From the NCBI RefSeq assembly GCF_000002075.1, contig NW_004798611.1, positions 40,175 to 104,174 on the forward strand: 64,000 nucleotides of DNA. Direction: 5' to 3'. Made by a program: the position numbers and the translations under genes. Of this stretch, positions 1-64,000 are shown one piece after another. The notes beneath the pieces are model-generated. The model searched no databases, was not told where the DNA came from, and was given only the letters and a program-made list of their open reading frames with translations. Source of the DNA: Aplysia californica. Its lineage: Eukaryota. Each line of letters begins with the position of its first letter. Positions within the stretch are counted from its first letter, which is position 1.

Positions 1-520
1 ATATATATATCATGGGCTTTTGATATGAAATCATTAAAAAGCGTAGCACTTCACAGTCTGGAAAAATGTCCATTTATGGTCCAACCCTACATTTCTATAC
101 ACACATGAAAAATTGTTCAACTCAAAGCCCTTTAACTAACATGAAATTCCTCATAACCACAATAAGATTTCAAATCCTTTGGTTTTTTCCCCTCCGTTAT
201 TTAGCATATATACAGCAACTTCGACCAATTTTCCTAATGCAAAGGAATTCTCTAATCCCTTTATTATTGAAGTTCATGTTATCAAGATTTTACTACATAG
301 TTATATTTATGGAAAAACATTTCCAGCATTTTATTTTCCCTAAGGCCAACACCTCATGGCCAAAACTCATCAACAGCTCCACAACGACTCACCATCTGAC
401 CCACCCACTACATGTAATGGCAGCCTAATGTTTTATATCCCCGGGCCAACTCTCCCCCCCCCACCCCCTCACCCCCCAATCGACACCATTTCCATCATTT
501 AGGAAATGGGCTGCTTTCGC

Positions 521-670
521 CCTGCTGTCAGAGCATACATCCAGGCTGAGAGGGATAAACGTCCGAGCAGACAGACGGAGATACTCAATAAAAAATGCTC
601 CCCACATGGGAATCAAACTCAGGTCTTCAGCATGCTATATAAACTGCCTAACCTCTACACCACAGATACT
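521..670 (-). mobile_element. tRNA-derived SINE, family copy 1
   Basis: Reverse strand reads TCTGTGGTGTAGAGGTTAGG (A-box) ... GAGTTTGATTCCC (B-box) ... TTTTATTGAGTATCT ... CTGACAG, shared with the copies at 4320, 8546 and 40158. Confidence 0.7.
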
Positions 671-943
671 GGTGTATCCATCCACTACACAGGCAACAAT
701 CGTGAGCCACCAAGTGAGATGACTTCTCCTGAACAACAACAACTTGTGCGTGTGGGTACGCAGTCGTAAAGATAGAGCCGACAGTTGTCCAAGAACAGAA
801 CAACCAGTGTAGCTCAGTAAGTAAGGGAGAAAAAAAAAAATTATATTTCCCTTGTTCATCTATACATCTTGACGAAACGTTCCCAAACAATGGTCCATAT
901 AATTTAGAGATAACATTTTACAAACTGAAGAACTAATTCTTAC

Positions 944-1553
944 CAATTCCGACACCAAGTATTGCTCGACCAGCAACGAGCATTGAGATATTCGAAGCTG
1001 CTCCAAGCACCAAAGCCCCAACGGTAAACACAAAACTGGCCAAAATAGTCACAATTTTTCTTCCAAACATGTCATTCAAAGGCCCCCCTGCTAAAGCCGC
1101 CAAGAAGGCTGCTCCGATAGTGACACTCACAATCACTTCCTGCCAAAAAGACGAGAGGGAAAACTCGTCTCTGAGAAGAAGCATAGCGCCCGACACAACA
1201 CCCGTGTCATAGCCAAACAAAAATCCACCAACGGCAGAGAATGACGCCAGTAGCCAGACATACGGAGTGGATTTACGAGAATCGTTCTTCATCATGATGC
1301 TTATGTTGTTCAAGGTTAAGCCCCTTGAAAGACGTGACGATTCAGATGAAGAGGAATTTCCAAACCCGTTATTGTGGGAGACCTCCGCCTCAGTTTTATC
1401 ATCTATTTCTTGTGCCTCAGCTGCAGTCCTAACTGTGAGAGTGGGCAGAGAAGGCTGTGCTATGAGTCGTGCATTCTCAGAGTCGGAAAAATTTGACAGC
1501 ATCAGCTCCTCGCCATCCTGGTCCAAATCGTCACTATCGTCGGATGAAAACAT
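944..1553 (-). CDS. SLC2A13: Proton myo-inositol cotransporter (HMIT)-like MFS sugar porter, coding exon 1; the gene continues beyond the left edge
   Basis: ATG at 1553. Sugar-porter N-terminal motifs GGFLFGYDTGVVSGAMLL, WQEVIVS, D.FGRK and GRAILGVGIG. Phase-1 donor G|GTAAGA at 943. Family is secure; the SLC2A13 orthology is by recall of the sequence. Confidence 0.85.
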
Positions 1554-2549
1554 TTAATCTAGATCTAGATCTAGGAGAGACACAGCACAGCTCTTGACTT
1601 TGACTTTAACGTTGATGATCACAAGAATTATCATGCAACTAAACTAAGACAAAGACTATTTTTTTCTAGCTAGAGGCTAGAGTGGAAGCAGTTTGAGAAT
1701 GATTTGCTTTGCCAGGGATCGATGAAAGGTCAAGTAACTACCCCAGACATCAGCACAATATTGACTTATTGATGACAGGCTGCTAGGTCATGGGATGAAA
1801 AGTGATACCGGCTCTCCACGTCAATAAAAGAGTTGTTGTTTTTTTTGTTGCCTGCCCAGTCTAACCTAGACTAGATATAGATCTAGTATAGATCTAGATC
1901 TCTAGATCTAACATACTTGACTACACAGTCACACACAAGTTTACTAGCGACTGGCGACAGACTGAGACTTAGATCTAAATCTAGATTCTAGATTTAGATA
2001 ATCTAGTGTTAAATGATTTCTGATAAAAGCAACATGTGTGATAAGTTGGAAAGGCCTTCATTCCAGTCCTTGGCTTCTTCTTTTCCCAAACGACAAGTAC
2101 TTTGCAAAGAACGAAATCGACAATGGAACACACACAGACACCAGAGAGCCATCAACAATACAATGTTTGTCAACACGACAAAATGCATGGATTTCCTTCC
2201 GGGTAAAGCGATAGGCCTAGTTGGATTGATCTTACCCGGCTTCACTTTTCTACTGGCTTGTAGCTTTCAACTTACTGCTGTTTCTTTTTGACCGGAAAAG
2301 AAACGAAATGGAAGGAAGGGGGTGGGCGGGGGCTTGTCACAATAAAGTTGTAAGATTTTTTTTTATTAAATAAAATTTTTAAAATATACACGTATTTTAT
2401 TTTTGAAAAACATGTCCATTTTGCATCCACAATTTCTTTTATTTCTGCTCTATACATCGAGAAAAAAAAATAGTCCTAGTATTAAATTCGGAAAATAAAA
2501 CCGGAATGGCAGCCAACTTCATTTTATACTGACCTTCACAACAAGTAAA
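1554..2549. promoter_or_regulatory. Probable bidirectional promoter region SLC2A13 / NDUFA5
   Basis: Divergent ATGs ~1 kb apart. CCGGAA ETS-like cores at ~2292 and 2501, a GGGCGGGG GC-box at ~2324, and a YY1-like AAAATGGCC over the NDUFA5 ATG. Confidence 0.6.
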
Positions 2550-3830
2550 ATGGCCGGTATACACAAAGTCGTAAGTGTCAAATCCTCTAGTCGTTTTCTT
2601 TTCTCTTCTTTGGTTGATCTTTATTGGTGAATATACGATTATGTTGTCAACCAAGTTAATATATTGGGGCCCCCTTAGTAAAGTGACTCAATACAGGAGT
2701 GCATCACTGTTGGGACAGTGATGGTCATCAGCCTTCTGAAACTGAACTGCACTGCACGTTTTTGCCACAGTTTGCACACACTAACTTACGTCCTAAACAT
2801 TACTTTATGATTATAATGAATGCTCTTTTGATTTGAGAATGAATTAAATATAGACCCACAAATAGAATAAGTAGATCTAGATCTAATAGGCTATAATAAG
2901 GGTCAGCAGAACATGGGTTACTAAACAAACATGTTTTAACTTTGAAAGTGGCTATTCTCACCCGCCCGGAAGTTCTCGCAAGATCAACTCCTCCCCTCTT
3001 CTTTCTCTCTCTGTCTCTTTCTGAATACTGTCTATCGGTGTGGACGATCAAATTGACCGAAACAAAGTTAAAAAATGATGTTAAAACACAAAAGTAAATT
3101 AATTTGGTTGTCTACAAAGATGCTACGGCTATTTAACTTTTCGAATCGAGCCGAACTATGCGGGTCGCCATTTTGTTTTGCCCGGAAATTCTCGCGCTAC
3201 TCCTCTCTCTCTTTCTCTCTCTCTCCACTGCCCACAGACAAAATTGTACGCTTTTAGTAAGCTACAGTTGTAATGGAACGTTTGTTCACGGCACAGAATT
3301 CTACAATTTTTCCTCACAGTACAGTGTAGAATTCTATGGTTTAGGGTGAACGCAAAATTTGGTGAACGCGCACCGGGTGAGAATAGCCACTAGACTCGCC
3401 TGCACTATTCTCACTCCGGGTGAGAATAGAGGTGGCCTTTAACTTTCACATTTTACTTTTACTTTTATAGTTAAAGATAATGATAAAGGGAGTGTATACA
3501 GACCCGGTAACCGGGAACAAAGTCACAAAGTATACAGACCCGGTAGAGGAACTCTTTTGTGATTTCGGAAAGTTTCAGCGCCCTCTTGGCTCAGGGTAGA
3601 CCCAGGTTCTTCTAGATCTATGGCCTAGGTCTAGATCTAGACCAAGGAGATCTAGACAGACAGACATAAATCATTGATCTAGTTACGAGGCTAGCCTAGA
3701 TCTAGATCTAGATCTCTAAATGAAGATTGCGGATGTCTTTTCGATGAACGATCGTTTTTCCTCCGTTTTGGAGTTGGAGGAATCACAATGTGAAGAAAAG
3801 AAACAATGTCATAATTTCAATCGAGCAGTC

Positions 3831-3874
<44 letters not shown>

Positions 3875-4031
3875 TCTCTCTCCCTCTCTCTCTTCTGTCT
3901 CTGTGTACCGCTCGCATTCTCTTTTTCTTTGTCTCTGTTTCTTTCTCCCCACTCCCACCTATTTCCCAATCTATCTTTCTCTCGTCGTTCCCTCCTGCCA
4001 ACTGGGACATGTCATCTAGCACTTCCCCCTG

Positions 4032-4072
<41 letters not shown>

Positions 4073-7000
4073 TACCGGATCTGGGCGCTGAAACTTTCCG
4101 AAATCACAATAGAGTTCCCCTACCGGGTCTGTATACTTCGTGACTTGGTTCCCGGTTACCGGGTCTGTATACACTTCGAAAGATAAATTACACTCTTTGG
4201 ATTTGATCACATGGATCACTTTCACAATTTAAAAAATCTTTCTTCACAGATCGTCTTTCTAGAAACCCTAAATCTAGATCTTATCTTATAAAAATGCATG
4301 AGGAAATGTTTAACTACTTGTGTCTGTGGTGTAGCAGTTAGACACTTCGCTGTCACATGATGCACTATGCAGGTGACCCGAATTCGATTCCCGGGTGGGA
4401 AGAAAGTTTATTTTATTGAGTGTCTCTGTCTTTCTTCTTTCTGTGCTGGGATGTTGCATCCCTCTTAGCCCGGGTTGGCCCTGACATTGCTACTTCAAAT
4501 TCAAATCAGTTTTTGTCTGTGAGATACCATCTCAGAAATAAAAGGCATAAAATTCCACTTTCCAACGTTTTATTCACATTGGGGAGAGTTTGGGTATAAG
4601 GTAAGATTTGATCGTCATATGATCTGAATAGTGCAAGGAGGGTTTTTAATAGAATTCAGAGCACTCATATGTTCAGCACCAAACAGGTCCATTCAAACTA
4701 TTGAGATTGTCATTTACTTTTTTCCTTGTTTTGCCTGCGGTCTAGATCTAGGTTGATTAAAACTTACTCAGGGAATGATTATGTGTCATTTTTAGTACTT
4801 TCTCCCACTTTCTGTCATGGACTCATGCGCACAATTTCTGGGTTTTCTTTTTCAGACAACTGGTCTCACAGGCCTGGCAGTGGCCCGGCACCCTCACCAG
4901 GTAAACAGCCCATGAGTCTCCTGTACATTCTTCTATTCTTCACATTTTATTATTAATATATATAGAGAGAGAGAGATCTATATACACTTACCGTATACTG
5001 GAGACTACAAACTCATTTGTTTCCCCCAACAGTATTCATGTGTGGCATCTGTGAATGGCCAGAAATCTTGTTGCTCCTTTCAGACGCCTTCACTTCCTTT
5101 CAGCTTTCATTTTCCGTTTATTCTGAAATTCTTTTATGAAAGTGTATTATAAAATTAAAATTTCATAACAATGTGAGTGTCTTTACCATTCCTGTCATCA
5201 ACATTTTTGTACACCGTGGCCGATCAACGTCCCATGAGGGAAAGTGTTAAACTCTGAAAAATTTCTAATGGGGACAATATATTAAAGAGTATTATCTTAT
5301 CTTTTTACAATGAAAAAGGGACCAAATTTTGCAGACGTTTCACATTAAAAACTCTCCTGTTGACACTGTTGGTGCTATTTTTCACCAGTGAGTTTTGTTG
5401 TCACTGGAATCATTGGAAAAAGAGCAGCTCTTATTCTCAGTATTTGTTTTCTGGTAAACCCAATTTTAGTTGTATCTCTATTCACTTGTCTTTTTGTTCG
5501 CAAATGCAACTTTGTAAGTTTTCAGTTATTTTCACCAAACCCCTGTGGCATAATTGAGGTAGCTCCCTTCCTACAAAAAGTTTCTAAACATTTTGACAAC
5601 AATTGTGCTACAGAAAATATGTGTTTTTCTTACAATGATGTGTTGTCCTTGAAATGATGTGATACTTATTTTTTTCCTGGTCACTCATGTTGTTAGAAAG
5701 TTTTTACCTCAGCAGACTTCACAAAACTCAATTTAATGACAGCTGCATGTGTAGTGCTACAAGTTCATGTTTTTCTCACAATATTCATTTGTTACATGTT
5801 CTGTATATTCTTCAGACCTTGAAAGTCCTGTATGGGAAAATCTTGAGTCAGTTGAAGAAGATGCCCACAGAAGCTGCATACCGCAGGAATACCGAGCTGA
5901 TTGTCAACGAAAGACTTGCTGCCGTCACAGCAGTAAGTGGAGATTTGATCAAATAAACATTTTGCAGGATTTTGTGTACATACGGAACCACCGGAAATGA
6001 TTTAAACTAATTTGAACTCTTTTTAAGGAAAAATTTCGTAGCATGTCCTGTCCCAAACAAGAATCTAGACCCAGAATTGGAATAGAAAACGAACAGTCGG
6101 GGAATTTGTTTACCCCAGTCGCTAAGGTAGTAGTCGAATTTCAAATGACTGCAAATATGAATGTTTGCAATCTGTTCAGCGTGTTTTGTCGGGATAGTAG
6201 TGATTCCAGAGGAAACAGACTGCATGTCAATGCAAAAAGTGTGATTAAATTTGATTAAAATTGCGAAAGTGCAGGGAAAATGCCTTTCTCCAATTTTGCT
6301 ATTTTGATGAGCGTCTGATTTGACCATGATGCCTCACATATTGTGACATTTCCTCATGTGATGACTGATAGACTGAGCTAGTCCTCATGTGATGACTGAT
6401 AGACTGAGCTATTTTCTCATGTGATGACTGATAGACTGAGCTAGTCCTCATGTGATGACTGATAGACTGAGCTAGTCCTCATGTGATGACTGATAGACTG
6501 AGCTATTTCCTCATGTGATGACTGATAGACTGAGCTATTTCCTCATGTGATGACTGATAGACTGAGCTAGTCCTCATGTGATGACTGATAGACTGAGCTA
6601 GTCCTCATGTGATGACTGATAGACTGAGCTAGTCCTCATGTGATTTTCTTTTTCCCCTGACAGGAGCCGGACGTTGTGAAGCTGGAGCAGAGAATTAATT
6701 GTGGCCAGATCGAGGAGGTCATCATACAGGTGGGTGCTGCCAAGGGAGGGGGCTGGTGGGCTGCCAAGGGAGGGGGCTGGTGGGGGGTGGGGGGGGGCTG
6801 CCAAGGGAGGGGGCTGGTGGGGGGTGGGTGCTGCCAAGGGAGGGGCTGGTGGGGGGTGGGGTGGATGAAAAGGTTGGGCATTATTTACTTCTTCTCTCCC
6901 AAGCCTAAACGGCTGATGATACCGTACCTCATATTTCTACACCGTGTGTCTGGGGTTTTTTCCTCACAAGTATCTGCTTCACTTTGATCTTCTGTTGTGA

Positions 7001-7444
7001 TCTTGCAGAGTCGATGAAAGTGAATGTTTTCTTACAATTTTAATTTGTCTATTTTTAGAAGGGTTAAACGGGGGTTGGATAACACAACTAGTTTGGATTT
7101 CTTTTCTCCTATTTCGTTGTTTTTGTTTGTCAGTCTCTCTTTTTTTCATTCACTCAACCAATGTTTTTGCACCTAATCAATGTGCTTCACTTTACTAAAA
7201 AATATCAAACAGGTTTGAAGTGGAATATTTTTTTCTCCTTCTCGCTCATTTTGATTTTACTTTGCTCATTGAGTGTCATGTGACCTGATGTGGGCTTTTG
7301 GAAAACTGTCGGTTGATTTGATGTTGTCGCTCTTCCCAGGCTGAGAGAGAACTCTCGCTGTCCCGGAGAATGCTCCAATGGAAACCGTGGGAACCTTTAG
7401 TGGGACAAGCTCCGCCCAACCAGTGGAAGTGGCCGCTGGCATGA
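2550..7444 (+). CDS. NDUFA5: NADH dehydrogenase [ubiquinone] 1 alpha subcomplex subunit 5, 117 aa; join(2550..2570,4856..4900,5816..5932,6664..6729,7340..7444)
   Basis: Spliced product MAGIHKV|[15 protein letters not shown]|[10 protein letters not shown]...[20 protein letters not shown]|[22 protein letters not shown]|[34 protein letters not shown]. All introns are GT-AG phase 0. Exon sizes 21/45/117/66/105 nt. AATAAA at 7615 and 8045. Confidence 0.95.
2947..3391. mobile_element. MITE with perfect 18-bp terminal inverted repeats
   Basis: AGTGGCTATTCTCACCCG (2947-2964) and CGGGTGAGAATAGCCACT (3374-3391), with a non-coding interior. Confidence 0.7.
3491..4175. mobile_element. Foldback/MITE-like element with ~93-bp TIRs
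   Basis: 3491-3583 is the near-exact reverse complement of 4083-4175. Each arm carries two GTATACAGACCCGGTA-type subrepeats. The interior has (TCTAGA)n, (CT)n and (CA)n. Confidence 0.85.
4320..4490 (+). mobile_element. tRNA-derived SINE, family copy 2 (tRNA-Asp-like head)
   Basis: TGGTGTAGCAGTTAG A-box, CTGTCAC anticodon-loop-like segment, GAATTCGATTCCCG B-box, and the shared body TTATTGAGTGTCT...GGTTGGCCCTGA. Confidence 0.7.
6230..6340. mobile_element. Diverged terminal fragment of the same MITE family
   Basis: TATTTTGATGAGCGTCTGATTTGACCATGATGCCTCACAT resembles the right TIR at 46097-46136. Confidence 0.6.
6351..6643 (+). repeat. ~31-bp minisatellite (TCCTCATGTGATGACTGATAGACTGAGCTAG), ~9 copies
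   Basis: Direct tandem copies ending ~20 nt before NDUFA5 exon 4. Confidence 0.95.
6730..6864 (+). repeat. G-rich tandem repeat (GCTGCCAAGGGAGGGGGCTGGTGGG), 4 copies
   Basis: Starts at the NDUFA5 exon 4 donor. Confidence 0.9.
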
Positions 7445-8417
7445 GACAGACAGACAGACAGAGACAAAGATATGAAGCGGATGACTGTTTTAAACGTTTA
7501 GTGGTAGTAGAATCCTGACTGTGAATGACTTGTGCTTGGACTAATACTATAGAATTTTTCAATTATATTTTTCGTCTCACAAGATGGAATCAACTGCAAC
7601 TGGCTGATTAGTCGAATAAAATTGAAGTGTGAGGAATAGATTCTTTTCGTTTTATTTGTTTGCAGTTTGGACCGCCGAGCAATGATGGTTGATGGTTATA
7701 ATTATAAAGTCCCACTTCTTTTCTTTCACTCTGGTATTTTTTTCTGTCTTTTTGTCCATCCTGCCTTTTCCCTGCTCTGACTGATCGTTATTGTGAATAT
7801 ATATGTATGTATGTGTGTTTGTATGTATGTGTGTGTGTGTGTGTATTATATACCACAGATTGAGAACTGTAATTTTTTTTAGTGTCAAAATTTTGAGCTT
7901 GGTACATTTCAACAGCTGGCGGAAGATTTGACATTCCTGGGGTCAGAGGCAGACAACAGACGGGATACTGTTAGTTCGCTTTTGTTGTAAAATGTATAAC
8001 ATTTACCGAGCCGCAGCAAAATTTTCTTCTTTGAGCTGGAGATCAATAAAATCTTATCTCAAAATGAAGAAACTCCAGTGTGTGGGGACTGGTATGCTTG
8101 CTGTAGATCAAAGAAATCTGCAACAGTTGGATCACTGCTAGTGCTAGTCTTTCCTTTAAATTAATATCTGCCTAGAATTTTCCCATCAAACAGTCTGGCA
8201 CACACATACCATACATGATGTAAGGAAAAATGGAAAAACTAATAGATTTTCAGGTTGCAGATTTTTTCTTTAATAATTTAATAATAATAATATTGCAAAT
8301 AATTTCTCTAGTGCCCTCACCTGTACAATACAGCTCTAGGTGTTTGACAACACCTTCATCTTGTCACAGACTACTTCATGTACGGTTCATGAACATTCCG
8401 AACATACATAAAAATAT

Positions 8418-8620
8418 ACACTCTTTGGATTACAGTATCACATGGACCACTTTCACAAGTTAAAAAATCTCTCTTCACAGGTCATCTTTCTAGAAACCCT
8501 ATCTTATCTTATCTTATAAAAAGGCTTGAGGAATTGTGTAAATACCTGTGTCTATGGGTGGGGAGAAAGTTTTATTGAGTGTCTTGGTCTTTCAGCCGGG
8601 ATGTGCCCTGACAGGCAGGT
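8418..8620 (+). mobile_element. Dispersed repeat homologous to 4190-4490, lacking the tRNA core
   Basis: ACACTCTTTGGAT...CACTTTCACAA...TCTTTCTAGAAACCCTA...TGTGTCT and AAAGTTTTATTGAGTGTCT match the copy at 4190. Confidence 0.75.
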
Positions 8621-9096
8621 TTGGAAGCCAGCCTCCTAATTTACCTAAACTGTGTTGCTGGGAGCATAAGAAATATCTACTCCTACGGTACCGTACATTC
8701 AACAAATAAATGTGTGTAAATATCATGAACCAAATGTCGTTATAAGACACCACACTAAGGCCAAGGTCATTTGGAAACGTTAGTTCCACTTGGTAACTTT
8801 GTGGGTGGTTGGAGCGTGCCACTGGCAGAACCTACGTATGTTCTTCCCCACTGATTTTCCCGTCTGCCCGCTCTGTCTTTTCCCCTGCACTGAGTGACCA
8901 CTGTTGTGTCCATGTGCTTCTTCTCTCTCTTCAAATGAATCATTCCAACTCAGACTTGATGACTGGACTGAAAGTACTCCTAGCTCTTAGTCTTGTCTCT
9001 ACTTGTCCAACGTCTAGACTGGCACTCTAGAGGTGTTCCTGGAACTACTGATCTTAGTCTTGTCTCTACTACTTGTCCAACGTCTAGACTAGCACT

Positions 9097-12000
9097 CTAG
9101 AGGTGTTCCTGGAACTGGAAGGTCCCTAGATGGGAGAAGTCGGCCATGTGGTCGTGCTGTGGCTGTGGCTGTGGCTGTGGCTGATAGACGGAGTGCTCGG
9201 CTGTTGCCATGGTCGACCCAGCGGGTATCACCAGGACGGGCTGGGGGTGGGGCACGTGGTGTAGGTGGGAGGAGCTTGGGATAGACGGGGGAGGGGCAAA
9301 TGTCATGACAGATCCGTGAGGGGGAGGAGGAGGAGGCAGGCGGGAGGAGGGGAGGAGCAGCGTCTGCTGGGGAGGCGGGGCTTGTGGTGACGACAGCTGG
9401 TGTATCGCTGCATGACAGTCGGCCTCACGGGGCTCGTACTGGGACACCTGGGTGACCTCCGCTTGGGCGGCGGTGTGGACGTTAGCCAGGCTGACGGAGA
9501 TCACTTCACCGCGGGGATCTGACAGGACGGATGACGATCCACTGGAGTGGATGTCGTTCAGGTTCAGGCCCATACGGATAAAAAACTCCTCGGCTGTCAT
9601 GTCCCTCTCCAACCTGTGAGGCTCAAGACTTTCCTCCAATCTCCTCCCACCAGCTACGTGTGCTGTATTTTCTAAAACGACTCGATGTCTGTTGGAATAT
9701 TGCTGTGACTCGACTCCCACTCTATACGCTGAGCCGCAGTCTTCAACTCCTTTCTTGTACCCTGAGTCGGCTCCTCTCTTCTTACTTTCCTCGTGTCTCA
9801 CACTCACCACAGGAGCGGAGGAAGCACCCGGGCCTTGCCTCGTGTCTGTGAGCGTGGTGGGCGTGTCTGCGAGGGAGGTGGGCGTGTCGGTGAGGGTGGT
9901 GGGCGTGTCCTTGCTCGTCTCCACAATGGCGGAAGACTGAGCGGAGAAGGAATCTGTCTTGTCCTCTGCAGCTCCACTTCCTTTTTTCTTCTTTCCTTTC
10001 CCCTGAGCAGACGTGGTGGCCAGTTCCACGCTCCCTTCGGTCTCCCCGCTGTGATGTTTCTTCACATGTTCTCTCAGCTTGTCCACGCGACTCGAGGCGT
10101 ACTCGCACACGTCACATTTGTGGGCCCGCACCGCCGAGTGGGTGCGCTCGTGCCGGACCAGATGCGACCGTTCGATGAAAGCTTTGCTGCACACCTTACA
10201 CACGTGCTCCCGTATGCCGAGATGGCTGCGCATGTGCGCCTCCAGTTGAGAGCGTTTGGGCGTGGCGTACTTGCAGGAGGGGAAGTTACATCGGAACACA
10301 TCACCTGTCCAGCACATCAAAGGGGACAAACAAAAGGTGATGTTACTACATCTGAACAGATAACTCGTCAACATGGAGCATAAACTTAACTTTAGGAACA
10401 TCTACTGACACATACAATAAGAATATTTAGGATAAGTACAAAGACTCACTACTTTTCTTACGTGCTCTTTCACAGACAGATAAAGATAGTTTTAAAAGAT
10501 TTTTAAAACACCACTGTCAAAACTGGCCTCAGAGAAACAAACATTTTGAAATCATTTGCTGCAATCTCAGACTCCTATATGATAAAAAGAGTGGCAAAAA
10601 CATAAGCAATTTCATAAGAAAAAAGAGCATACAAATTTATACAAAAACCAAAAAAAAATTTTAAATGTCTTCAATTTAACAAGTACTGTAACTGACTTAA
10701 AAGAAATAGCATTCCACACTGACCCACATTTCTAAACAATCAATCAAATCTACCAAATAAAATGGCCCTATTCCTGGCAACTGTCTGATACAGTGATAGT
10801 CAAATTCATCTATCACTTTGTCCAAAAGTAACCAAACAAAATATATCATAAATTTCTTTTCCAATGTTTTACGACAATCTATGTTGTTCAGGACGTTTTC
10901 AAGAAAAATTCCTTGAAATGTGAAAAATCTACAAGAAACAAAAAACTTTTGAAAGTGCATGAAAAAGAAACATCAAATAGAATATCTTTGGCTACCAGCC
11001 TATTTGATTAATATTTAATCCACAACTTATAATTGACCAGTCAGTATCGTGCTCTGTATTTTTCAACTGTGAAGTATAAGAAGAAACAAGCTGGCCACCT
11101 GTGTGGATCTTTTTGTGCGCGATCAGATGAGACTGGAACTTGGTGGAGAAGCCACAGAGGTCACACAGGTAGGGTCGGAGGTCGCTGTGAGTGACCATGT
11201 GCTGGTCAAGCGTGTTCTTCAACTTGAACGTCCGGCTGCACTCAGGGCACTGGTATTTCTTCTCGTCTGAAGGTCGCAGTGAGGCGGGGAATGTGGGACA
11301 AGAGGGGGGAAAATAGAAGTAAGGACTAGGAGACGCCAGTCAAGTCAAAGAAAGTCTTCCTCCTTGCTGTTTGGTGTACATAAACAATGGATGAAGTGAA
11401 CCTTGCATCATTTCAGAGAACCCAAGCTGTAATTGCCATCCCTATTATTCCAACAAGTACACATTATTCCCCTCATCCTACTTATGAACAGAGTAAAAGC
11501 CTACTTCTTAAGCTCACTCTTTGTCAGAAACTGTTTACTTATGAAAAGAGTAAAAGCCTACTTCTTAAGCTCACTCTTTGTCAGAAACTGTTTTCACTGG
11601 TATTAAAAATGGAGACAGGACAAGAAAGCACACGGTCCTATTGGAGACGGACGTTAAACTAGGAGGTCCCACCCCTTAAATAACCTAAAAGTGTTGATAG
11701 GGGCGTTAAACCCATACCATTTCACCATTTTCAAGAAAGCACCGAGGTCGCGATCTGTTACCAAACAAACCCAAACAAACCCAAACAAACCAACCTGAAT
11801 GGTTTTTGATGTGTGCGTACAGATTGTTCCTTGTCCGGAAAGCCATGAGGCAAGAGCTGCAGACGTACGGCCGGTCGTCCGTGTGCTGGCGCCGATGAGT
11901 CAGGAGGGTTGCCATTTTGTCCGTACTGAAATGACAGTCTTCCCCGTCACAAAGGTACGGAGGACCTGGAAGTTGAAAGGAATTATCAAAGTTGGTGTAA

Positions 12001-14112
12001 CATTTTTTAATAGATTTTTTTGCACAAGGCACAATCCGACTCAACTGAAGCAGAAAGTAAAGAAGGAGCAAGAAAGCAAACTTCTGCCACGGATGATTCC
12101 CCGTAGACTAATCACACTGCCAGGGACTTTGCTCTCGCCAGTTTCTCGGGCAATAATTCTCACCACACAGAAAGGGTTTAAACAAAAGTTTATCAAACCA
12201 ATCACAGGAGAGTAGATGGGATCTCCGTCTATCACTCAACTTAATACAAGTCACAGGGCCCGCTTTTCCCAACTTGACCCAGAGCAACTTTCTCACAGAA
12301 CTTGAACCATAGGGTGACACAGTGACAGTGACAGTGACAGGGAAAACCCAGGATAATAGAGTCAAATTTTTTTTTCTCATAAATCCAAACAAAGATACGA
12401 ATGAGGAATTATAACGGCCAATGTCTGGTTCAGACAATTCTTCATGGTGATAATAATAGCCCACACATTTATCTCGCACCAATTTATTCCCTCAAAATAA
12501 TGGTCAGAGTGTCTGATGTGGTTCAAAAAGTTCATTTTTTACAATGTAGCTCTTCTACCTGTCCTGCCTACACTGTAACAGTTTCAAAACAAACGTAGCT
12601 CATAAAACATTGGCAAAGTTCAGTTGGAGGATGTAACGCTATATTGGACTAAACTTTTTAAGTGGAAGATTTTCTGAGGACTTTTGCGCTGCTTCCTCTT
12701 TTACCCTCAGCAACCTGTTTGAGTCTTCTATTCCTCAATCTATCTCTTGTTTAGCTACTTCAGAAGATTGTCCTTCTTAATTAAAAGCCAGTTCAATGAA
12801 GAAGAAAAGACCCAAAAAAATTTCTTTTTTTCAAACTAAAGAGAATTGCCTTTAAGCCATTTTTTGAAGTTAATGAAAAAAAAGACTCAAAATATTTCTT
12901 ACCCTGAAAGTGCTGCGACTTTAAGTGCTCGTTGAATTCCTTGTTCCACTTGCAGACAAAGTCACATAATGGACAGCGAAATGTTCCTTTACTCTCGTGA
13001 GCCTAAGCCAAAGAGAATACATCAGTGTTTCATAATGCTGCAATATTTCTAAAAACCTGTTAATCAGTCAAGCACATTTAACTTGAACATAAGTGATATA
13101 CAACTTGAAATCACAATCTTTGGATGAGTGTTAGGTCCATGCAATATTGTCTCTGTTTTAAGTCACAATCTTTGGATGAGTGTTAGCTCCATGCAATATT
13201 GTCTCTGTTTTAAGTTCTGCAAACCTAAAACGAAACAAACAAAAAAAAAAATATATATATATATATACAGGTAGAAAAAAAATCATGCCCTGAAAATCTG
13301 TTCACTGTGTGTGTGTGTTTCGCTAAGAGCATGTTCCCTGCATGTGTGCCAGATCGTATATCAAAATACAAAACATTTACACACAAATAAAGCTCCCAAT
13401 TCAAAGCTTTACGACAATTACCTTTTTCTTATGTTTGTCAAGTTCCACTTTGGTGTTGCAGGAAAAGCTACAAGTTGAGCACTTGAGTGTCCGTGGGGGC
13501 TCATCTTTGGTGAGTTTCTTAGTCGAGGAGGAGTCTTCTTGAGACAGCTCCTGTGACTTGAGTTTTGCAGAACTAGCTTCAACAGCTTTGCCTCCTTTCT
13601 TACTCTCTTCATACGCCTTGCTGGGAACTACTATTTGGAACAGAAATTGTTGTAGTTGCAGTGAAAGAAACCTTCCAAAGTGGATGTTCTGAACATACTA
13701 CAAAGATCAATTCATAAAACTCTATACACCTTGCGAGTACACGGTTAGGTTGTTGTAAATTTCCACGTGGCAGCACCCAGACAAAAACATCACTCAGCTC
13801 ATCTTTTTCTGTTACAAAATTCTACTTACAAGAATCATCTCAAAATTTGTTCCAAACATGACAATCTAACATAACCCTACAGAATCAAGCTAAGTAAGGA
13901 GGGGGGGGGGGGGGAACAATGACAACTCAAACAACCTAGATTTATGCTTAAAAATGCGCTCTATGTCATTTCAAACATGGCCATCTAGACTATCATACTA
14001 TGGTCTTGCTAGATAACACCTGAACTACTAACGGTGTGCCCTTGGCAATAAGTTGACAGTGACTGTACTATCCAGTGTTAAAAAATGAAAGCCCACGTAA
14101 TTGTCCTGACCC

Positions 14113-14174
<62 letters not shown>

Positions 14175-17100
14175 GTATATATATCGGTGTTCAGTCTTAC
14201 CCTTTGTTTGCCCCCTCTGTGGTCGACCCGAGGCCCGCAGACTGACAGTCCTGGTCTCATCAGACGTCACCTCCACAGATTCCGTCGTAACTTCCTTACG
14301 CTGCTCCCTAACCCTGGTGGACATTCTTGGAGCAATCGGGTCAGCTTTTGTCGTGATTGTCTTGGAACCTTTCCCCTTCCCATCACTAGAGGAGCTCAGA
14401 TCACCACTTCTAGCACTTCGGGTGTTGCTTCTAAGTATTTCTTGATCCGGTGGAGACTTCGACACTTCTTTGCTAACAGCTTTTTCCGTGCTCCTTTGAT
14501 TACTTTGAACAAGTTCAGATTTTCTTTTCTTTGCCTGTCTTGATGAGCTTGCTTTCTCTTCTTCTTTCTCAGTTTGTTCCTCGGTTGATATCAATCGACG
14601 GGGCAGTTTGAGTTTCCTTTTCATGCTTCCCCGAGAGCGATGTGCTCTTAGCGCGGGTTCACCAAGCGTGTCGCCCTTCTCATCTCGGCCACTGACGTCA
14701 GGCGAGTCCGTGTTGTCTTTGCTCGGTTCATGAGGCGACTCGCTCACACACTCTGGGGACTCCGTGACACTGATGGGCACTTTTTTCTTCCGACTTTTTG
14801 AAGTTTTCTGATCAGGTTGATCGACATCTGCAGAAACTTGAGGTTGCCGTGAGTGAGCCGAGTCAGCAGCCTGAAGCGTTGGTGAGTTTGAGATGACGGA
14901 TAAACTGACAGGGTGAAACACTTTGTGCCGACCGGAGCCCAGATCGACGATGCTGGTGACGACGCTGGAGAGGAGATAGCTGTACTGTTCTCGCAACGCC
15001 TCAAACTGGTCTGTGTACGGGCCCAGCGTGATGGCGGCCGAGTGCAGCGTCTGCAGCAACAGGTACAGCGACGATGGGTTGGAGGTGAAGAAGTTCTCCG
15101 TCTGGCTGATCTCCAGCAGGAAATCTTTGGCCACGACCTCCCAGTCCAGGTGACCCAGCAACAGAACCAAGTACTGCTGGCGTTTGGGGACGTCGCCGCG
15201 CAGCCAGGAAATGATCAGAAACAATTTCATCTCAGGATTCAACCTTGACACGTGGTGAGAACCCAGGAACGCGTTGAACTGCTCGGGAGCCAGGTCTCGG
15301 AAATCAGACTTCTGGACGGCATCGTCCAAATTCTCACCCAAGAATCTCACACAGCCAGACTCTAGATCTGAGAGCTGGAACTTAACGGCCAGGTGGAAAT
15401 GACTAATCACGTTATCGACAGTCGTGGTGCGGATCAAGTAGGTCTCACACATGGACCTCAGTATATGAACCTGTGGGGGAGGAAAAAAAGAAAGATAGAA
15501 GAAACACAAACCCGACCCAAAAGCAATAAAAGGACATTTTTTAGCACAGATGAAATTGTGTATTAATAAAAATAAAAGAACTACATAATAATACATCATC
15601 GTCATCATCATCATCCAGTGCCAGATCTGCGACAGACACCGGCGATCATGGTTCTCCATTCATTCCTTTGCTTGGATGCTCTCAGAAAAGCTACGTTTCC
15701 TTGATCTTTCCCTGTTACCCATTTGTTTAGGTTCCTCAAGTACGTTGTTTTGGGCCTTCCCCTGCTTCGCTTGCCCTCAATTTACATAAAACATGTGATT
15801 CATAATTTCACATTTGTTAATTCCAGGCAGTCATATTTTTCGGAGGATATATAAAGGTTGGTTTTTCTCTTCTTTCAAAATCTGTCAACTTTTTCGACAC
15901 TAGTACATGTATCCTCTCAATGAGGCAGCTTAGGCAATTACCTCTGTCAACTTTTTCGACACTAGTACATGTATCCTCTCAATGAGGCAGCTTAGGCAAT
16001 TACCTCAACATTGCACACATTCAAGTGTTTCCATTTTGTGTCCAAGAACCACTTCTCCTCTCTTTGCACACTAGGCCCTGCAGTCTTCTTACTTCATGAA
16101 GCACTATCCTATATTGGTACCACAAGTAGACAAGTATATATATTGGGTGACCTTATTTAGGCCATATGTGGCCTAAATAAGCTAAACCCCCCTCCCTTAC
16201 CTTGTGTAGGCCATATGTGGCCTAAATAAGCACTCTCATGTATATTACCACAAGTAGACGAGTATATATATTACCACAAGTAGACAAGTATATATATATA
16301 TTACATATGAAAAACTCACTTCTGACTAATAACAAAAATACCATAGAAAAAAAAGAAGAAGTCTACCTGGAAAGTTGAAGCCAACAGCAGCAACGTGGAT
16401 ATGTTGGACATGGCCTCCTCCAAAACTCCCGAGTACAGGAAGTTCAGGAAGCTCTGGAAGGCGTCGTGCTGGTCACATAACACACGTACGTGCTGCGTGG
16501 TGGCCACCCGCGGGTCCAGCATGTTCCTCATCACCGGGCTCCACACCACCAGAACAAGGCGGTGGGCATTGTACCGGGCACCACTCAGCTCAAACACCAG
16601 GTCACAGAACTCCTCACTCTAGGGAGGAAAGGGACATTTTGAAACTGGACAAAATTGTTTTTGATCAACTCAAATAACTGCCATTGTCTATACATTACTA
16701 ACAGGATGAACATACACCAGCGGGTTCAACAGATAGGCCCACACATTAACAAAGATAGCAAACACATACATCACAAAGTCAAACGAACATACACCAGCGG
16801 ATTTAACAGATAGGCACACACATACATCGCAAAGTCAAACGAACATACACCAGCGGGTTCAACAGATAGGCACACACATACATCGCAAAGTCAAACGAAC
16901 ATACACCAGCTGGTTCAACAGATAGGCCCACACATTAACAAAGATAGCAAACACATACATCACAAAGTCAAGCAGTGGGAAGAAAAGATGTGCAAATAAA
17001 TACAGGCTGCATAAGATCAAAAGAAAAGTTATGGTCTAAAAAAGACATTTCAGATAGACTGAAAACATAGAAGAACTTTCTAAAGAATGTGACAGAAGCA

Positions 17101-17433
17101 AAACCTCACTCTCACTGACTCTCAGCCTGGCTTGGCCCCAACATGTGTGTAAAAGCAGCCTGCCTCCTACATTATTTTAAATATGTCCATTTTGGATATA
17201 AAACAGGTACAATCTACAGTTTTGCAGTGCCATTGAATGAAAGAGCAAAGGTTTTATTTTCAGTCAGTCAATGACATGTAACATTATTAGCAGATTAAAA
17301 AATTTCACAACTAAACAACTTGTCTACTTTTGTTCTAAAGAATCAGAACACTCACCTCTTTTAAAGCACATAATTTATTGATGAGAAAAGAATGTGGTGG
17401 TGAATCGCACAGAGGTAGAATGTCGCTCTGCAT
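9097..17433 (-). CDS. BTB-BACK domain protein with nine C2H2 zinc fingers, ~1151 aa; complement(join(9097..10304,11099..11266,11795..11965,12903..13002,13422..13630,14201..15470,16367..16618,17356..17433))
   Basis: BTB motif ([34 protein letters not shown]...[11 protein letters not shown]). BACK-like segment ([30 protein letters not shown]...[15 protein letters not shown]). Nine C2H2 fingers with TDDRPY/SDLRPY-type linkers. All junctions are GT-AG and phase-compatible, totalling 3456 nt. The start codon at 17433 is the least certain element. Confidence 0.85.
14118..14170. repeat. (AT)n microsatellite
   Basis: Perfect dinucleotide run. Confidence 0.95.
15594..15783 (-). mobile_element. RTE-clade LINE 3' end
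   Basis: Reverse strand encodes [17 protein letters not shown]...RNEWRTMIA, a typical RTE ORF C-terminus, followed by a (GAT)n tail. Confidence 0.75.
16708..16971 (+). repeat. ~50-bp tandem repeat (GAACATACACCAGCGGGTTCAACAGATAGGC...), 4 copies
   Basis: Direct repeats in a BTB-ZF intron. Confidence 0.9.
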
Positions 17434-18090
17434 CCTCAAGCTGTGAAAGTAGAAGAGGCACAGTGTTGAGTTGTTCCACAGTCTTTCTGTCGCTACATCT
17501 GTCTCGCAGATATGAGATAATCTCTGCCAGAATTTGATATTCTTTACAGTTCTGGGGAAAACAAGAAACATAGATATAATAAAAATTAATCACTGCTATT
17601 TATAAGCATTCGCTGAGTCCTGAAAAAAAGCTCAAATACCTGACAATCTCAGTCATAATAATGAGTGTTGGAGAAGAATTCTTGGTCTCTGACAAAATTA
17701 CAAAAGATAGTGAAAATAAGGTTGAATAGAAACGATAGAAATCAGTCTGTACGTGGTGACAGCGGAGATTGTCATGGAAGGAAAAGAAATCAAACAAAGT
17801 AGTGCTAGAAGAAGCTAGCTGGTGGTGGGGTACGCTGACAAATGAAAAAAACAAAATTAAGAAGAGACAAACGCAGACACTTGTTTGAGTTTAGTTGGGT
17901 TGTTTGTTTGTCTTTTTGTTTCGAGCATTTGGGCAGAGAAAAAAGTGGCAAACCAGGAAGTGAAGAAAGCCAACAATGTCTGTTCAGATCACGCTGCACT
18001 TATCATGATGATGTTTCTCCAGTTGAACAGGAAGAAATAATAGAGACTCGTACAATTCGGCGACAGTTTCATAAACAAAACGTGTTGAAC

Positions 18091-18528
18091 TAGCTAGTTC
18101 TGCCACACAGGTAGGAATATATATATATATGTATTTAATAATAACGTGATAAACCATTTCTCGTTGTCTAAGTTGGCTAGTTCTGCCACACAGGTAGGAA
18201 TATATGTATTAGTAATAATGTTATAAACCATTTCCCGTTACCCGTTGTCTAACACAGGTAGGAATATAGGTATTAGTAATAACGTTATAAACCATTTCCC
18301 GTTACCCGTTGTCTAACACAGGTAGGAATATATGTATTAGTAATAACGTGATAAACCATTTCCCGATGTCGAAGTTGGCTAGTTCTGCCACACAGGTAGG
18401 AATATAGGTATTAGTAATAACGTGATAAACCATTTCCCGATGTCGAAGTTGGCTAGTTCTGCCACACAGGTAGGAATATAGGTATTAGTAATAACGGTAT
18501 AAACCATTTCCCGATGTCGAAGTTGGCT
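18091..18528 (+). repeat. ~60-70-bp tandem repeat (ACACAGGTAGGAATATA..TAGTAATAACG..ATAAACCATTTCCC), ~6 copies
   Basis: Direct repeats. Confidence 0.9.
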
Positions 18529-18799
18529 CTGCTCGGAGAAGGAAGCGATAAGCGAAAACGTGGATTTGTTTACAAACAAACCTAGTTCCAAATGGTTGGT
18601 CCATTTAATCACGTGGTACAAGATGGCATGGGGGACAGGGGGAAAATGATCCAACACGGAAATAGGGAAGAAAGTGGTCGTAAATTCGGAAAATGGGTCT
18701 AAAATTGATATGAGATGCTGAATCTTGCAGTAAAACCCTTAAGTCAAAAGTGTATATCACAGAAATACAAAATTGACGTGAAATCACGAAGCCCAGCAA

Positions 18800-18930
18800 A
18801 CATACCGGTCGGGAAAGGGTGGCTGTATCTTGATATGTTCCCCAGGCCAGACATGATGGACCGGCACAGTCACGTGACCTCCCCCTGCTGGACGGGCAGG
18901 TTTCCTCAAGGCGACATGTTGCCGGTTTTG
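18800..18930 (-). promoter_or_regulatory. Putative promoter / non-coding first exon of the BTB-BACK-ZF gene
   Basis: Local CpG-rich patch, palindromic E-box GTCACGTGAC at 18869-18878, and a minus-strand donor CCG|GTATGT at 18805. Confidence 0.45.
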
Positions 18931-19289
18931 CTCGTCAATCATTTTGTGAACGGTTCTGGGTGTATAGTTAATTTATTTATTTATTTTATAAAATGTGAAA
19001 ATAAATGAATCACATTACATTCACAACGTTTCCAGAACCAAATACCTCAGGCCCGAGACATACTAGATCTAGGATCGTTTAGTATTGGCTTTTAAAATTC
19101 ATCATGTAGTCTAAATGACCTGTAATATGAGCCACCTTTATATTACATGTATGTGCAAAAAATACAAGTGCCGGCACACTACATGTAAGCCTACATAATT
19201 ATATGATTAATACCACAATAGGTACAGTATATACGATATAGGCCTCATTAAAAAATTGCAATACCGTTAACTTGCAGCGCGCGCGTTGG

Positions 19290-19293
<4 letters not shown>

Positions 19294-19358
<65 letters not shown>
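19294..19358. repeat. (GT)n microsatellite
   Basis: Perfect dinucleotide run. Confidence 0.95.
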
Positions 19359-19777
19359 TACAATAAGAACGTTTCTTAGAAAACAAGCTTTATTTTCATC
19401 AGAATATATATAATATTGATACTTCAGAGCACAAACGTGCATTGCGACATATTTTAGAACTTTCAAAAGTTTTAGGAGGCTGGCTGCATCGACCCTGGCT
19501 GACATGTGCCGGCCCTGACTGAGAGTGATACAATGTTGGTTTTTTCCTGATTGTTCGTCTACTCAGAGCATTATAAAAGACAAAAAGGTTTCTAATCCAG
19601 TTTTCTTTCAGAAAATATATAAAGATGACATTTTCAGTAGAAAGGGTAATCTTGCAGCTTCTAAGTCTCCCACTCCACCATGACATTTATTGTCAACAGT
19701 TGACCATCATAGAGTCATAGCCAGAGGTACAGGTAAGCAACCTGTGAAATAAAATAAGACTCCTGAAGCCGCCTCCT

Positions 19778-22700
19778 GATGTAGAAAATAGTGTGGATGA
19801 TGTAGAAAATAGTGTGGATGATGTAGAAAATAGTGTGGATGATGTAGAAAAAAGTTGGGATGATCTAGGAAAAAAGTTGGGATGATGTTGAAAAAAGTGT
19901 GGTAGATTTAGAAAATAGTGGGGATGATGTNNNNNNNNNNNNNNNNNNNNNNNNNNNNNNNNNNNNNNNNNNNNNNNNNNNNNNNNNNNNNNNNNNNNNN
20001 NNNNNNNNNNNNNNNNNNNNNNNNNNNNNNNNNNNNNNNNNNNNNNNNNNNNNNNNNNNNNNNNNNNNNNNNNNNNNNNNNNNNNNNNNNNNNNNNNNNN
20101 NNNNNNNNNNNNNNNNNNNNNNNNNNNNNNNNNNNNNNNNNNNNNNNNNNNNNNNNNNNNNNNNNNNNNNNNNNNNNNNNNNNNNNNNNNNNNNNNNNNN
20201 NNNNNNNNNNNNNNNNNNNNNNNNNNNNNNNNNNNNNNNNNNNNNNNNNNNNNNNNNNNNNNNNNNNNNNNNNNNNNNNNNNNNNNNNNNNNNNNNNNNN
20301 NNNNNNNNNNNNNNNNNNNNNNNNNNNNNNNNNNNNNNNNNNNNNNNNNNNNNNNNNNNNNNNNNNNNNNNNNNNNNNNNNNNNNNNNNNNNNNNNNNNN
20401 NNNNNNNNNNNNNNNNNNNNNNNNNNNNNNNNNNNNNNNNNNNNNNNNNNNNNNNNNNNNNNNNNNNNNNNATGATGTTAAAAAAGTGCTGTTGATTTAG
20501 AAAATAGTCGAGATGATGTAGAAAATAGTGGGGATGATGTAGACAAAAGTAGGGATGATGTAGAAAGTAGTGCAAGTTTATTTGACAATACTGGGGGTGA
20601 TTTTGAAAATAGTGGGTATGATGTAGAAAATAGTATGGATGATGTAGGAAAAAGTTGTTTTAAAAAAAGGAAATAATGTAGAAAAAATTGGTGATGATGT
20701 AGGAAATAGTGTGGATGAGCTAAAAAAAAAATGTGGTTGATATAGGAAAAAAGTTGGGATGATTTTGAAAAAAGTGTGTTTGATGTAGAAAATAGTGGGG
20801 ATGATGTAAGAAAAAGTGTGGCTTATGTAGAAAATAGTGGGGATGATGTAAGAAAAAGTGTGGTTGATGTAGAAAATAGTGTGGAATGATGTAAGAAAAA
20901 GTGTGGCTTATGTAGAAAATAGTGGGGATGATGTAGAAAATAGTGTGGAATGATGTAAGAAAAAGTGTGGCTTATGTAGAAAATAGTGGGGATGATGTAA
21001 GAAAAAGTGTGGTTGATGTAGAAAATAGTGTGGAATGATGTAAGAAAAAGTGTGGCTTATGTAGAAAATAGTGTGGAATGATGTAAGAAAAAGTGTGGCT
21101 TATGTAGAAAATAGTGGGGATGATGTAGAAAATAGTGGGGATCAGCTAGAAAAATTTGTGGTTGATGTAGAAAAAATGGGAATCGATGTAGAAAATAGTG
21201 GGGAAGATGTAAAAAAAAAAGAAGGAAATTATGTAGAACAAAAGTGTGGATGATGTAGAAAAAAGTGTGGTTGATGTAGAAAATAGTGTGGATGATGTAG
21301 AAAATAGTGTGGATGATGTAGAAAACAATGGCGGTTATATAGAAAATAAAAAGGAGGAAATTATGTCGTAGAAAAAGTGTGGATGATGTAGTAAATAGTG
21401 TGGATCAGCGAGAAAAAAGTGTGGTTGAAGTAGGAAAAAAGTTTGGATAATTTTTTTTTAAAGTGTGGCTTATGTAGAAAATATGGGGATGATGTAGAAA
21501 ATAGTGGGGATGATGTAGAAAATAGTGGGGATGATGTAGAAAATAGTGTGGATGATGTAGAAAATAGTGTGGATGATGTAGAAAACAATGGCGGTTATAT
21601 AGAAAATAAAAAGGAGGAAATTATGTCGTAGAAAAAGTGTGGATGATGTAGTAAATAGTGTGGATCAGCGAGAAAAAAGTGTGGTTGAAGTAGGAAAAAA
21701 GTTTGGATAATTTTTTTTTAAAGTGTGGCTTATGTAGAAAATATGGGGATGATGTAGAAAATAGTGGGGATGATGTAGAAAATAGTGGGGATGATGTAGA
21801 AAAAAGTGTGGTTGATGTAGAAAAAAAAAATGGGGAAAATGTAGAAAAAAATGTGGTTGATGTAGAAAAAACTGTGGATGACGTAGGAACAAGTGTGGTA
21901 AATGTAGAAAAAAAGTGGGGATGATGTAAGAAAATGTGTGGCTTATATTGAAAAAAGTGTGGTTTATGTAGAAAATAGTTGGGATAAAGTTACGAAAAGT
22001 GTGTCTTATGTACAGAAAAGTTGTGTTGATGTTGAAAAAAGTGTGGTGGATATAGAAAAATGTTTTGATGATGCAGAAAAGGTTTGGATAATGTAGAAAA
22101 AGTGTGGTTGATGTAGGAAATAAGTTGGGATGATGTAGTAAAAAGTGTGGTTGATGTAAAAAATAGTTGGAATAATGTAAGAAAAAGTGTGGCTTCTGTA
22201 GAAAAAAAATAGGGATGATGTTAAAAAAGTGCTGTTGATTTAGAAAATAGTCGAGATGATGTAGAAAATAGTGGGGGTTATGTAGACAAAAGTAGGGATG
22301 ATGTAGAAAATAGTGTGATTGATGTAGAAAATAGTTGCAATGGTGTGGAAAACATTGATGATGATATAAGAAAATGTGTGACTTATGAAGATAAAGTTTG
22401 GATAATGTAAAAAAAAGTTGGGATAAGGTAAGAAAAACTGTGGCTTATGTAGAAAAAAGTGGGGGATGATGTGTAAAATAGTGTGGCTTATGTACAACAA
22501 AGTGGAGATGATTCAGAAAAAAGTTTGGATGATGTACAGTTAGAAAATAGTGTGGGGATAATGTAGAAAATGGTGTAAGTGTATTTGACAATATTAAGGG
22601 TGATGTTCAAAATAGTGAGGATGACGAATGAAAAAGTGTTGTTGATTTAGAAAATAGTCGAGATGATGTAGAAAATAGTGGGGGTTATGTAGACAAAAGT

Positions 22701-25700
22701 AGGGATGATGTAGGAAAAAAGTGTGGTTGATGTAAAAAAAAATAAAGGAAATGATGTAGAAAAAAGTGTGGTTGATGTAGGAAAAAAGTTGGGATTATGT
22801 AGTAAAAAGTGTGGTAGATGTAGAAAATAGTGGGGATAATGAAGAAAATAGTGGGGATGATGTGGAAAATAGTAAGGATGATCTAGAATAAAATGTGGTT
22901 GATGTAGAAAATAGTTGGGATAATTTGGAAAAAAGTGTGGTTGAAGTAGAAAAAGTGGGGATGATGTAGAAAATTATGTGGTTGATGTAGGAAAAAAGTT
23001 TGGATGATGTAGAAAATAGTTGGGATAATGTAAAAAAAAGTCAGGATGATGAAAAAAGAAGTGTGGCTTATGCAAAAAAAAGGGGAGAAGATGTAAGTAA
23101 AAATAGTAGAGCGATGTAGAAAAAAGTAGGGGAAGATGCAGAAAAAAGTGTGGTTCATTTAGAAAAAATGGGGATTGATGTAGAAAATTGTTGGGATGAT
23201 GTACAAAATAGTGGGGATGATGGAAGAAAAAGTGTGGCTTATGTAGAAAAGGTTTGGATAATGTATAAACAAGTGTGGTTGATGTAGAAAAAATGGGAAT
23301 CGATGTAGAAAATAGTGGGGAAGATGTTAAAAAAAAAGGAAATTATGTAGTAAAAAAAGTGTGGATGATGTAGAAAATAGTGTGGATGAGCAAGAAAAAA
23401 GTGTGGTTGATGTAGGAAAAAAGTTGGGATGATGTAGAAAAAGTTTGGCTTGTGTAGAAAAAAGGGGATGATGTAGAAAATAGTGTGGATGATGTAGAAA
23501 ATAGTGGGGATGATGTAAAAAAAAGTGGGGATGATGTAGAAAATAGTGGGGATGATGTAAAAAATAGTGGGGATGATGTAGAAAATAGTGGGAATGATGT
23601 AAAAAATAGTTGGGATGATGTACAAAAGAGTGGGGATGATGTAGAAAATAGTGGGGATGATGTAGAAAATAGTTGGGATGATGTAGAAAAAAGTGGGGAT
23701 GATGTAAAAAATAGTGGGGATGATATAGAAAATAGTTTGGATGGTGTAGAAAATAGTGGGGATGATGTAGAAAATAGTGGGGATGATGTAGAAAATAGTG
23801 GGGATGATGTAGAAAATAGTGGGGATGATGTAGAAAATAGTGTAAATGATTTTGACAATACTGGGGGTGATGTTGAAAATAGTGCGAATGATGTAAAAAA
23901 AATACTAGGGATTATGTAGAAAATATAGTGGATGATGTAGAAATGAGTGTGGTTGATGCAGGAAAAAAGTTGGGATGATGTAGTAAAAAGTGTGGTAGAA
24001 GTAGAAAATAGTGGGAATAATGCAGAAAAAAGTGGGGATGATGTAGAAAATAGTGTTGATGATGTAAGAAAATGTGTGGCTTATGTAGAAAAAAGTGAGA
24101 ATGATGTAGGAAAAAGTGTGGATGATCTAGAACAAAGTGGGGATGATGTAAATAAATTGTGGGGATGATGCAGAAAAAAGTGGGGATGATGTAGAAAGTA
24201 GTGCAAGTGATTTTGACAATACTGGGGGTGATTTTGAAAATAGTGGGGATGATATAGAAAACAGTATGGATAATGTAGGAAAAAGTGTTGTTGATGTATA
24301 AAATAGTGTGGATGATAAAGAAAAAGTGTGATTAATGTAGAAAATAGTTGGGATAATGTAAGAAAAGGTGTTGATGATGTAGGAAAAAAGTTTGAATGAT
24401 GTTGAAAAAAGTGTGGTAGATGTAGAATACAGTGGGGATAATGTGGAAAACAGTGCAAGTGATGTTGACAATACATGTGCTGGGAGTTATGTTGAAAATA
24501 GTGGGAATGATGCAGAAAAAAGTGGGGGTGATGTACAGTTAGAAAATAGAGGCGATAATGTAGAAAATAGTGTAAGTGATGTTAAGAATACTGGGGGTGA
24601 TGTGGAAAATAGTGTGGATGATTTAAAAAATAATGATGATGATGTAAGAAAAAGTGTGGCTTAAGTAGAAAAAAGTTTGGATAATAGGGAGCATTAGAAA
24701 ATATCTATCTGTTGGTGTCACCAAAACTTTAATAACATCACTTATATTGTCAAGGATTGATTATTGCNNNNNNNNNNNNNNNNNNNNNNNNNNNNNNNNN
24801 NNNNNNNNNNNNNNNNNNNNNNNNNNNNNNNNNNNNNNNNNNNNNNNNNNNNNNNNNNNNNNNNNNNCGTATGTGTGCATGTGAGTATGTATGTGTGTGT
24901 GGTGCGTGCATGAGTGAATATGTGTTTGCATGAGTATGTAACACTATGTACCTTTAAAATTGATTTGTAAATCCATTATATGTATCACGTTAAGCGCATA
25001 GAGCATTGCATAAGTGGATATGCGCTATATAAATGCAATCCATTATTATTTTATGTAAAAAATAGTGGGGATGATGTAGAAATAAGTGTGGCTTATGTAG
25101 AAAAAGTGTTGATGATTAAGAAAAAAGTTTGTCTGATATATATATAAAAAAAAGTAAGGATGATGTATAAACAAGTGTGGTTGATGTAGAAATTAGTGTG
25201 GATGATCTAGAAAGAAATGGGAATGATGTAAATAAATAGTGGGGATTATGTAGAAAATAGTGGGGATGATGTAGAAAATAGTGGGGATGATGTAGAAAAA
25301 AGTAGGGGTGATGCACAGTTAGAAAATAGTGGGAATAATGTAGAAAATAGTGTAAGCGATTTTGGATATACTGGCGGTGATGTTGAAAATAGTGAGGATG
25401 ATGAAAGAACAAGTTTGGTTTATGTAGAAAAAGGGGGATCATGTAGAAATTAGTGCGAATGATGTAAAAAAAAACCTAGGGATTATGTAGAAAATATAGT
25501 GGATGATGTTGAAATAAGTGTGGTTGATGTGGGGAAAAAGTTGGGATGATGTAGTAAAAACTGTGGTAGATGTAGAAAATAGTGGGGATGATGTGGAAAA
25601 TAATGTGGGATGATCTAGAACAAAGTGGGGATGATGTAAATGAAAAGTGGGGACTATGCAGAAAAAAAAGTTTGGCTGATGTAGAAAAAATTTGGGGAGA

Positions 25701-27872
25701 TGTACAGTGAGAAAATAGTGGGGATAATGTATAAAAAAAAGGGGAGATATGGTATAAAAAAAAGTGTGGTTAAAGTAGAAAATAATTGGGGTAATGTAAG
25801 AAAAAGTGTGGATTAATATGTAGAAAATAGTGGGGGTGATGTAGAAAATAGTTGGGATGATGTAAAAAAAGTGAGTATGATGTGGAAAATAGTGGGGATG
25901 ATGTGGAAAACAGTGGTGATGATGTGGAAAATAGTTTGGATGATCTAAAACAAAGTGGGGATGATGTAAAAAATAGTGCTAGTGATTTTGGCAATACTGG
26001 GAGTGATGTTGGAAATAGTGTGGTTGATGTAGAAATAAGTGGGGATGATGTTGAAAAAGCTGGGGATGATGTAGAAAAATGTGTGAATGATGTAGAAAAA
26101 AAGTGGGGATGATGTAGAAAAAAGTGGGTATGATGTAAAAAAAAGTGTGGTTTGATGTAGAAAAAATGTAGTTGATGTAGAAAATACTTGGGATAATGTA
26201 AGAAAAACTGTGGCTTATGTAGAAATAACTGTAGAGTGTAGGAACAAACGTGGTAAATGTTGAAAAAAAGTATGGATGATGTAGAAGCAAAATGTGAGGC
26301 AGCGTGGTGGAATCAGGCTCTCGTCAAAATAATGAAATCGAAGAAAACAGCAGTTTTCTCCCTGCTTAGCAATTTTTATCAAATTTTTGTTTTTTGGCTC
26401 AACACCTTTTATGTCAATTTACAAACACATTCTTTGAGAATTTCACAGAAAACGTTAATTAAAGGCACAAAAATATAAAATTTACAGTTTCCATGGACTC
26501 TCCAGCTTTGGAATTTACCAAGTTTGGCGGCCATTTTCTCGCTAATTTTACCTCATAAACCAGGTGACCCCCACCTCCTTCAATCCAAAATATCTCCACT
26601 TCTATTGAAGATGGGCGGGTAATTTTTTCTTTGAAAGCAAAACAAATGAACAAGCTTTAATATGTGGGGATGATGTAGAAAATAGTGGGGCGGGTGTAGA
26701 AAATAGTGGGGATGATGTAGAAAATAGTGGGGATGATGTAGAAAATAGTGGGGATGATGTAGAAAATAGTGGGGATGATGTAGAAAATAGTGGGGGTGAT
26801 GTAGAAAATAGTGGGGATGATGTAGAAAATAGTGGGGATGATGTAGAAAATAGTGGGGATGATGTAGAAAATAGTGGGGATGATGTAGAAAATAGTGGGG
26901 ATAATGAAGAAAATAGTGTTGATGATGTAGAAAAAAGTGTGGTTGATGTACAAAATAGTGGGGATGATGTAGAAAAAGTTTGGCTTATGCAAAAAAAAGC
27001 GAGAAAATGTAAGTTAAAAAAAGTTGGGATGATGTAGAAAAAGTTTGGATAATGTATAAACAAGTGTTGTTGATGTTGAAAAAAGTGGGGATGATGTTGA
27101 AAATAGTGGTGATGATGTGGAAAACAGTGGTGATGATGTGGAAAATAGTGTGGATGATCTAAAAAAAAGTGGTGATGATGTAAAAAATAGTGCTAGTGAT
27201 TTTGGCAATACTGGGAGTGATGTTGAAAATAGTGGCGATGATGCAGAAAATAGTGTGGTTGATGTAGAAATAAGTGGGGATGATGTTGAAAAAGCTGGGG
27301 ATGATGTAGAAAATATTTGGGATAATGTAAGAAAAACTGTGTCTTGTGCAGAAATAACTGTAGAATGTAGGAACAAATGTGGTAAATGTTGAAAAAAAAA
27401 GTGAGGATGATGTAGAAAAAAATGTGGTTCATGTAGAAAAAAGTGTGGTTGATCTAGGAAAAAAGTGGTGTTGATGTAAGAAAAAGTGTGGTCTATGTAG
27501 AAAAAAAAGTAGGGATGATGTATAAACAAGTATGGTTGATGTAGAAAAAGTGGGGATAATGTGGAAAAAAGTGTGTTAGATGTAAAAATAGTGGTGATGA
27601 TGTGGAAAAAAATGTAGTTGATGTAAATAAAAAGTGGGAATAATGTAGAAAAGAATGTGGTTGATGTAGAAAAAAATGTGGTAAATGTAGAAAAAAAAGT
27701 GGGGATGATGTAAAAAAATAGTGGATGATGTAGAAAAAAGTGGGGATGATGTAGAAAAAAGTGCGGATGTAGCAGAAAATAGTGGGGATGAAGTATAAAA
27801 ATGTTGGGATGATGTAAGAAAATAGTAGGGTTGATGAAGATAAAATGTGGATGGTGTAGAAAATAGTGGGGA
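19778..27872 (+). repeat. Satellite A, 21-bp unit GATGATGTAGAAAATAGTGGG
   Basis: Hundreds of degenerate tandem units, interrupted by N gaps (19931-20471, 24768-24867), non-array sequence at ~24690-25050 and a MITE at 26292-26658. Confidence 0.97.
26292..26658. mobile_element. Truncated copy of the same MITE inserted in satellite A
   Basis: Aligns by eye along its whole length to the reverse complement of ~45770-46136, and interrupts the 21-bp array. Confidence 0.75.
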
Positions 27873-28515
27873 GGTTTTCTCACTGCCCTTAGTCTTAGTA
27901 TGACTTCCTTTATTATAATGGTGGTATAGTCGCAACGGAAATTGTGAGGATATCAATTTTAAAGGACCAAAATTCAAACAGAAGAATGTTCTGTAGATTC
28001 TAATACGAGCCTACAAGAATTAAAATTTATCCTCACTATTTCATTTTGTGACCATGCCTGTACTGTTATGTCATTGCAAATGACTCCCCAGACTCCTGTT
28101 GTAAAAACAGGAATTTTAAAAGTGTCTGGTTATCAAAAGCAAAAGGTCAATTCCCAGATCAGAGGCCATCTTCATGATCTTGAGCACTGACAGAAGTTGA
28201 GAATGAAGACAACACACATCTTCATCTTTTTATTGGTTCACACTCCTTTCTTTCTCCAGATTTGGAGTTTGAGAAAGTAGAACTCTTCTGTGTTGAAACA
28301 GGCTGATTTTTCTTATCGAGAAAGTGGAGGGACAGATCCCAAATACAGTAACAGTGTAACAGCTTACGTAGGACTTGACGGCCATGACACTAGAGCAATA
28401 GATTTATGGTTGATCAAATATGTCGAAGACACTCGGGGACAGTTGAGACAATTCATACTAATCACAGCATTACAACTTCATGATATATATATAAAATATG
28501 TTTTTTTAAGTTTTA

Positions 28516-28625
28516 GTAGAGGTTTTACGATGCTCGCAACTGCATAAGGTCATATGAGCGCCAGAAGATTAGAGGTGTTACAAGAGAGTAACAAACATAA
28601 AAAAGAAGAAGGGGAGATAAGGACG
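28516..28625 (-). mobile_element. LINE/SINE 3'-end fragment (Nimb/I-group-like); second copy at 42130-42340
   Basis: CAACTGCATAAGGTCATATGAGCGCCA is identical in both copies. The clade assignment is tentative. Confidence 0.5.
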
Positions 28626-30927
28626 ATAGATGTTTGATAGGAAAGATGAAGCAAACCACACCAGAGCACCCGCCAAACACCAACATACAACACAAAGCGA
28701 CAAAGCACAAAAATAATAAATTTAGACTTGTTTATGCTAAAAAAGAACAGATTTATTTGATGTTCCAAGAACTTTCAGAAACTGAAAACCAGACAATGAA
28801 CACATTTCCTCGATAACTTAAGTCAGCCATTCACACACAGTACACAAGTGCTTGATTAGATGAAGGATGATGAAGTTTGAGTCTGAGGCTATACAAAACC
28901 TGAAAGACAAAACATTTTGCAGGACAGGTTCGATGAACTTCTCAAAGTCGAACATAGAAAGGTTACTGCTAGGCTACATAATTCTTTTCCCTGCGCTAGT
29001 ACATGTACATCAATTTTCCAAAGATAGCAATAGAGAAGACCTTTTTGGACAGAGCAGAAGTAGAAGTGTTGACTGTCATCAAATGTATTTCTATGAGCCT
29101 GTGTCGAAAAAATCCCCCAAAAGGCATGTAGCCTACATATGGCATTGAAAATGAAATAGCCATGCCATAGTGGGCAAGTCACATTCAGTGTCTTTCACTT
29201 TCTCGTAATGGTTGATGGGTGTTGCACTGAGCAGGGCAAAAGTGTAGGCTACAACTAACAGTTTCTTCAGGAAGAGAAAATGTACACTTTCCTCCACACA
29301 CACACACACACACACATCTGTATCTGTACAGCTCACATCTTCTCAAGCTACTCGGGCAAAAGGAGCTACTGGTCTATCCGCAACATTGGCACAACATGAA
29401 CGGTATTTGATGCATATTCTCTCTAATTATTCATTTTGTAATGAAATGTAAGGTTTCTTTGAGGATCCTGAATTATTCAGCCCCCAAGGAATACGATTTA
29501 TTGAGACAAAACGAGAGCATTTTCTAAAAATTGAAAAAAAAAAAGTTTCCATCCAGTTAGTCGAGTTAGCACCAAATATTCAATAACTAACGCATAATTG
29601 AAATAGAGTAGAATCAAAAAGTCTTTCGAACAATAAAATGGTATGTGGTTTCCACTGCAGGAAATGGAAAGAAAATATTTTTTTTCATCATGTTAAAAAA
29701 AATACCGCTCTAAATCCACCATGATCATGAATGAATGCTCAAAAACTTTTCTATACAAGCTACGTGAGCTTGCAGAAAACAATCTCACTGCATCACAGAT
29801 TCATCTTTCAGCGAGTGAAGGCAAAATAAAAACCAATAAAGACAAAACTGTCTACGTCCCAGTTCACTTTTTACAGTGTGTGATTGTCAAACAAGCCAAA
29901 CTGATGATATATCACCTAAGTCCTTTAAATCAAGTCATATTATATCACCAATTACCATTACAACTCAACTATCAGACAAGAACCTTCAAGCTTCTGGTGT
30001 TTTTAATTCTTGTCCACTACAACAATTTACACCAGTGGACAGGGGTCTCACGTCACACAAGTTGTTATGAAAATTTGGGCGGCAAATTAGTGATACCGCA
30101 CAGGAACTAGCACTAGGAGCAGTAAATCGGTGGAATAACAGACTAAGCGTCATAAACAGTGGGAAAGCAGACTTGTACTGTACTCAGTAATAAGCAACTC
30201 AATCCAAAATAGGCAGACTGAGATCGAAACTACAAACCATTGCTTGTGACGAGTAATAAAATTTAAAGAGGAAATAGTCTTGGAAAAGTGACCATGACGG
30301 TTCTCTACTCAGTAACATACACTGTACTAGATCTATAAGTAATTTTTTTTACTACTTTTAAGCAATTGAGTAGAAGACAGCCTTGCCACATATTCTAAAG
30401 GATATCTATTTATCCATCACAGAGAGTAAAATATCAAATTCCACATACAACAAAAAAAAAAAATTAAGAAACAAGAACGTTGGCCAAGTTGACACTCCAC
30501 ACTTTGCTGCTGGTACTGGGCAACTCACACTTGAGATTACTCTCATATGCAATATGCCATTTTAAATTTGAGGACGTCAGCACTCAATTAAGCCAAACAA
30601 TGTTGTAGATACTAAATCACTGCAAAACAGCGTTGCTAAAAGCATGGAAACTAAAAACAAAAGTAGAAATATTACCCCAGAAGATCAAAACTTCTCATGG
30701 CAGCAACTGGAACACAACATGATAAATTACTCTTCACTCACATTCCAAGTTTCTTGAAACACCAGTCTCTCCACAAATATCACGTAACAAACAAACAATA
30801 AACCACTTTCATAAGCCGGTACTAAAACATAACCATATATCACACTTCAGTCTTAATTCCTTGTATCCACAGTGACAAGATTCACACAGTCTCTCCGAAC
30901 CATCCAACCCCTCCCTAGACAAAGGAA

Positions 30928-33562
30928 TCAGTACTGCTGGTCGTCCGACGCCCTCTTCTGTTTCTTGATCTCTTTCCTTGTGTTCTCAAGCTCGTCGGGG
31001 TCTCTGTCGGGCAAGATCTCGCTGATGACTCCGTACCCTAAGGTCGTGTGACCGTCTCGCACGGTGAACCGCTGGTTCTTCTCCATGACCATCTTCTTGA
31101 ACATGTTGAACACAAGCTTGCCGTCCTCCCCGGGCATCAACAGATCTTTGTCCGGGATCTCCAGCAGCGCAGGCTGGTTCCACGTGTTGCAGAACGTGAT
31201 GACCTGGGAGAAAGGGGTCACAGGTTTGTTCCGGCCTCCCTCATCCTGGGTGGGAAAAGAACAGAAGAAACAACCAAAATTCATTCAAGTGAGGATACCT
31301 TGGCAGCTCTCCGTTTTATATTGCAACATGCTACAATAAATGAATTTGTGAAGATAAAGGTGGATTTGAGTAAAGATTGTAGACCTTGACAACTCTCCAA
31401 CTCTTCATTCGAGAGTCAGTGCAAAATTGCTCAATTCAGCAGGTGTAGAATCTACTCTTCAGGTTTGATGAGAAAGAAAGATCAGATACCAAGCCTCACA
31501 TAATTTTTCGTTGTCATGAAACAACACTTGCAAAGCTGACAACATTTTGAAACTGAAATAACCCCAAAAAAAACAATAACAAGTAGCGAAAACTATTTTT
31601 CCAACTCAAACAGATGCCTCAGCCACAGAAAATGAGGTTCACAGGAGGTTGCAGCTGACTGATTACCTAATGACAGTCCACACCAGCATTAAGTTCAGGA
31701 ACAAAAGCAAATAAAACTAAACATGAAATTCATTCTAAATCATAGCTGCACATTACAAATATTATTTTTTTATATATATATATGTTTTAAGTTTTTAAAA
31801 TAAAAATGGGGACGTTCTCAAATGACAGATGGCTGAGTTTCTCAATATCCAGCATAAATAACTGTCATAACAAAGCCCAATCTCATCACAGACACACAGG
31901 AAGTGTGCGAGACAGCCCAATGGGGATACCGGGTACTTAGTTTTGAACACATGTCGTATGACGTGTATTGACGACAGTGGGACAGGCTACTGTACAATGA
32001 GCAAACCCCTCTGGTTTATGAGGACTTTTTAAAATTATCACAAAGAGGTACAAGAGGGAAACATACTATAAAATGCAACATAACATTATCTTTTTAAATC
32101 CAAGGTTACCATGGTAGCAGCGGCCATATTGAAAAGAAACAGCTTTCTTTAACTCTCTTTCAATACCGCAAGCACTGTTGCACGCCTCTCCACTTTCTGC
32201 TTCAAAAGTGGAGACGAAAGCAGACAACAAGCAAAGTGGCACAGAAGGACAACTAGAGTTCAGGGCCAAAAGGATGTTAATGTTAAACAGCTGAATGTGA
32301 TGTAGTGACGCAGACTTTCCGGGAGGTAGTTTTATCCCCTTGGAAGGTTGGGGCAGTGGGCTGGGGTAGCCAAAATTTTAAATATCGGAATCAGAGATTA
32401 CGATCATATTTTCATAAAGCTGAATAAAAATCGTAACGATTCCGTCGAATTCGTAATGATACAAACTTACCTTTGAGAGGAGATATATCTGTGCCTCGAA
32501 CCGATTGTGCATCTTCATTGTTCCAGGTTTGCCCATGCATAGGCCACGACGCATTTCGTCTCTTTTCACGCCACGAATTAAGGCTCCGAGCTGATCGCCT
32601 GCCTCTCCTCTATCCAGACTTTTCTTGAACATCTCAATGCCAGTCACATTTGTTTTCCATTTCCTGTCATAGCCCATGATTTCACACTCATCCCCTTTCT
32701 TAACTACACCTCTTTCAACTTTGCCAGAGATGACTGTGCCTCTGCCAGGTATGCTGAAGCAACTGTCAATGGGCATGAAAAAAGGTTTGTCCAGGTCTCT
32801 CACAGGAGATTCAATGTAATTGTCAACTGCATCCAACAATTCTTTCACTTTCTGTTCACCAATCTCTGGGTCAGTCTCTTCAAGAGCCTTCAGTGCCGAT
32901 CCTATTATGATAGGCGTTTCATCTCCATCGAAGCCGAACTCTGTCAAAAGCTCCCTGACTTCCATTTCCACTAACTCTTGCATTTCTGTATCAGCAGCAT
33001 CTGCTTTGTTAACAAAAACCACAAGTCTTTTCAAACCAATCTGCTTGGACAGCAAAAGATGTTCTCTTGTCTGGGGCATGGTACCATCAGTGGCAGCTAC
33101 TACTAATATAGCACCATCCATTTGAGTAGTTCCCGTAATCATGTTTTTGATGTAATCTGCATGGCCTGGACAGTCAACATGCCCATAATGCCTTGTCTCT
33201 GTCTCGTACTCCACTGTAGCAGCATTGATGGTGATGCCTCTTTTTCTCTCCTCAGGGGCATTATCAATATCAGCGTATTCCTTGAACGACGCTTTGTCCT
33301 GTCCCGAAAGCACCTTTGTGATTGCAGCAGTTAAAGTTGTTTTCCCATGGTCCACATGACCTATCGTACCGATGTTCAAATGCGGCTTCTCACGCGAAAA
33401 CGACTTCTTCCCTGCTGCCGGAGGGGCTGCAAGTAGTCTAGTAGAGATTGAAAAGTACCTTCCCTGAGATGCAACAATTTGCTTTGCACATTTTAGCAAA
33501 AAGGGGGATTTTGTTGACATTTTCGAGGTCTCCAGGAAAGGTCGAATGATGAGCGCTGCCAT
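30928..33562 (-). CDS. TUFM: Mitochondrial elongation factor Tu, 469 aa; complement(join(30928..31245,32471..33562))
   Basis: [22 protein letters not shown] and GSAL GTPase motifs. Basic/Ser-rich N-terminal presequence. Domain III motifs EGGR, MPGED and RFTVRDG in exon 2. Donor AAG|GTAAGT at 32470, acceptor CAG|GAT at 31246. Confidence 0.96.
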
Positions 33563-34039
33563 CTTGAAACATGTGTTGTGAAACTTTGCCAGGTAAATTG
33601 TTGCATAATGTAGGGCTAGATCAGGTAGAGCTTTTCCACATTATATAATAACAAAATTTTATACAAATTTACAAGTTTCTAGAAATTATCTGTTTTTAAT
33701 AGTATTTTACAAGTCCCTCCAGATCTTCAAATCCAAATAAAAACATTTTTTTCAAAATATCTTATTTTTAGATTAAAGTGAACTGGTGTATCAACTCGGC
33801 AATATAATGTCAAGGAAGTAAATGCTCGCAGTAAAAAGATGTTTTTAATTTATTTTTTGTATTATGCTTGTAATTTTGATCCTCTGTAACGCAAAAACTC
33901 AAAATTTTTAATTTGCCATATAATATCTAATGTTTTGAATTTTCATGAAACCTCAAAATACCTGATACCGGAAGTGTGATTCACCCCTGCACTAAGTTGT
34001 CCACTAAGTTGTCATGGCACCGTTTATTCATGGTGGTTC
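33563..34039. promoter_or_regulatory. Bidirectional promoter TUFM / LRGUK with ETS site and RFX X-box
   Basis: Divergent ATGs 477 bp apart. ACCGGAAGTG at 33967-33976, X-box-like GTTGTCATGGCACC at 34008-34021, and a YY1-like AAGATGGCAG over the TUFM ATG. Confidence 0.7.
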
Positions 34040-37000
34040 ATGATGGACCCAAGACTTAACTCGCCGTATACGGAGGAAAACTATGCTCAAATGGATTCGG
34101 AGGCTGCCTTGATGGATCCAGAAACTGATATTCTTAAACTTGATGATGATGTCGGGGAATTACAAAACGATGAGATATTAGACACTGAGAAGCCTGATTT
34201 ACCGAAGGACGATGCTGTTGATGGTGGAGAAGAGGAGGCAGACGATGAGGGTGTTGAGGTTGTTGTTGTTTTGTTTTTTGTTTTATTTCTTTTTGTGTTT
34301 TTTAATGCATTTTCCCCTTCCTTGACTGAATGCTGTTTTATTGCTTTTTGTACAGAATAGAAGTGAATACAACTCATGTATGCACTATTATGAAGTGTAT
34401 ACTATAGATCTAGTATTAAAACTTAAAATACTTATATATTAATATACGTGTGTCAATGTCNNNNNNNNNNNNNNNNNNNNNNNNNNNNNNNNNNNNNNNN
34501 NNNNNNNNNNNNNNNNNNNNNNNNNNNNNNNNNNNNNNNNNNNNNNNNNNNNNNNNNNNNNNNNNNNNNNNNNNNNNNNNNNNNNNNNNNNNNNNNNNNN
34601 NNNNNNNNNNNNNNNNNNNNNNNNNNNNNNNNNNNNNNNNNNNNNNNNNNNNNNNNNNNNNNNNNNNNNNNNNNNNNNNNNNNNNNNNNNNNNNNNNNNN
34701 NNNNNNNNNNNNNNNNNNNNNNNNNNNNNNNNNNNNNNNNNNNNNNNNNNNNNNNNNNNNNNNNNNNNNNNNNNNNNNNNCCTGCCCATATCTTTATAGG
34801 TTTACTTCATGAAGCTTGGAACCTAATGTTAGTTATAGCAATATGGGAATGATATTCATCTAGATTACTTAAGTAAAAATAATTTCCTACAAAACAAAAG
34901 TGAAAGTGCATCTTCCTTTAGACAAGGTACACACATTGCAAGTTATTTGTTAAACGTTCTGTGTTTCATTTTTCAGCTTTCACCTGATGGGGTTCTGGAC
35001 GAAGAGACAGTTGCAAGAGGTCTGTCAAATCTTGGGAGATCTGCTACTGGCGACGGTCAAGTTTATCTCAATGTCACAATTCCGGTAGGTTATTTTGATG
35101 TATTTTCCCAGGGAGCCAAAGAAAAGTATCATGTAATGCTTTGATGACTTGGTGGCTTGAAGAGGAAGGGGGTCGGCACTTTGTAAAGCAATGAAAATAT
35201 TATTTTTGCTGGTTTTGCTGAAATGGAGGTGCACTACTTTTTTTTTTAGAGCTAGCGATAGTTTGTTGTATTATAAACTCTCAGTACTTAACTCTCTTAA
35301 CTGCTGAGTATTTTTGTTTACCTATTTCAACTGTGAATCAATTATTGGAATATTCTCATGAAAATTGAGAATTTTGATTATCAGTGTTGTGAAATAACGT
35401 ATGATGTATTTAGTTATTATCTGTAGTTTTTCCAGAGTGACCACTTTTCACTCTCTCCCTTCCCCCCCCCCCCCCCCCTCCCCCTCCCAAAAAAAGAAGA
35501 AAAAACAAACAAACCCAAAAACAAAGCAAACAAACAAAAACCAAGATTGGCGCTTATGAAAGAAAACTAACGGAAATTTGTTTGATATACAAAATAATTT
35601 AAAACTTTAAAAAAAGAGATGATTCAAGTTCAACAGATAACAACTACAAGACATCAGGGTAAGTCTCTGATTTATACTGGCACAATGATTCTCTTTGCTT
35701 TCAGGGATTTTCCTTGACAGACATCAGCCTGATTGCAGAGTACGAGCACCTCCAGAAAGTTGAGATCCCGTACAATGATATCACAGGCAAGATGCTTTTT
35801 TGTGGAAATGTTTTCTTGTAATAACATTTTGGGTTTGAATTGTTACTTTTTTACTTTTTCTGTGATATTTTTGAAGTATGATGGTTGTAAAATATCAAAA
35901 AATGGTGGTGTATTGTTTTTTAAATACATCTCGGTAAAGATCAAAAAGAAAAAAGCAGTGAAAATTTTAAAAAGTGTACTCAGCAAATACAACGCTGGGT
36001 TAATAGATGTTTTTATAGAATAGAACTTTTTAAAAAAAATCTTTTTGTAATGTTTAAAGGTAGCTAATAATTAAGTGGGGTTTTCATTTGCTTGAAATTA
36101 TGTCAACGAGAAAACAGACTTAATTTGTTTGCAAAATTTAGCTGTACCTCTACATCTCTATGCTTTAATGTTTTTCTGCATCTTTTACATTGATGAACTA
36201 CTCTATGATCGCTTTGAAATATTTGAGTTATGACTTTTTTTCCTTTGGTTCCGTGAACAGATTTGTCTCCTCTCGGGAAACTGAAGTTTCTTCTCGTCCT
36301 GGATGCTTCCCACAACAGAATTCCCACTCTCTTGGACTTTGAGCCACCGGCAAATCTACAAACGGTTGATTTGTCATGGAACAAAATTGAAGAAATGCGC
36401 GACCTATCAGCTCACCGAAACTTAGAGAAGCTGGTTCTTGACAGTATCCTTTATGCTGCTACTTTTTGTCTGTGTTCTGTTTGCTTTGGAAAAATTAAGG
36501 ACTGAAACTTTATAGGCTACTTATTGTAAATATCAAACTGGCAAAATTAGTGGTATTGAGAAGCAAGTATTATGGCCTTTTAAAGAGGGCACTGATATTT
36601 AGAAATGATGTATTAAAATCACTGAAATTGATGAAAATATTTCGTTGTTTGAATCTCTATGTCTAGAAAGGTATGATTTCAAAGCATGTTGACATTTTTT
36701 CATCTCCGTTTGGCTTAGACTCTTTGAGGTTTTCGGGTTTTTATCGATATATACTGTCCCGTTTCTTTTGTAGTGAATGTGTTGAGTTCATTTGATCTTT
36801 TTTCTCTGATTGTTCCTTTTCTTTGATATTGACAAACAGCAATGTTTTTTGGAATGTTTTTTGTCAGCAAAGACTTATAACTTTTGAATTGAATTTGTAA
36901 ACTACTAAAAAGTATTGCTTTCCTCAACTGAATAAAGACAACACAATTCCAGCAGTTCAAGGATTAGAAAAATGCAAGAGATTAAAACATCTGAGCATTT

Positions 37001-40000
37001 CACACAACAAGATCAAGAAAATACAGAATTTGAATGATTTGCCCATACAGCATTTGAATCTGGTAAGTTAAATTGTAAGGTCCCTTTAATAAAAATGAAT
37101 CATGGAAGAGCTACGGGGCCAGATAATATTACAGTTGAAATGAATGTCACATTAGAAGAATTGGGTACCGACAAAGCTCTGAAATAATAGCCTATCTACG
37201 ACAGTGGTGAAATTCCAGAAGACGTGGTTAAATTTTTCTTTATGCCTTTACCCAAGTCATGAAGTGCCACAGATATATTTAAATGATCTTATAGGAGTAT
37301 GAATAATGGTCATAGTGGATGTGAGAAGAGAATGGGTGAGTTAAATTGAGTGGCTACTGATCTGTCTGAAACTGAGTTTTGGCTTACACTTACTTTAGAA
37401 AGTTGTGCACATAACTGGCATTACGTCGTAAACATCTACAAGGTAAATATTAAGAGCTAGTATATGTTACCATCCTTATGGTTACAGATGACAGACTGAT
37501 TTTGAGCAATTTTGTGAATGTTGAAATGCTGAGCACCTTGTGTTGTTTCCTACACCTTACATTGTCAAATCGTCTTTGTCTACCTCCTCAGAGCAACAAT
37601 GAGATCAGAATGATCGAAAACTTGGAGACCTTGAAGTACCTGCGGGTAAGACAAATCTCTTTTCATTTCTGAAAGGGTCACGTGCATAAATCGTTATGTG
37701 ACTTGAAATCATATAACTTTTTATCATTGAAATGGTTACCTTTTTTTTAAACTGAGCTGCTTCTGCAATTTCCTGGTCTTTGTTGTTAATTTTGTGGCTG
37801 AATTATGTCCACAAGTAACTGTGGCTGAATTATGTCCACAAGTAATTGTGGCTGAATTATGTCCACAAGTAATTGTGGCTGAATTATGTCCACAAGTAAT
37901 TGTGCACAAATCAATTTCTCTCTTAACTGTTTTTGTTTCGTTGTTGTGCTGTTGTAGGGAAAAACAAAGAGCGTATGTCTTCACAAACACAGCTCAGCTG
38001 TTTCCACAACAAGAAATCCATAAACTTGCCCTCAGTGGACTGATAATTCTGTGTGGATAGTTCAAGCCCACCTTGTCCCTGTAAAAACAAAATTTAGAAA
38101 TGTTCATAACTTTCATGAAAGGTGCAGCAAAAATTGTAAACAAATTAACTTAATCTGTTTTTTCATAGCTATAATTATCTCTGTAATGTGTCGATTCTTT
38201 TCTTGTCCAGGAAGTGAACCTGTCTGGCAACACCATCAGGAGCTTGTCTGGCCTAGACCACAACGTTCTACTGGAATCTGTCGATGTGGAAGACAACGAG
38301 GTTGGCAGCTTTGTAGATTGAAGATAGTTTCTTATTCTCTCTGCTGTTGTTTCTGCAGTGGTAGTTTCCAATTACAGAATACCGGCGTTCATTTAGATGT
38401 TGTCTGTAAGTTTGGAATGATGCTGTTGGAAACTTTAAATCGTAAGAGTTTGGGATTTTTTTTATTGTTAACTGTCAGCTGTGTGATTTGTCGTTCTCTA
38501 AGTGAGGACCTTTATGTTTGTTTGAAGAGAAGACACGAGGCTGAATAACTGCTGCTGCGGTACAACTTGAGCACCTCTTTATACCATGACAGAGAGAAAG
38601 TTCCTCTTTAATATAATTTTTTTTGGTGGATTTGTTCATGAATCATTTTTAGAAAACACAAAGTAAGAAAGCTGCAGACAGAATTTGCTTGACTAGAATT
38701 CTGTGGGACTTTCCAAATCTGTTTGAGTTGATGATCGGTTTGTTTTAGAACAGATATAACAGATAACGGGGACAAAAGACTTGAGAAACAGGAATAATGA
38801 TAGAATTAAGATATCCAACTTTTGCATAGCTTGGAAATGGAGCTGGGAAGTTTGTTGAAATAAAGAATGAAAGTATTTATGTTGTCAATGATATTTTGAA
38901 ATTTCTTTTTTTTTCAGTTGGGGGTTGGGGATTCTGGAGGGTTTTGTTGTTAATGATAGCTAATAATGTAATTTTTTTTAATTCTAGAGGGTTTTGTAGT
39001 ATGAGAGCTAATGTTACTTTAAAAAGCTCTTGAAAATACTTATTTGCTCAGAGGAGATTCTGGCCTCGCTGTCACAGGAAAATAGAATACAAAAGGAAAA
39101 TGGCGGCTCACATCTTTGAAGAGGCGGGGATGAGTCTCTTGCACATTTACTGTGTGTTATGTTTCTACTTTTCTGATGCTTTTCTCTTCCAGGTCATCGA
39201 CATTGTGGAGATCAACCACATCAAGAATGCGAGGAACTTGCGAGACCTGAACTTACTGAGGAATCCGATCCAAGAACTGCCAGACTACAGACTATCCATC
39301 TTGTTCCGGATCAGTCGTCTCACCACGCTGGACAGACACCACGTGAAGGAGCAGGAGAAGGTTGGTTCATTTACATCACAGTCGACATCTTACAAGGTGT
39401 CATTATAATATGTTATATCGCAGTCGAAGTTGTCAGACGGCCGCCCGTTGTCAAGGAGAAATATGGCCGTCTTTGGCAGGTGGACCTCTTACACAGTGTC
39501 ATTGTAATGTGGAGAAATAGGAAGTGGCTGCTTGGAGAGATGTTTGTCTTATACAGGTGGCTGTTAGAGTAGGTCCGGGTGTATTTCAAATGGCAATAGA
39601 CAGTCAGAATAAATGTTTAAAAACGTTGACATGTATGAATGGCTTACCCTTGTTACCGTGCAAGTAATTAAATCATGACTGTAATTCCTGCAGGTGGTTC
39701 CTGCATTATATGCTCGCTTCTAAGGCCAAGCGGGCCAAACCAGATGTCGGAAGTTTCCAGAAATCTTGACCTACACCAAAAGTGGGTATTGCCCTACCTA
39801 AAGAAGAAGTTTGGTTTCATTGGTGTGTGTATTTGTTTGGTTATAGAGAAAACTCTCCTTATCCTTTAAAAAAACTGAATAAGAGTCCAAAAACTTTAAC
39901 CTTGATGTTCTAAGTGACCATATGTGACTCCTTGAGTGGACTCTGAGTTTACGAATTTTTAATTTTCGATTCAACAGGTTGCGGCCATCAATATGTTCGA

Positions 40001-43000
40001 CCCACCACGAGAAGTTGTAGCGTCCCGGGACCACATCATGCACGTCGTCTACTCGTTCCTGCAGCCGTCCAGGGTCTGGGACAGGTAGAAACTTTGGTTT
40101 ACGCCTCCATCCACACAACTTTAGGTCGTTTAGGAGACGTGCTGCCTCAGCCCGCCATCAGGGCCAACCCTAACTGAGGGACATACAACATTTCGGCAGA
40201 AAAACGAAGATACTCAATTGAAGAAACTTACCCGCTCGAGAATCGAACTCCTGTCTTGTGCGTGCAACAATAGTGGCCTAACCTCTACTCCAGAGACACG
40301 GGTCCATCTATAATTCCACGGCTAAATGACTTGGACAGTCAAGACTGGCCTCACAGTTCTCTCATTCAGAAGTCAAAACTCTGGCTTCTTATTCTTGATA
40401 GAAAGAAATTAAAGAAAGAAAATTATGTGCATTTTTGTAGGAACATATTATGTTTATAGTTTGTATAGTTTGATATACATTCCTGCTGACATTTAATTCC
40501 GTCTCTGAGAAAGTAGTTCAGTCTCGTTGTGCAGTGACGGGCGCTGGTTCTGCTTCTCCCTCATTTCTTTGTCTCAGGACTTTTCTCCCCTTCTCTTTTG
40601 GATGTTTGGTTTTAAAAGTGGCAGATTTTGCTGTTGTTTCCCTCTGTTGTGTCTGTCTTTCTGTCTTGCTTTTTCCCTGCACTGAGTGACCTATATTGAG
40701 TTGATGTGCTTTTCTTTACTGGTTAAAAAAAAAGAAATTAAAGCAGATGGGATGCTAGATTTATAGCTGCTGTCTGTTGTTGTGTATTCTACTTGCGAAC
40801 AGTCCAAGAACACCAACAACATTAAACATTACTAAATGAAACAACTTCTCGGGTTGTGTTCCAGAGTTTAATATAAGACTTAAACTTTACAAGACAGTGG
40901 CTTGTGCTGCCGTAGGCTAGACATCTTTGTTCTTGTCTGTCTGTTTATGTGTGTGTGTGTGTGTTACTCTTTTCTTGCTCTCAACGATACCGATATACTG
41001 ACCATTACAGTACTTGTTATGGAATACTGAAAGTGGGTACTTATAATGTTACATTATGATTACTCTACAACATCTGTATTTGCTGTCTGAGAAGCGGTGC
41101 ATCAGCTAGATCTATGTTTTCCTCCGTGTTTCAGTACGCTGCCCAACATCGAGACTCCCTATCCCATGTTGGTGCTGGTTGGGCCTCAAGGATCGGGGAA
41201 GAAAGATCTGTCGATGAAGCTCGTGGATGAGTTTGGAGATTACTTTGGCTATGGGTATGTGACAATGCATGGATAGATCATAGAATAATTGTTATACGTA
41301 CAAATAAAAGGGCCTTTCTTCGTATGTCACACGTCACTAAGCACACTTTTGATTTACCTCTATGTAAACGAAGATATTTGCCTTATTACTAATTTTAAGT
41401 TATCTCTCTAAAGATGCGTAAAACATGTTCCAATAAAGTATTATAAAAGGATGTTTAATGTCTTTTTTTATTTTTTGAAGTGTTTCATTTTGACAAACAT
41501 TATTTGGCACCTTCTGACCTCTGCTCATGTGACAAGAGTGTTATATGTAGGCCTATATATTGTAACAGACGTATGAAGAGGATACGTCTCAGACTCAATG
41601 CAATATATATCTGGTCCCTTAGAATTTTGGGAGATGAAAGGAATAGCAAGCTGCATTGTGCTGTTTCATACTGATATTACTAGGCTAGCGCAACTGTGTG
41701 AAAGATTGAAATTCCAATATATATATTTTCTGGTAAGTGGACTCGTGACTGTTATAACAAAAATTATGTGTTTGTATTTTAGAGAATCAGTTTAGAATTA
41801 TTTCCGTCTGTGAAATCACTGCTCTGATATATCTCAGTCTCATGGTTATGTATTTTGTACGAGGAAAGAATTTGTCACTCGTTGGATATAAGCAAATATG
41901 ATCTGAATATCACTGGGTTTTTAAAAAAATATTTTGAACATTTTAGAGATTTGGTATATCTCGCACAGAGCCTGTTTATGATACCTCCTTTTTTGTAGGT
42001 GCCGTTCAGTTCCAAAATATTATTATGTGTTGAGTGACCTCACTTCAATTATCGTGGCATCTCTTATAAAACTGATACAACCAGTGGAGAAACATACTTT
42101 TTGTAGTCTGCATTGTTACTCTATTTACGGTAGAGGGTTTTACGGCTCTCACAACTGCATAAGGTCATATGAGCGCCAAGGGGTGGGTGTCAACAGAGAA
42201 GTCCTTACAGGGAATCAGGCTTATTCTGCTCACCTCTCTAGCTTCAACAGCACAAGGTCTGCTTCGACTATCAAGGCACCCCGGAAATAGCGGTTCACAA
42301 GAGAGTGACAAACATACAAAAGAAGTAGAGGAAAATGACAATAGTAAGGATTAGGAAAGAAAAAGCAGCAGTTCCCTGTTGTAGTTCAGGCACAGTTATG
42401 AGCGTGACATTTTTAGATGAGCCCATTTACAATTCTACTGTTTTTGAACGAGAAATGTCCCCCCTTTGGGAATGGCCTAAAGACACTACAGTCAGTGGCA
42501 CTGCCCTGGGGGGCAGTTGTTACTCTATGATTTACCATGGTTTTGCTACATTTTTCCGGCAGTATTTCCCACACTACCAGGCAACCTCGTTCAGATGAAG
42601 TGGCAGGCAAGGATTACTACTTTGCATCGCTTGAAAAATTTGAGATGGATATCAAAATGGTAATTTACAAAGTCTTATCTTTTGTGGTGCTTAAAATGAT
42701 AGTCAAGAGAAAATGTATCTAGAAAAATATGTAAAGATAAGTTTTGAAGATCTGCAAATATTTCTTTCTCTGAAATCAGAATCGAAGTTTCAATTTAACT
42801 TTCAGTATCTGTTTTATGACTTTAGTTTTCTTTTCTGCTGTAAAAGTAGAGATGGTTGTACAGGTTTATTCATGTCTCTCAAAAAACTGTCAGAGCAGTT
42901 GTTTCAGGAAAGATTTTGGTCCAACTTGTGTATCGTTCTTCAAATGCTTCAAGGCATTTAAAAGACTTTTAAAATGAAATAAAACATTTTGTTTTGTGAC

Positions 43001-46000
43001 AATTGTTTGTGTAGGGCCAGTTTATCCAGACATATCAGTGTGACAATTGTTTGTGTAGGGCCAGTTTATCTAGACATATCAGTGTGACAATTGTTTGTGT
43101 AGGGCCAGTTTATCCAGACATATCAGTGTGACAATTGTTTGTGTAGGGCCAGTTTATCTAGACATATCAGTGTGACAATTGTTTGTGTAGGGCCAGTTTA
43201 TCCAGACATATCAGTGTGACAATTGTTTGTGTAGGGCCAGTTTATCCAGACATATCAGTACTGTGACAACTGGTACGGACTGCAGATGGAATCTGTGGAG
43301 AACGTCGCCCGAGAGGGATTGGCCTGTGTGGTTCACATGGAGCTGGAGGTAAACCTTTTCCTCTTTTTGCTTTTTCTCTTTTTGGGGTTTTATTTTCTTT
43401 CTGCTTTTTTGTTCTTTTCTCTTTCTACTTTTGGGGAAAATTTTCTAATTCTCTGGTTTCTCCTGTTTTGTTTTAGATTTTTGTGGTTCTTAATGAATAA
43501 ATATAAAGTTTTTTTGGTCTATTTTTCTATTACAAATGCGGTGGCCATTTTTCCAATGTTCAAGGAAGGGACAGACCAAACATTTCATGACAGAATATCT
43601 CTCTCTTTGTTTTGTTTTTTCTGTAGTTTCTGCATTTTAAAATGTACTTGTTCTTCATGTTTCCCTCTGATTAGACAAGGGGATAAGAATATGTCTTTTA
43701 AATCACATTCTCAATGACTCACTGCTTAAAATGGTCTTTTTAAAAAATCTGTGAAGTCAAGATATTGTCAGAGTACGTCATTTACCATCGAAAAAGACGT
43801 TCAGGGAAAAGTAACCTTTCCTTGTTGACTCTCCAGGGAGTGCTGACCTTGAAGAACACATACTTCGAGCCCCGCTACGTACTGGTCATGCCTCTCAACG
43901 CGGAGGACCATGAACGACGACTCCGAGAACGTGGGATCTACACGGAGGACCAGATCCAGAAAACTCTGAAGAGATCGGACATGTACGTCAAGCAGAATCA
44001 GGACCACCCTGGCTTCTTTGACATGATGATCTGCAGTGGTGAGTCTCTCGTTGAATTCAGGAGTACTTTTTATGTGGACATTTTTGTATGACTTTTTGAC
44101 TTGTGCTTCCCTTTTCAGCACAATTTAAGTTATTCAAAAGATTGGGGGGTGGGGGGTGGAGAGAGGACAGGATTTTCAAGGTAATGCCCATCTCAGATTA
44201 GATGGATGTGAAGCCTTAAGACTCTCCAAAGGTTCCCCCCCCCCCTCTCTGTTGTGTCCTTGGGAAAGGCACCCCACGAATTTTCCTCACTTCACCCAGG
44301 TGGGAATGGGTACCCGGCCATAGACAGCGAAAGACTTGTCAGTATGTTAGGGTTTTAGCGCCTATAAATGGCCGCTTGCACTGTATGCTTCCCAGGAAGC
44401 TGAGGTTGTTTCAGAATGCTCTCAGGTCTGCTGGGGTAATAGTGTAGATTGTGAAGCGCATAGAGCTTGCTTTTGAGCGGGGATGAGAGCTATACAAATG
44501 CTATCTATAATTGTCAAAACACATAGAGCTTGCTGTTGAATGGGGATTTGCACTATACAAATTCTATCTATGATTATTACTTCCCTACAGATGACATCAC
44601 AGAAGCCTACAAACAGATGCGGCGGCTGGTGATGGATTACCTGGGCATCAGCACCACCACGCCCGTGAGCACGGCCGCCCCCTACACCATCACAGACACA
44701 AGGGAGGTCACCGACGCCTTCCAGGGCTTCACCGGCGCGGCCTCGTCCAATCAGATGGGAGCCCGGACCTGGTCCAAGCCCAGCATTCCGGACAGCATGT
44801 CTCAGACGAGAGGGCCCAGGGTCAGCTCAGGGGCACCAGTCAGCCGAGGCATCGTTGTGAGTTTTGTTGGTTGAGCAGTAGGATCATGATCTTGTTTGTT
44901 GTTTGTTGTTTTGTTGTGTGAGCAGCCTTGTCCAGTGTGACATAATGAGAAACTGACTGGTGTTTCGTTCATCTCGAGCCCTCACTGTTTCACTTCCTTT
45001 ACTATGTTGTCTGTATTTCATTTTCAACATGTTACATTTAATAATAATAATAATAAATGACATTTATATAGCGCCCAACCCTGATTAAAGTACACAGGAT
45101 CTGGGCGCTTTACAATACAGTACAACGTACAACAGTAACTTAAAACGTTGTGGTCTGACTAAAAGAAGATCACTCCAAACATTCATCTTATTAATTTAAA
45201 TTCAGAAATGATTTCAGCTGGCATTTGAATGAATCAAAAGATTTGATCTCTCTTAAAGTATTTGGCCAAGCATTCCAGATCTTGGGGCCTTGATTTCCCA
45301 AACTTACACTGTCAAACCTGCTCTCACAGCCACCTGTCCAGGATACTCACCTGTACCAACAACCACTTCCAACGCCCCAATCTCCCGAGTTTCCCTATTT
45401 TTTCTCAGTTTTGACTGCCAGCCATGAGAAATAGTTTTTGAGCCAAAGTTCAGATAACATGTCAAGGGAAGCAACCAAAACAATTCAAATATGTAAAAAC
45501 AGTCAACAAAGTTATTTTCCTTTTCCCCCCCGGCAATTTGAGACCTGGAATTTTAAAACACATCTATCAATTGTCAAACCAGGCTGGGAAAGGTGTAAGG
45601 CTGCCACTGCCAAACAGCTTTCACAAGCAGCTTCCTATGGAAAGTCATGGATTCTTGTAAATAGTATATATATAGAATCTGCAACAAGTATGTGTATATA
45701 TGTGTCGAGACATGGTGGAATCAGGCGCATGTCAATTTTTGAGCGTGTGGAGTTATTGGTATCATCTGAGAGCTCAATCGTTTGTCTTGCTTTCAGTGAA
45801 AAAATATCCATCTAGTTTGAATAGAGGTCGAGATATTTGCCATTTAAGAAGGTGGGTAGTCTGGTTTCAGTGATTAAATTAATGAGAAAATGGCCGCTAA
45901 AGTTTGGTAACTTCAATAACTTAGGAGTCCGTGAAAATTGAAAATTACTTATTTTGTGCCATTAAACAAGGTTTTTCAGTAAAATTTCACGTCAAAATGT

Positions 46001-49000
46001 GTTGTCGTATGAACATAAAAGGTGTTTAGCCAAAAACAAAAATTTCTATAAAAATTGCCAAACTTGTGAGAAAATGCCTTTTTTCTTCAATTTCGTTATT
46101 TTGACGAGCGCCTGATTCCACCGCGATGCTTCACATGTTATAAAGAAGTGTTTAAAAGCAGAGATTTCCTTTGTATAACCTTGTGGCCCCGACCATCCTA
46201 TTTCTTGTTGCTGAGAAATGAGACACTTGCCAGTAGGCCTACATTGTACTTTTACAACCTATGGGATTATAACCGTAAAAATCAACTGCTATGTTTAACC
46301 CATTGGTACGTAGTGTTGATAATTCAGCTGAAATCTTAGAGGATGGATCTAGAGATTTAGATAATGCTAGCTGGGCCCCCTTTCGATGAAAGGAATGATC
46401 GGTGCATTAACATCAACTGAAAGTCATTGGCCTACTATATTACACTCTACTGGAATGGAGAAATAAATCTTGAGAGATGCAAAAATTAGAAGGCCTTGAT
46501 CTAGATCTATACTCTCAAAACAAAATGCGCCTTGCAAAATATCACTTCCACACCGGATTTTCTAAAATTGCATAGACAGAAGCGTCAGCCTACAAAAGCG
46601 ATCGGCGAAATAAAGAAATTTAGCTTCTTTTTTTTTTTAGCAAAACTCTTTCAAAACTGAAAAAACAAAGGGCATCATGATCAGGAGAATATTTTAAGGA
46701 ATCTTTTGGCGAAAACCGCATGTCGATCGATGCAGCCATTAAAAAGCCTTTTGAATAGCAACATTCAGCCACCACAAATAGATAATAGATTGGTGATTAG
46801 AATTTAATGCACTATAATATCCTTTTAAAAATTTTTTTGGTGTATTATCTGCGAAACGGCGCGATTTTGAAATCTGCCTATTTTTTTTCATTTCTCCCTA
46901 AAAATGTTGGCTCATCTCCCTCCAATCTCTCCTGGCAGGTGGCCATCTCTGTATTGAGTTGACTTACAACAGGGTCTTCAATTTTCATATCCACTCTCAT
47001 GATTGTAAACACATTGCATACATCAATGATCATCTTTTGTTTTTAAAACAACAAATTACTCTTCTTATATCTATTTGTGGTGGCCGAATGTTGCTATTCA
47101 AAAGGCTTTTTAATGGCTGCATCGATCGACATGCGGTTTTCATGAAAAGATTCTTTAAAATATTCTTTAAAATATATATAATTTCTTTATTTCGCCGATC
47201 GCTTTTGTAGGCCGACGCTTTTGTCCTTGTAATTTTAGAAAACCCGGGAGTGACATTTCGTGAGGCGCATTTTGTTTTGAGAGTATAGATCTAGACCTTC
47301 TAATTTTTTGCATCTCTCAAAAGTTATTGCCCCATTTCAGTAGAGTGTAGGCCTAAATATAGTACGTAGGCCAATTACTTTTAGTTGATATTAAAGCACT
47401 GATCATTCCTTTCATCGAAAGGGCCCCAGCTAGGCCACGCATATATATGTGCAACATGTAAACACCAAATTTATTTCCCATGTATTATTATGATATGTGC
47501 AGTATGTGAACACCAAATTCATTTCTCACAAATAGTCATGATACGTGCTGCGTGTATTTTGTGCATATATTTTGTGCGTGTACGTGATGACAGTTTTCTT
47601 TTCCCTCCTTCCAGGAAGAGGAGTCCATCAAACGTCGGCACAGCGCGGCCAGGGAAGTTGTCAGCGGCTACGTGCCGCCACTGTACGAGCAGCTGTTGAC
47701 AAAGTAAGTCTACGTATTCTGTACGTTCATAGAAAGAAAATAAAAAAGCAAAGATCTCTTTTATTCTTCCTTGTGGAAATTTAGTTTACACAGTGCATGA
47801 GTATTTTCTTACACAGTGCATGAGTATTTTCTTACACAGTGCATGAGTATTTTCTTACACAGTGCATGAGTATTTTCTTACACAGTGCATGAGTATTTTC
47901 AAAGCTGACAGAACCACACAAAACAGAAAAGTCCCAGCTGACACAGATATGCCTGTACCTTTGCTTGTCACGGTCGTACAGTGGGCCTATGCAGTACTCA
48001 GTCTTGAGCTACAGATAACTTGTCTTGCCAAAGAATGCACTGAACTGATTATCTGTGTAATATCCAGTGCATATTGGAGACAGTTTCTTTCAAATCTCCA
48101 TTTGAATCAGTAGTGTTCAATATGAGCCCACGACTTGGCAAATATTAGCAATGAAGATTACCGAGATAGCCTGTGTATACTTGTTCCGCGCTATTTACCG
48201 ATCGATGCAATCTTAAGATTGCCCTGCGCGGTTTAACGATTGTATAATTGTATCATTCTTGTGAGCTCTGAAGTTTCATATGTTAATTTTAATTTTAATT
48301 TTCATATATTTACTTTTTTGAAAATATATGTGAATGTTTTTTTTTTATTTAAGTAAAAGAATAAAGATGGAAGTGAATTTTTTTTAAAAGTATTTTTGAA
48401 ATATCAAATAAATTAAATGTACTTTTGAACTTTGAGTTTGATACTTGGCGTTGTATCATTCTTGTGAGCTCTTCAGTTTCATAGGTTAATTTTAATTTTT
48501 ATGTGAATGTTCCTTGATGTGAGTAAAAGAATAAAAATGAAAGTGAATAATATTTAAAAATGATTTCAAAAATATGAAATATTAACGCAATCTTCAGATT
48601 GCCACGCAATTTTACGATCGGTGACTAGCGCGGAACATTCTCATATATTTGATGTTGACAGGCTCTGATAAATGGATCTGAACTGGTGTGTGATATGCTT
48701 TTGCATTACGCTGAACTGATGTATGATTTTCACAACAAAGGCACATCAAAGTTATCTTTTGTAGTATGCTGGACTGATGTATATTTCTAGCAACAAAAGC
48801 TCATCAAAGTAATCCTGCCGTCCCCCCTCCCCCCCCCCCAGCTACCCTAAGACAGCCCCTCAGACAGTGGAGGGTCAACTAGGCCTGGGAGAGAACGGCG
48901 AGCCGCGCGCCTACTCCGCCCCCATCAACCCGGCCGAACCAGGAGTGGACCTTGGGGAGGCGGGGCCTCCAGCGTCCCCCGATTCCTCCTCCAGTCAGAC

Positions 49001-49274
49001 CAGCTCCAGCTCCAACCTGTCCGACCTTGACTCGGCCACGGAGCTCCAGCGGGGCAGGGATGGCAAACACAACACCAACTCTAAGGGACTGCTGCCCACG
49101 GAGAAGGTGAACCCGCTGGCCCTGATAGACGAGCAGGGCTACCGCTCCGCGTCCAACACGCAACTGCCTCCTGCCCGCCCCCCGTCTGCCCCAAGACCGG
49201 ACTCGAAGACCGGCGTGATCAGACCGGGCTCCAACCGCCACGTAGTGCTGCCTCCTATACAGAACGTTGCGTGA
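34040..49274 (+). CDS. LRGUK: Leucine-rich repeat and guanylate kinase domain-containing protein, ~818 aa; join(34040..34258,34977..35084,35705..35786,36261..36443,36938..37062,37592..37645,38211..38300,39193..39360,39978..40084,41135..41254,42563..42659,43235..43348,43837..44038,44591..44856,47615..47703,48842..49274)
   Basis: SDS22-like LRRs ([35 protein letters not shown]), then an LRR cap ([24 protein letters not shown]), then a guanylate-kinase domain ([30 protein letters not shown]). All 16 exons are phase-compatible (2457 nt). The exon 1 donor is weak and an N gap lies in intron 1. Confidence 0.92.
34461..34780. other. Assembly gap in LRGUK intron 1 (other gaps: 19931-20471, 24768-24867)
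   Basis: Run of N. Confidence 1.
35787..36260 (+). other. GC-AG intron, LRGUK intron 3
   Basis: Donor CAG|GCAAGA gives the phase-1 junction [13 protein letters not shown], which keeps LRR spacing. No comparably good phase-1 GT donor lies nearby. Confidence 0.8.
36444..36937 (+). other. U12-type (minor spliceosome) GT-AG intron, LRGUK intron 4
   Basis: 5' end GTATCCTTT. Branch site TTTCCTCAAC at 36919-36928, ~10 nt before the AG at 36936-36937. No polypyrimidine tract. Splicing restores the LRR reading LVLDNNTI. Confidence 0.9.
37090..37272 (+). mobile_element. Degenerate RTE-like LINE reverse transcriptase fragment
   Basis: Encodes [25 protein letters not shown] / [16 protein letters not shown] with stops and frameshifts. 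Confidence 0.7.
37792..37903 (+). repeat. 27-bp tandem repeat (TGTGGCTGAATTATGTCCACAAGTAAT) x4
   Basis: Direct repeats in LRGUK intron 6. Confidence 0.95.
40158..40300 (-). mobile_element. tRNA-derived SINE, family copy 4
   Basis: Reverse strand reads GTGTCTCTGGAGTAGAGGTTAGG...GAGTTCGATTCTCG...ATTGAGTATCT...GGGTTGGCCCTGA. Confidence 0.7.
42995..43258 (+). repeat. 44-bp tandem repeat x6 spanning the LRGUK intron 11 / exon 12 junction
   Basis: Unit TGTGACAATTGTTTGTGTAG|GGCCAGTTTATCYAGACATATCAG. Confidence 0.97.
44248..44510 (+). mobile_element. CORE-like SINE body with L2-type tail
   Basis: GTTGTGTCCTTGGGAAAGGCAC...CACCCAGGTG..AATGGGTACC core and tail TGTGAAGCGCATAGAG...GCTATACAAATG. A similar tail lies at 24989-25050. 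Confidence 0.6.
45040..45290 (-). mobile_element. L2/CR1-group LINE 3' end
   Basis: Reverse strand encodes [29 protein letters not shown], then TGTAAAGCGC...GCGCTATATAAATG and a (TTA)n tail. Confidence 0.7.
45700..46136. mobile_element. MITE with imperfect ~35-bp TIRs (ATGTG...GGTGGAATCAGGCGC..GTCAA), full copy
   Basis: Left arm CATGGTGGAATCAGGCGCATGTCAA; right arm TTGACGAGCGCCTGATTCCACC...CACAT. Homologous to 26292-26658 and 6230-6340. Confidence 0.75.
46367..47433. mobile_element. Long inverted repeat / foldback element in LRGUK intron 14
   Basis: ~46367-46784 is the reverse complement (with indels) of ~47068-47433, with a ~280-bp spacer. Confidence 0.85.
47787..47899 (+). repeat. 23-bp tandem repeat (TACACAGTGCATGAGTATTTTCT) x5
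   Basis: Direct repeats in LRGUK intron 15. Confidence 0.95.
48182..48637. mobile_element. MITE-like element with short TIRs and an internal direct duplication
   Basis: TGTTCCGCGCTA..ACCGATCG at the left end and CGATCGGT..TAGCGCGGAACA at the right. TTGTATCATTCTTGTGAGCTCT... is repeated at ~48248 and ~48451. Confidence 0.65.
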
Positions 49275-50416
49275 ACCGTGGGGAGGAAACGGCGTGGTTG
49301 AACCGGTGGGGGGGGGGGGAGGGGGACAGTTGTAGGTGAACAATTGTGGAAGAGAGAACTGATTTGTGTGGTGAAATCTGTGAAAACTAGGTCACCTCAA
49401 CATGTTTGTTTTGTCTCATTTAATCTGTCAAGTCTGTGGAAAGGGATATATCAGAGTTCCAATGTAATGTTTGCACTGTGGGGGTCAATATACGAAGAGC
49501 GACATTAATCCAAACCCTGGAAATTTTGCCTTTGGCTTTTTGTGAGAGAATTATAACGTTGTTGGAATCCTAACTGTCTGTCGTAACAAACTGATAAATC
49601 TAGGCCGCTTCACACATGATAGACGTTGATAAAGAGGCTAAATCTTCCAAGAAATGTCTGCCTTAGACTAGATGGGGTTGAGCATCTTCAGAATTCTCCG
49701 GACTGCCAGACTTTATCGTGGTTTTTTAACTGGGATTTTTTCCCCAGGAATTGGCCCCATGTTTTCCAAACTGAGATGTGAGCACTCTCACTAGCAAGTA
49801 TATGGAGTAGATAGAAAGCACAAATGGCGAATTTGTACATTTATAATATAAAAGTTTCGAATGATTTTTAAAATCCTTGAAATAAATGAGAGAAAAGACT
49901 CTGCAATTGTTGATATCTGTGTACAGTTTTGCAGTTTTGCAACCATCAAATGGCTCAACAAAGTTTGACTATGTAAATAGAGGCCAAGCTACGAAGTGGT
50001 CAAAGCAAACAAATATACCGCTGCAGTTGGTTGGTAGAGTGGTCATGCAGTTGCTACAGGAACTGTCACTAATTGGTTGCTGTAAAATACACGTATCATG
50101 TTTGAAAAAATGTATACCAGCGCATGATTAAACTTATTTCTACAATGCAAGGTCAAGGTTCTGTTTCTTTCTGTATGATGTGAGTACGATTCATGGAACC
50201 AAAAGGTTTCACTGATGCAAAATACGTTTCTTATCATTCTGAGGAGACCAATCATTATTTTCATCGTATTCTTGTCGGGTCTTGCTCACTTTAGTTTTGC
50301 CTTGAAATACACCAGAAGATTTTTTTAGAAACAATGTAAGCCTGGCTAGTCCCTATTGCCATGGCCACTGTTTTTGGAATTTGTGGCGGAGATTATTTGG
50401 ACACACCCTCACCCCT

Positions 50417-51230
50417 CCCAGTAGCTGTATAGATTTTTTCTAGATCTACTTTCCAACCGTCTCCAGTAGCTGTATTTTGTTGTCTATTTTCCAACCGTGT
50501 TCGCGCATTGTACTTTATTTTCTATTTTTCAACCGTCTCCACTAGCTGTATTTTATTTTTTAATTATCTGGAGACAGATTTTAAATAGAAAAAAAAATAC
50601 AGCTAGTGGAAACAGTTGGAAAATAGAAAATAAAATACAGCTACTGGAAACAGTTGGAAAGTATTCTTTAAAATGCAGCAAGTGGAGATGATTGGAAAAT
50701 ATTAAAAAGAATACAACTAACTGATTTGAGAAGAAAATAGAACTAGAATACAGTTACGGGAGACGGTCATGAACATAGGAAATACAACTTGTGAAGAATA
50801 AAATATAGCTACTGGAGACGGTCGGAAAATTGTTTTTTGTAACAGGAGCACGAGACGAGTGGAAAATAGAAAATAAAATACAGATAGTGGAGACAGTTGA
50901 AAAAAAGAAAAAAAATTACAGCTGTTGGAGACTGTTAAAAAATAGAAAATAAAATACAGTTACTGGAGACAGTTGGAAAATAAAAAATCAAATACAGTTA
51001 CAAGTGACGGTAAAAAATAGAAAAGAAAATACAGGTAGTGAAGACAGTTGCCACTAAAGATGGTTCAAAAATAAAAATTATAATACAGCTAGTGGAAACG
51101 GAAAATATTCTTTAAACCTCAGCTAGTGGAGACAGTTGGAAAATATTTTTAAAAATACAACTACTGGAGACGGTTGAAAAATTAAAAATAAGATACAGCT
51201 AGGGGAAAATGTTTTAAAATTTCAGCTACT
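50417..51230. repeat. Satellite C, ~38-40-bp unit AAAATACAGCTACTGGAGACGGTTGGAAAATAG, with the first units inverted
   Basis: 50417-50560 carries CTCCAGTAGCTGTATTTT / TTTTCCAACCGT. From ~50570 the reverse-complement unit repeats. Confidence 0.85.
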
Positions 51231-54200
51231 GGGGATGAGCTAGAAAATATTACGGATGAAGTAAAAAATACGAAAGATGAGCTAGAAAATATTGTGCATG
51301 AGCTAAAAAAAATACTTGAGATGAGTTAGAAAATATTACAGACGAGCTAGAAAATACTGGGAATGAGCTAGAAAATATTACGGATGAAATAGAAAATACG
51401 AGATATGGTCTAGAAAAGATTATGCTTAAGTTATAAAATACTGGGGATAAGTTAGAAATATTATGGATGAACTAGAAAATACTGGGAATGAGCTAGAAAA
51501 TATTTGGGAGGTGCTACAAAATATTGGGTATGTGATAAAAATATTGGGGATCAGTTAGAGAATATAAAGGATTTAAAAATATTGGGAATAAGAATAAAAA
51601 AATCTCGTGGATGAGATACAGAAGTCCAGGAAATATTTGGAAGGAGCTTAAAGTACTGGGGATGAGCTTAAAAATATTATTGATCAGCTATGAATTATTG
51701 GGGATAAAGTAGAAAATGCTAAAAAATACTGGGGATGAGTTAGAAAATATTACGGATGAGCTACAAAAGTCCAGGAAAATATTTGGAAGGAGCTTAAAAT
51801 ACTGGGGATGATCTAAAAAATACTACGGTTGAGCTAGAAATTATTAGGGATAAAGCAGAAAATGCTAAAAAATACGGGGGATGAACTAGAAAATATTATG
51901 GATAACCTAAAAAATACTGAGGATGAGCTAGGAAATTTTACGGATGAGATAAAAATACTGGGGATGAGCTAGAAAATATTACGGATGAGCTAGAAAATAT
52001 TAGGAATGAGGTAGAAAATATTGTTTGAGGTGCTAAAAAATATTTAGGATGTGATAAAATGTAGTGGGGAAAAGCTGGAAAATATTAAAGATAAAAAAAA
52101 TAATTTTAATTGGGAATAAGATTTAAAAAATGTGGATGAGATACAAAAGTCCTGGAAATATTTGGGGTGAGCTAAAAATATTGGAAATGAGCTAGTAAAT
52201 ATAATGGATGAGCTACAAATTATTGGGGATGAAGTAGAAAATGCTAGAAAATACTGGGGATGAGCAAGAAAATATTACAGATGAGCTAGAAAATACTGGG
52301 GATGAGCTAGAAAATATTTGAGAAGGGCTGCAATATTGGGGATGTGGTAAAAAGTATTTGGGATGAGCTAGAAAATATAAGTGATCTAAAAATATTGGGA
52401 ATAAAATAAAATACTGTTTTGGATGAGATACTTTAAGTCCTGAAAACATTGGGCATGAGCTAAAAATTATTGATGATGAGCCGAAAAATACTGGTAGCTA
52501 AAAAATACTGGGATTGAGCTAGAAAATATTACAGATGAGCTAAAAAATAATGGGGATGAGCTAGAAAATATTACAGATGAAGTAGAAAATACGAAAGATG
52601 AGCTAGAAAATATTGTGCATGAGCTAAAAAATACTGGAGATGAGTTAGAAAATATTACAGCGACGAGCTAGAAATTTCGGGGAATGAGCTAGAAGATATT
52701 ACAGAAGAAATAGAAAATACGAGATATGAGCTAGAAAATATTACAGAAGAAATAGAAAATACGAGATATGAGCTAGAAAATACTGGGGATAAGTTAGACA
52801 ATATTATTGATGAACTAAAAAGTACTGGGAATGAGCTAAAAATATTTGGGAGGTGCTACAAAATGTTGGGTATGTGATAAAAATATTGGGGATCAGATAG
52901 AATATTTATATTATTAATGAATATTGGGAATAAGATTTTTTTTTGTTAATTGTGGATGAGATACAGAAGTCCAGGAATTATTTGGAAGGAGATAAAAGTA
53001 CTGGGGATGAGCTTTAAAATATTATTGATCAGCTACAAATGATTGGGGATGAAGTAGAAAATGCTAGAAAATACTGGGAGGTGCTAGAAAATATTACAGA
53101 CAAGCTAGAAAATACTGGGGATTAGCTAGAAAAAATATTACGGATGAGCTAGAAAATACTGGGAATGAGCAAGGATATATTACCGATAAGCTAGAAATTT
53201 TTGGGAACGAGCTAGAAAATATTTCGGATGAGTTAAAAAATACTGGGGATGAGTTAGAAAATACTGGGAATGGGCTAGAAAATATTTGGGAGGGGCTACA
53301 AAATATTGGGAATGTGATAAAAAGTATTTGGGATGAGCAAGGAAATATAAGGAATCTAAAAATATTGGGAATACGATAAAATAATTTTGTGGATGAGATG
53401 CAAAAGTCCTGGAAATATTTGAGATGAGCTAAAAATAGTGGGGGTTGAGCTAGAAAATATTACGCATAAGCTAGAAAATACTGGGGATGAACTAGAAAAT
53501 ATTACAGGTGAGCTAAGAAATACTGGGGATGAGCTAGAAAACATCACAGATGAGCTAGGAAATACTGGGGATGAGCTAAAACATATTTGGGAGGGGCTAC
53601 AAAATATTGGGGATGTGGTAAAAAGTATTTGAGATGAGCTAGAAAATATAAGAGATCTAAAAAATATTTAGGGTAAAATAAAATAATGTTTTGAATGGGA
53701 TACAGAAGTCCTGGAAACATTGGGCATGAGCTAAAAGTTATTGAAGATGAGCCGAAAAATACTGGAGATGAGCTAGAAAATGTTACGGATGAGCTAGAAA
53801 TTATTTTGGATAAAGTATAAAATACTTGATATAAGCTAAACAAATATCGGGGATGAGCTAGAAAATATTACGGATGAGCTAGCAATTATTAAGGATGAAG
53901 TAGAAAATGCTAAAATATACTGGGTATCAGCTTGAAAATATTACAGCTGAGCTAGAAAATACTGGGATTGAGCCTGTAAATATTACAGAAAAGCTAGATA
54001 ATAATGGGGATGAGCTAGAAAAAAATATACAGATGAGCTAAGAAATGAATGAGCTAGAAAATTTTTGGGAGGTGCTAGAAAATACTGGGAATGAGCTAGA
54101 AAATATTTGGGAGGTGGTACGAAAATATTTTGGATGTGATAAAACATATTGGCGATGAGCTAGAAACTATTAAGGATCTAAAAATATTGGGAATAACATT

Positions 54201-57200
54201 TAAAAAATGTTGTGCAAGAGATACGAAAGTCCTAGAAATATTGTGGGGATCAGCCCAAAAATACTGGAGAAGGGCTAGAAAATATTGCGGATGAGCTAGA
54301 AATTATTACGGTTTAAGTAAAAGATACTGGAGATGAGCTAGAAAATACTAGGGATGCGTTTAAATAATATTACAGATGTGCTAAAAAAAATATTGGGGAT
54401 GAGCTAGAAAATATTAAGGATCTAAACATATTGGGAAAAAGAAGAAAAATAATGTTGTGGAAGAGGTACAAAAGTCCTGGAAATATTGGGGATGCGCTAA
54501 AAATACTGGGGATCAGCTAGAAATCATTAGGGATGAAGTAGAAAATACTGGAAATGAGCTAGAAAAAACTGGAGATGAACTTTAAAAATTTGGGATGAGC
54601 TAGAAAATACTGATGATGAGTTTAAAGATATTACAGATGTGATAGAAAATACCAGGAATGAGATAGAAAATATTTGGGAGGTGTAACAAAATTATTTTGG
54701 ATGTGATAAAAAATATTGGCGATGAGTAGGAAAATATTAAGGATCTAAAAAAATTGTGAAAATATTTAAAAAGTGTTGTGCAAGAGATACAAAAGTCCGG
54801 GAAATATTGGGGATCAGCCCAAAAATACAGGTGACAGGCTAGAAAATAGTATGGATGAGCTAGAAATTATTACGGTTGAAGTAAACAATACTGGAGATGA
54901 GCTTGGAAATACTGGGGAGGAGCTAGAAAATATTACGGATGAGCTAGAAAATACTGGGGATGAGCTTAAAAAATATTACAGATGTGATAGTAAATACTGG
55001 GAATGAGCTAGAAAATATTTGGTAGGTGCTACAAAATATTGGGGATGTGATAAAAAATATTGGCGATGAGCTAGAAAATATGAAGGATCTAAAACTATTG
55101 GGAAAAAGAAAAGTAAATAATGTTGTAGATGAGATACAAAAGTCCAGGATATATTTGGGATGAGCCCAAAAATACTGGAGATTTGCAAGAAAATAAAACG
55201 GATGAGCTAGAATTATTACGGAAGAAGTAAAAAATACTGGATAGGAGCTAGAAAATACTGGGAATGAGCTAGAAAATATTACTGATGAGCTAGAAAATTC
55301 TGGGGATGAGTTTAAAAAATATTACAAATGTTATAGATAATACTAAGAATGGGCTAGAAAATATTTGGGAGGTGCTGCAAAATATTTTGGATGTGATAAA
55401 AAATATTGGCGATGAGCTAGAAAATATTAAGGATCTAAAGATATTGGGAATAAGACCCAAAAGATGATGTTGTAGGTGAGATTTTCAATGATTTGGAAAG
55501 ATTGGGGATGAGCTAAAAATACTGTGAATGAGCTAGAAAATATTACGGATGAGCTAGAAATCAGTGGGGATGAATTATAAAATACTGGAGATCAGTTAGA
55601 AAATACTGGGGAAGAACGATAAATTTTTTCAGATGCGCTAGAAAATATTACGGATGAGCTAGAAAATACTGGGAATGAAATAAAAAATATTTGGGAGGTG
55701 CTATAAAATACTGGTGACGTGTTAAAAATGTTTGGGGATGAGCTAGAAAATATTAATGATCTAAAAATATTGGGAATAAGACCAAACAAAAGTCCTGGAT
55801 ATATTTGGGATGCGCTAAAAATACTGGGGATGAGTCAGAGAATATTACGGATGAGGTAGAAATTATTAGGGATTAAATAGAAAATACTAGAGATGAGCTA
55901 GAAAATACTTGGGATGAACTAGAAAATATTTCAGATGAGTAAGAAAATATTGGGGATGAGTTTAAAAAATATTACAGATATGACAGAAAGTTCTAGGAAT
56001 GAGATAGAAAATATTTGAGTGGAGGTACAAAATATTTTGGATGTGGTAAAATATATTGGCGATGAGCTAGAAAATATTACGGATCTAAAAATATTGTGAA
56101 TAACATTTTTAAAATGTTGTGCAAGAGATACAAAAATCCTGGAAATATTGTGGGGATCAGCCCAAAAGTACTGGAGAAGGGCTAGAAAATATTATGGGTG
56201 AGCTAGAAATTATTAGGGTTGGAGTAGAAAATACTGGAGATGAGCTAGAAAATACTAGTGATGACCTAGAAAATATTACGGATGAGCTAGAATATACTGG
56301 GGATGAGTTTAAAAAATATTACAGATGTGATTGAAAATACTGGGAATGAGCTAGGAAATATTTGGGAGGTGCTACAAAATATTGGTGATGTGCTAAAAAT
56401 TATGGAAGATGAGCTAAAAACAATTTCTTTAATGGTAATAAGATCAAATATAATGTTGTGGATGAGATACTAAAGTCCTCGAAATATTGGGGATGCGCTA
56501 AAAATACTGGAGATGAGCTAGAAAATATTACGGATGAGCTAGACATTATTATGGATGAAGTAGAAAATACTGGAGATGAGCTAGAAAATACTGGGGATGA
56601 ACAAGAACATTTTTCAGATGAGCTAGAAAATATTACTGATGAGCTAGAAAATACTGGGGGTGAGGTTAAAAAATATTATAGGTGTGATAGAAAATATTGG
56701 GAATGAGCTAGGAAATATTTGGGAGGTGCTACAAAGTATTTTAGATAAAATGATAAAAATATTGACAATGAGCTAGAAAATACTAAGGATCTAAAAAATA
56801 TTGTGAATAACAATTAAAAAATGTTGTGCAAGAGATACAAAAGTTCTGGAAATATTGGGGATGAGCTAAAAATACTGGGGATGAGCTAGAAAATATTAGG
56901 GATGAATTAGACAATACTCGAAATGAGCTAGAAAATAGTGGGAATGAGCTTGAAAATGTTACGGATGAGCTAGATAATACTGAGAATGAGTTACAAAATG
57001 TTTGAAAGGTTCTAGAAAATATTGGTGATGTGTTAAAAATTATTGGGGATGAGCTAGAAAATATCAATGATCTAAAAATATTTGGAATAAGACCAAAAAA
57101 TGTTATGGATGAGATACAAAAGTCCTGGATATATTTGGGAGGCGCTAGAAATACTGCAGATGAGCTAGAAATTATTAGGGATGAAGTAGAAAATACTGGA

Positions 57201-60200
57201 AATGAGCTAGAAAATACTAGGAATGAGCTAGAAAATATTTGGAAGGTGTAAAAAATATTTAGGATGTGATGAAACGTAGTGGGGATGAGCTGGAAAATAT
57301 TAAAGATAAAAAAAATATATATTGCGAATAGGACAAAAAAATGTTTTGGATGAGATACAAAAGTCCTGGAAATATTGGGAATGAGCTAAAAATATTGGGG
57401 ATGAGTTAGAAAATATAAATGGATGAGATAGAAATGATTGGTGATGAAGTAGAAAATGCTAGAAAATACTGGGGATGAGCTAGAAAATATTTGGGAGGTA
57501 CTACAAAATATTTTGGATGTGATAAAAAAAAATATTGGCGATGAGCTAGAAAATATTAAGGATCTAAAAATATTTTGAATAACATTTTTAAAAATGTTGT
57601 GGATGAGATACAAAAGTCCTGGAAATAATGGGGATGAGTCCAAAAATACTGGAGATGGGCTAGAAAATACAACAGATGAGCTAGAATGATTACGGATGAA
57701 GTAAAAAATATTGGAGATGAGTTAGCAAATATTCCGGATGAGCTAGAAAATATTGTGGATGAGTTTTAAAATTTTTACCGATGTTACAGAAAATACTGGG
57801 AATGAGCTAGAAAATATTTGGGAGGTGCTACGAAATATTGGGGATCTGATTTAAAAATATATTGGGCACGAGCTAGAAAATAATTAAGGTTTTAAAATGT
57901 TGTAAAAAAGATTTTATTTTTAAATAGTGTTGTGGATGAGATACAAAAGTCCTGGAAATATTGGGGATGCATTAAAAATACTGGGGTTGAGCTAGAAAAT
58001 ATTAATGGGGAAGTAGAAAATACTGGAAATGAAATAAAAAATAGTGGGGATGAACTAGAAAATATTACGGATGAGCTAGAAAATACTGCGAGTGAGATAG
58101 AAAATATTTGGGAGGTGCTACAAAATGTTGGTGACGTGTTAAACAAATGTTGGTGATGAGTTTTAAAATATCAATGATCTAAAAATATTTGAAATAAGAC
58201 GAAAAAAAATGTTATGGGTGAGATGCAAAAGTCCTGGATATATTTGGGATGAGCTAAAACTACTGAGGATGAGCTAGAAAATATTATGAATGAGTAAAAA
58301 AAATTATTAGAGATGAAGTAGAAATACTAGAAAATACGGGGGATGAGGTAGCAAATATTACGGATAACCTAAAAAATACTGAGGATGAGCTAGGAAATAT
58401 TATGGATGGACTAGAAAATACTAGGAATGAGCTAGAAAATTTTGGAATTGCTAAAAACTATTTAGAATGTGATAAACCATAGTGGGGATGAGCTAGAAAA
58501 TATTACAGGTGAGCTAGAAAATACTGAGGATGAGCTAGAAAATACTTGTGAGGGTCTACTAAATGTTGCTGATTGGTAAAAAAAATATTTGGGATGAGCT
58601 AAAAAATATAAGGGATCTATAAATATTGGGAATTAAATAAAATACTGTTTGGGATGAAATACAGAAGTCCTGGAAACATTGGGCATGAGCAAAAAATTAT
58701 TGAAGATGAGTCGAAAAATACTGGAGATGAGCTAGAAAATGTTACGGATGAGCTAGAAATTATTTTGGATAAAGTATAAAATACTTGATATAAGCTAAAC
58801 AAATATTGGGGATGAGCTAGAAAATATTACGGATGAGCTAGCAATTATTAAGAATGAAGTAGAAAATGCTAAAAAATACGGGGGATCAGCTTGAAAATAT
58901 TACAGCTGAGCTAGAAAATACTGGGATTGAGCTAGTAAATATTACAGATAAGCTAGATAATAATGGGGATGAGCTAGAAAATAATATACAGATGAGATAA
59001 GAAATGAATGAGCTAGAAAATTTTTGGGAGGTGCTAGAAAATACTGGGAATGAGCTAGAAAATATTTGGGAGGTGCTACAAAATATTTTGTGTATGATAA
59101 AAAATAATGGCGATGAGCTAGAAAATATTAAGCATCTAAAAATATTTTTAAAATGTTGTGTATGAGATACAAAAGTCCTGGAAATATTTGGGATGAGCCC
59201 AAAAAATACTGGAAATGGGCTAGAAAATATTCCGGATGAGCTATAAATTATTACAGATGAAGTAGAAAATACTGGAGATGAGCTAGAAAATACTGGGGAT
59301 GAGCTAGAAATATTACAGATGAGCTAGAAAATACTGGGGATGAGTTTTAAAAGTATTACAGATATAATAAAAAAAAATACTGGGAATGAGCTAGAAAAAA
59401 CTGGGGATGAACTAGAAAATTTTTGGGATGAGCTAGAAAATACTGGGGATGAGTTAAAAAATATTATAGATGTGATAGAAAATACTAGGAATGAGCTAGA
59501 AAATATTTGGGAGATGCTGTAAAATATTGGGGATGAGCTAGAAAATGTTAAGGAGCTAAAATTATTGGGGAAAAGATAAAAAAAATAATGTTGTGGATGA
59601 GATACAAAAGTCATGGAAATATTGGGGATGCGCTAAAAATATTACGGATGATCTAGAAATTATTAAGGATGAAGTAGAAAATACTGGAGATGAACTAGAC
59701 AATTTTTCAGAGGAGCTAGAAAATATTACGGATGAGCTAGAAAATACTGGGAATGAGATAGAAAATATTTGAGAGGTGCTACAAAATATTGGTGACGTGA
59801 TAAAGACTATTGGGGATGAGCTAGAAAATATTGATGATCTAAAAATATTTGGAATAAGACCCCAAAAAATGTTATAGATGAGATACATAAGTCCTGGATA
59901 AATCTGGGATGAGCTAAAAATACTGAGGATGAGCTAGAAAATATTAGGGATGAATAAGAAAATACTGGAGATCAGTTAGAAAATACTGGGGATGAACTAA
60001 AAAAATTTCAGATGAGCTAGAAAATATTACGGATGAGCTAGAAAATACTGGGAATGAGATAGAAAATATTTGGGAGGTGCTATAAAATACTGGTGACGTG
60101 TTAAAAATGTTTGGAGATGAGCTAAAAAATATTAATGATCTAAAAATATTGGGAATAAGACCAAACAAAAGTTATGGATGAGATACAAAAGTCCTGGATA

Positions 60201-63200
60201 TATGGTTGTTGGATGCGCTAAAAAAGTCCTGGATATATTGGGGATGCGCCCAAAAATACAGGTGACAGGCTAGAGGATCTAAAAATATTGTGAATAACAA
60301 TTTTAAAATGTTGTGCAAGAGATACAAAAATCCTGGAAATATTGTGGGGATCAGCCCAAAAGTACTGGAGAAGGGCTAGAAAATATTATGGGTGAGCTAG
60401 AAATTATTAGGGTTGGAGTAGAAAATACTGGAGATGAGCTAGAAAATACTAGTGATAACCTAGAAAATATTACGAATGAGCTAGAAAATACGGGTGATAA
60501 CCTAGTAAATATTACGGATGAGCTAGAATATACTGGGGATGAGTTTAAAAAATATTACAGGTGTGATAGAAAATACTGAGAATGAGCTAGGAAATATTTG
60601 GGAGGTGCTACAAAATATTGGGGATGTGTTAAAAATTATGGAAGATGAGCTAAAAAAATTTAAGGATTTAACAATATTGGTAAAAAGATAAAATATAATG
60701 TTGTGGATGAGATACTAAAGTCCTCGAAATAATGGGGATGCGCTAAAAATACTGGAGATGAGCTAGAAAATATTACGGATGAGCTAGAAATTATTATGGA
60801 TGAAGTAGAAAATACTGGAGATGAACAAAAACATTTTTCAGATGAGCTAGAAAATACTGGGGATGAGGTTTAAAAATATTACAGACGTGATAGAAAATAC
60901 TGGGAATGAGCTAGGAAATATTTGGGAGGTGCTACAAAGTATTTTGGATATGATAAAAATATTGACAATGAGGTAGAAAATACTAAGGATCTAAAAAATA
61001 TTGTGAAATTAAAAAATGTTGTGCAGGAGATACAAAGGTCCTGGAAATATTGGGGATATATTTAGGAGGTGCTAAGTAATATTTTGGATGTGAAAAAAAT
61101 ATTGACGATGAACTAGAACATATTAAGGATCTAAACATATTGGGATGAGCTAAAAATACTGGGGATGAGCTAGAAGATATTATGGATGAGCAAGAAATAA
61201 TTACAGATGAGTAAGAAAATACTGGGGTTGAGTTTAAAAAATATTACAGATGTAATAGATAATACTGGGGATGAGTTTAAAAAATATTACAGATGTGATA
61301 AAAAAAATACTGGGAATGAGCTAGAAATATTTGGGAAGTGCTACAAAATATTGGCGATGAGTTAGAAAATATTAAGGAACTAAACATTTTGGGAATAACA
61401 TTTTGTATTAGGGATGAGCCCAAAAATACTGGAGTTGGGCTAGAAAATATAACGGATGAACTAGAATGATTATGGAAGAAGTAAAAATACTGGAGATGAG
61501 CTAGAAAATATTAAGGATGAGCTAGAAAATACTGGGGACGAGCTAGAAAATATTTGGGACGTGCTACAAAATATTGGGGATCTGATTTTTTTAAAAATAT
61601 TGGGCACGAGCTAGAAAATATTGAGGATCTAAAATATTGTGAAAAAGATTTTTTTTAAAATAAAGTTGGGGATGAGATACAAAAGTCCTGGATATATTTG
61701 AGATGCCCTAAAATTACTGGGGATGAGCTAGTAAATATTAAGGATGAGCTAGAAATTATTAGGGATGAAGTAGAAAATACTGGAGATGAGTTTTAAAAAT
61801 ATTTAAGATGTGATAGAAAATACAACGAATGAGATAGAAAATATTTGGGAGGTACTACAAAATATTTTGGATGTGATAGAAAAAATATTGGCGATGAGCT
61901 AGAAAACATTAAGGATCTAAATATATTGGGAATAACATTTTTAAAATGTTGTGGATGAGATGCAAAAGTCCTGGAAATATTGGGGATAAGCCCAAAGATA
62001 TCGGAGACCGGCCAGAAAATATGGATGAGCTAGAAATTATTACGGTTGAAGTAAAAATACTGGAGATGAGTCAGAAAATACTGGGGTTGAGTTTAAAAAA
62101 TAAATATTACAGATGTAATAGAAAATACTGGGAATGAGCTAGAAAATATTTGGGAGATGCTGCAAAATATTGGGGATGAGCTAGAAAATATTAAGGATCT
62201 AAAACTATTGGGAAAAAGAAGAAAAATAATGTTGTAGATGAGATACAAAAGTCCTGGAAATATTTGGGATGCGCTAAAATTACTGGGAATCAGCTAGAAA
62301 ATATTATGGATGAGCTAGAAATAATTACAGATGAGTTAGAAAATACTGGGGTTGAGTTTAAAAGATATTTCAGATGTAATAGAAAATACTGGGGTGAGTT
62401 TTTAAAAAATATTACAGATGTGATTAAAAATACTGGGAATGAGCAAAAAAATATTTGGGAGGAGCTACAAAATATTTTGGATGTGATAAAAATTGTGGAT
62501 GAGATACAAAAGTCCTGGTTATATTAGGGATGAGCCCCAAAATTCTGGAGTTGGGCTAGAAAATATAACGGATGAACTAGAATTATTAAGGAAGAAGTAA
62601 AAAATACTGGAGATGAGCTAGAAAATATTACGGGTGAGCTAAGAAATACTGGGGATGAGTTTTAAAAATATTACAGATATAATAGAAAATACTGGGACTG
62701 AGCTAGAAAAAACTAGGGATGAACTAGAATATTTTTGGGATGAGCTAGAAAATACTTGGGATGAGTTTAAAAATATTACAGATGTGCTAGAAAATACTAA
62801 GAATGAGATTAAAAATATTTGGGAGGTGCTACAAAATATTTTGGATGTGATAAAAATATTGGCGATGAGCTAGAAAATGTGAAGGATCTAAACATATTGA
62901 GAATAACATTTTAAAAATGTTGTGGATGAGATACACAAGTCCTGGAAATATTGGGGATGAGCTAAAATACTGGGGATGAGCTAGAAAATATTACGGATGA
63001 AGTAGACACTACTGGAGATAAGCTAGAAAATAGTGGGGATGAACTTGAAAATGTTACAGATGAGCTAGAAAATATTACGGATGAGCTAAAAAAATACTGA
63101 GAATGAGTTAGAAAAATGTTTGAAAGGTTCTAAAAAATATTGGTGATGTGTCAAAAATTATGGGGGATGATCTAGAAAATATTGGGGACGTAATTAAAAA

Positions 63201-64000
63201 TATTGGAGATGAGCTAGAAAATATTAAGGATCTAGAAATAAATAATGTTGTGGATGAGATACAAAAATCCTGGATATATTTAGGATGAGTTAAACATACT
63301 GAAGTGAGCTAGAAAATAAGATGGATCAGCAAAAGGTTTTTATGGATGAAGTAGAAAATGATAGAACTTTTTCTGGATGAGCCAAAAAATATTACGATGA
63401 GCTAGAAAATACTAGGAATGAGCTAGAAAATATTACTGATGAGCTAGAAAATACTGTGAATGAGCTAGAAAATATTTGGGAGGTGCTACGAAGCATTTTG
63501 GATGAGATAAAAAATATTGGCGATGAGCTAGACATTATTAAGGATCAAAACATATTGGGAGTTAATGTTGTGGATGAGATACAAAAGTCCAGGAAATATT
63601 GGGGATGTACCCAAAAATACTGGAGATGGGCTAGAAAATATAACGGATGAGCTAGAATTACTACGGAAGATGTAAAAAATACTGGAGATGAACTAGAAAA
63701 TACTGGGGATGAGTTTAAAAAATATTACAAATGTGATAGAAAATACTTGGAAGGAGCTAGAAAATATTTGGGAGGTGCTACAAAATATTGGGGATGAGCT
63801 AGAAAATATTAAGGATCTAAAAATATTGGGAAAAAGATTTAAAAAATAACGTTGCTGATGAGATTTCCAAAGTCCTGGAAATATTTGGGAAGCACTATAA
63901 AAATACTGTTGATGAGTTACAAAATATTACGGATGAGCTAGAAACTATTAGGGATGAAGTAGAAAATACTGGAGATGAGCTAGAATATACTGGGGATGAA
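51228..64000 (+). repeat. Satellite B, 21-bp unit GATGAGCTAGAAAATACTGGG with higher-order structure
   Basis: Continuous array to the end of the window, with a recurrent landmark GATGAGATACAAAAGTCCTGGA. Confidence 0.97.

Follow-up and report, generated by a model that had tools for sequence, protein, structure and literature searches.

Caenorhabditis elegans EOR-1 is a well-studied BTB protein with nine zinc fingers and polyQ, which binds a dimeric GAGA motif, as seen by ChIP-seq in C. elegans, and tracks chromatin opening. Its partners are EOR-2, which is its known obligate partner, cohesin and SWI/SNF, and a BACK domain is included in the domain scheme given for EOR-1 in a 2026 preprint. BTB-BACK heads of the same fold and domain order are found in KLHL11, KLHL3, KBTBD2/4 and gigaxonin, which are adaptors of Cullin-3 ligases; in the KLHL proteins a ϕ-x-E motif in the α3–β4 loop inserts into Cul3, and the E85A mutation of KLHL3 abolishes measurable Cul3 binding. 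ZBTB proteins are without the 3-box and BACK extension.

The window analysed here, a stretch of 64,000 nucleotides from Aplysia californica (contig NW_004798611.1, positions 40,175 to 104,174), carries one gene on its minus strand, at 9097–18942, encoding a BTB domain, a BACK domain, a disordered Ser/Lys-rich linker, nine C2H2 fingers and a Pro/His/Gln-rich tail. The window exons are 100% identical to the A. californica RefSeq ‘uncharacterized protein LOC101862921’ (P0165), a single-copy gene in this genome. Searches were run exon by exon, and the full-length product considered below is the database protein P0165. This RefSeq model, of 1,235 amino acids, places the 5′ end further upstream, with an exon at 18799–18942 and a longer exon at 17356–17559, which corrects the initial annotation; the ATG at 17433 given there corresponds to Met86 of P0165. 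Either the upstream start at 18942 or the ATG at 17433 may be the one used. The match of the family profile to P0165 begins at residue 97, leaving the extra 85 N-terminal residues outside it. The upstream coding exon (minus strand, 18799–18942, residues 1–48, located by tblastn of P0165 against the window) is present only in RefSeq isoform X2 and is not conserved in orthologues, and its translation is uncertain.

The head of the protein is encoded by three exons, all on the minus strand. Exon 1 (17356–17559), with a GT donor immediately after 17356, supplies a helix ahead of the BTB core, and exon 2 (16365–16618) supplies the BTB/POZ core itself, matched by Pfam PF00651 (E 2.5e-12 on the exon; 66.2 bits on residues 109–209 of P0165) and bounded by a joint at 15468/16365 in a spliced contig. 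The first 178 codons of exon 3 (14937–15468) encode the 3-box and the helical hairpins of BACK. At the start of this exon (14201–15468), PF07707 passed its cut-off of 20.9 bits with a score of 39.6 (E 5.8e-10), the match covering about 15108–15407. The AlphaFold model of the BACK piece (pLDDT 87) shows helices as far as residue 177, and the structures that it resembles most are the BACK domains of KBTBD4 (Z 10.7) and KLHL11–Cul3 (Z 9.6). Both domains had been proposed in the initial annotation, and both are borne out, BACK by a profile score above the cut-off and by the fold of the predicted model. The segment 14937–15468 extends through the region that precedes the Kelch propeller in KLHL proteins.

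The BTB exon alone, searched against the PDB, gave similarly weak scores with ZBTB17/NAC1, ZBTB9, SPOP and KLHL22, so that ZBTB and KLHL types could not be separated, and the Atlas searches returned generic BACK or ZBTB clusters only. The family profile matched the BTB-BACK regions of KLHL11 and KLHL3 from end to end (E 2e-52 and 2e-46, respectively), whereas its match to ZBTB17 was confined to the BTB domain, in agreement with the earlier proposal of a KLHL-like N-terminal module. For the head, KLHL11 is both the best match among solved structures and the nearest sequence relative outside the EOR-1 family; over the N-terminal ~300 residues, with the 3-box and the whole of BACK, the two have the same fold and domain order. 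The difference lies downstream: KLHL11, KLHL3 and the KBTBD proteins continue into a Kelch propeller, but Pfam found no Kelch family in P0165, which has a disordered linker followed by the nine fingers in that place.

The remainder of exon 3 (minus strand, 14201–14936) encodes this linker, the composition of which (17% S, 13% K, 10% E and 9% R) agrees with the Ser/Lys/Arg-rich disordered segment described initially; in the model of the Physella orthologue the corresponding stretch has a pLDDT of 30–40. Basic runs within the linker (RKKK and KKRK) resemble nuclear localisation signals. The fingers are distributed over five exons of the same strand: exon 4 (13421–13630, between joints 13630/14201 and 13001/13421) completes the linker and begins finger 1; exon 5 (12901–13001) encodes the rest of finger 1 and finger 2; exon 6 (11795–11963) fingers 3 and 4; and exon 7 (11096–11266), 86–89% identical to Physella and Lymnaea, fingers 5 and 6, the limits of exons 5–7 being taken from the spliced contig. 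Exon 8 (9097–10308), identified by tblastn with 100% identity over residues 833–1235 of P0165 and with an upper boundary accurate to a few bases, encodes fingers 7–9, the disordered tail with its Pro/His/Gln-rich end, and the stop codon. All nine predicted fingers were thus found, and the last 106 residues, at 22% P, 11% H and 11% Q, have the composition expected of the tail.

Successive fingers in P0165 are offset by 29, 29, 30, 28, 28, 27, 30 and 28 residues, a spacing that is the same to within a residue or two in orthologues of five phyla. Fingers 7–9 are 58% identical between Aplysia and the Nippostrongylus brasiliensis EOR-1, and their recognition helices read KRSQLEA, ERSHLVR and RVDKLRE in Aplysia and KKSQLAA, EKSHLVR and RRDKLKE in nematode EOR-1. 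Fingers 1–4 diverge more from nematode EOR-1 than do fingers 5–9, and the DNA motif may therefore differ from that of the nematode protein. In the Physella orthologue model, the finger array finds its best matches in the DNA-bound arrays of ZFP568 and CTCF. An early suggestion that the fingers serve as a substrate receptor is unlikely, because the recognition helices are conserved across phyla and the Physella model resembles DNA-bound arrays.

Proteins with BTB, BACK and nine fingers fall into about 30 clusters, drawn from molluscs, an annelid, a priapulid, chelicerates, crustaceans, hemimetabolous insects and nematodes. Pfam recognised BTB, BACK and fingers in P0165, in C. briggsae CBR-EOR-1, in Parascaris EOR-1 and in 19 further family members; BACK was present in every member examined, PF07707 scoring 27.9–32.8 bits in the named EOR-1 proteins. 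A profile search with the 22-row family alignment recovered almost only molluscs, with 40 of the 8,000 scored candidates at E ≤ 1e-10. All the window exons are colinear with the orthologues, without exception and down to the N. brasiliensis EOR-1, whose relatives bear the source names CBR-EOR-1, CBN-EOR-1 and EOR-1. In a maximum-likelihood tree of the BTB-BACK region (IQ-TREE, 289 columns), all 30 finger-bearing proteins, Aplysia and the named EOR-1s among them, formed one clade with support of 100/99, and the nearest outsiders were KLHL11 proteins. The branch that carries the molluscan BTB-BACK is long in this tree (1.19 changes per column), and cofactor contacts may therefore have changed there.

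We conclude that LOC101862921 is very probably the single-copy Aplysia orthologue in the EOR-1 family, a family of protostome transcription factors with a KLHL11-like head. The initial annotation recognised no characterized protein of this architecture, which was mistaken: nematode EOR-1 proteins have BTB, BACK and nine fingers, and membership of an already described family is an outcome that the annotation itself had named as a refutation. The architecture is already known and the Aplysia gene adds a member to it; the retention of BACK and the PLZF label discussed below are small points that do not alter this. Its closest known counterparts are C. elegans EOR-1 and the nematode orthologues of that protein (CBR-EOR-1, CBN-EOR-1, and EOR-1 of Parascaris and Trichostrongylus), which are colinear with it over all parts: BACK comes directly after BTB, and a linker, nine fingers spaced alike and a C-terminus rich in Q and P follow. 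The differences are that the BTB-BACK region is only about 26% identical, that the linker and tail are longer in Aplysia and that the Aplysia α3–β4 loop is without the K-E conserved in the rest of the family. An ‘uncharacterized’ gene in a classic neurobiology model thereby gains a name, as an EOR-1 orthologue, and a testable function; in the worm, neuronal fate and maturation are under the control of EOR-1. The family spans protostome phyla (molluscs, annelid, priapulid, arthropods and nematodes), and a complete KLHL11-type BACK is always kept.

By analogy with C. elegans EOR-1, the nine fingers would bind a specific DNA sequence, probably one near the dimeric GAGA-type motif, and the protein is predicted to homodimerise through its BTB domain. 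Cofactors may be recruited by the BTB-BACK surface, in the way that EOR-1 recruits EOR-2 and chromatin remodellers, and the low-complexity tail may be of the activation type. The Aplysia protein would then probably be a chromatin-opening activator or repressor acting downstream of signalling, and not mainly a ubiquitin-ligase adaptor. This transcription-factor model leaves without explanation the retention of a full BACK domain for more than 500 million years, which counts against it.

EOR-1 has been called a PLZF orthologue in published papers, and the two proteins have in common an N-terminal BTB domain and nine C-terminal C2H2 fingers; like the ZBTB proteins in general, with their BTB head and C-terminal C2H2 array, both are presumed to be dimeric DNA-binding regulators. 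On a strict version of this view, the Aplysia protein is the orthologue of vertebrate PLZF/ZBTB16 and BACK was simply lost in vertebrates, which we regard as unlikely. BACK is present in the Aplysia protein but absent from ZBTBs, and KLHL11 is the nearest outgroup both by sequence score and by path length. With the Owenia BTB-BACK region as query, moreover, the matches with BTB, BACK and fingers were all from protostomes, and the first deuterostome matches were KLHL11 proteins with Kelch repeats; neither this search nor the Atlas search found a chordate protein with BTB, BACK and fingers. The Atlas search returned generic chordate ZBTB clusters (0.93, with <160 shared features) and did not single out PLZF. 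The label ‘PLZF orthologue’ for EOR-1 is not supported by this BTB-BACK evidence, which comes from the searches and tree of the BTB-BACK region and from descriptions of ZBTB proteins.

Also unlikely is a role for the Aplysia protein as a DNA-tethered Cullin-3 adaptor, in which the head binds CUL3 in the manner of KLHL11 and KLHL3 and the fingers direct the ligase to chromatin or catch its substrates. The whole BTB–3-box–BACK module is kept, and its nearest likeness, in sequence as in fold, is to KLHL11, which was crystallised with Cul3; BACK occurs in all the family members examined, and in KLHL3 and SPOP both BTB and BACK take part in binding Cul3. However, the M-x-E of the KLHL α3–β4 loop has no counterpart in the Aplysia loop, which is free of glutamate whichever register is chosen, the loop alignment being uncertain by about two residues; the loops of other heterobranch gastropods are likewise without it. 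Non-mollusc family members conserve another motif, K-[MVI]-H-[RK]-x-V-K-E, in a loop two residues shorter, and EOR-1 has EOR-2 as its known obligate partner. In the literature searched, a single paper names both EOR-1 and CUL-3, and with one mention of EOR-1 it does not seem to treat an interaction. Because the loop is without glutamate at the KLHL ϕ-x-E position, the Aplysia sequence leans against canonical CUL3 binding. We give an equally low probability to a family-wide reading, in which EOR-1 proteins are a KLHL11-like BTB-BACK Cullin-3 adaptor head fused to a nine-finger array, kept across protostomes and not orthologous to PLZF, with at least the non-mollusc heads possibly still binding CUL3; if these heads do so, EOR-1 would be a sequence-targeted chromatin ubiquitin ligase.

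That two genes, one for BTB-BACK and one for zinc fingers, have been wrongly merged into a single gene model can be given virtually no credence, since nothing but the large introns between exons speaks for it, whereas one contig crosses six exons at canonical splice sites and, in at least five phyla, independent gene models show the same colinear architecture. This contig, of 2,422 nucleotides (record 1 of public run X1), refutes the two-gene reading. It links the BTB and BACK exons to the finger exons, running over six exons in a row as far as fingers 5–6, in segments 16620–16365, 15468–14201, 13630–13421, 13001–12901, 11963–11795 and 11266–11096. Each skipped stretch reads CT..AC on the plus strand, that is, GT..AG on the minus strand, and because its joints are intron-less at these sites we take run X1 to be cDNA, the RNA label of the run itself being a guess. 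The raw polyA RNA runs X23 and X24 had almost zero reads on these exons, too few to bear on splicing. The junction on which the proposed fusion depended, from exon 14201–15468 to the finger exons, is thus present within a single transcript contig.

On the minus strand of the window, open segments between 9097 and 17433 encode a BTB domain, a BACK domain, a linker, C2H2 zinc fingers and a tail. Pfam places the BTB domain in the exon at 16365–16618 (PF00651, E = 2.5e-12) and BACK at the start of the exon at 14201–15468 (PF07707, 39.6 bits where the curated cut-off is 20.9, E = 5.8e-10). The nine fingers occupy five further exons: finger 1 is split over exons 4 and 5, finger 2 lies in exon 5, and fingers 3–4, 5–6 and 7–9 lie in exons 6, 7 and 8, respectively. 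The linker is rich in S (17%), K (13%), E (10%) and R (9%), and the C-terminal 106 residues in P (22%), H (11%) and Q (11%), so that the Pfam matches and composition bear out the domain list of the initial annotation.

Four public sequencing runs were aligned to positions 11000–16700. In run X1, a 2,422-nt contig (depth 47.5) spans six exons, joined without mismatch (16620–16365, 15468–14201, 13630–13421, 13001–12901, 11963–11795 and 11266–11096), and all the skipped stretches have CT..AC ends on the plus strand and hence GT..AG ends in coding orientation. The tool labelled X1 as RNA by a guess, but the contig resembles cDNA because it is intron-less with canonical splice ends; in run X3 the region is present with introns and behaves as DNA, and two raw polyA runs gave scant coverage of the gene. 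The exon at 14201–15468 is thus joined to the finger exons at GT..AG sites in the X1 contig, and the BTB, BACK and finger exons are one gene. The intronic stretches 11573–11763, 15584–15774 and 16157–16347 have a contig word depth of 10^5–10^6 in both runs, and draw RNA reads too; each is probably a copy of some highly abundant interspersed repeat. A (TA)n microsatellite (14107–14185) lies in the intron a few bases past the exon 3 donor, where reads appear cut.

A BACK piece of 215 residues from exon 3 is identical (100%) to P0165, the RefSeq isoform X2 of the uncharacterized protein LOC101862921 (1,235 aa), in which Pfam finds BTB at 109–209, BACK at 217–316 and the fingers from 668 to 921. 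Searches were run exon by exon, the full-length product being used only as this database protein. A tblastn search with P0165 recovered all the exons in the window and added an upstream exon (18799–18942) and a longer exon 1 (17356–17559); the ATG initially proposed is Met86 of P0165. The 85 extra N-terminal residues of isoform X2 (17434–17559 plus 18799–18942) lie upstream of the conserved start and have no match in the orthologues, and may therefore be 5′ UTR that the model counts as coding. By search with the BACK piece, the gene is single copy in the 927-Mb genome, the sole other match being weak and unrelated (E = 8e-6).

A full HMMER scan of the BACK piece against 1.84 billion representatives gave 31 clusters below 1e-30. 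All the full-length matches (about 900–1,300 aa) have BTB, BACK and fingers by Pfam, with a common nine-finger spacing; they come from molluscs, the annelid Owenia, ticks, spiders, a copepod, a mantis shrimp, a damselfly and nematodes. Many family matches (P0014, P0019, P0048, P0060 and similar proteins of 600–710 aa from metagenome or Logan contigs) end after finger 4; instead of a genuine short paralogue, these are probably single-exon ORF calls cut off by an intron. The N. brasiliensis member carries the label ‘EOR-1 (inferred by orthology to a C. elegans protein)’, and a search with it returned CBR-EOR-1, CBN-EOR-1, Trichostrongylus EOR-1 and Parascaris EOR-1, followed by Priapulus, chelicerates, hemimetabolous insects and an ostracod, nearly all with precomputed BTB, BACK and finger domains.

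The Aplysia gene adds a new, hitherto unnamed member to the known EOR-1 family. All its exons are colinear with each orthologue aligned, including N. brasiliensis EOR-1 (paired at BTB 39–118, BACK 123–284 and fingers 471–704), with which the last three fingers share 58% identity. In a careful maximum-likelihood tree (289 BTB-BACK columns, 45 proteins), the 30 finger-bearing proteins form one clade (ultrafast bootstrap 100, SH-aLRT 99, the tool warning that the bootstrap was just short of convergence), within which the molluscs and the three EOR-1-named proteins each form one group (both 100/100). The recognition helices of fingers 5–9 are nearly identical from Aplysia to Parascaris, and for fingers 7–9 the agreement extends to C. 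briggsae, which favours a conserved DNA target over a function in protein binding.

C. elegans EOR-1 is described as having a BTB domain, nine C2H2 fingers and a polyQ region, and as working together with EOR-2, to which it binds. The motif that it occupies is dimeric and GAGA-type, and predicts chromatin opening in development; in neuronal fate and maturation, EOR-1 acts alongside cohesin and SWI/SNF. In a 2026 preprint, the legend to Fig. 6A names BACK as one of the domains shown in schemes of human PLZF, EOR-1 and TRA-4 that were adapted from 2004–2010 papers. The legend itself is silent on the owner of the domain; we read it as EOR-1, because Pfam finds BACK above its cut-off in named EOR-1 proteins (C. 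briggsae, 27.9 bits; Parascaris, 32.8 bits). With that reading of the legend and these matches, the BTB-BACK-finger architecture is already described, and the initial annotation was wrong in taking it to be novel. We found no discussion of the role of the BACK domain in the EOR-1 literature searched.

The interpretation of the head as KLHL-like was right. Matches of the family profile to KLHL11 and KLHL3 (E = 2e-52 and 2e-46) extend over BTB and BACK alike, whereas that to ZBTB17 is confined to BTB. For the Physella orthologue, AlphaFold gives a confident BTB-BACK (residues 30–325, pLDDT of about 90), a disordered linker and tail, and nine beta-beta-alpha fingers; Foldseek matched the head to KLHL11 BTB-BACK, KBTBD2–CUL3 and gigaxonin, and the fingers to ZFP568 and CTCF bound to DNA. 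The modelled Aplysia BACK piece (pLDDT 87) forms helical hairpins to residue 177 and best matches KBTBD4 (Z 10.7) and KLHL11–Cul3 (Z 9.6, 140 residues aligned), with SPOP and the KBTBD4 BACK solution structure also among the top matches. Among non-family proteins, KLHL11 has the top score against the family profile, and in the BTB-BACK tree its path to the family is the shortest. In word-filtered searches with the slowly evolving Owenia BTB-BACK query, all the BTB-BACK-finger matches were protostome, the first deuterostome matches being hemichordate and amphioxus KLHL11 with Kelch repeats; no deuterostome BTB-BACK-finger protein was among them, an absence that the filtering makes provisional. 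Together, search, profile score and tree path suggest that a KLHL11-like gene gave rise to the head and, from comparisons that left out PLZF and Drosophila CG6792, that the customary label of EOR-1 as a PLZF orthologue is loose.

The initial annotation also raised a possible CUL3 tether. In KLHL3, SPOP and KLHL11, the largest Cul3 contact is a phi-x-E motif in the alpha3-beta4 loop; Cul3 binding is no longer measurable with KLHL3 E85A, and the 3-box of BACK raises the affinity. The KLHL proteins in our alignment have M-x-E in this loop, whereas the non-mollusc EOR-1-family members have a different conserved motif, K-[MVI]-H-[RK]-x-V-K-E, and their loop is shorter by two residues. In the alignment, Aplysia and other heterobranchs have neither motif, and the Aplysia loop contains no glutamate in any alignment register, which leans, on sequence grounds, against canonical CUL3 binding in Aplysia. 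Within the literature searched, a single paper names both EOR-1 and CUL-3, and it names EOR-1 just once.

Elsewhere in the window, two long degenerate arrays of 21-bp units, at 20472–27872 (about 7 kb) and 52156–63808 (about 12 kb), with 60–75% matches, have similar units (…GAAAATA.TGGGGATGA…) and a strong G-over-C skew on the plus strand. Neither contains an ORF of at least 250 aa on that strand, so that both resemble non-coding satellite. N gaps are present at 19931–20471 and 24768–24867.

What the first reader, a model, noticed from the sequence alone, without database searches (positions are those of the whole stretch)
42995..43258. Six tandem copies of a splice acceptor plus exon start in LRGUK; only the last is productive
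Seen: a 44-bp unit made of 20 nt of intron end and the first 24 nt of exon 12 (GQFIQTYQ) is repeated six times, giving exon starts at 43015, 43059, 43103, 43147, 43191 and 43235. Copies 2 and 4 carry a C>T change giving an in-frame TAG, so there is an 88-bp higher-order pattern. Because 44 is not a multiple of 3, starts 1, 2, 4 and 5 are out of frame with the downstream exon, and start 3 hits a TGA. The TGTGACAA microhomology between the intron and 43262 explains the duplication. Inference: the spliceosome must skip five identical AGs, so copy number could tune LRGUK output through NMD or make a hypomorphic allele.
Basis: partly seen in the sequence, partly recalled or inferred. Interest (0 to 1): 0.7.

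Follow-up and report, generated by a model that had tools for sequence, protein, structure and literature searches.

The report
Six-copy splice-acceptor "mirage" in sea-hare LRGUK
In a sea-hare cilia and sperm-tail gene, the end of an intron and the start of the next exon are repeated six times; the repeat is seen in DNA from several samples, every assembled transcript examined splices to the last copy, and it is likely a tolerated repeat of a kind already known from lancelets rather than a dial on gene output.

Summary
The array is real: 6 x 44 bp at 42995-43258, each unit 20 nt of intron 11 plus 24 nt of exon 12 of LRGUK (model identical to the Aplysia californica protein). It is not an assembly artefact: a repeat loop shows in 3 of 4 runs laid (X9 has no cover), and depth suggests about 8 units or more rather than the 6 assembled (rough). 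In 3 of 4 RNA runs (two studies; the fourth has no exon reads) one unbroken contig joins 42659 to 43235 and nothing else. All 20 upstream AGs in the array give premature stops, whatever the copy number. The microhomology would give a 47-bp unit, not 44. This is a 'mirage' minisatellite as described in amphioxus, and works like human CBS 844ins68. The scan has noted the same kind on other DNA, this genome included, and another animal's LRGUK has a donor-side array on the same exon. Tuning by copy number is unsupported but not excluded: contigs hide rare or degraded forms, and no animal has both DNA and RNA here. Ordinary; low interest.

The parts
42563..42659 (+). LRGUK exon 11 (guanylate kinase domain); GT donor at 42660
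   Evidence: Pfam Guanylate_kin positions 29-64; exon model equals P0001; RNA joint from here
42660..43234 (+). Intron 11 as spliced (575 nt; 355 nt without the five extra units)
42995..43258 (+). Tandem array, 6 x 44 bp (20 nt intron end + 24 nt exon start); 'mirage' minisatellite
   Evidence: loop contigs in X1, X5, X10
42995..43038 (+). Copy 1: keeps the native upstream intron context (AG-free zone 48 nt, pyrimidines 0.59); use would shift the frame, stop after 489 aa; not seen in RNA
43039..43214 (+). Copies 2-5; C>T at 43071 and 43159 in the assembly; all acceptors lead to premature stops (455, 489, 455, 506 aa)
43215..43234 (+). Intron part of copy 6: the acceptor that is used (TAG 43232-43234); branch-like TGAC with A at -16; AG-free zone 18 nt, pyrimidines 0.50; holds TGA and TAG in the coding frame
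   Evidence: the branch point is inferred
43235..43348 (+). LRGUK exon 12, 114 nt, same length and boundaries as in three other animals' loci
43262..43272 (+). Exonic 11-mer matching the unit start in 10 of 11 bases, 3 nt out of register with the array end
   Evidence: 1 such match in 126,991 background positions
34040..49274 (+). Whole LRGUK coding region, 16 exons, 818 aa, intact; single locus for 42500-43400 in G000

Best explanation
A 44-bp piece across the intron 11/exon 12 boundary of sea-hare LRGUK is repeated head to tail, the assembled transcripts splice to the last copy, and the other copies are likely removed with the intron as tolerated repeat DNA. Shown: array, frames, stops, the joint used, presence in more than one sample. 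Inferred: (a) origin by slippage helped by the 10/11-nt match, plus loss of 3 nt, then growth by unequal exchange (88-bp C/T dimer); (b) the last site likely wins because only it is followed by the whole 114-nt exon and the nearest donor (exon definition), not because it is stronger; (c) any leak to upstream AGs would carry a premature stop at least 547 nt before the last junction and likely be removed by NMD, so selection sees little.
For: RNA: 3 of 4 runs (X17, X19 study P4; X18 study P5) give one contig of 2.4-2.5 kb with the single joint 42659-43235, GT..AG, and zero depth on 42662-43201; X24 has no exon reads. The NCBI-named protein uses copy 6. DNA: loop contigs at 5.5-5.7 times flank depth in X1 (may be the assembly's own source), 7.3 times in X5 (other study, two substitutions against the window), a loop in X10; X9 no cover. 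The used acceptor has the lowest pyrimidine share (0.50) and shortest AG-free zone (18 nt) of the gene's 15 acceptors, below copy 1 (0.59, 48 nt), so site strength does not explain the choice; no unusual RNA fold (z 0.34). Young 20-100 bp arrays are common: 11 in 167,839 bases of 20 sampled stretches, 12 in this window. Same anatomy and normal splicing reported for amphioxus BflGb6, 6 and 3 units (PMC3087553, passages) and distal-site use for CBS 844ins68 (PMC2630376, PMC1334203, passages).
Against: No animal has both DNA and RNA here, so the RNA could come from alleles with fewer units. Contigs drop rare forms and NMD would deplete the wrong ones, so leak is not measured. The tool warns that contig depth is no copy number; my estimate assumes the T path was dropped or absent. 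Copy 1 looks the better acceptor and a first-AG scanning model would pick it. NMD and exon definition were not tested in this animal.
Confidence: 0.8

Rival explanations
1. Copy-number rheostat: more units send more transcripts to upstream acceptors, NMD removes them, and LRGUK dose in cilia or sperm varies with allele length.
For: All 20 upstream AGs give premature stops 547-832 nt before the last junction. Copy 1 has the better intron context. X1 and X5 differ in loop depth, 5.6 against 7.3. Repeat length does affect splicing at many human loci (PMC10078293, passages). Traces of a second, nuclear transcript are reported for CBS 844ins68 (PMC1334203).
Against: No upstream joint or array cover in 3 of 3 informative RNA runs, the deepest at 184. 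The depth difference can be 8 units in both animals with different C/T content, so variable number is not shown. Nothing in the array looks selected: the units are near-identical and young, and absent from three other animals' loci.
Confidence: 0.1
2. The multi-copy allele is a null or strong hypomorph (first acceptor used), and the normal transcripts come from single-copy alleles in other animals or on the other chromosome.
For: mRNA from copy 6 and from a single-copy allele are the same sequence. A 1/12 heterozygote gives a loop depth near 5.9. Copy 1 has the native context.
Against: The loop is in 3 of 3 samples with cover, from 2011, 2015 and 2022. The ratio of the two X1 loop contigs (1.02) is about 3 SD from the 1/12 model (1.18 +/- 0.06). 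The rest of the gene is intact over 818 aa, and loss of LRGUK is reported to impair male fertility in mouse and man (titles and abstract starts).
Confidence: 0.07
3. Assembly artefact: the genome holds one copy.
For: The exact count and the C/T pattern are not reproduced by the contigs.
Against: Contigs that cross the unit-to-unit junction exist in X1, X5 and X10; with one copy their expected depth is 0.
Confidence: 0.02

Closest known systems
Amphioxus 'mirage' minisatellites (Adh3; globins BflGb6, BflGb9) - PMC3087553, passages read
   Same: Tandem copies of an intron 3' end plus exon 5' start; BflGb6 has 6 and 3 units on two haplotypes; Adh3 units are 10-72 bp; RT-PCR suggests normal splicing.
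   Different: Here a gastropod; units 98% alike with an 88-bp dimer pattern; length variation suggested, not shown.
Human CBS 844ins68 - PMC2630376 and PMC1334203, passages read; the primary papers were not held
   Same: Duplicated intron/exon junction; the distal site is strongly favoured and normal mRNA results, with traces of another transcript.
   Different: One extra copy of 68 bp, not five of 44; there it also removes a missense change; mechanism studied, here inferred.
Human F7 IVS7 37-bp VNTR - PMC1557585, abstract and Discussion read
   Same: Five to nine identical splice sites in a boundary-spanning VNTR; only the one next to the intact exon is used.
   Different: Donor side, the mirror case; tested with 50 constructs.
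Intron gain by tandem duplication - PMC3265369, first quarter of the text read
   Same: A duplication whose extra sequence is spliced out, leaving the protein unchanged.
   Different: No new intron here: the intron position is shared with three other animals' loci; the old intron only grew by 220 nt.

Membership tests
Mirage minisatellite | Head-to-tail repeats whose unit spans an exon-intron boundary | tested here: met
Mirage minisatellite | Extra copies keep the splice dinucleotide | tested here: met
   TAG before all six exon starts
Mirage minisatellite | Regular splicing is kept; the copy next to the intact exon is used | tested here: met
   3 of 3 informative RNA runs, contig level only
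Mirage minisatellite | Length instability between haplotypes | tested here: inconclusive
   Loop depth 5.6 (X1) against 7.3 (X5) fits different numbers or the same number with different C/T content
Splicing-regulating tandem repeat (spl-TR / rheostat) | Splicing or mRNA level tracks repeat number across individuals | not testable with these tools
   No paired DNA and raw RNA; the one raw RNA run has no exon reads
Splicing-regulating tandem repeat (spl-TR / rheostat) | Alternative sites in the repeat are detectably used | tested here: not met
   No upstream joint, no cover of 42662-43201 in three RNA contig sets; rare forms would be missed
Intron gain by tandem duplication | New intron position absent from orthologues | tested here: not met
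   Same intron and 114-nt exon in L022, L023, L024
LRGUK | LRR region followed by guanylate kinase domain; orthology to named LRGUK proteins | tested here: met
   LRR_9 and Guanylate_kin on single exons; model identical to P0001, 54-79% to 21 relatives

The most novel reading that the evidence does not exclude
The array is a variable-length decoy field: the functional acceptor is the weakest of the gene and sits behind 20 poison AGs, so longer alleles leak more transcripts into NMD and set LRGUK dose, and hence cilia or sperm-tail quality, in wild sea hares; exon 12 may be a hot spot for such arrays, since another animal carries an independent one on its donor.
Probability: 0.08. Interest if true: 0.55.

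Novelty: new member of a known kind. Interest (0 to 1): 0.15.

Why it matters
Little by itself: it extends a described repeat class to a sea hare. Its use is as a natural test of acceptor choice: six identical sites, the best-looking one first, yet the last and weakest is the one found in mRNA, which favours exon-side recognition (or NMD clean-up) over first-AG scanning in a mollusc. If copy number did set LRGUK dose it would be a repeat-based fertility or cilia modifier, but nothing here shows that.

Tried and rejected
X24, the only raw RNA run: 3 partial reads on low-complexity intron, none on exons; no information. X9: no cover of the array. No holder is on record as RNA; X17-X19 were taken as RNA because their contigs skip introns at GT..AG. 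Search for a protein with the tail that copy-5 splicing would give: no candidate, weak evidence. RNA structure hiding the upstream sites: z 0.34, rejected. Plain microhomology duplication: predicts 47 bp, rejected as sole cause. Whether the 11-mer at the unit start is native intron or came from the exon: not settled, the three related loci are too distant. Second LRGUK locus or the unit elsewhere in G000: one match only. In-frame AGs at 43241, 43250, 43259 (loss of 2, 5, 8 aa) are not seen in RNA. Paper searches with no useful result; one search listed 11 papers holding 'mirage' and 'minisatellite', none on LRGUK or Aplysia by title; 15 of 166 LRGUK papers were listed, none on this repeat by title. 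I do not claim it is unpublished beyond these searches. No look-alike in the scan's notes by sequence. No supplements were opened; the BflGb6 unit alignment lies in one.

Full report
Observation. Each unit is 20 nt of intron ending in TAG plus the first 24 nt of an exon; copies 2 and 4 differ by one C>T that makes a TAG at the fifth codon. The stretch 42500-43400 has one match in G000. The flanking exons fall in order on Pfam Guanylate_kin (positions 29-64, 67-97, 102-163; the last two below the curated cut-off as single exons) with an LRR exon upstream. Exon 13 is identical to P0001, named LRGUK of Aplysia californica by its source, and a 16-exon model through the last copy translates exactly to its 818 residues.

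Frames. From the six starts to the donor after 43348 the exon would be 334, 290, 246, 202, 158 or 114 nt. Only starts 3 and 6 are in frame, and start 3 must read the intron part of the last unit, which holds TGA and TAG in that frame. This holds for any copy number, so no allele can give a second full-length protein from an upstream copy. The array has 24 AGs; all 20 upstream of 43235 give products of 453-506 aa with the stop 547-832 nt before the last junction, which would be NMD targets under the usual junction rule (general knowledge, not tested in this animal).

Is it real? Of 24 runs listed I laid 8. In the four laid for the DNA question, X1 has flank contigs at depth 15.7 and 16.5 and two loop contigs at 89.1 and 91.3; X5, from another study and with two substitutions against the window, has flanks 62.7 and 55 and a closed 74-nt loop at 432; X10 has a 74-nt loop at 4.2 without the left flank; X9 does not cover the array. 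X1 may be the assembly's own source and is not independent. A simulation of 31-mer depth gives, for X1, observed ratios 5.53 and 5.67 against 3.7/4.2 for the assembled pattern with the T path dropped, 5.0/6.0 for six C units, and 5.2/5.5 for eight units with alternating C/T; X5's 7.35 fits eight C units or about eleven alternating ones. So the array is real and the assembly may have lost an 88-bp dimer, but variable number is only suggested. The tool warns that contig depth is no copy number, the read length was assumed, and no T-bearing contig was listed for X1 or X5.

Which site is used? X17, X19 (one study) and X18 (another) each give one contig of 2.4-2.5 kb at depth 184, 60 and 15 that joins 42659 to 43235 and 43348 to 43837 at GT..AG, with zero depth from 42662 to 43201. 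An upstream acceptor would add 48-96 31-mers that the normal mRNA lacks, so a major alternative form should have shown; a minor one could have been dropped. X24, the only raw run, has no exon reads. The RNA animals are not genotyped, and mRNA from copy 6 equals mRNA from a single-copy allele; that the loop is in all three samples with cover makes this escape unlikely but not impossible.

Why the last? Not strength: the used site has the lowest pyrimidine share (0.50 over -25 to -4) and the shortest AG-free zone (18 nt) of the gene's 15 acceptors, while copy 1 keeps the native context (0.59; 48 nt). Not an unusual fold (z 0.34). Each unit holds a branch-like TGAC with A at -16, so each may be a minimal acceptor. 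The likely rule is exon-side: only copy 6 is followed by the whole exon and is nearest the next donor. That short exon stubs after duplicated acceptors shift use to the outer site is recalled from Reed and Maniatis 1986, which my searches did not retrieve. The alternative is that upstream use occurs and NMD hides it.

Origin. The exon has an 11-mer at 43262 matching the unit start in 10 of 11 bases; one such match occurs in 126,991 background positions, so it probably played a part. But slippage between the two would give a 47-bp unit; the unit is 44 and the actual junction shares one base. A further 3-nt loss before amplification is needed, or the intron's 11-mer is itself left from an older copy; no close outgroup was found. 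Young arrays are common in this genome: 11 in 167,839 non-N bases of 20 stretches (3 with four or more copies) and 12 in this window. With an assumed 100,000-200,000 acceptors, some 290-570 such arrays would straddle an acceptor without selection; the figure is crude.

Relatives. Three metagenome loci (L022 and L024 nearly the same; L023) share the intron position and the 114-nt exon and have no acceptor array. L023 has an independent array of 85 bp, about 2.9 copies up to the contig end, that repeats the end of the same exon and its donor.

Known systems. Tandem copies of intron-exon boundaries are described in amphioxus as 'mirages'; BflGb6 has the acceptor-side form with 6 and 3 units, and RT-PCR suggested normal splicing (PMC3087553, passages). 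Human CBS 844ins68 duplicates a junction and the distal site is strongly favoured, with traces of another transcript (PMC2630376, PMC1334203, passages). F7 IVS7 is the donor mirror (PMC1557585, abstract and Discussion). The name 'mirage' reached me through the scan's earlier notes, which list at least seven acceptor arrays in other genomes, and one search lists three duplicated-splice-site cases in this genome; these are unchecked AI notes, used as leads only. LRGUK's role in sperm tails is from titles and abstract starts.

Verdict. Observation confirmed; interpretation partly supported. A new member of a known kind, likely neutral (0.8). The rheostat reading keeps about 0.1 because leak and genotype could not be measured. 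Interest 0.15.

Noticed in passing
L023:4568-4811: In another animal's LRGUK an 85-bp unit (about the last 24 nt of the same exon 12 plus the donor and intron start) is repeated about 2.9 times up to the contig end: an independent donor-side mirage on the same exon.
   Followed up: partly
window 35787-36260: LRGUK intron 3 begins with GC (GC-AG intron) in the model that reproduces P0001.
   Followed up: no
window 32381-33640 (-) and about 30900-31280 (-): Mitochondrial EF-Tu-like gene (Pfam GTP_EFTU), most of it in one open frame, head to head with LRGUK; starts about 480 bp apart, possibly a shared promoter.
   Followed up: no
window 19777-27872 and 51227-63999: Two long, diverged 21-bp satellite fields with A/G strand bias, together about a third of the window.
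   Followed up: no
window 6351-50660: 12 young tandem arrays of 20-100 bp period in 63 kb, about three times the density of the 20 sampled stretches; two more lie in LRGUK introns (37792-37904, 47786-47900), away from splice sites.
   Followed up: partly
window 43021: In run X5 the left flank contig stops 3 bases short of the entry to the loop, and the loop is one closed contig, which may mean a variant in that animal's first unit.
   Followed up: no
window 43262-43264: The codon after the duplicated part gives Cys here; none of the 21 aligned relatives has Cys there, most have Asn. It lies in the 11-mer that matches the unit start.
   Followed up: partly
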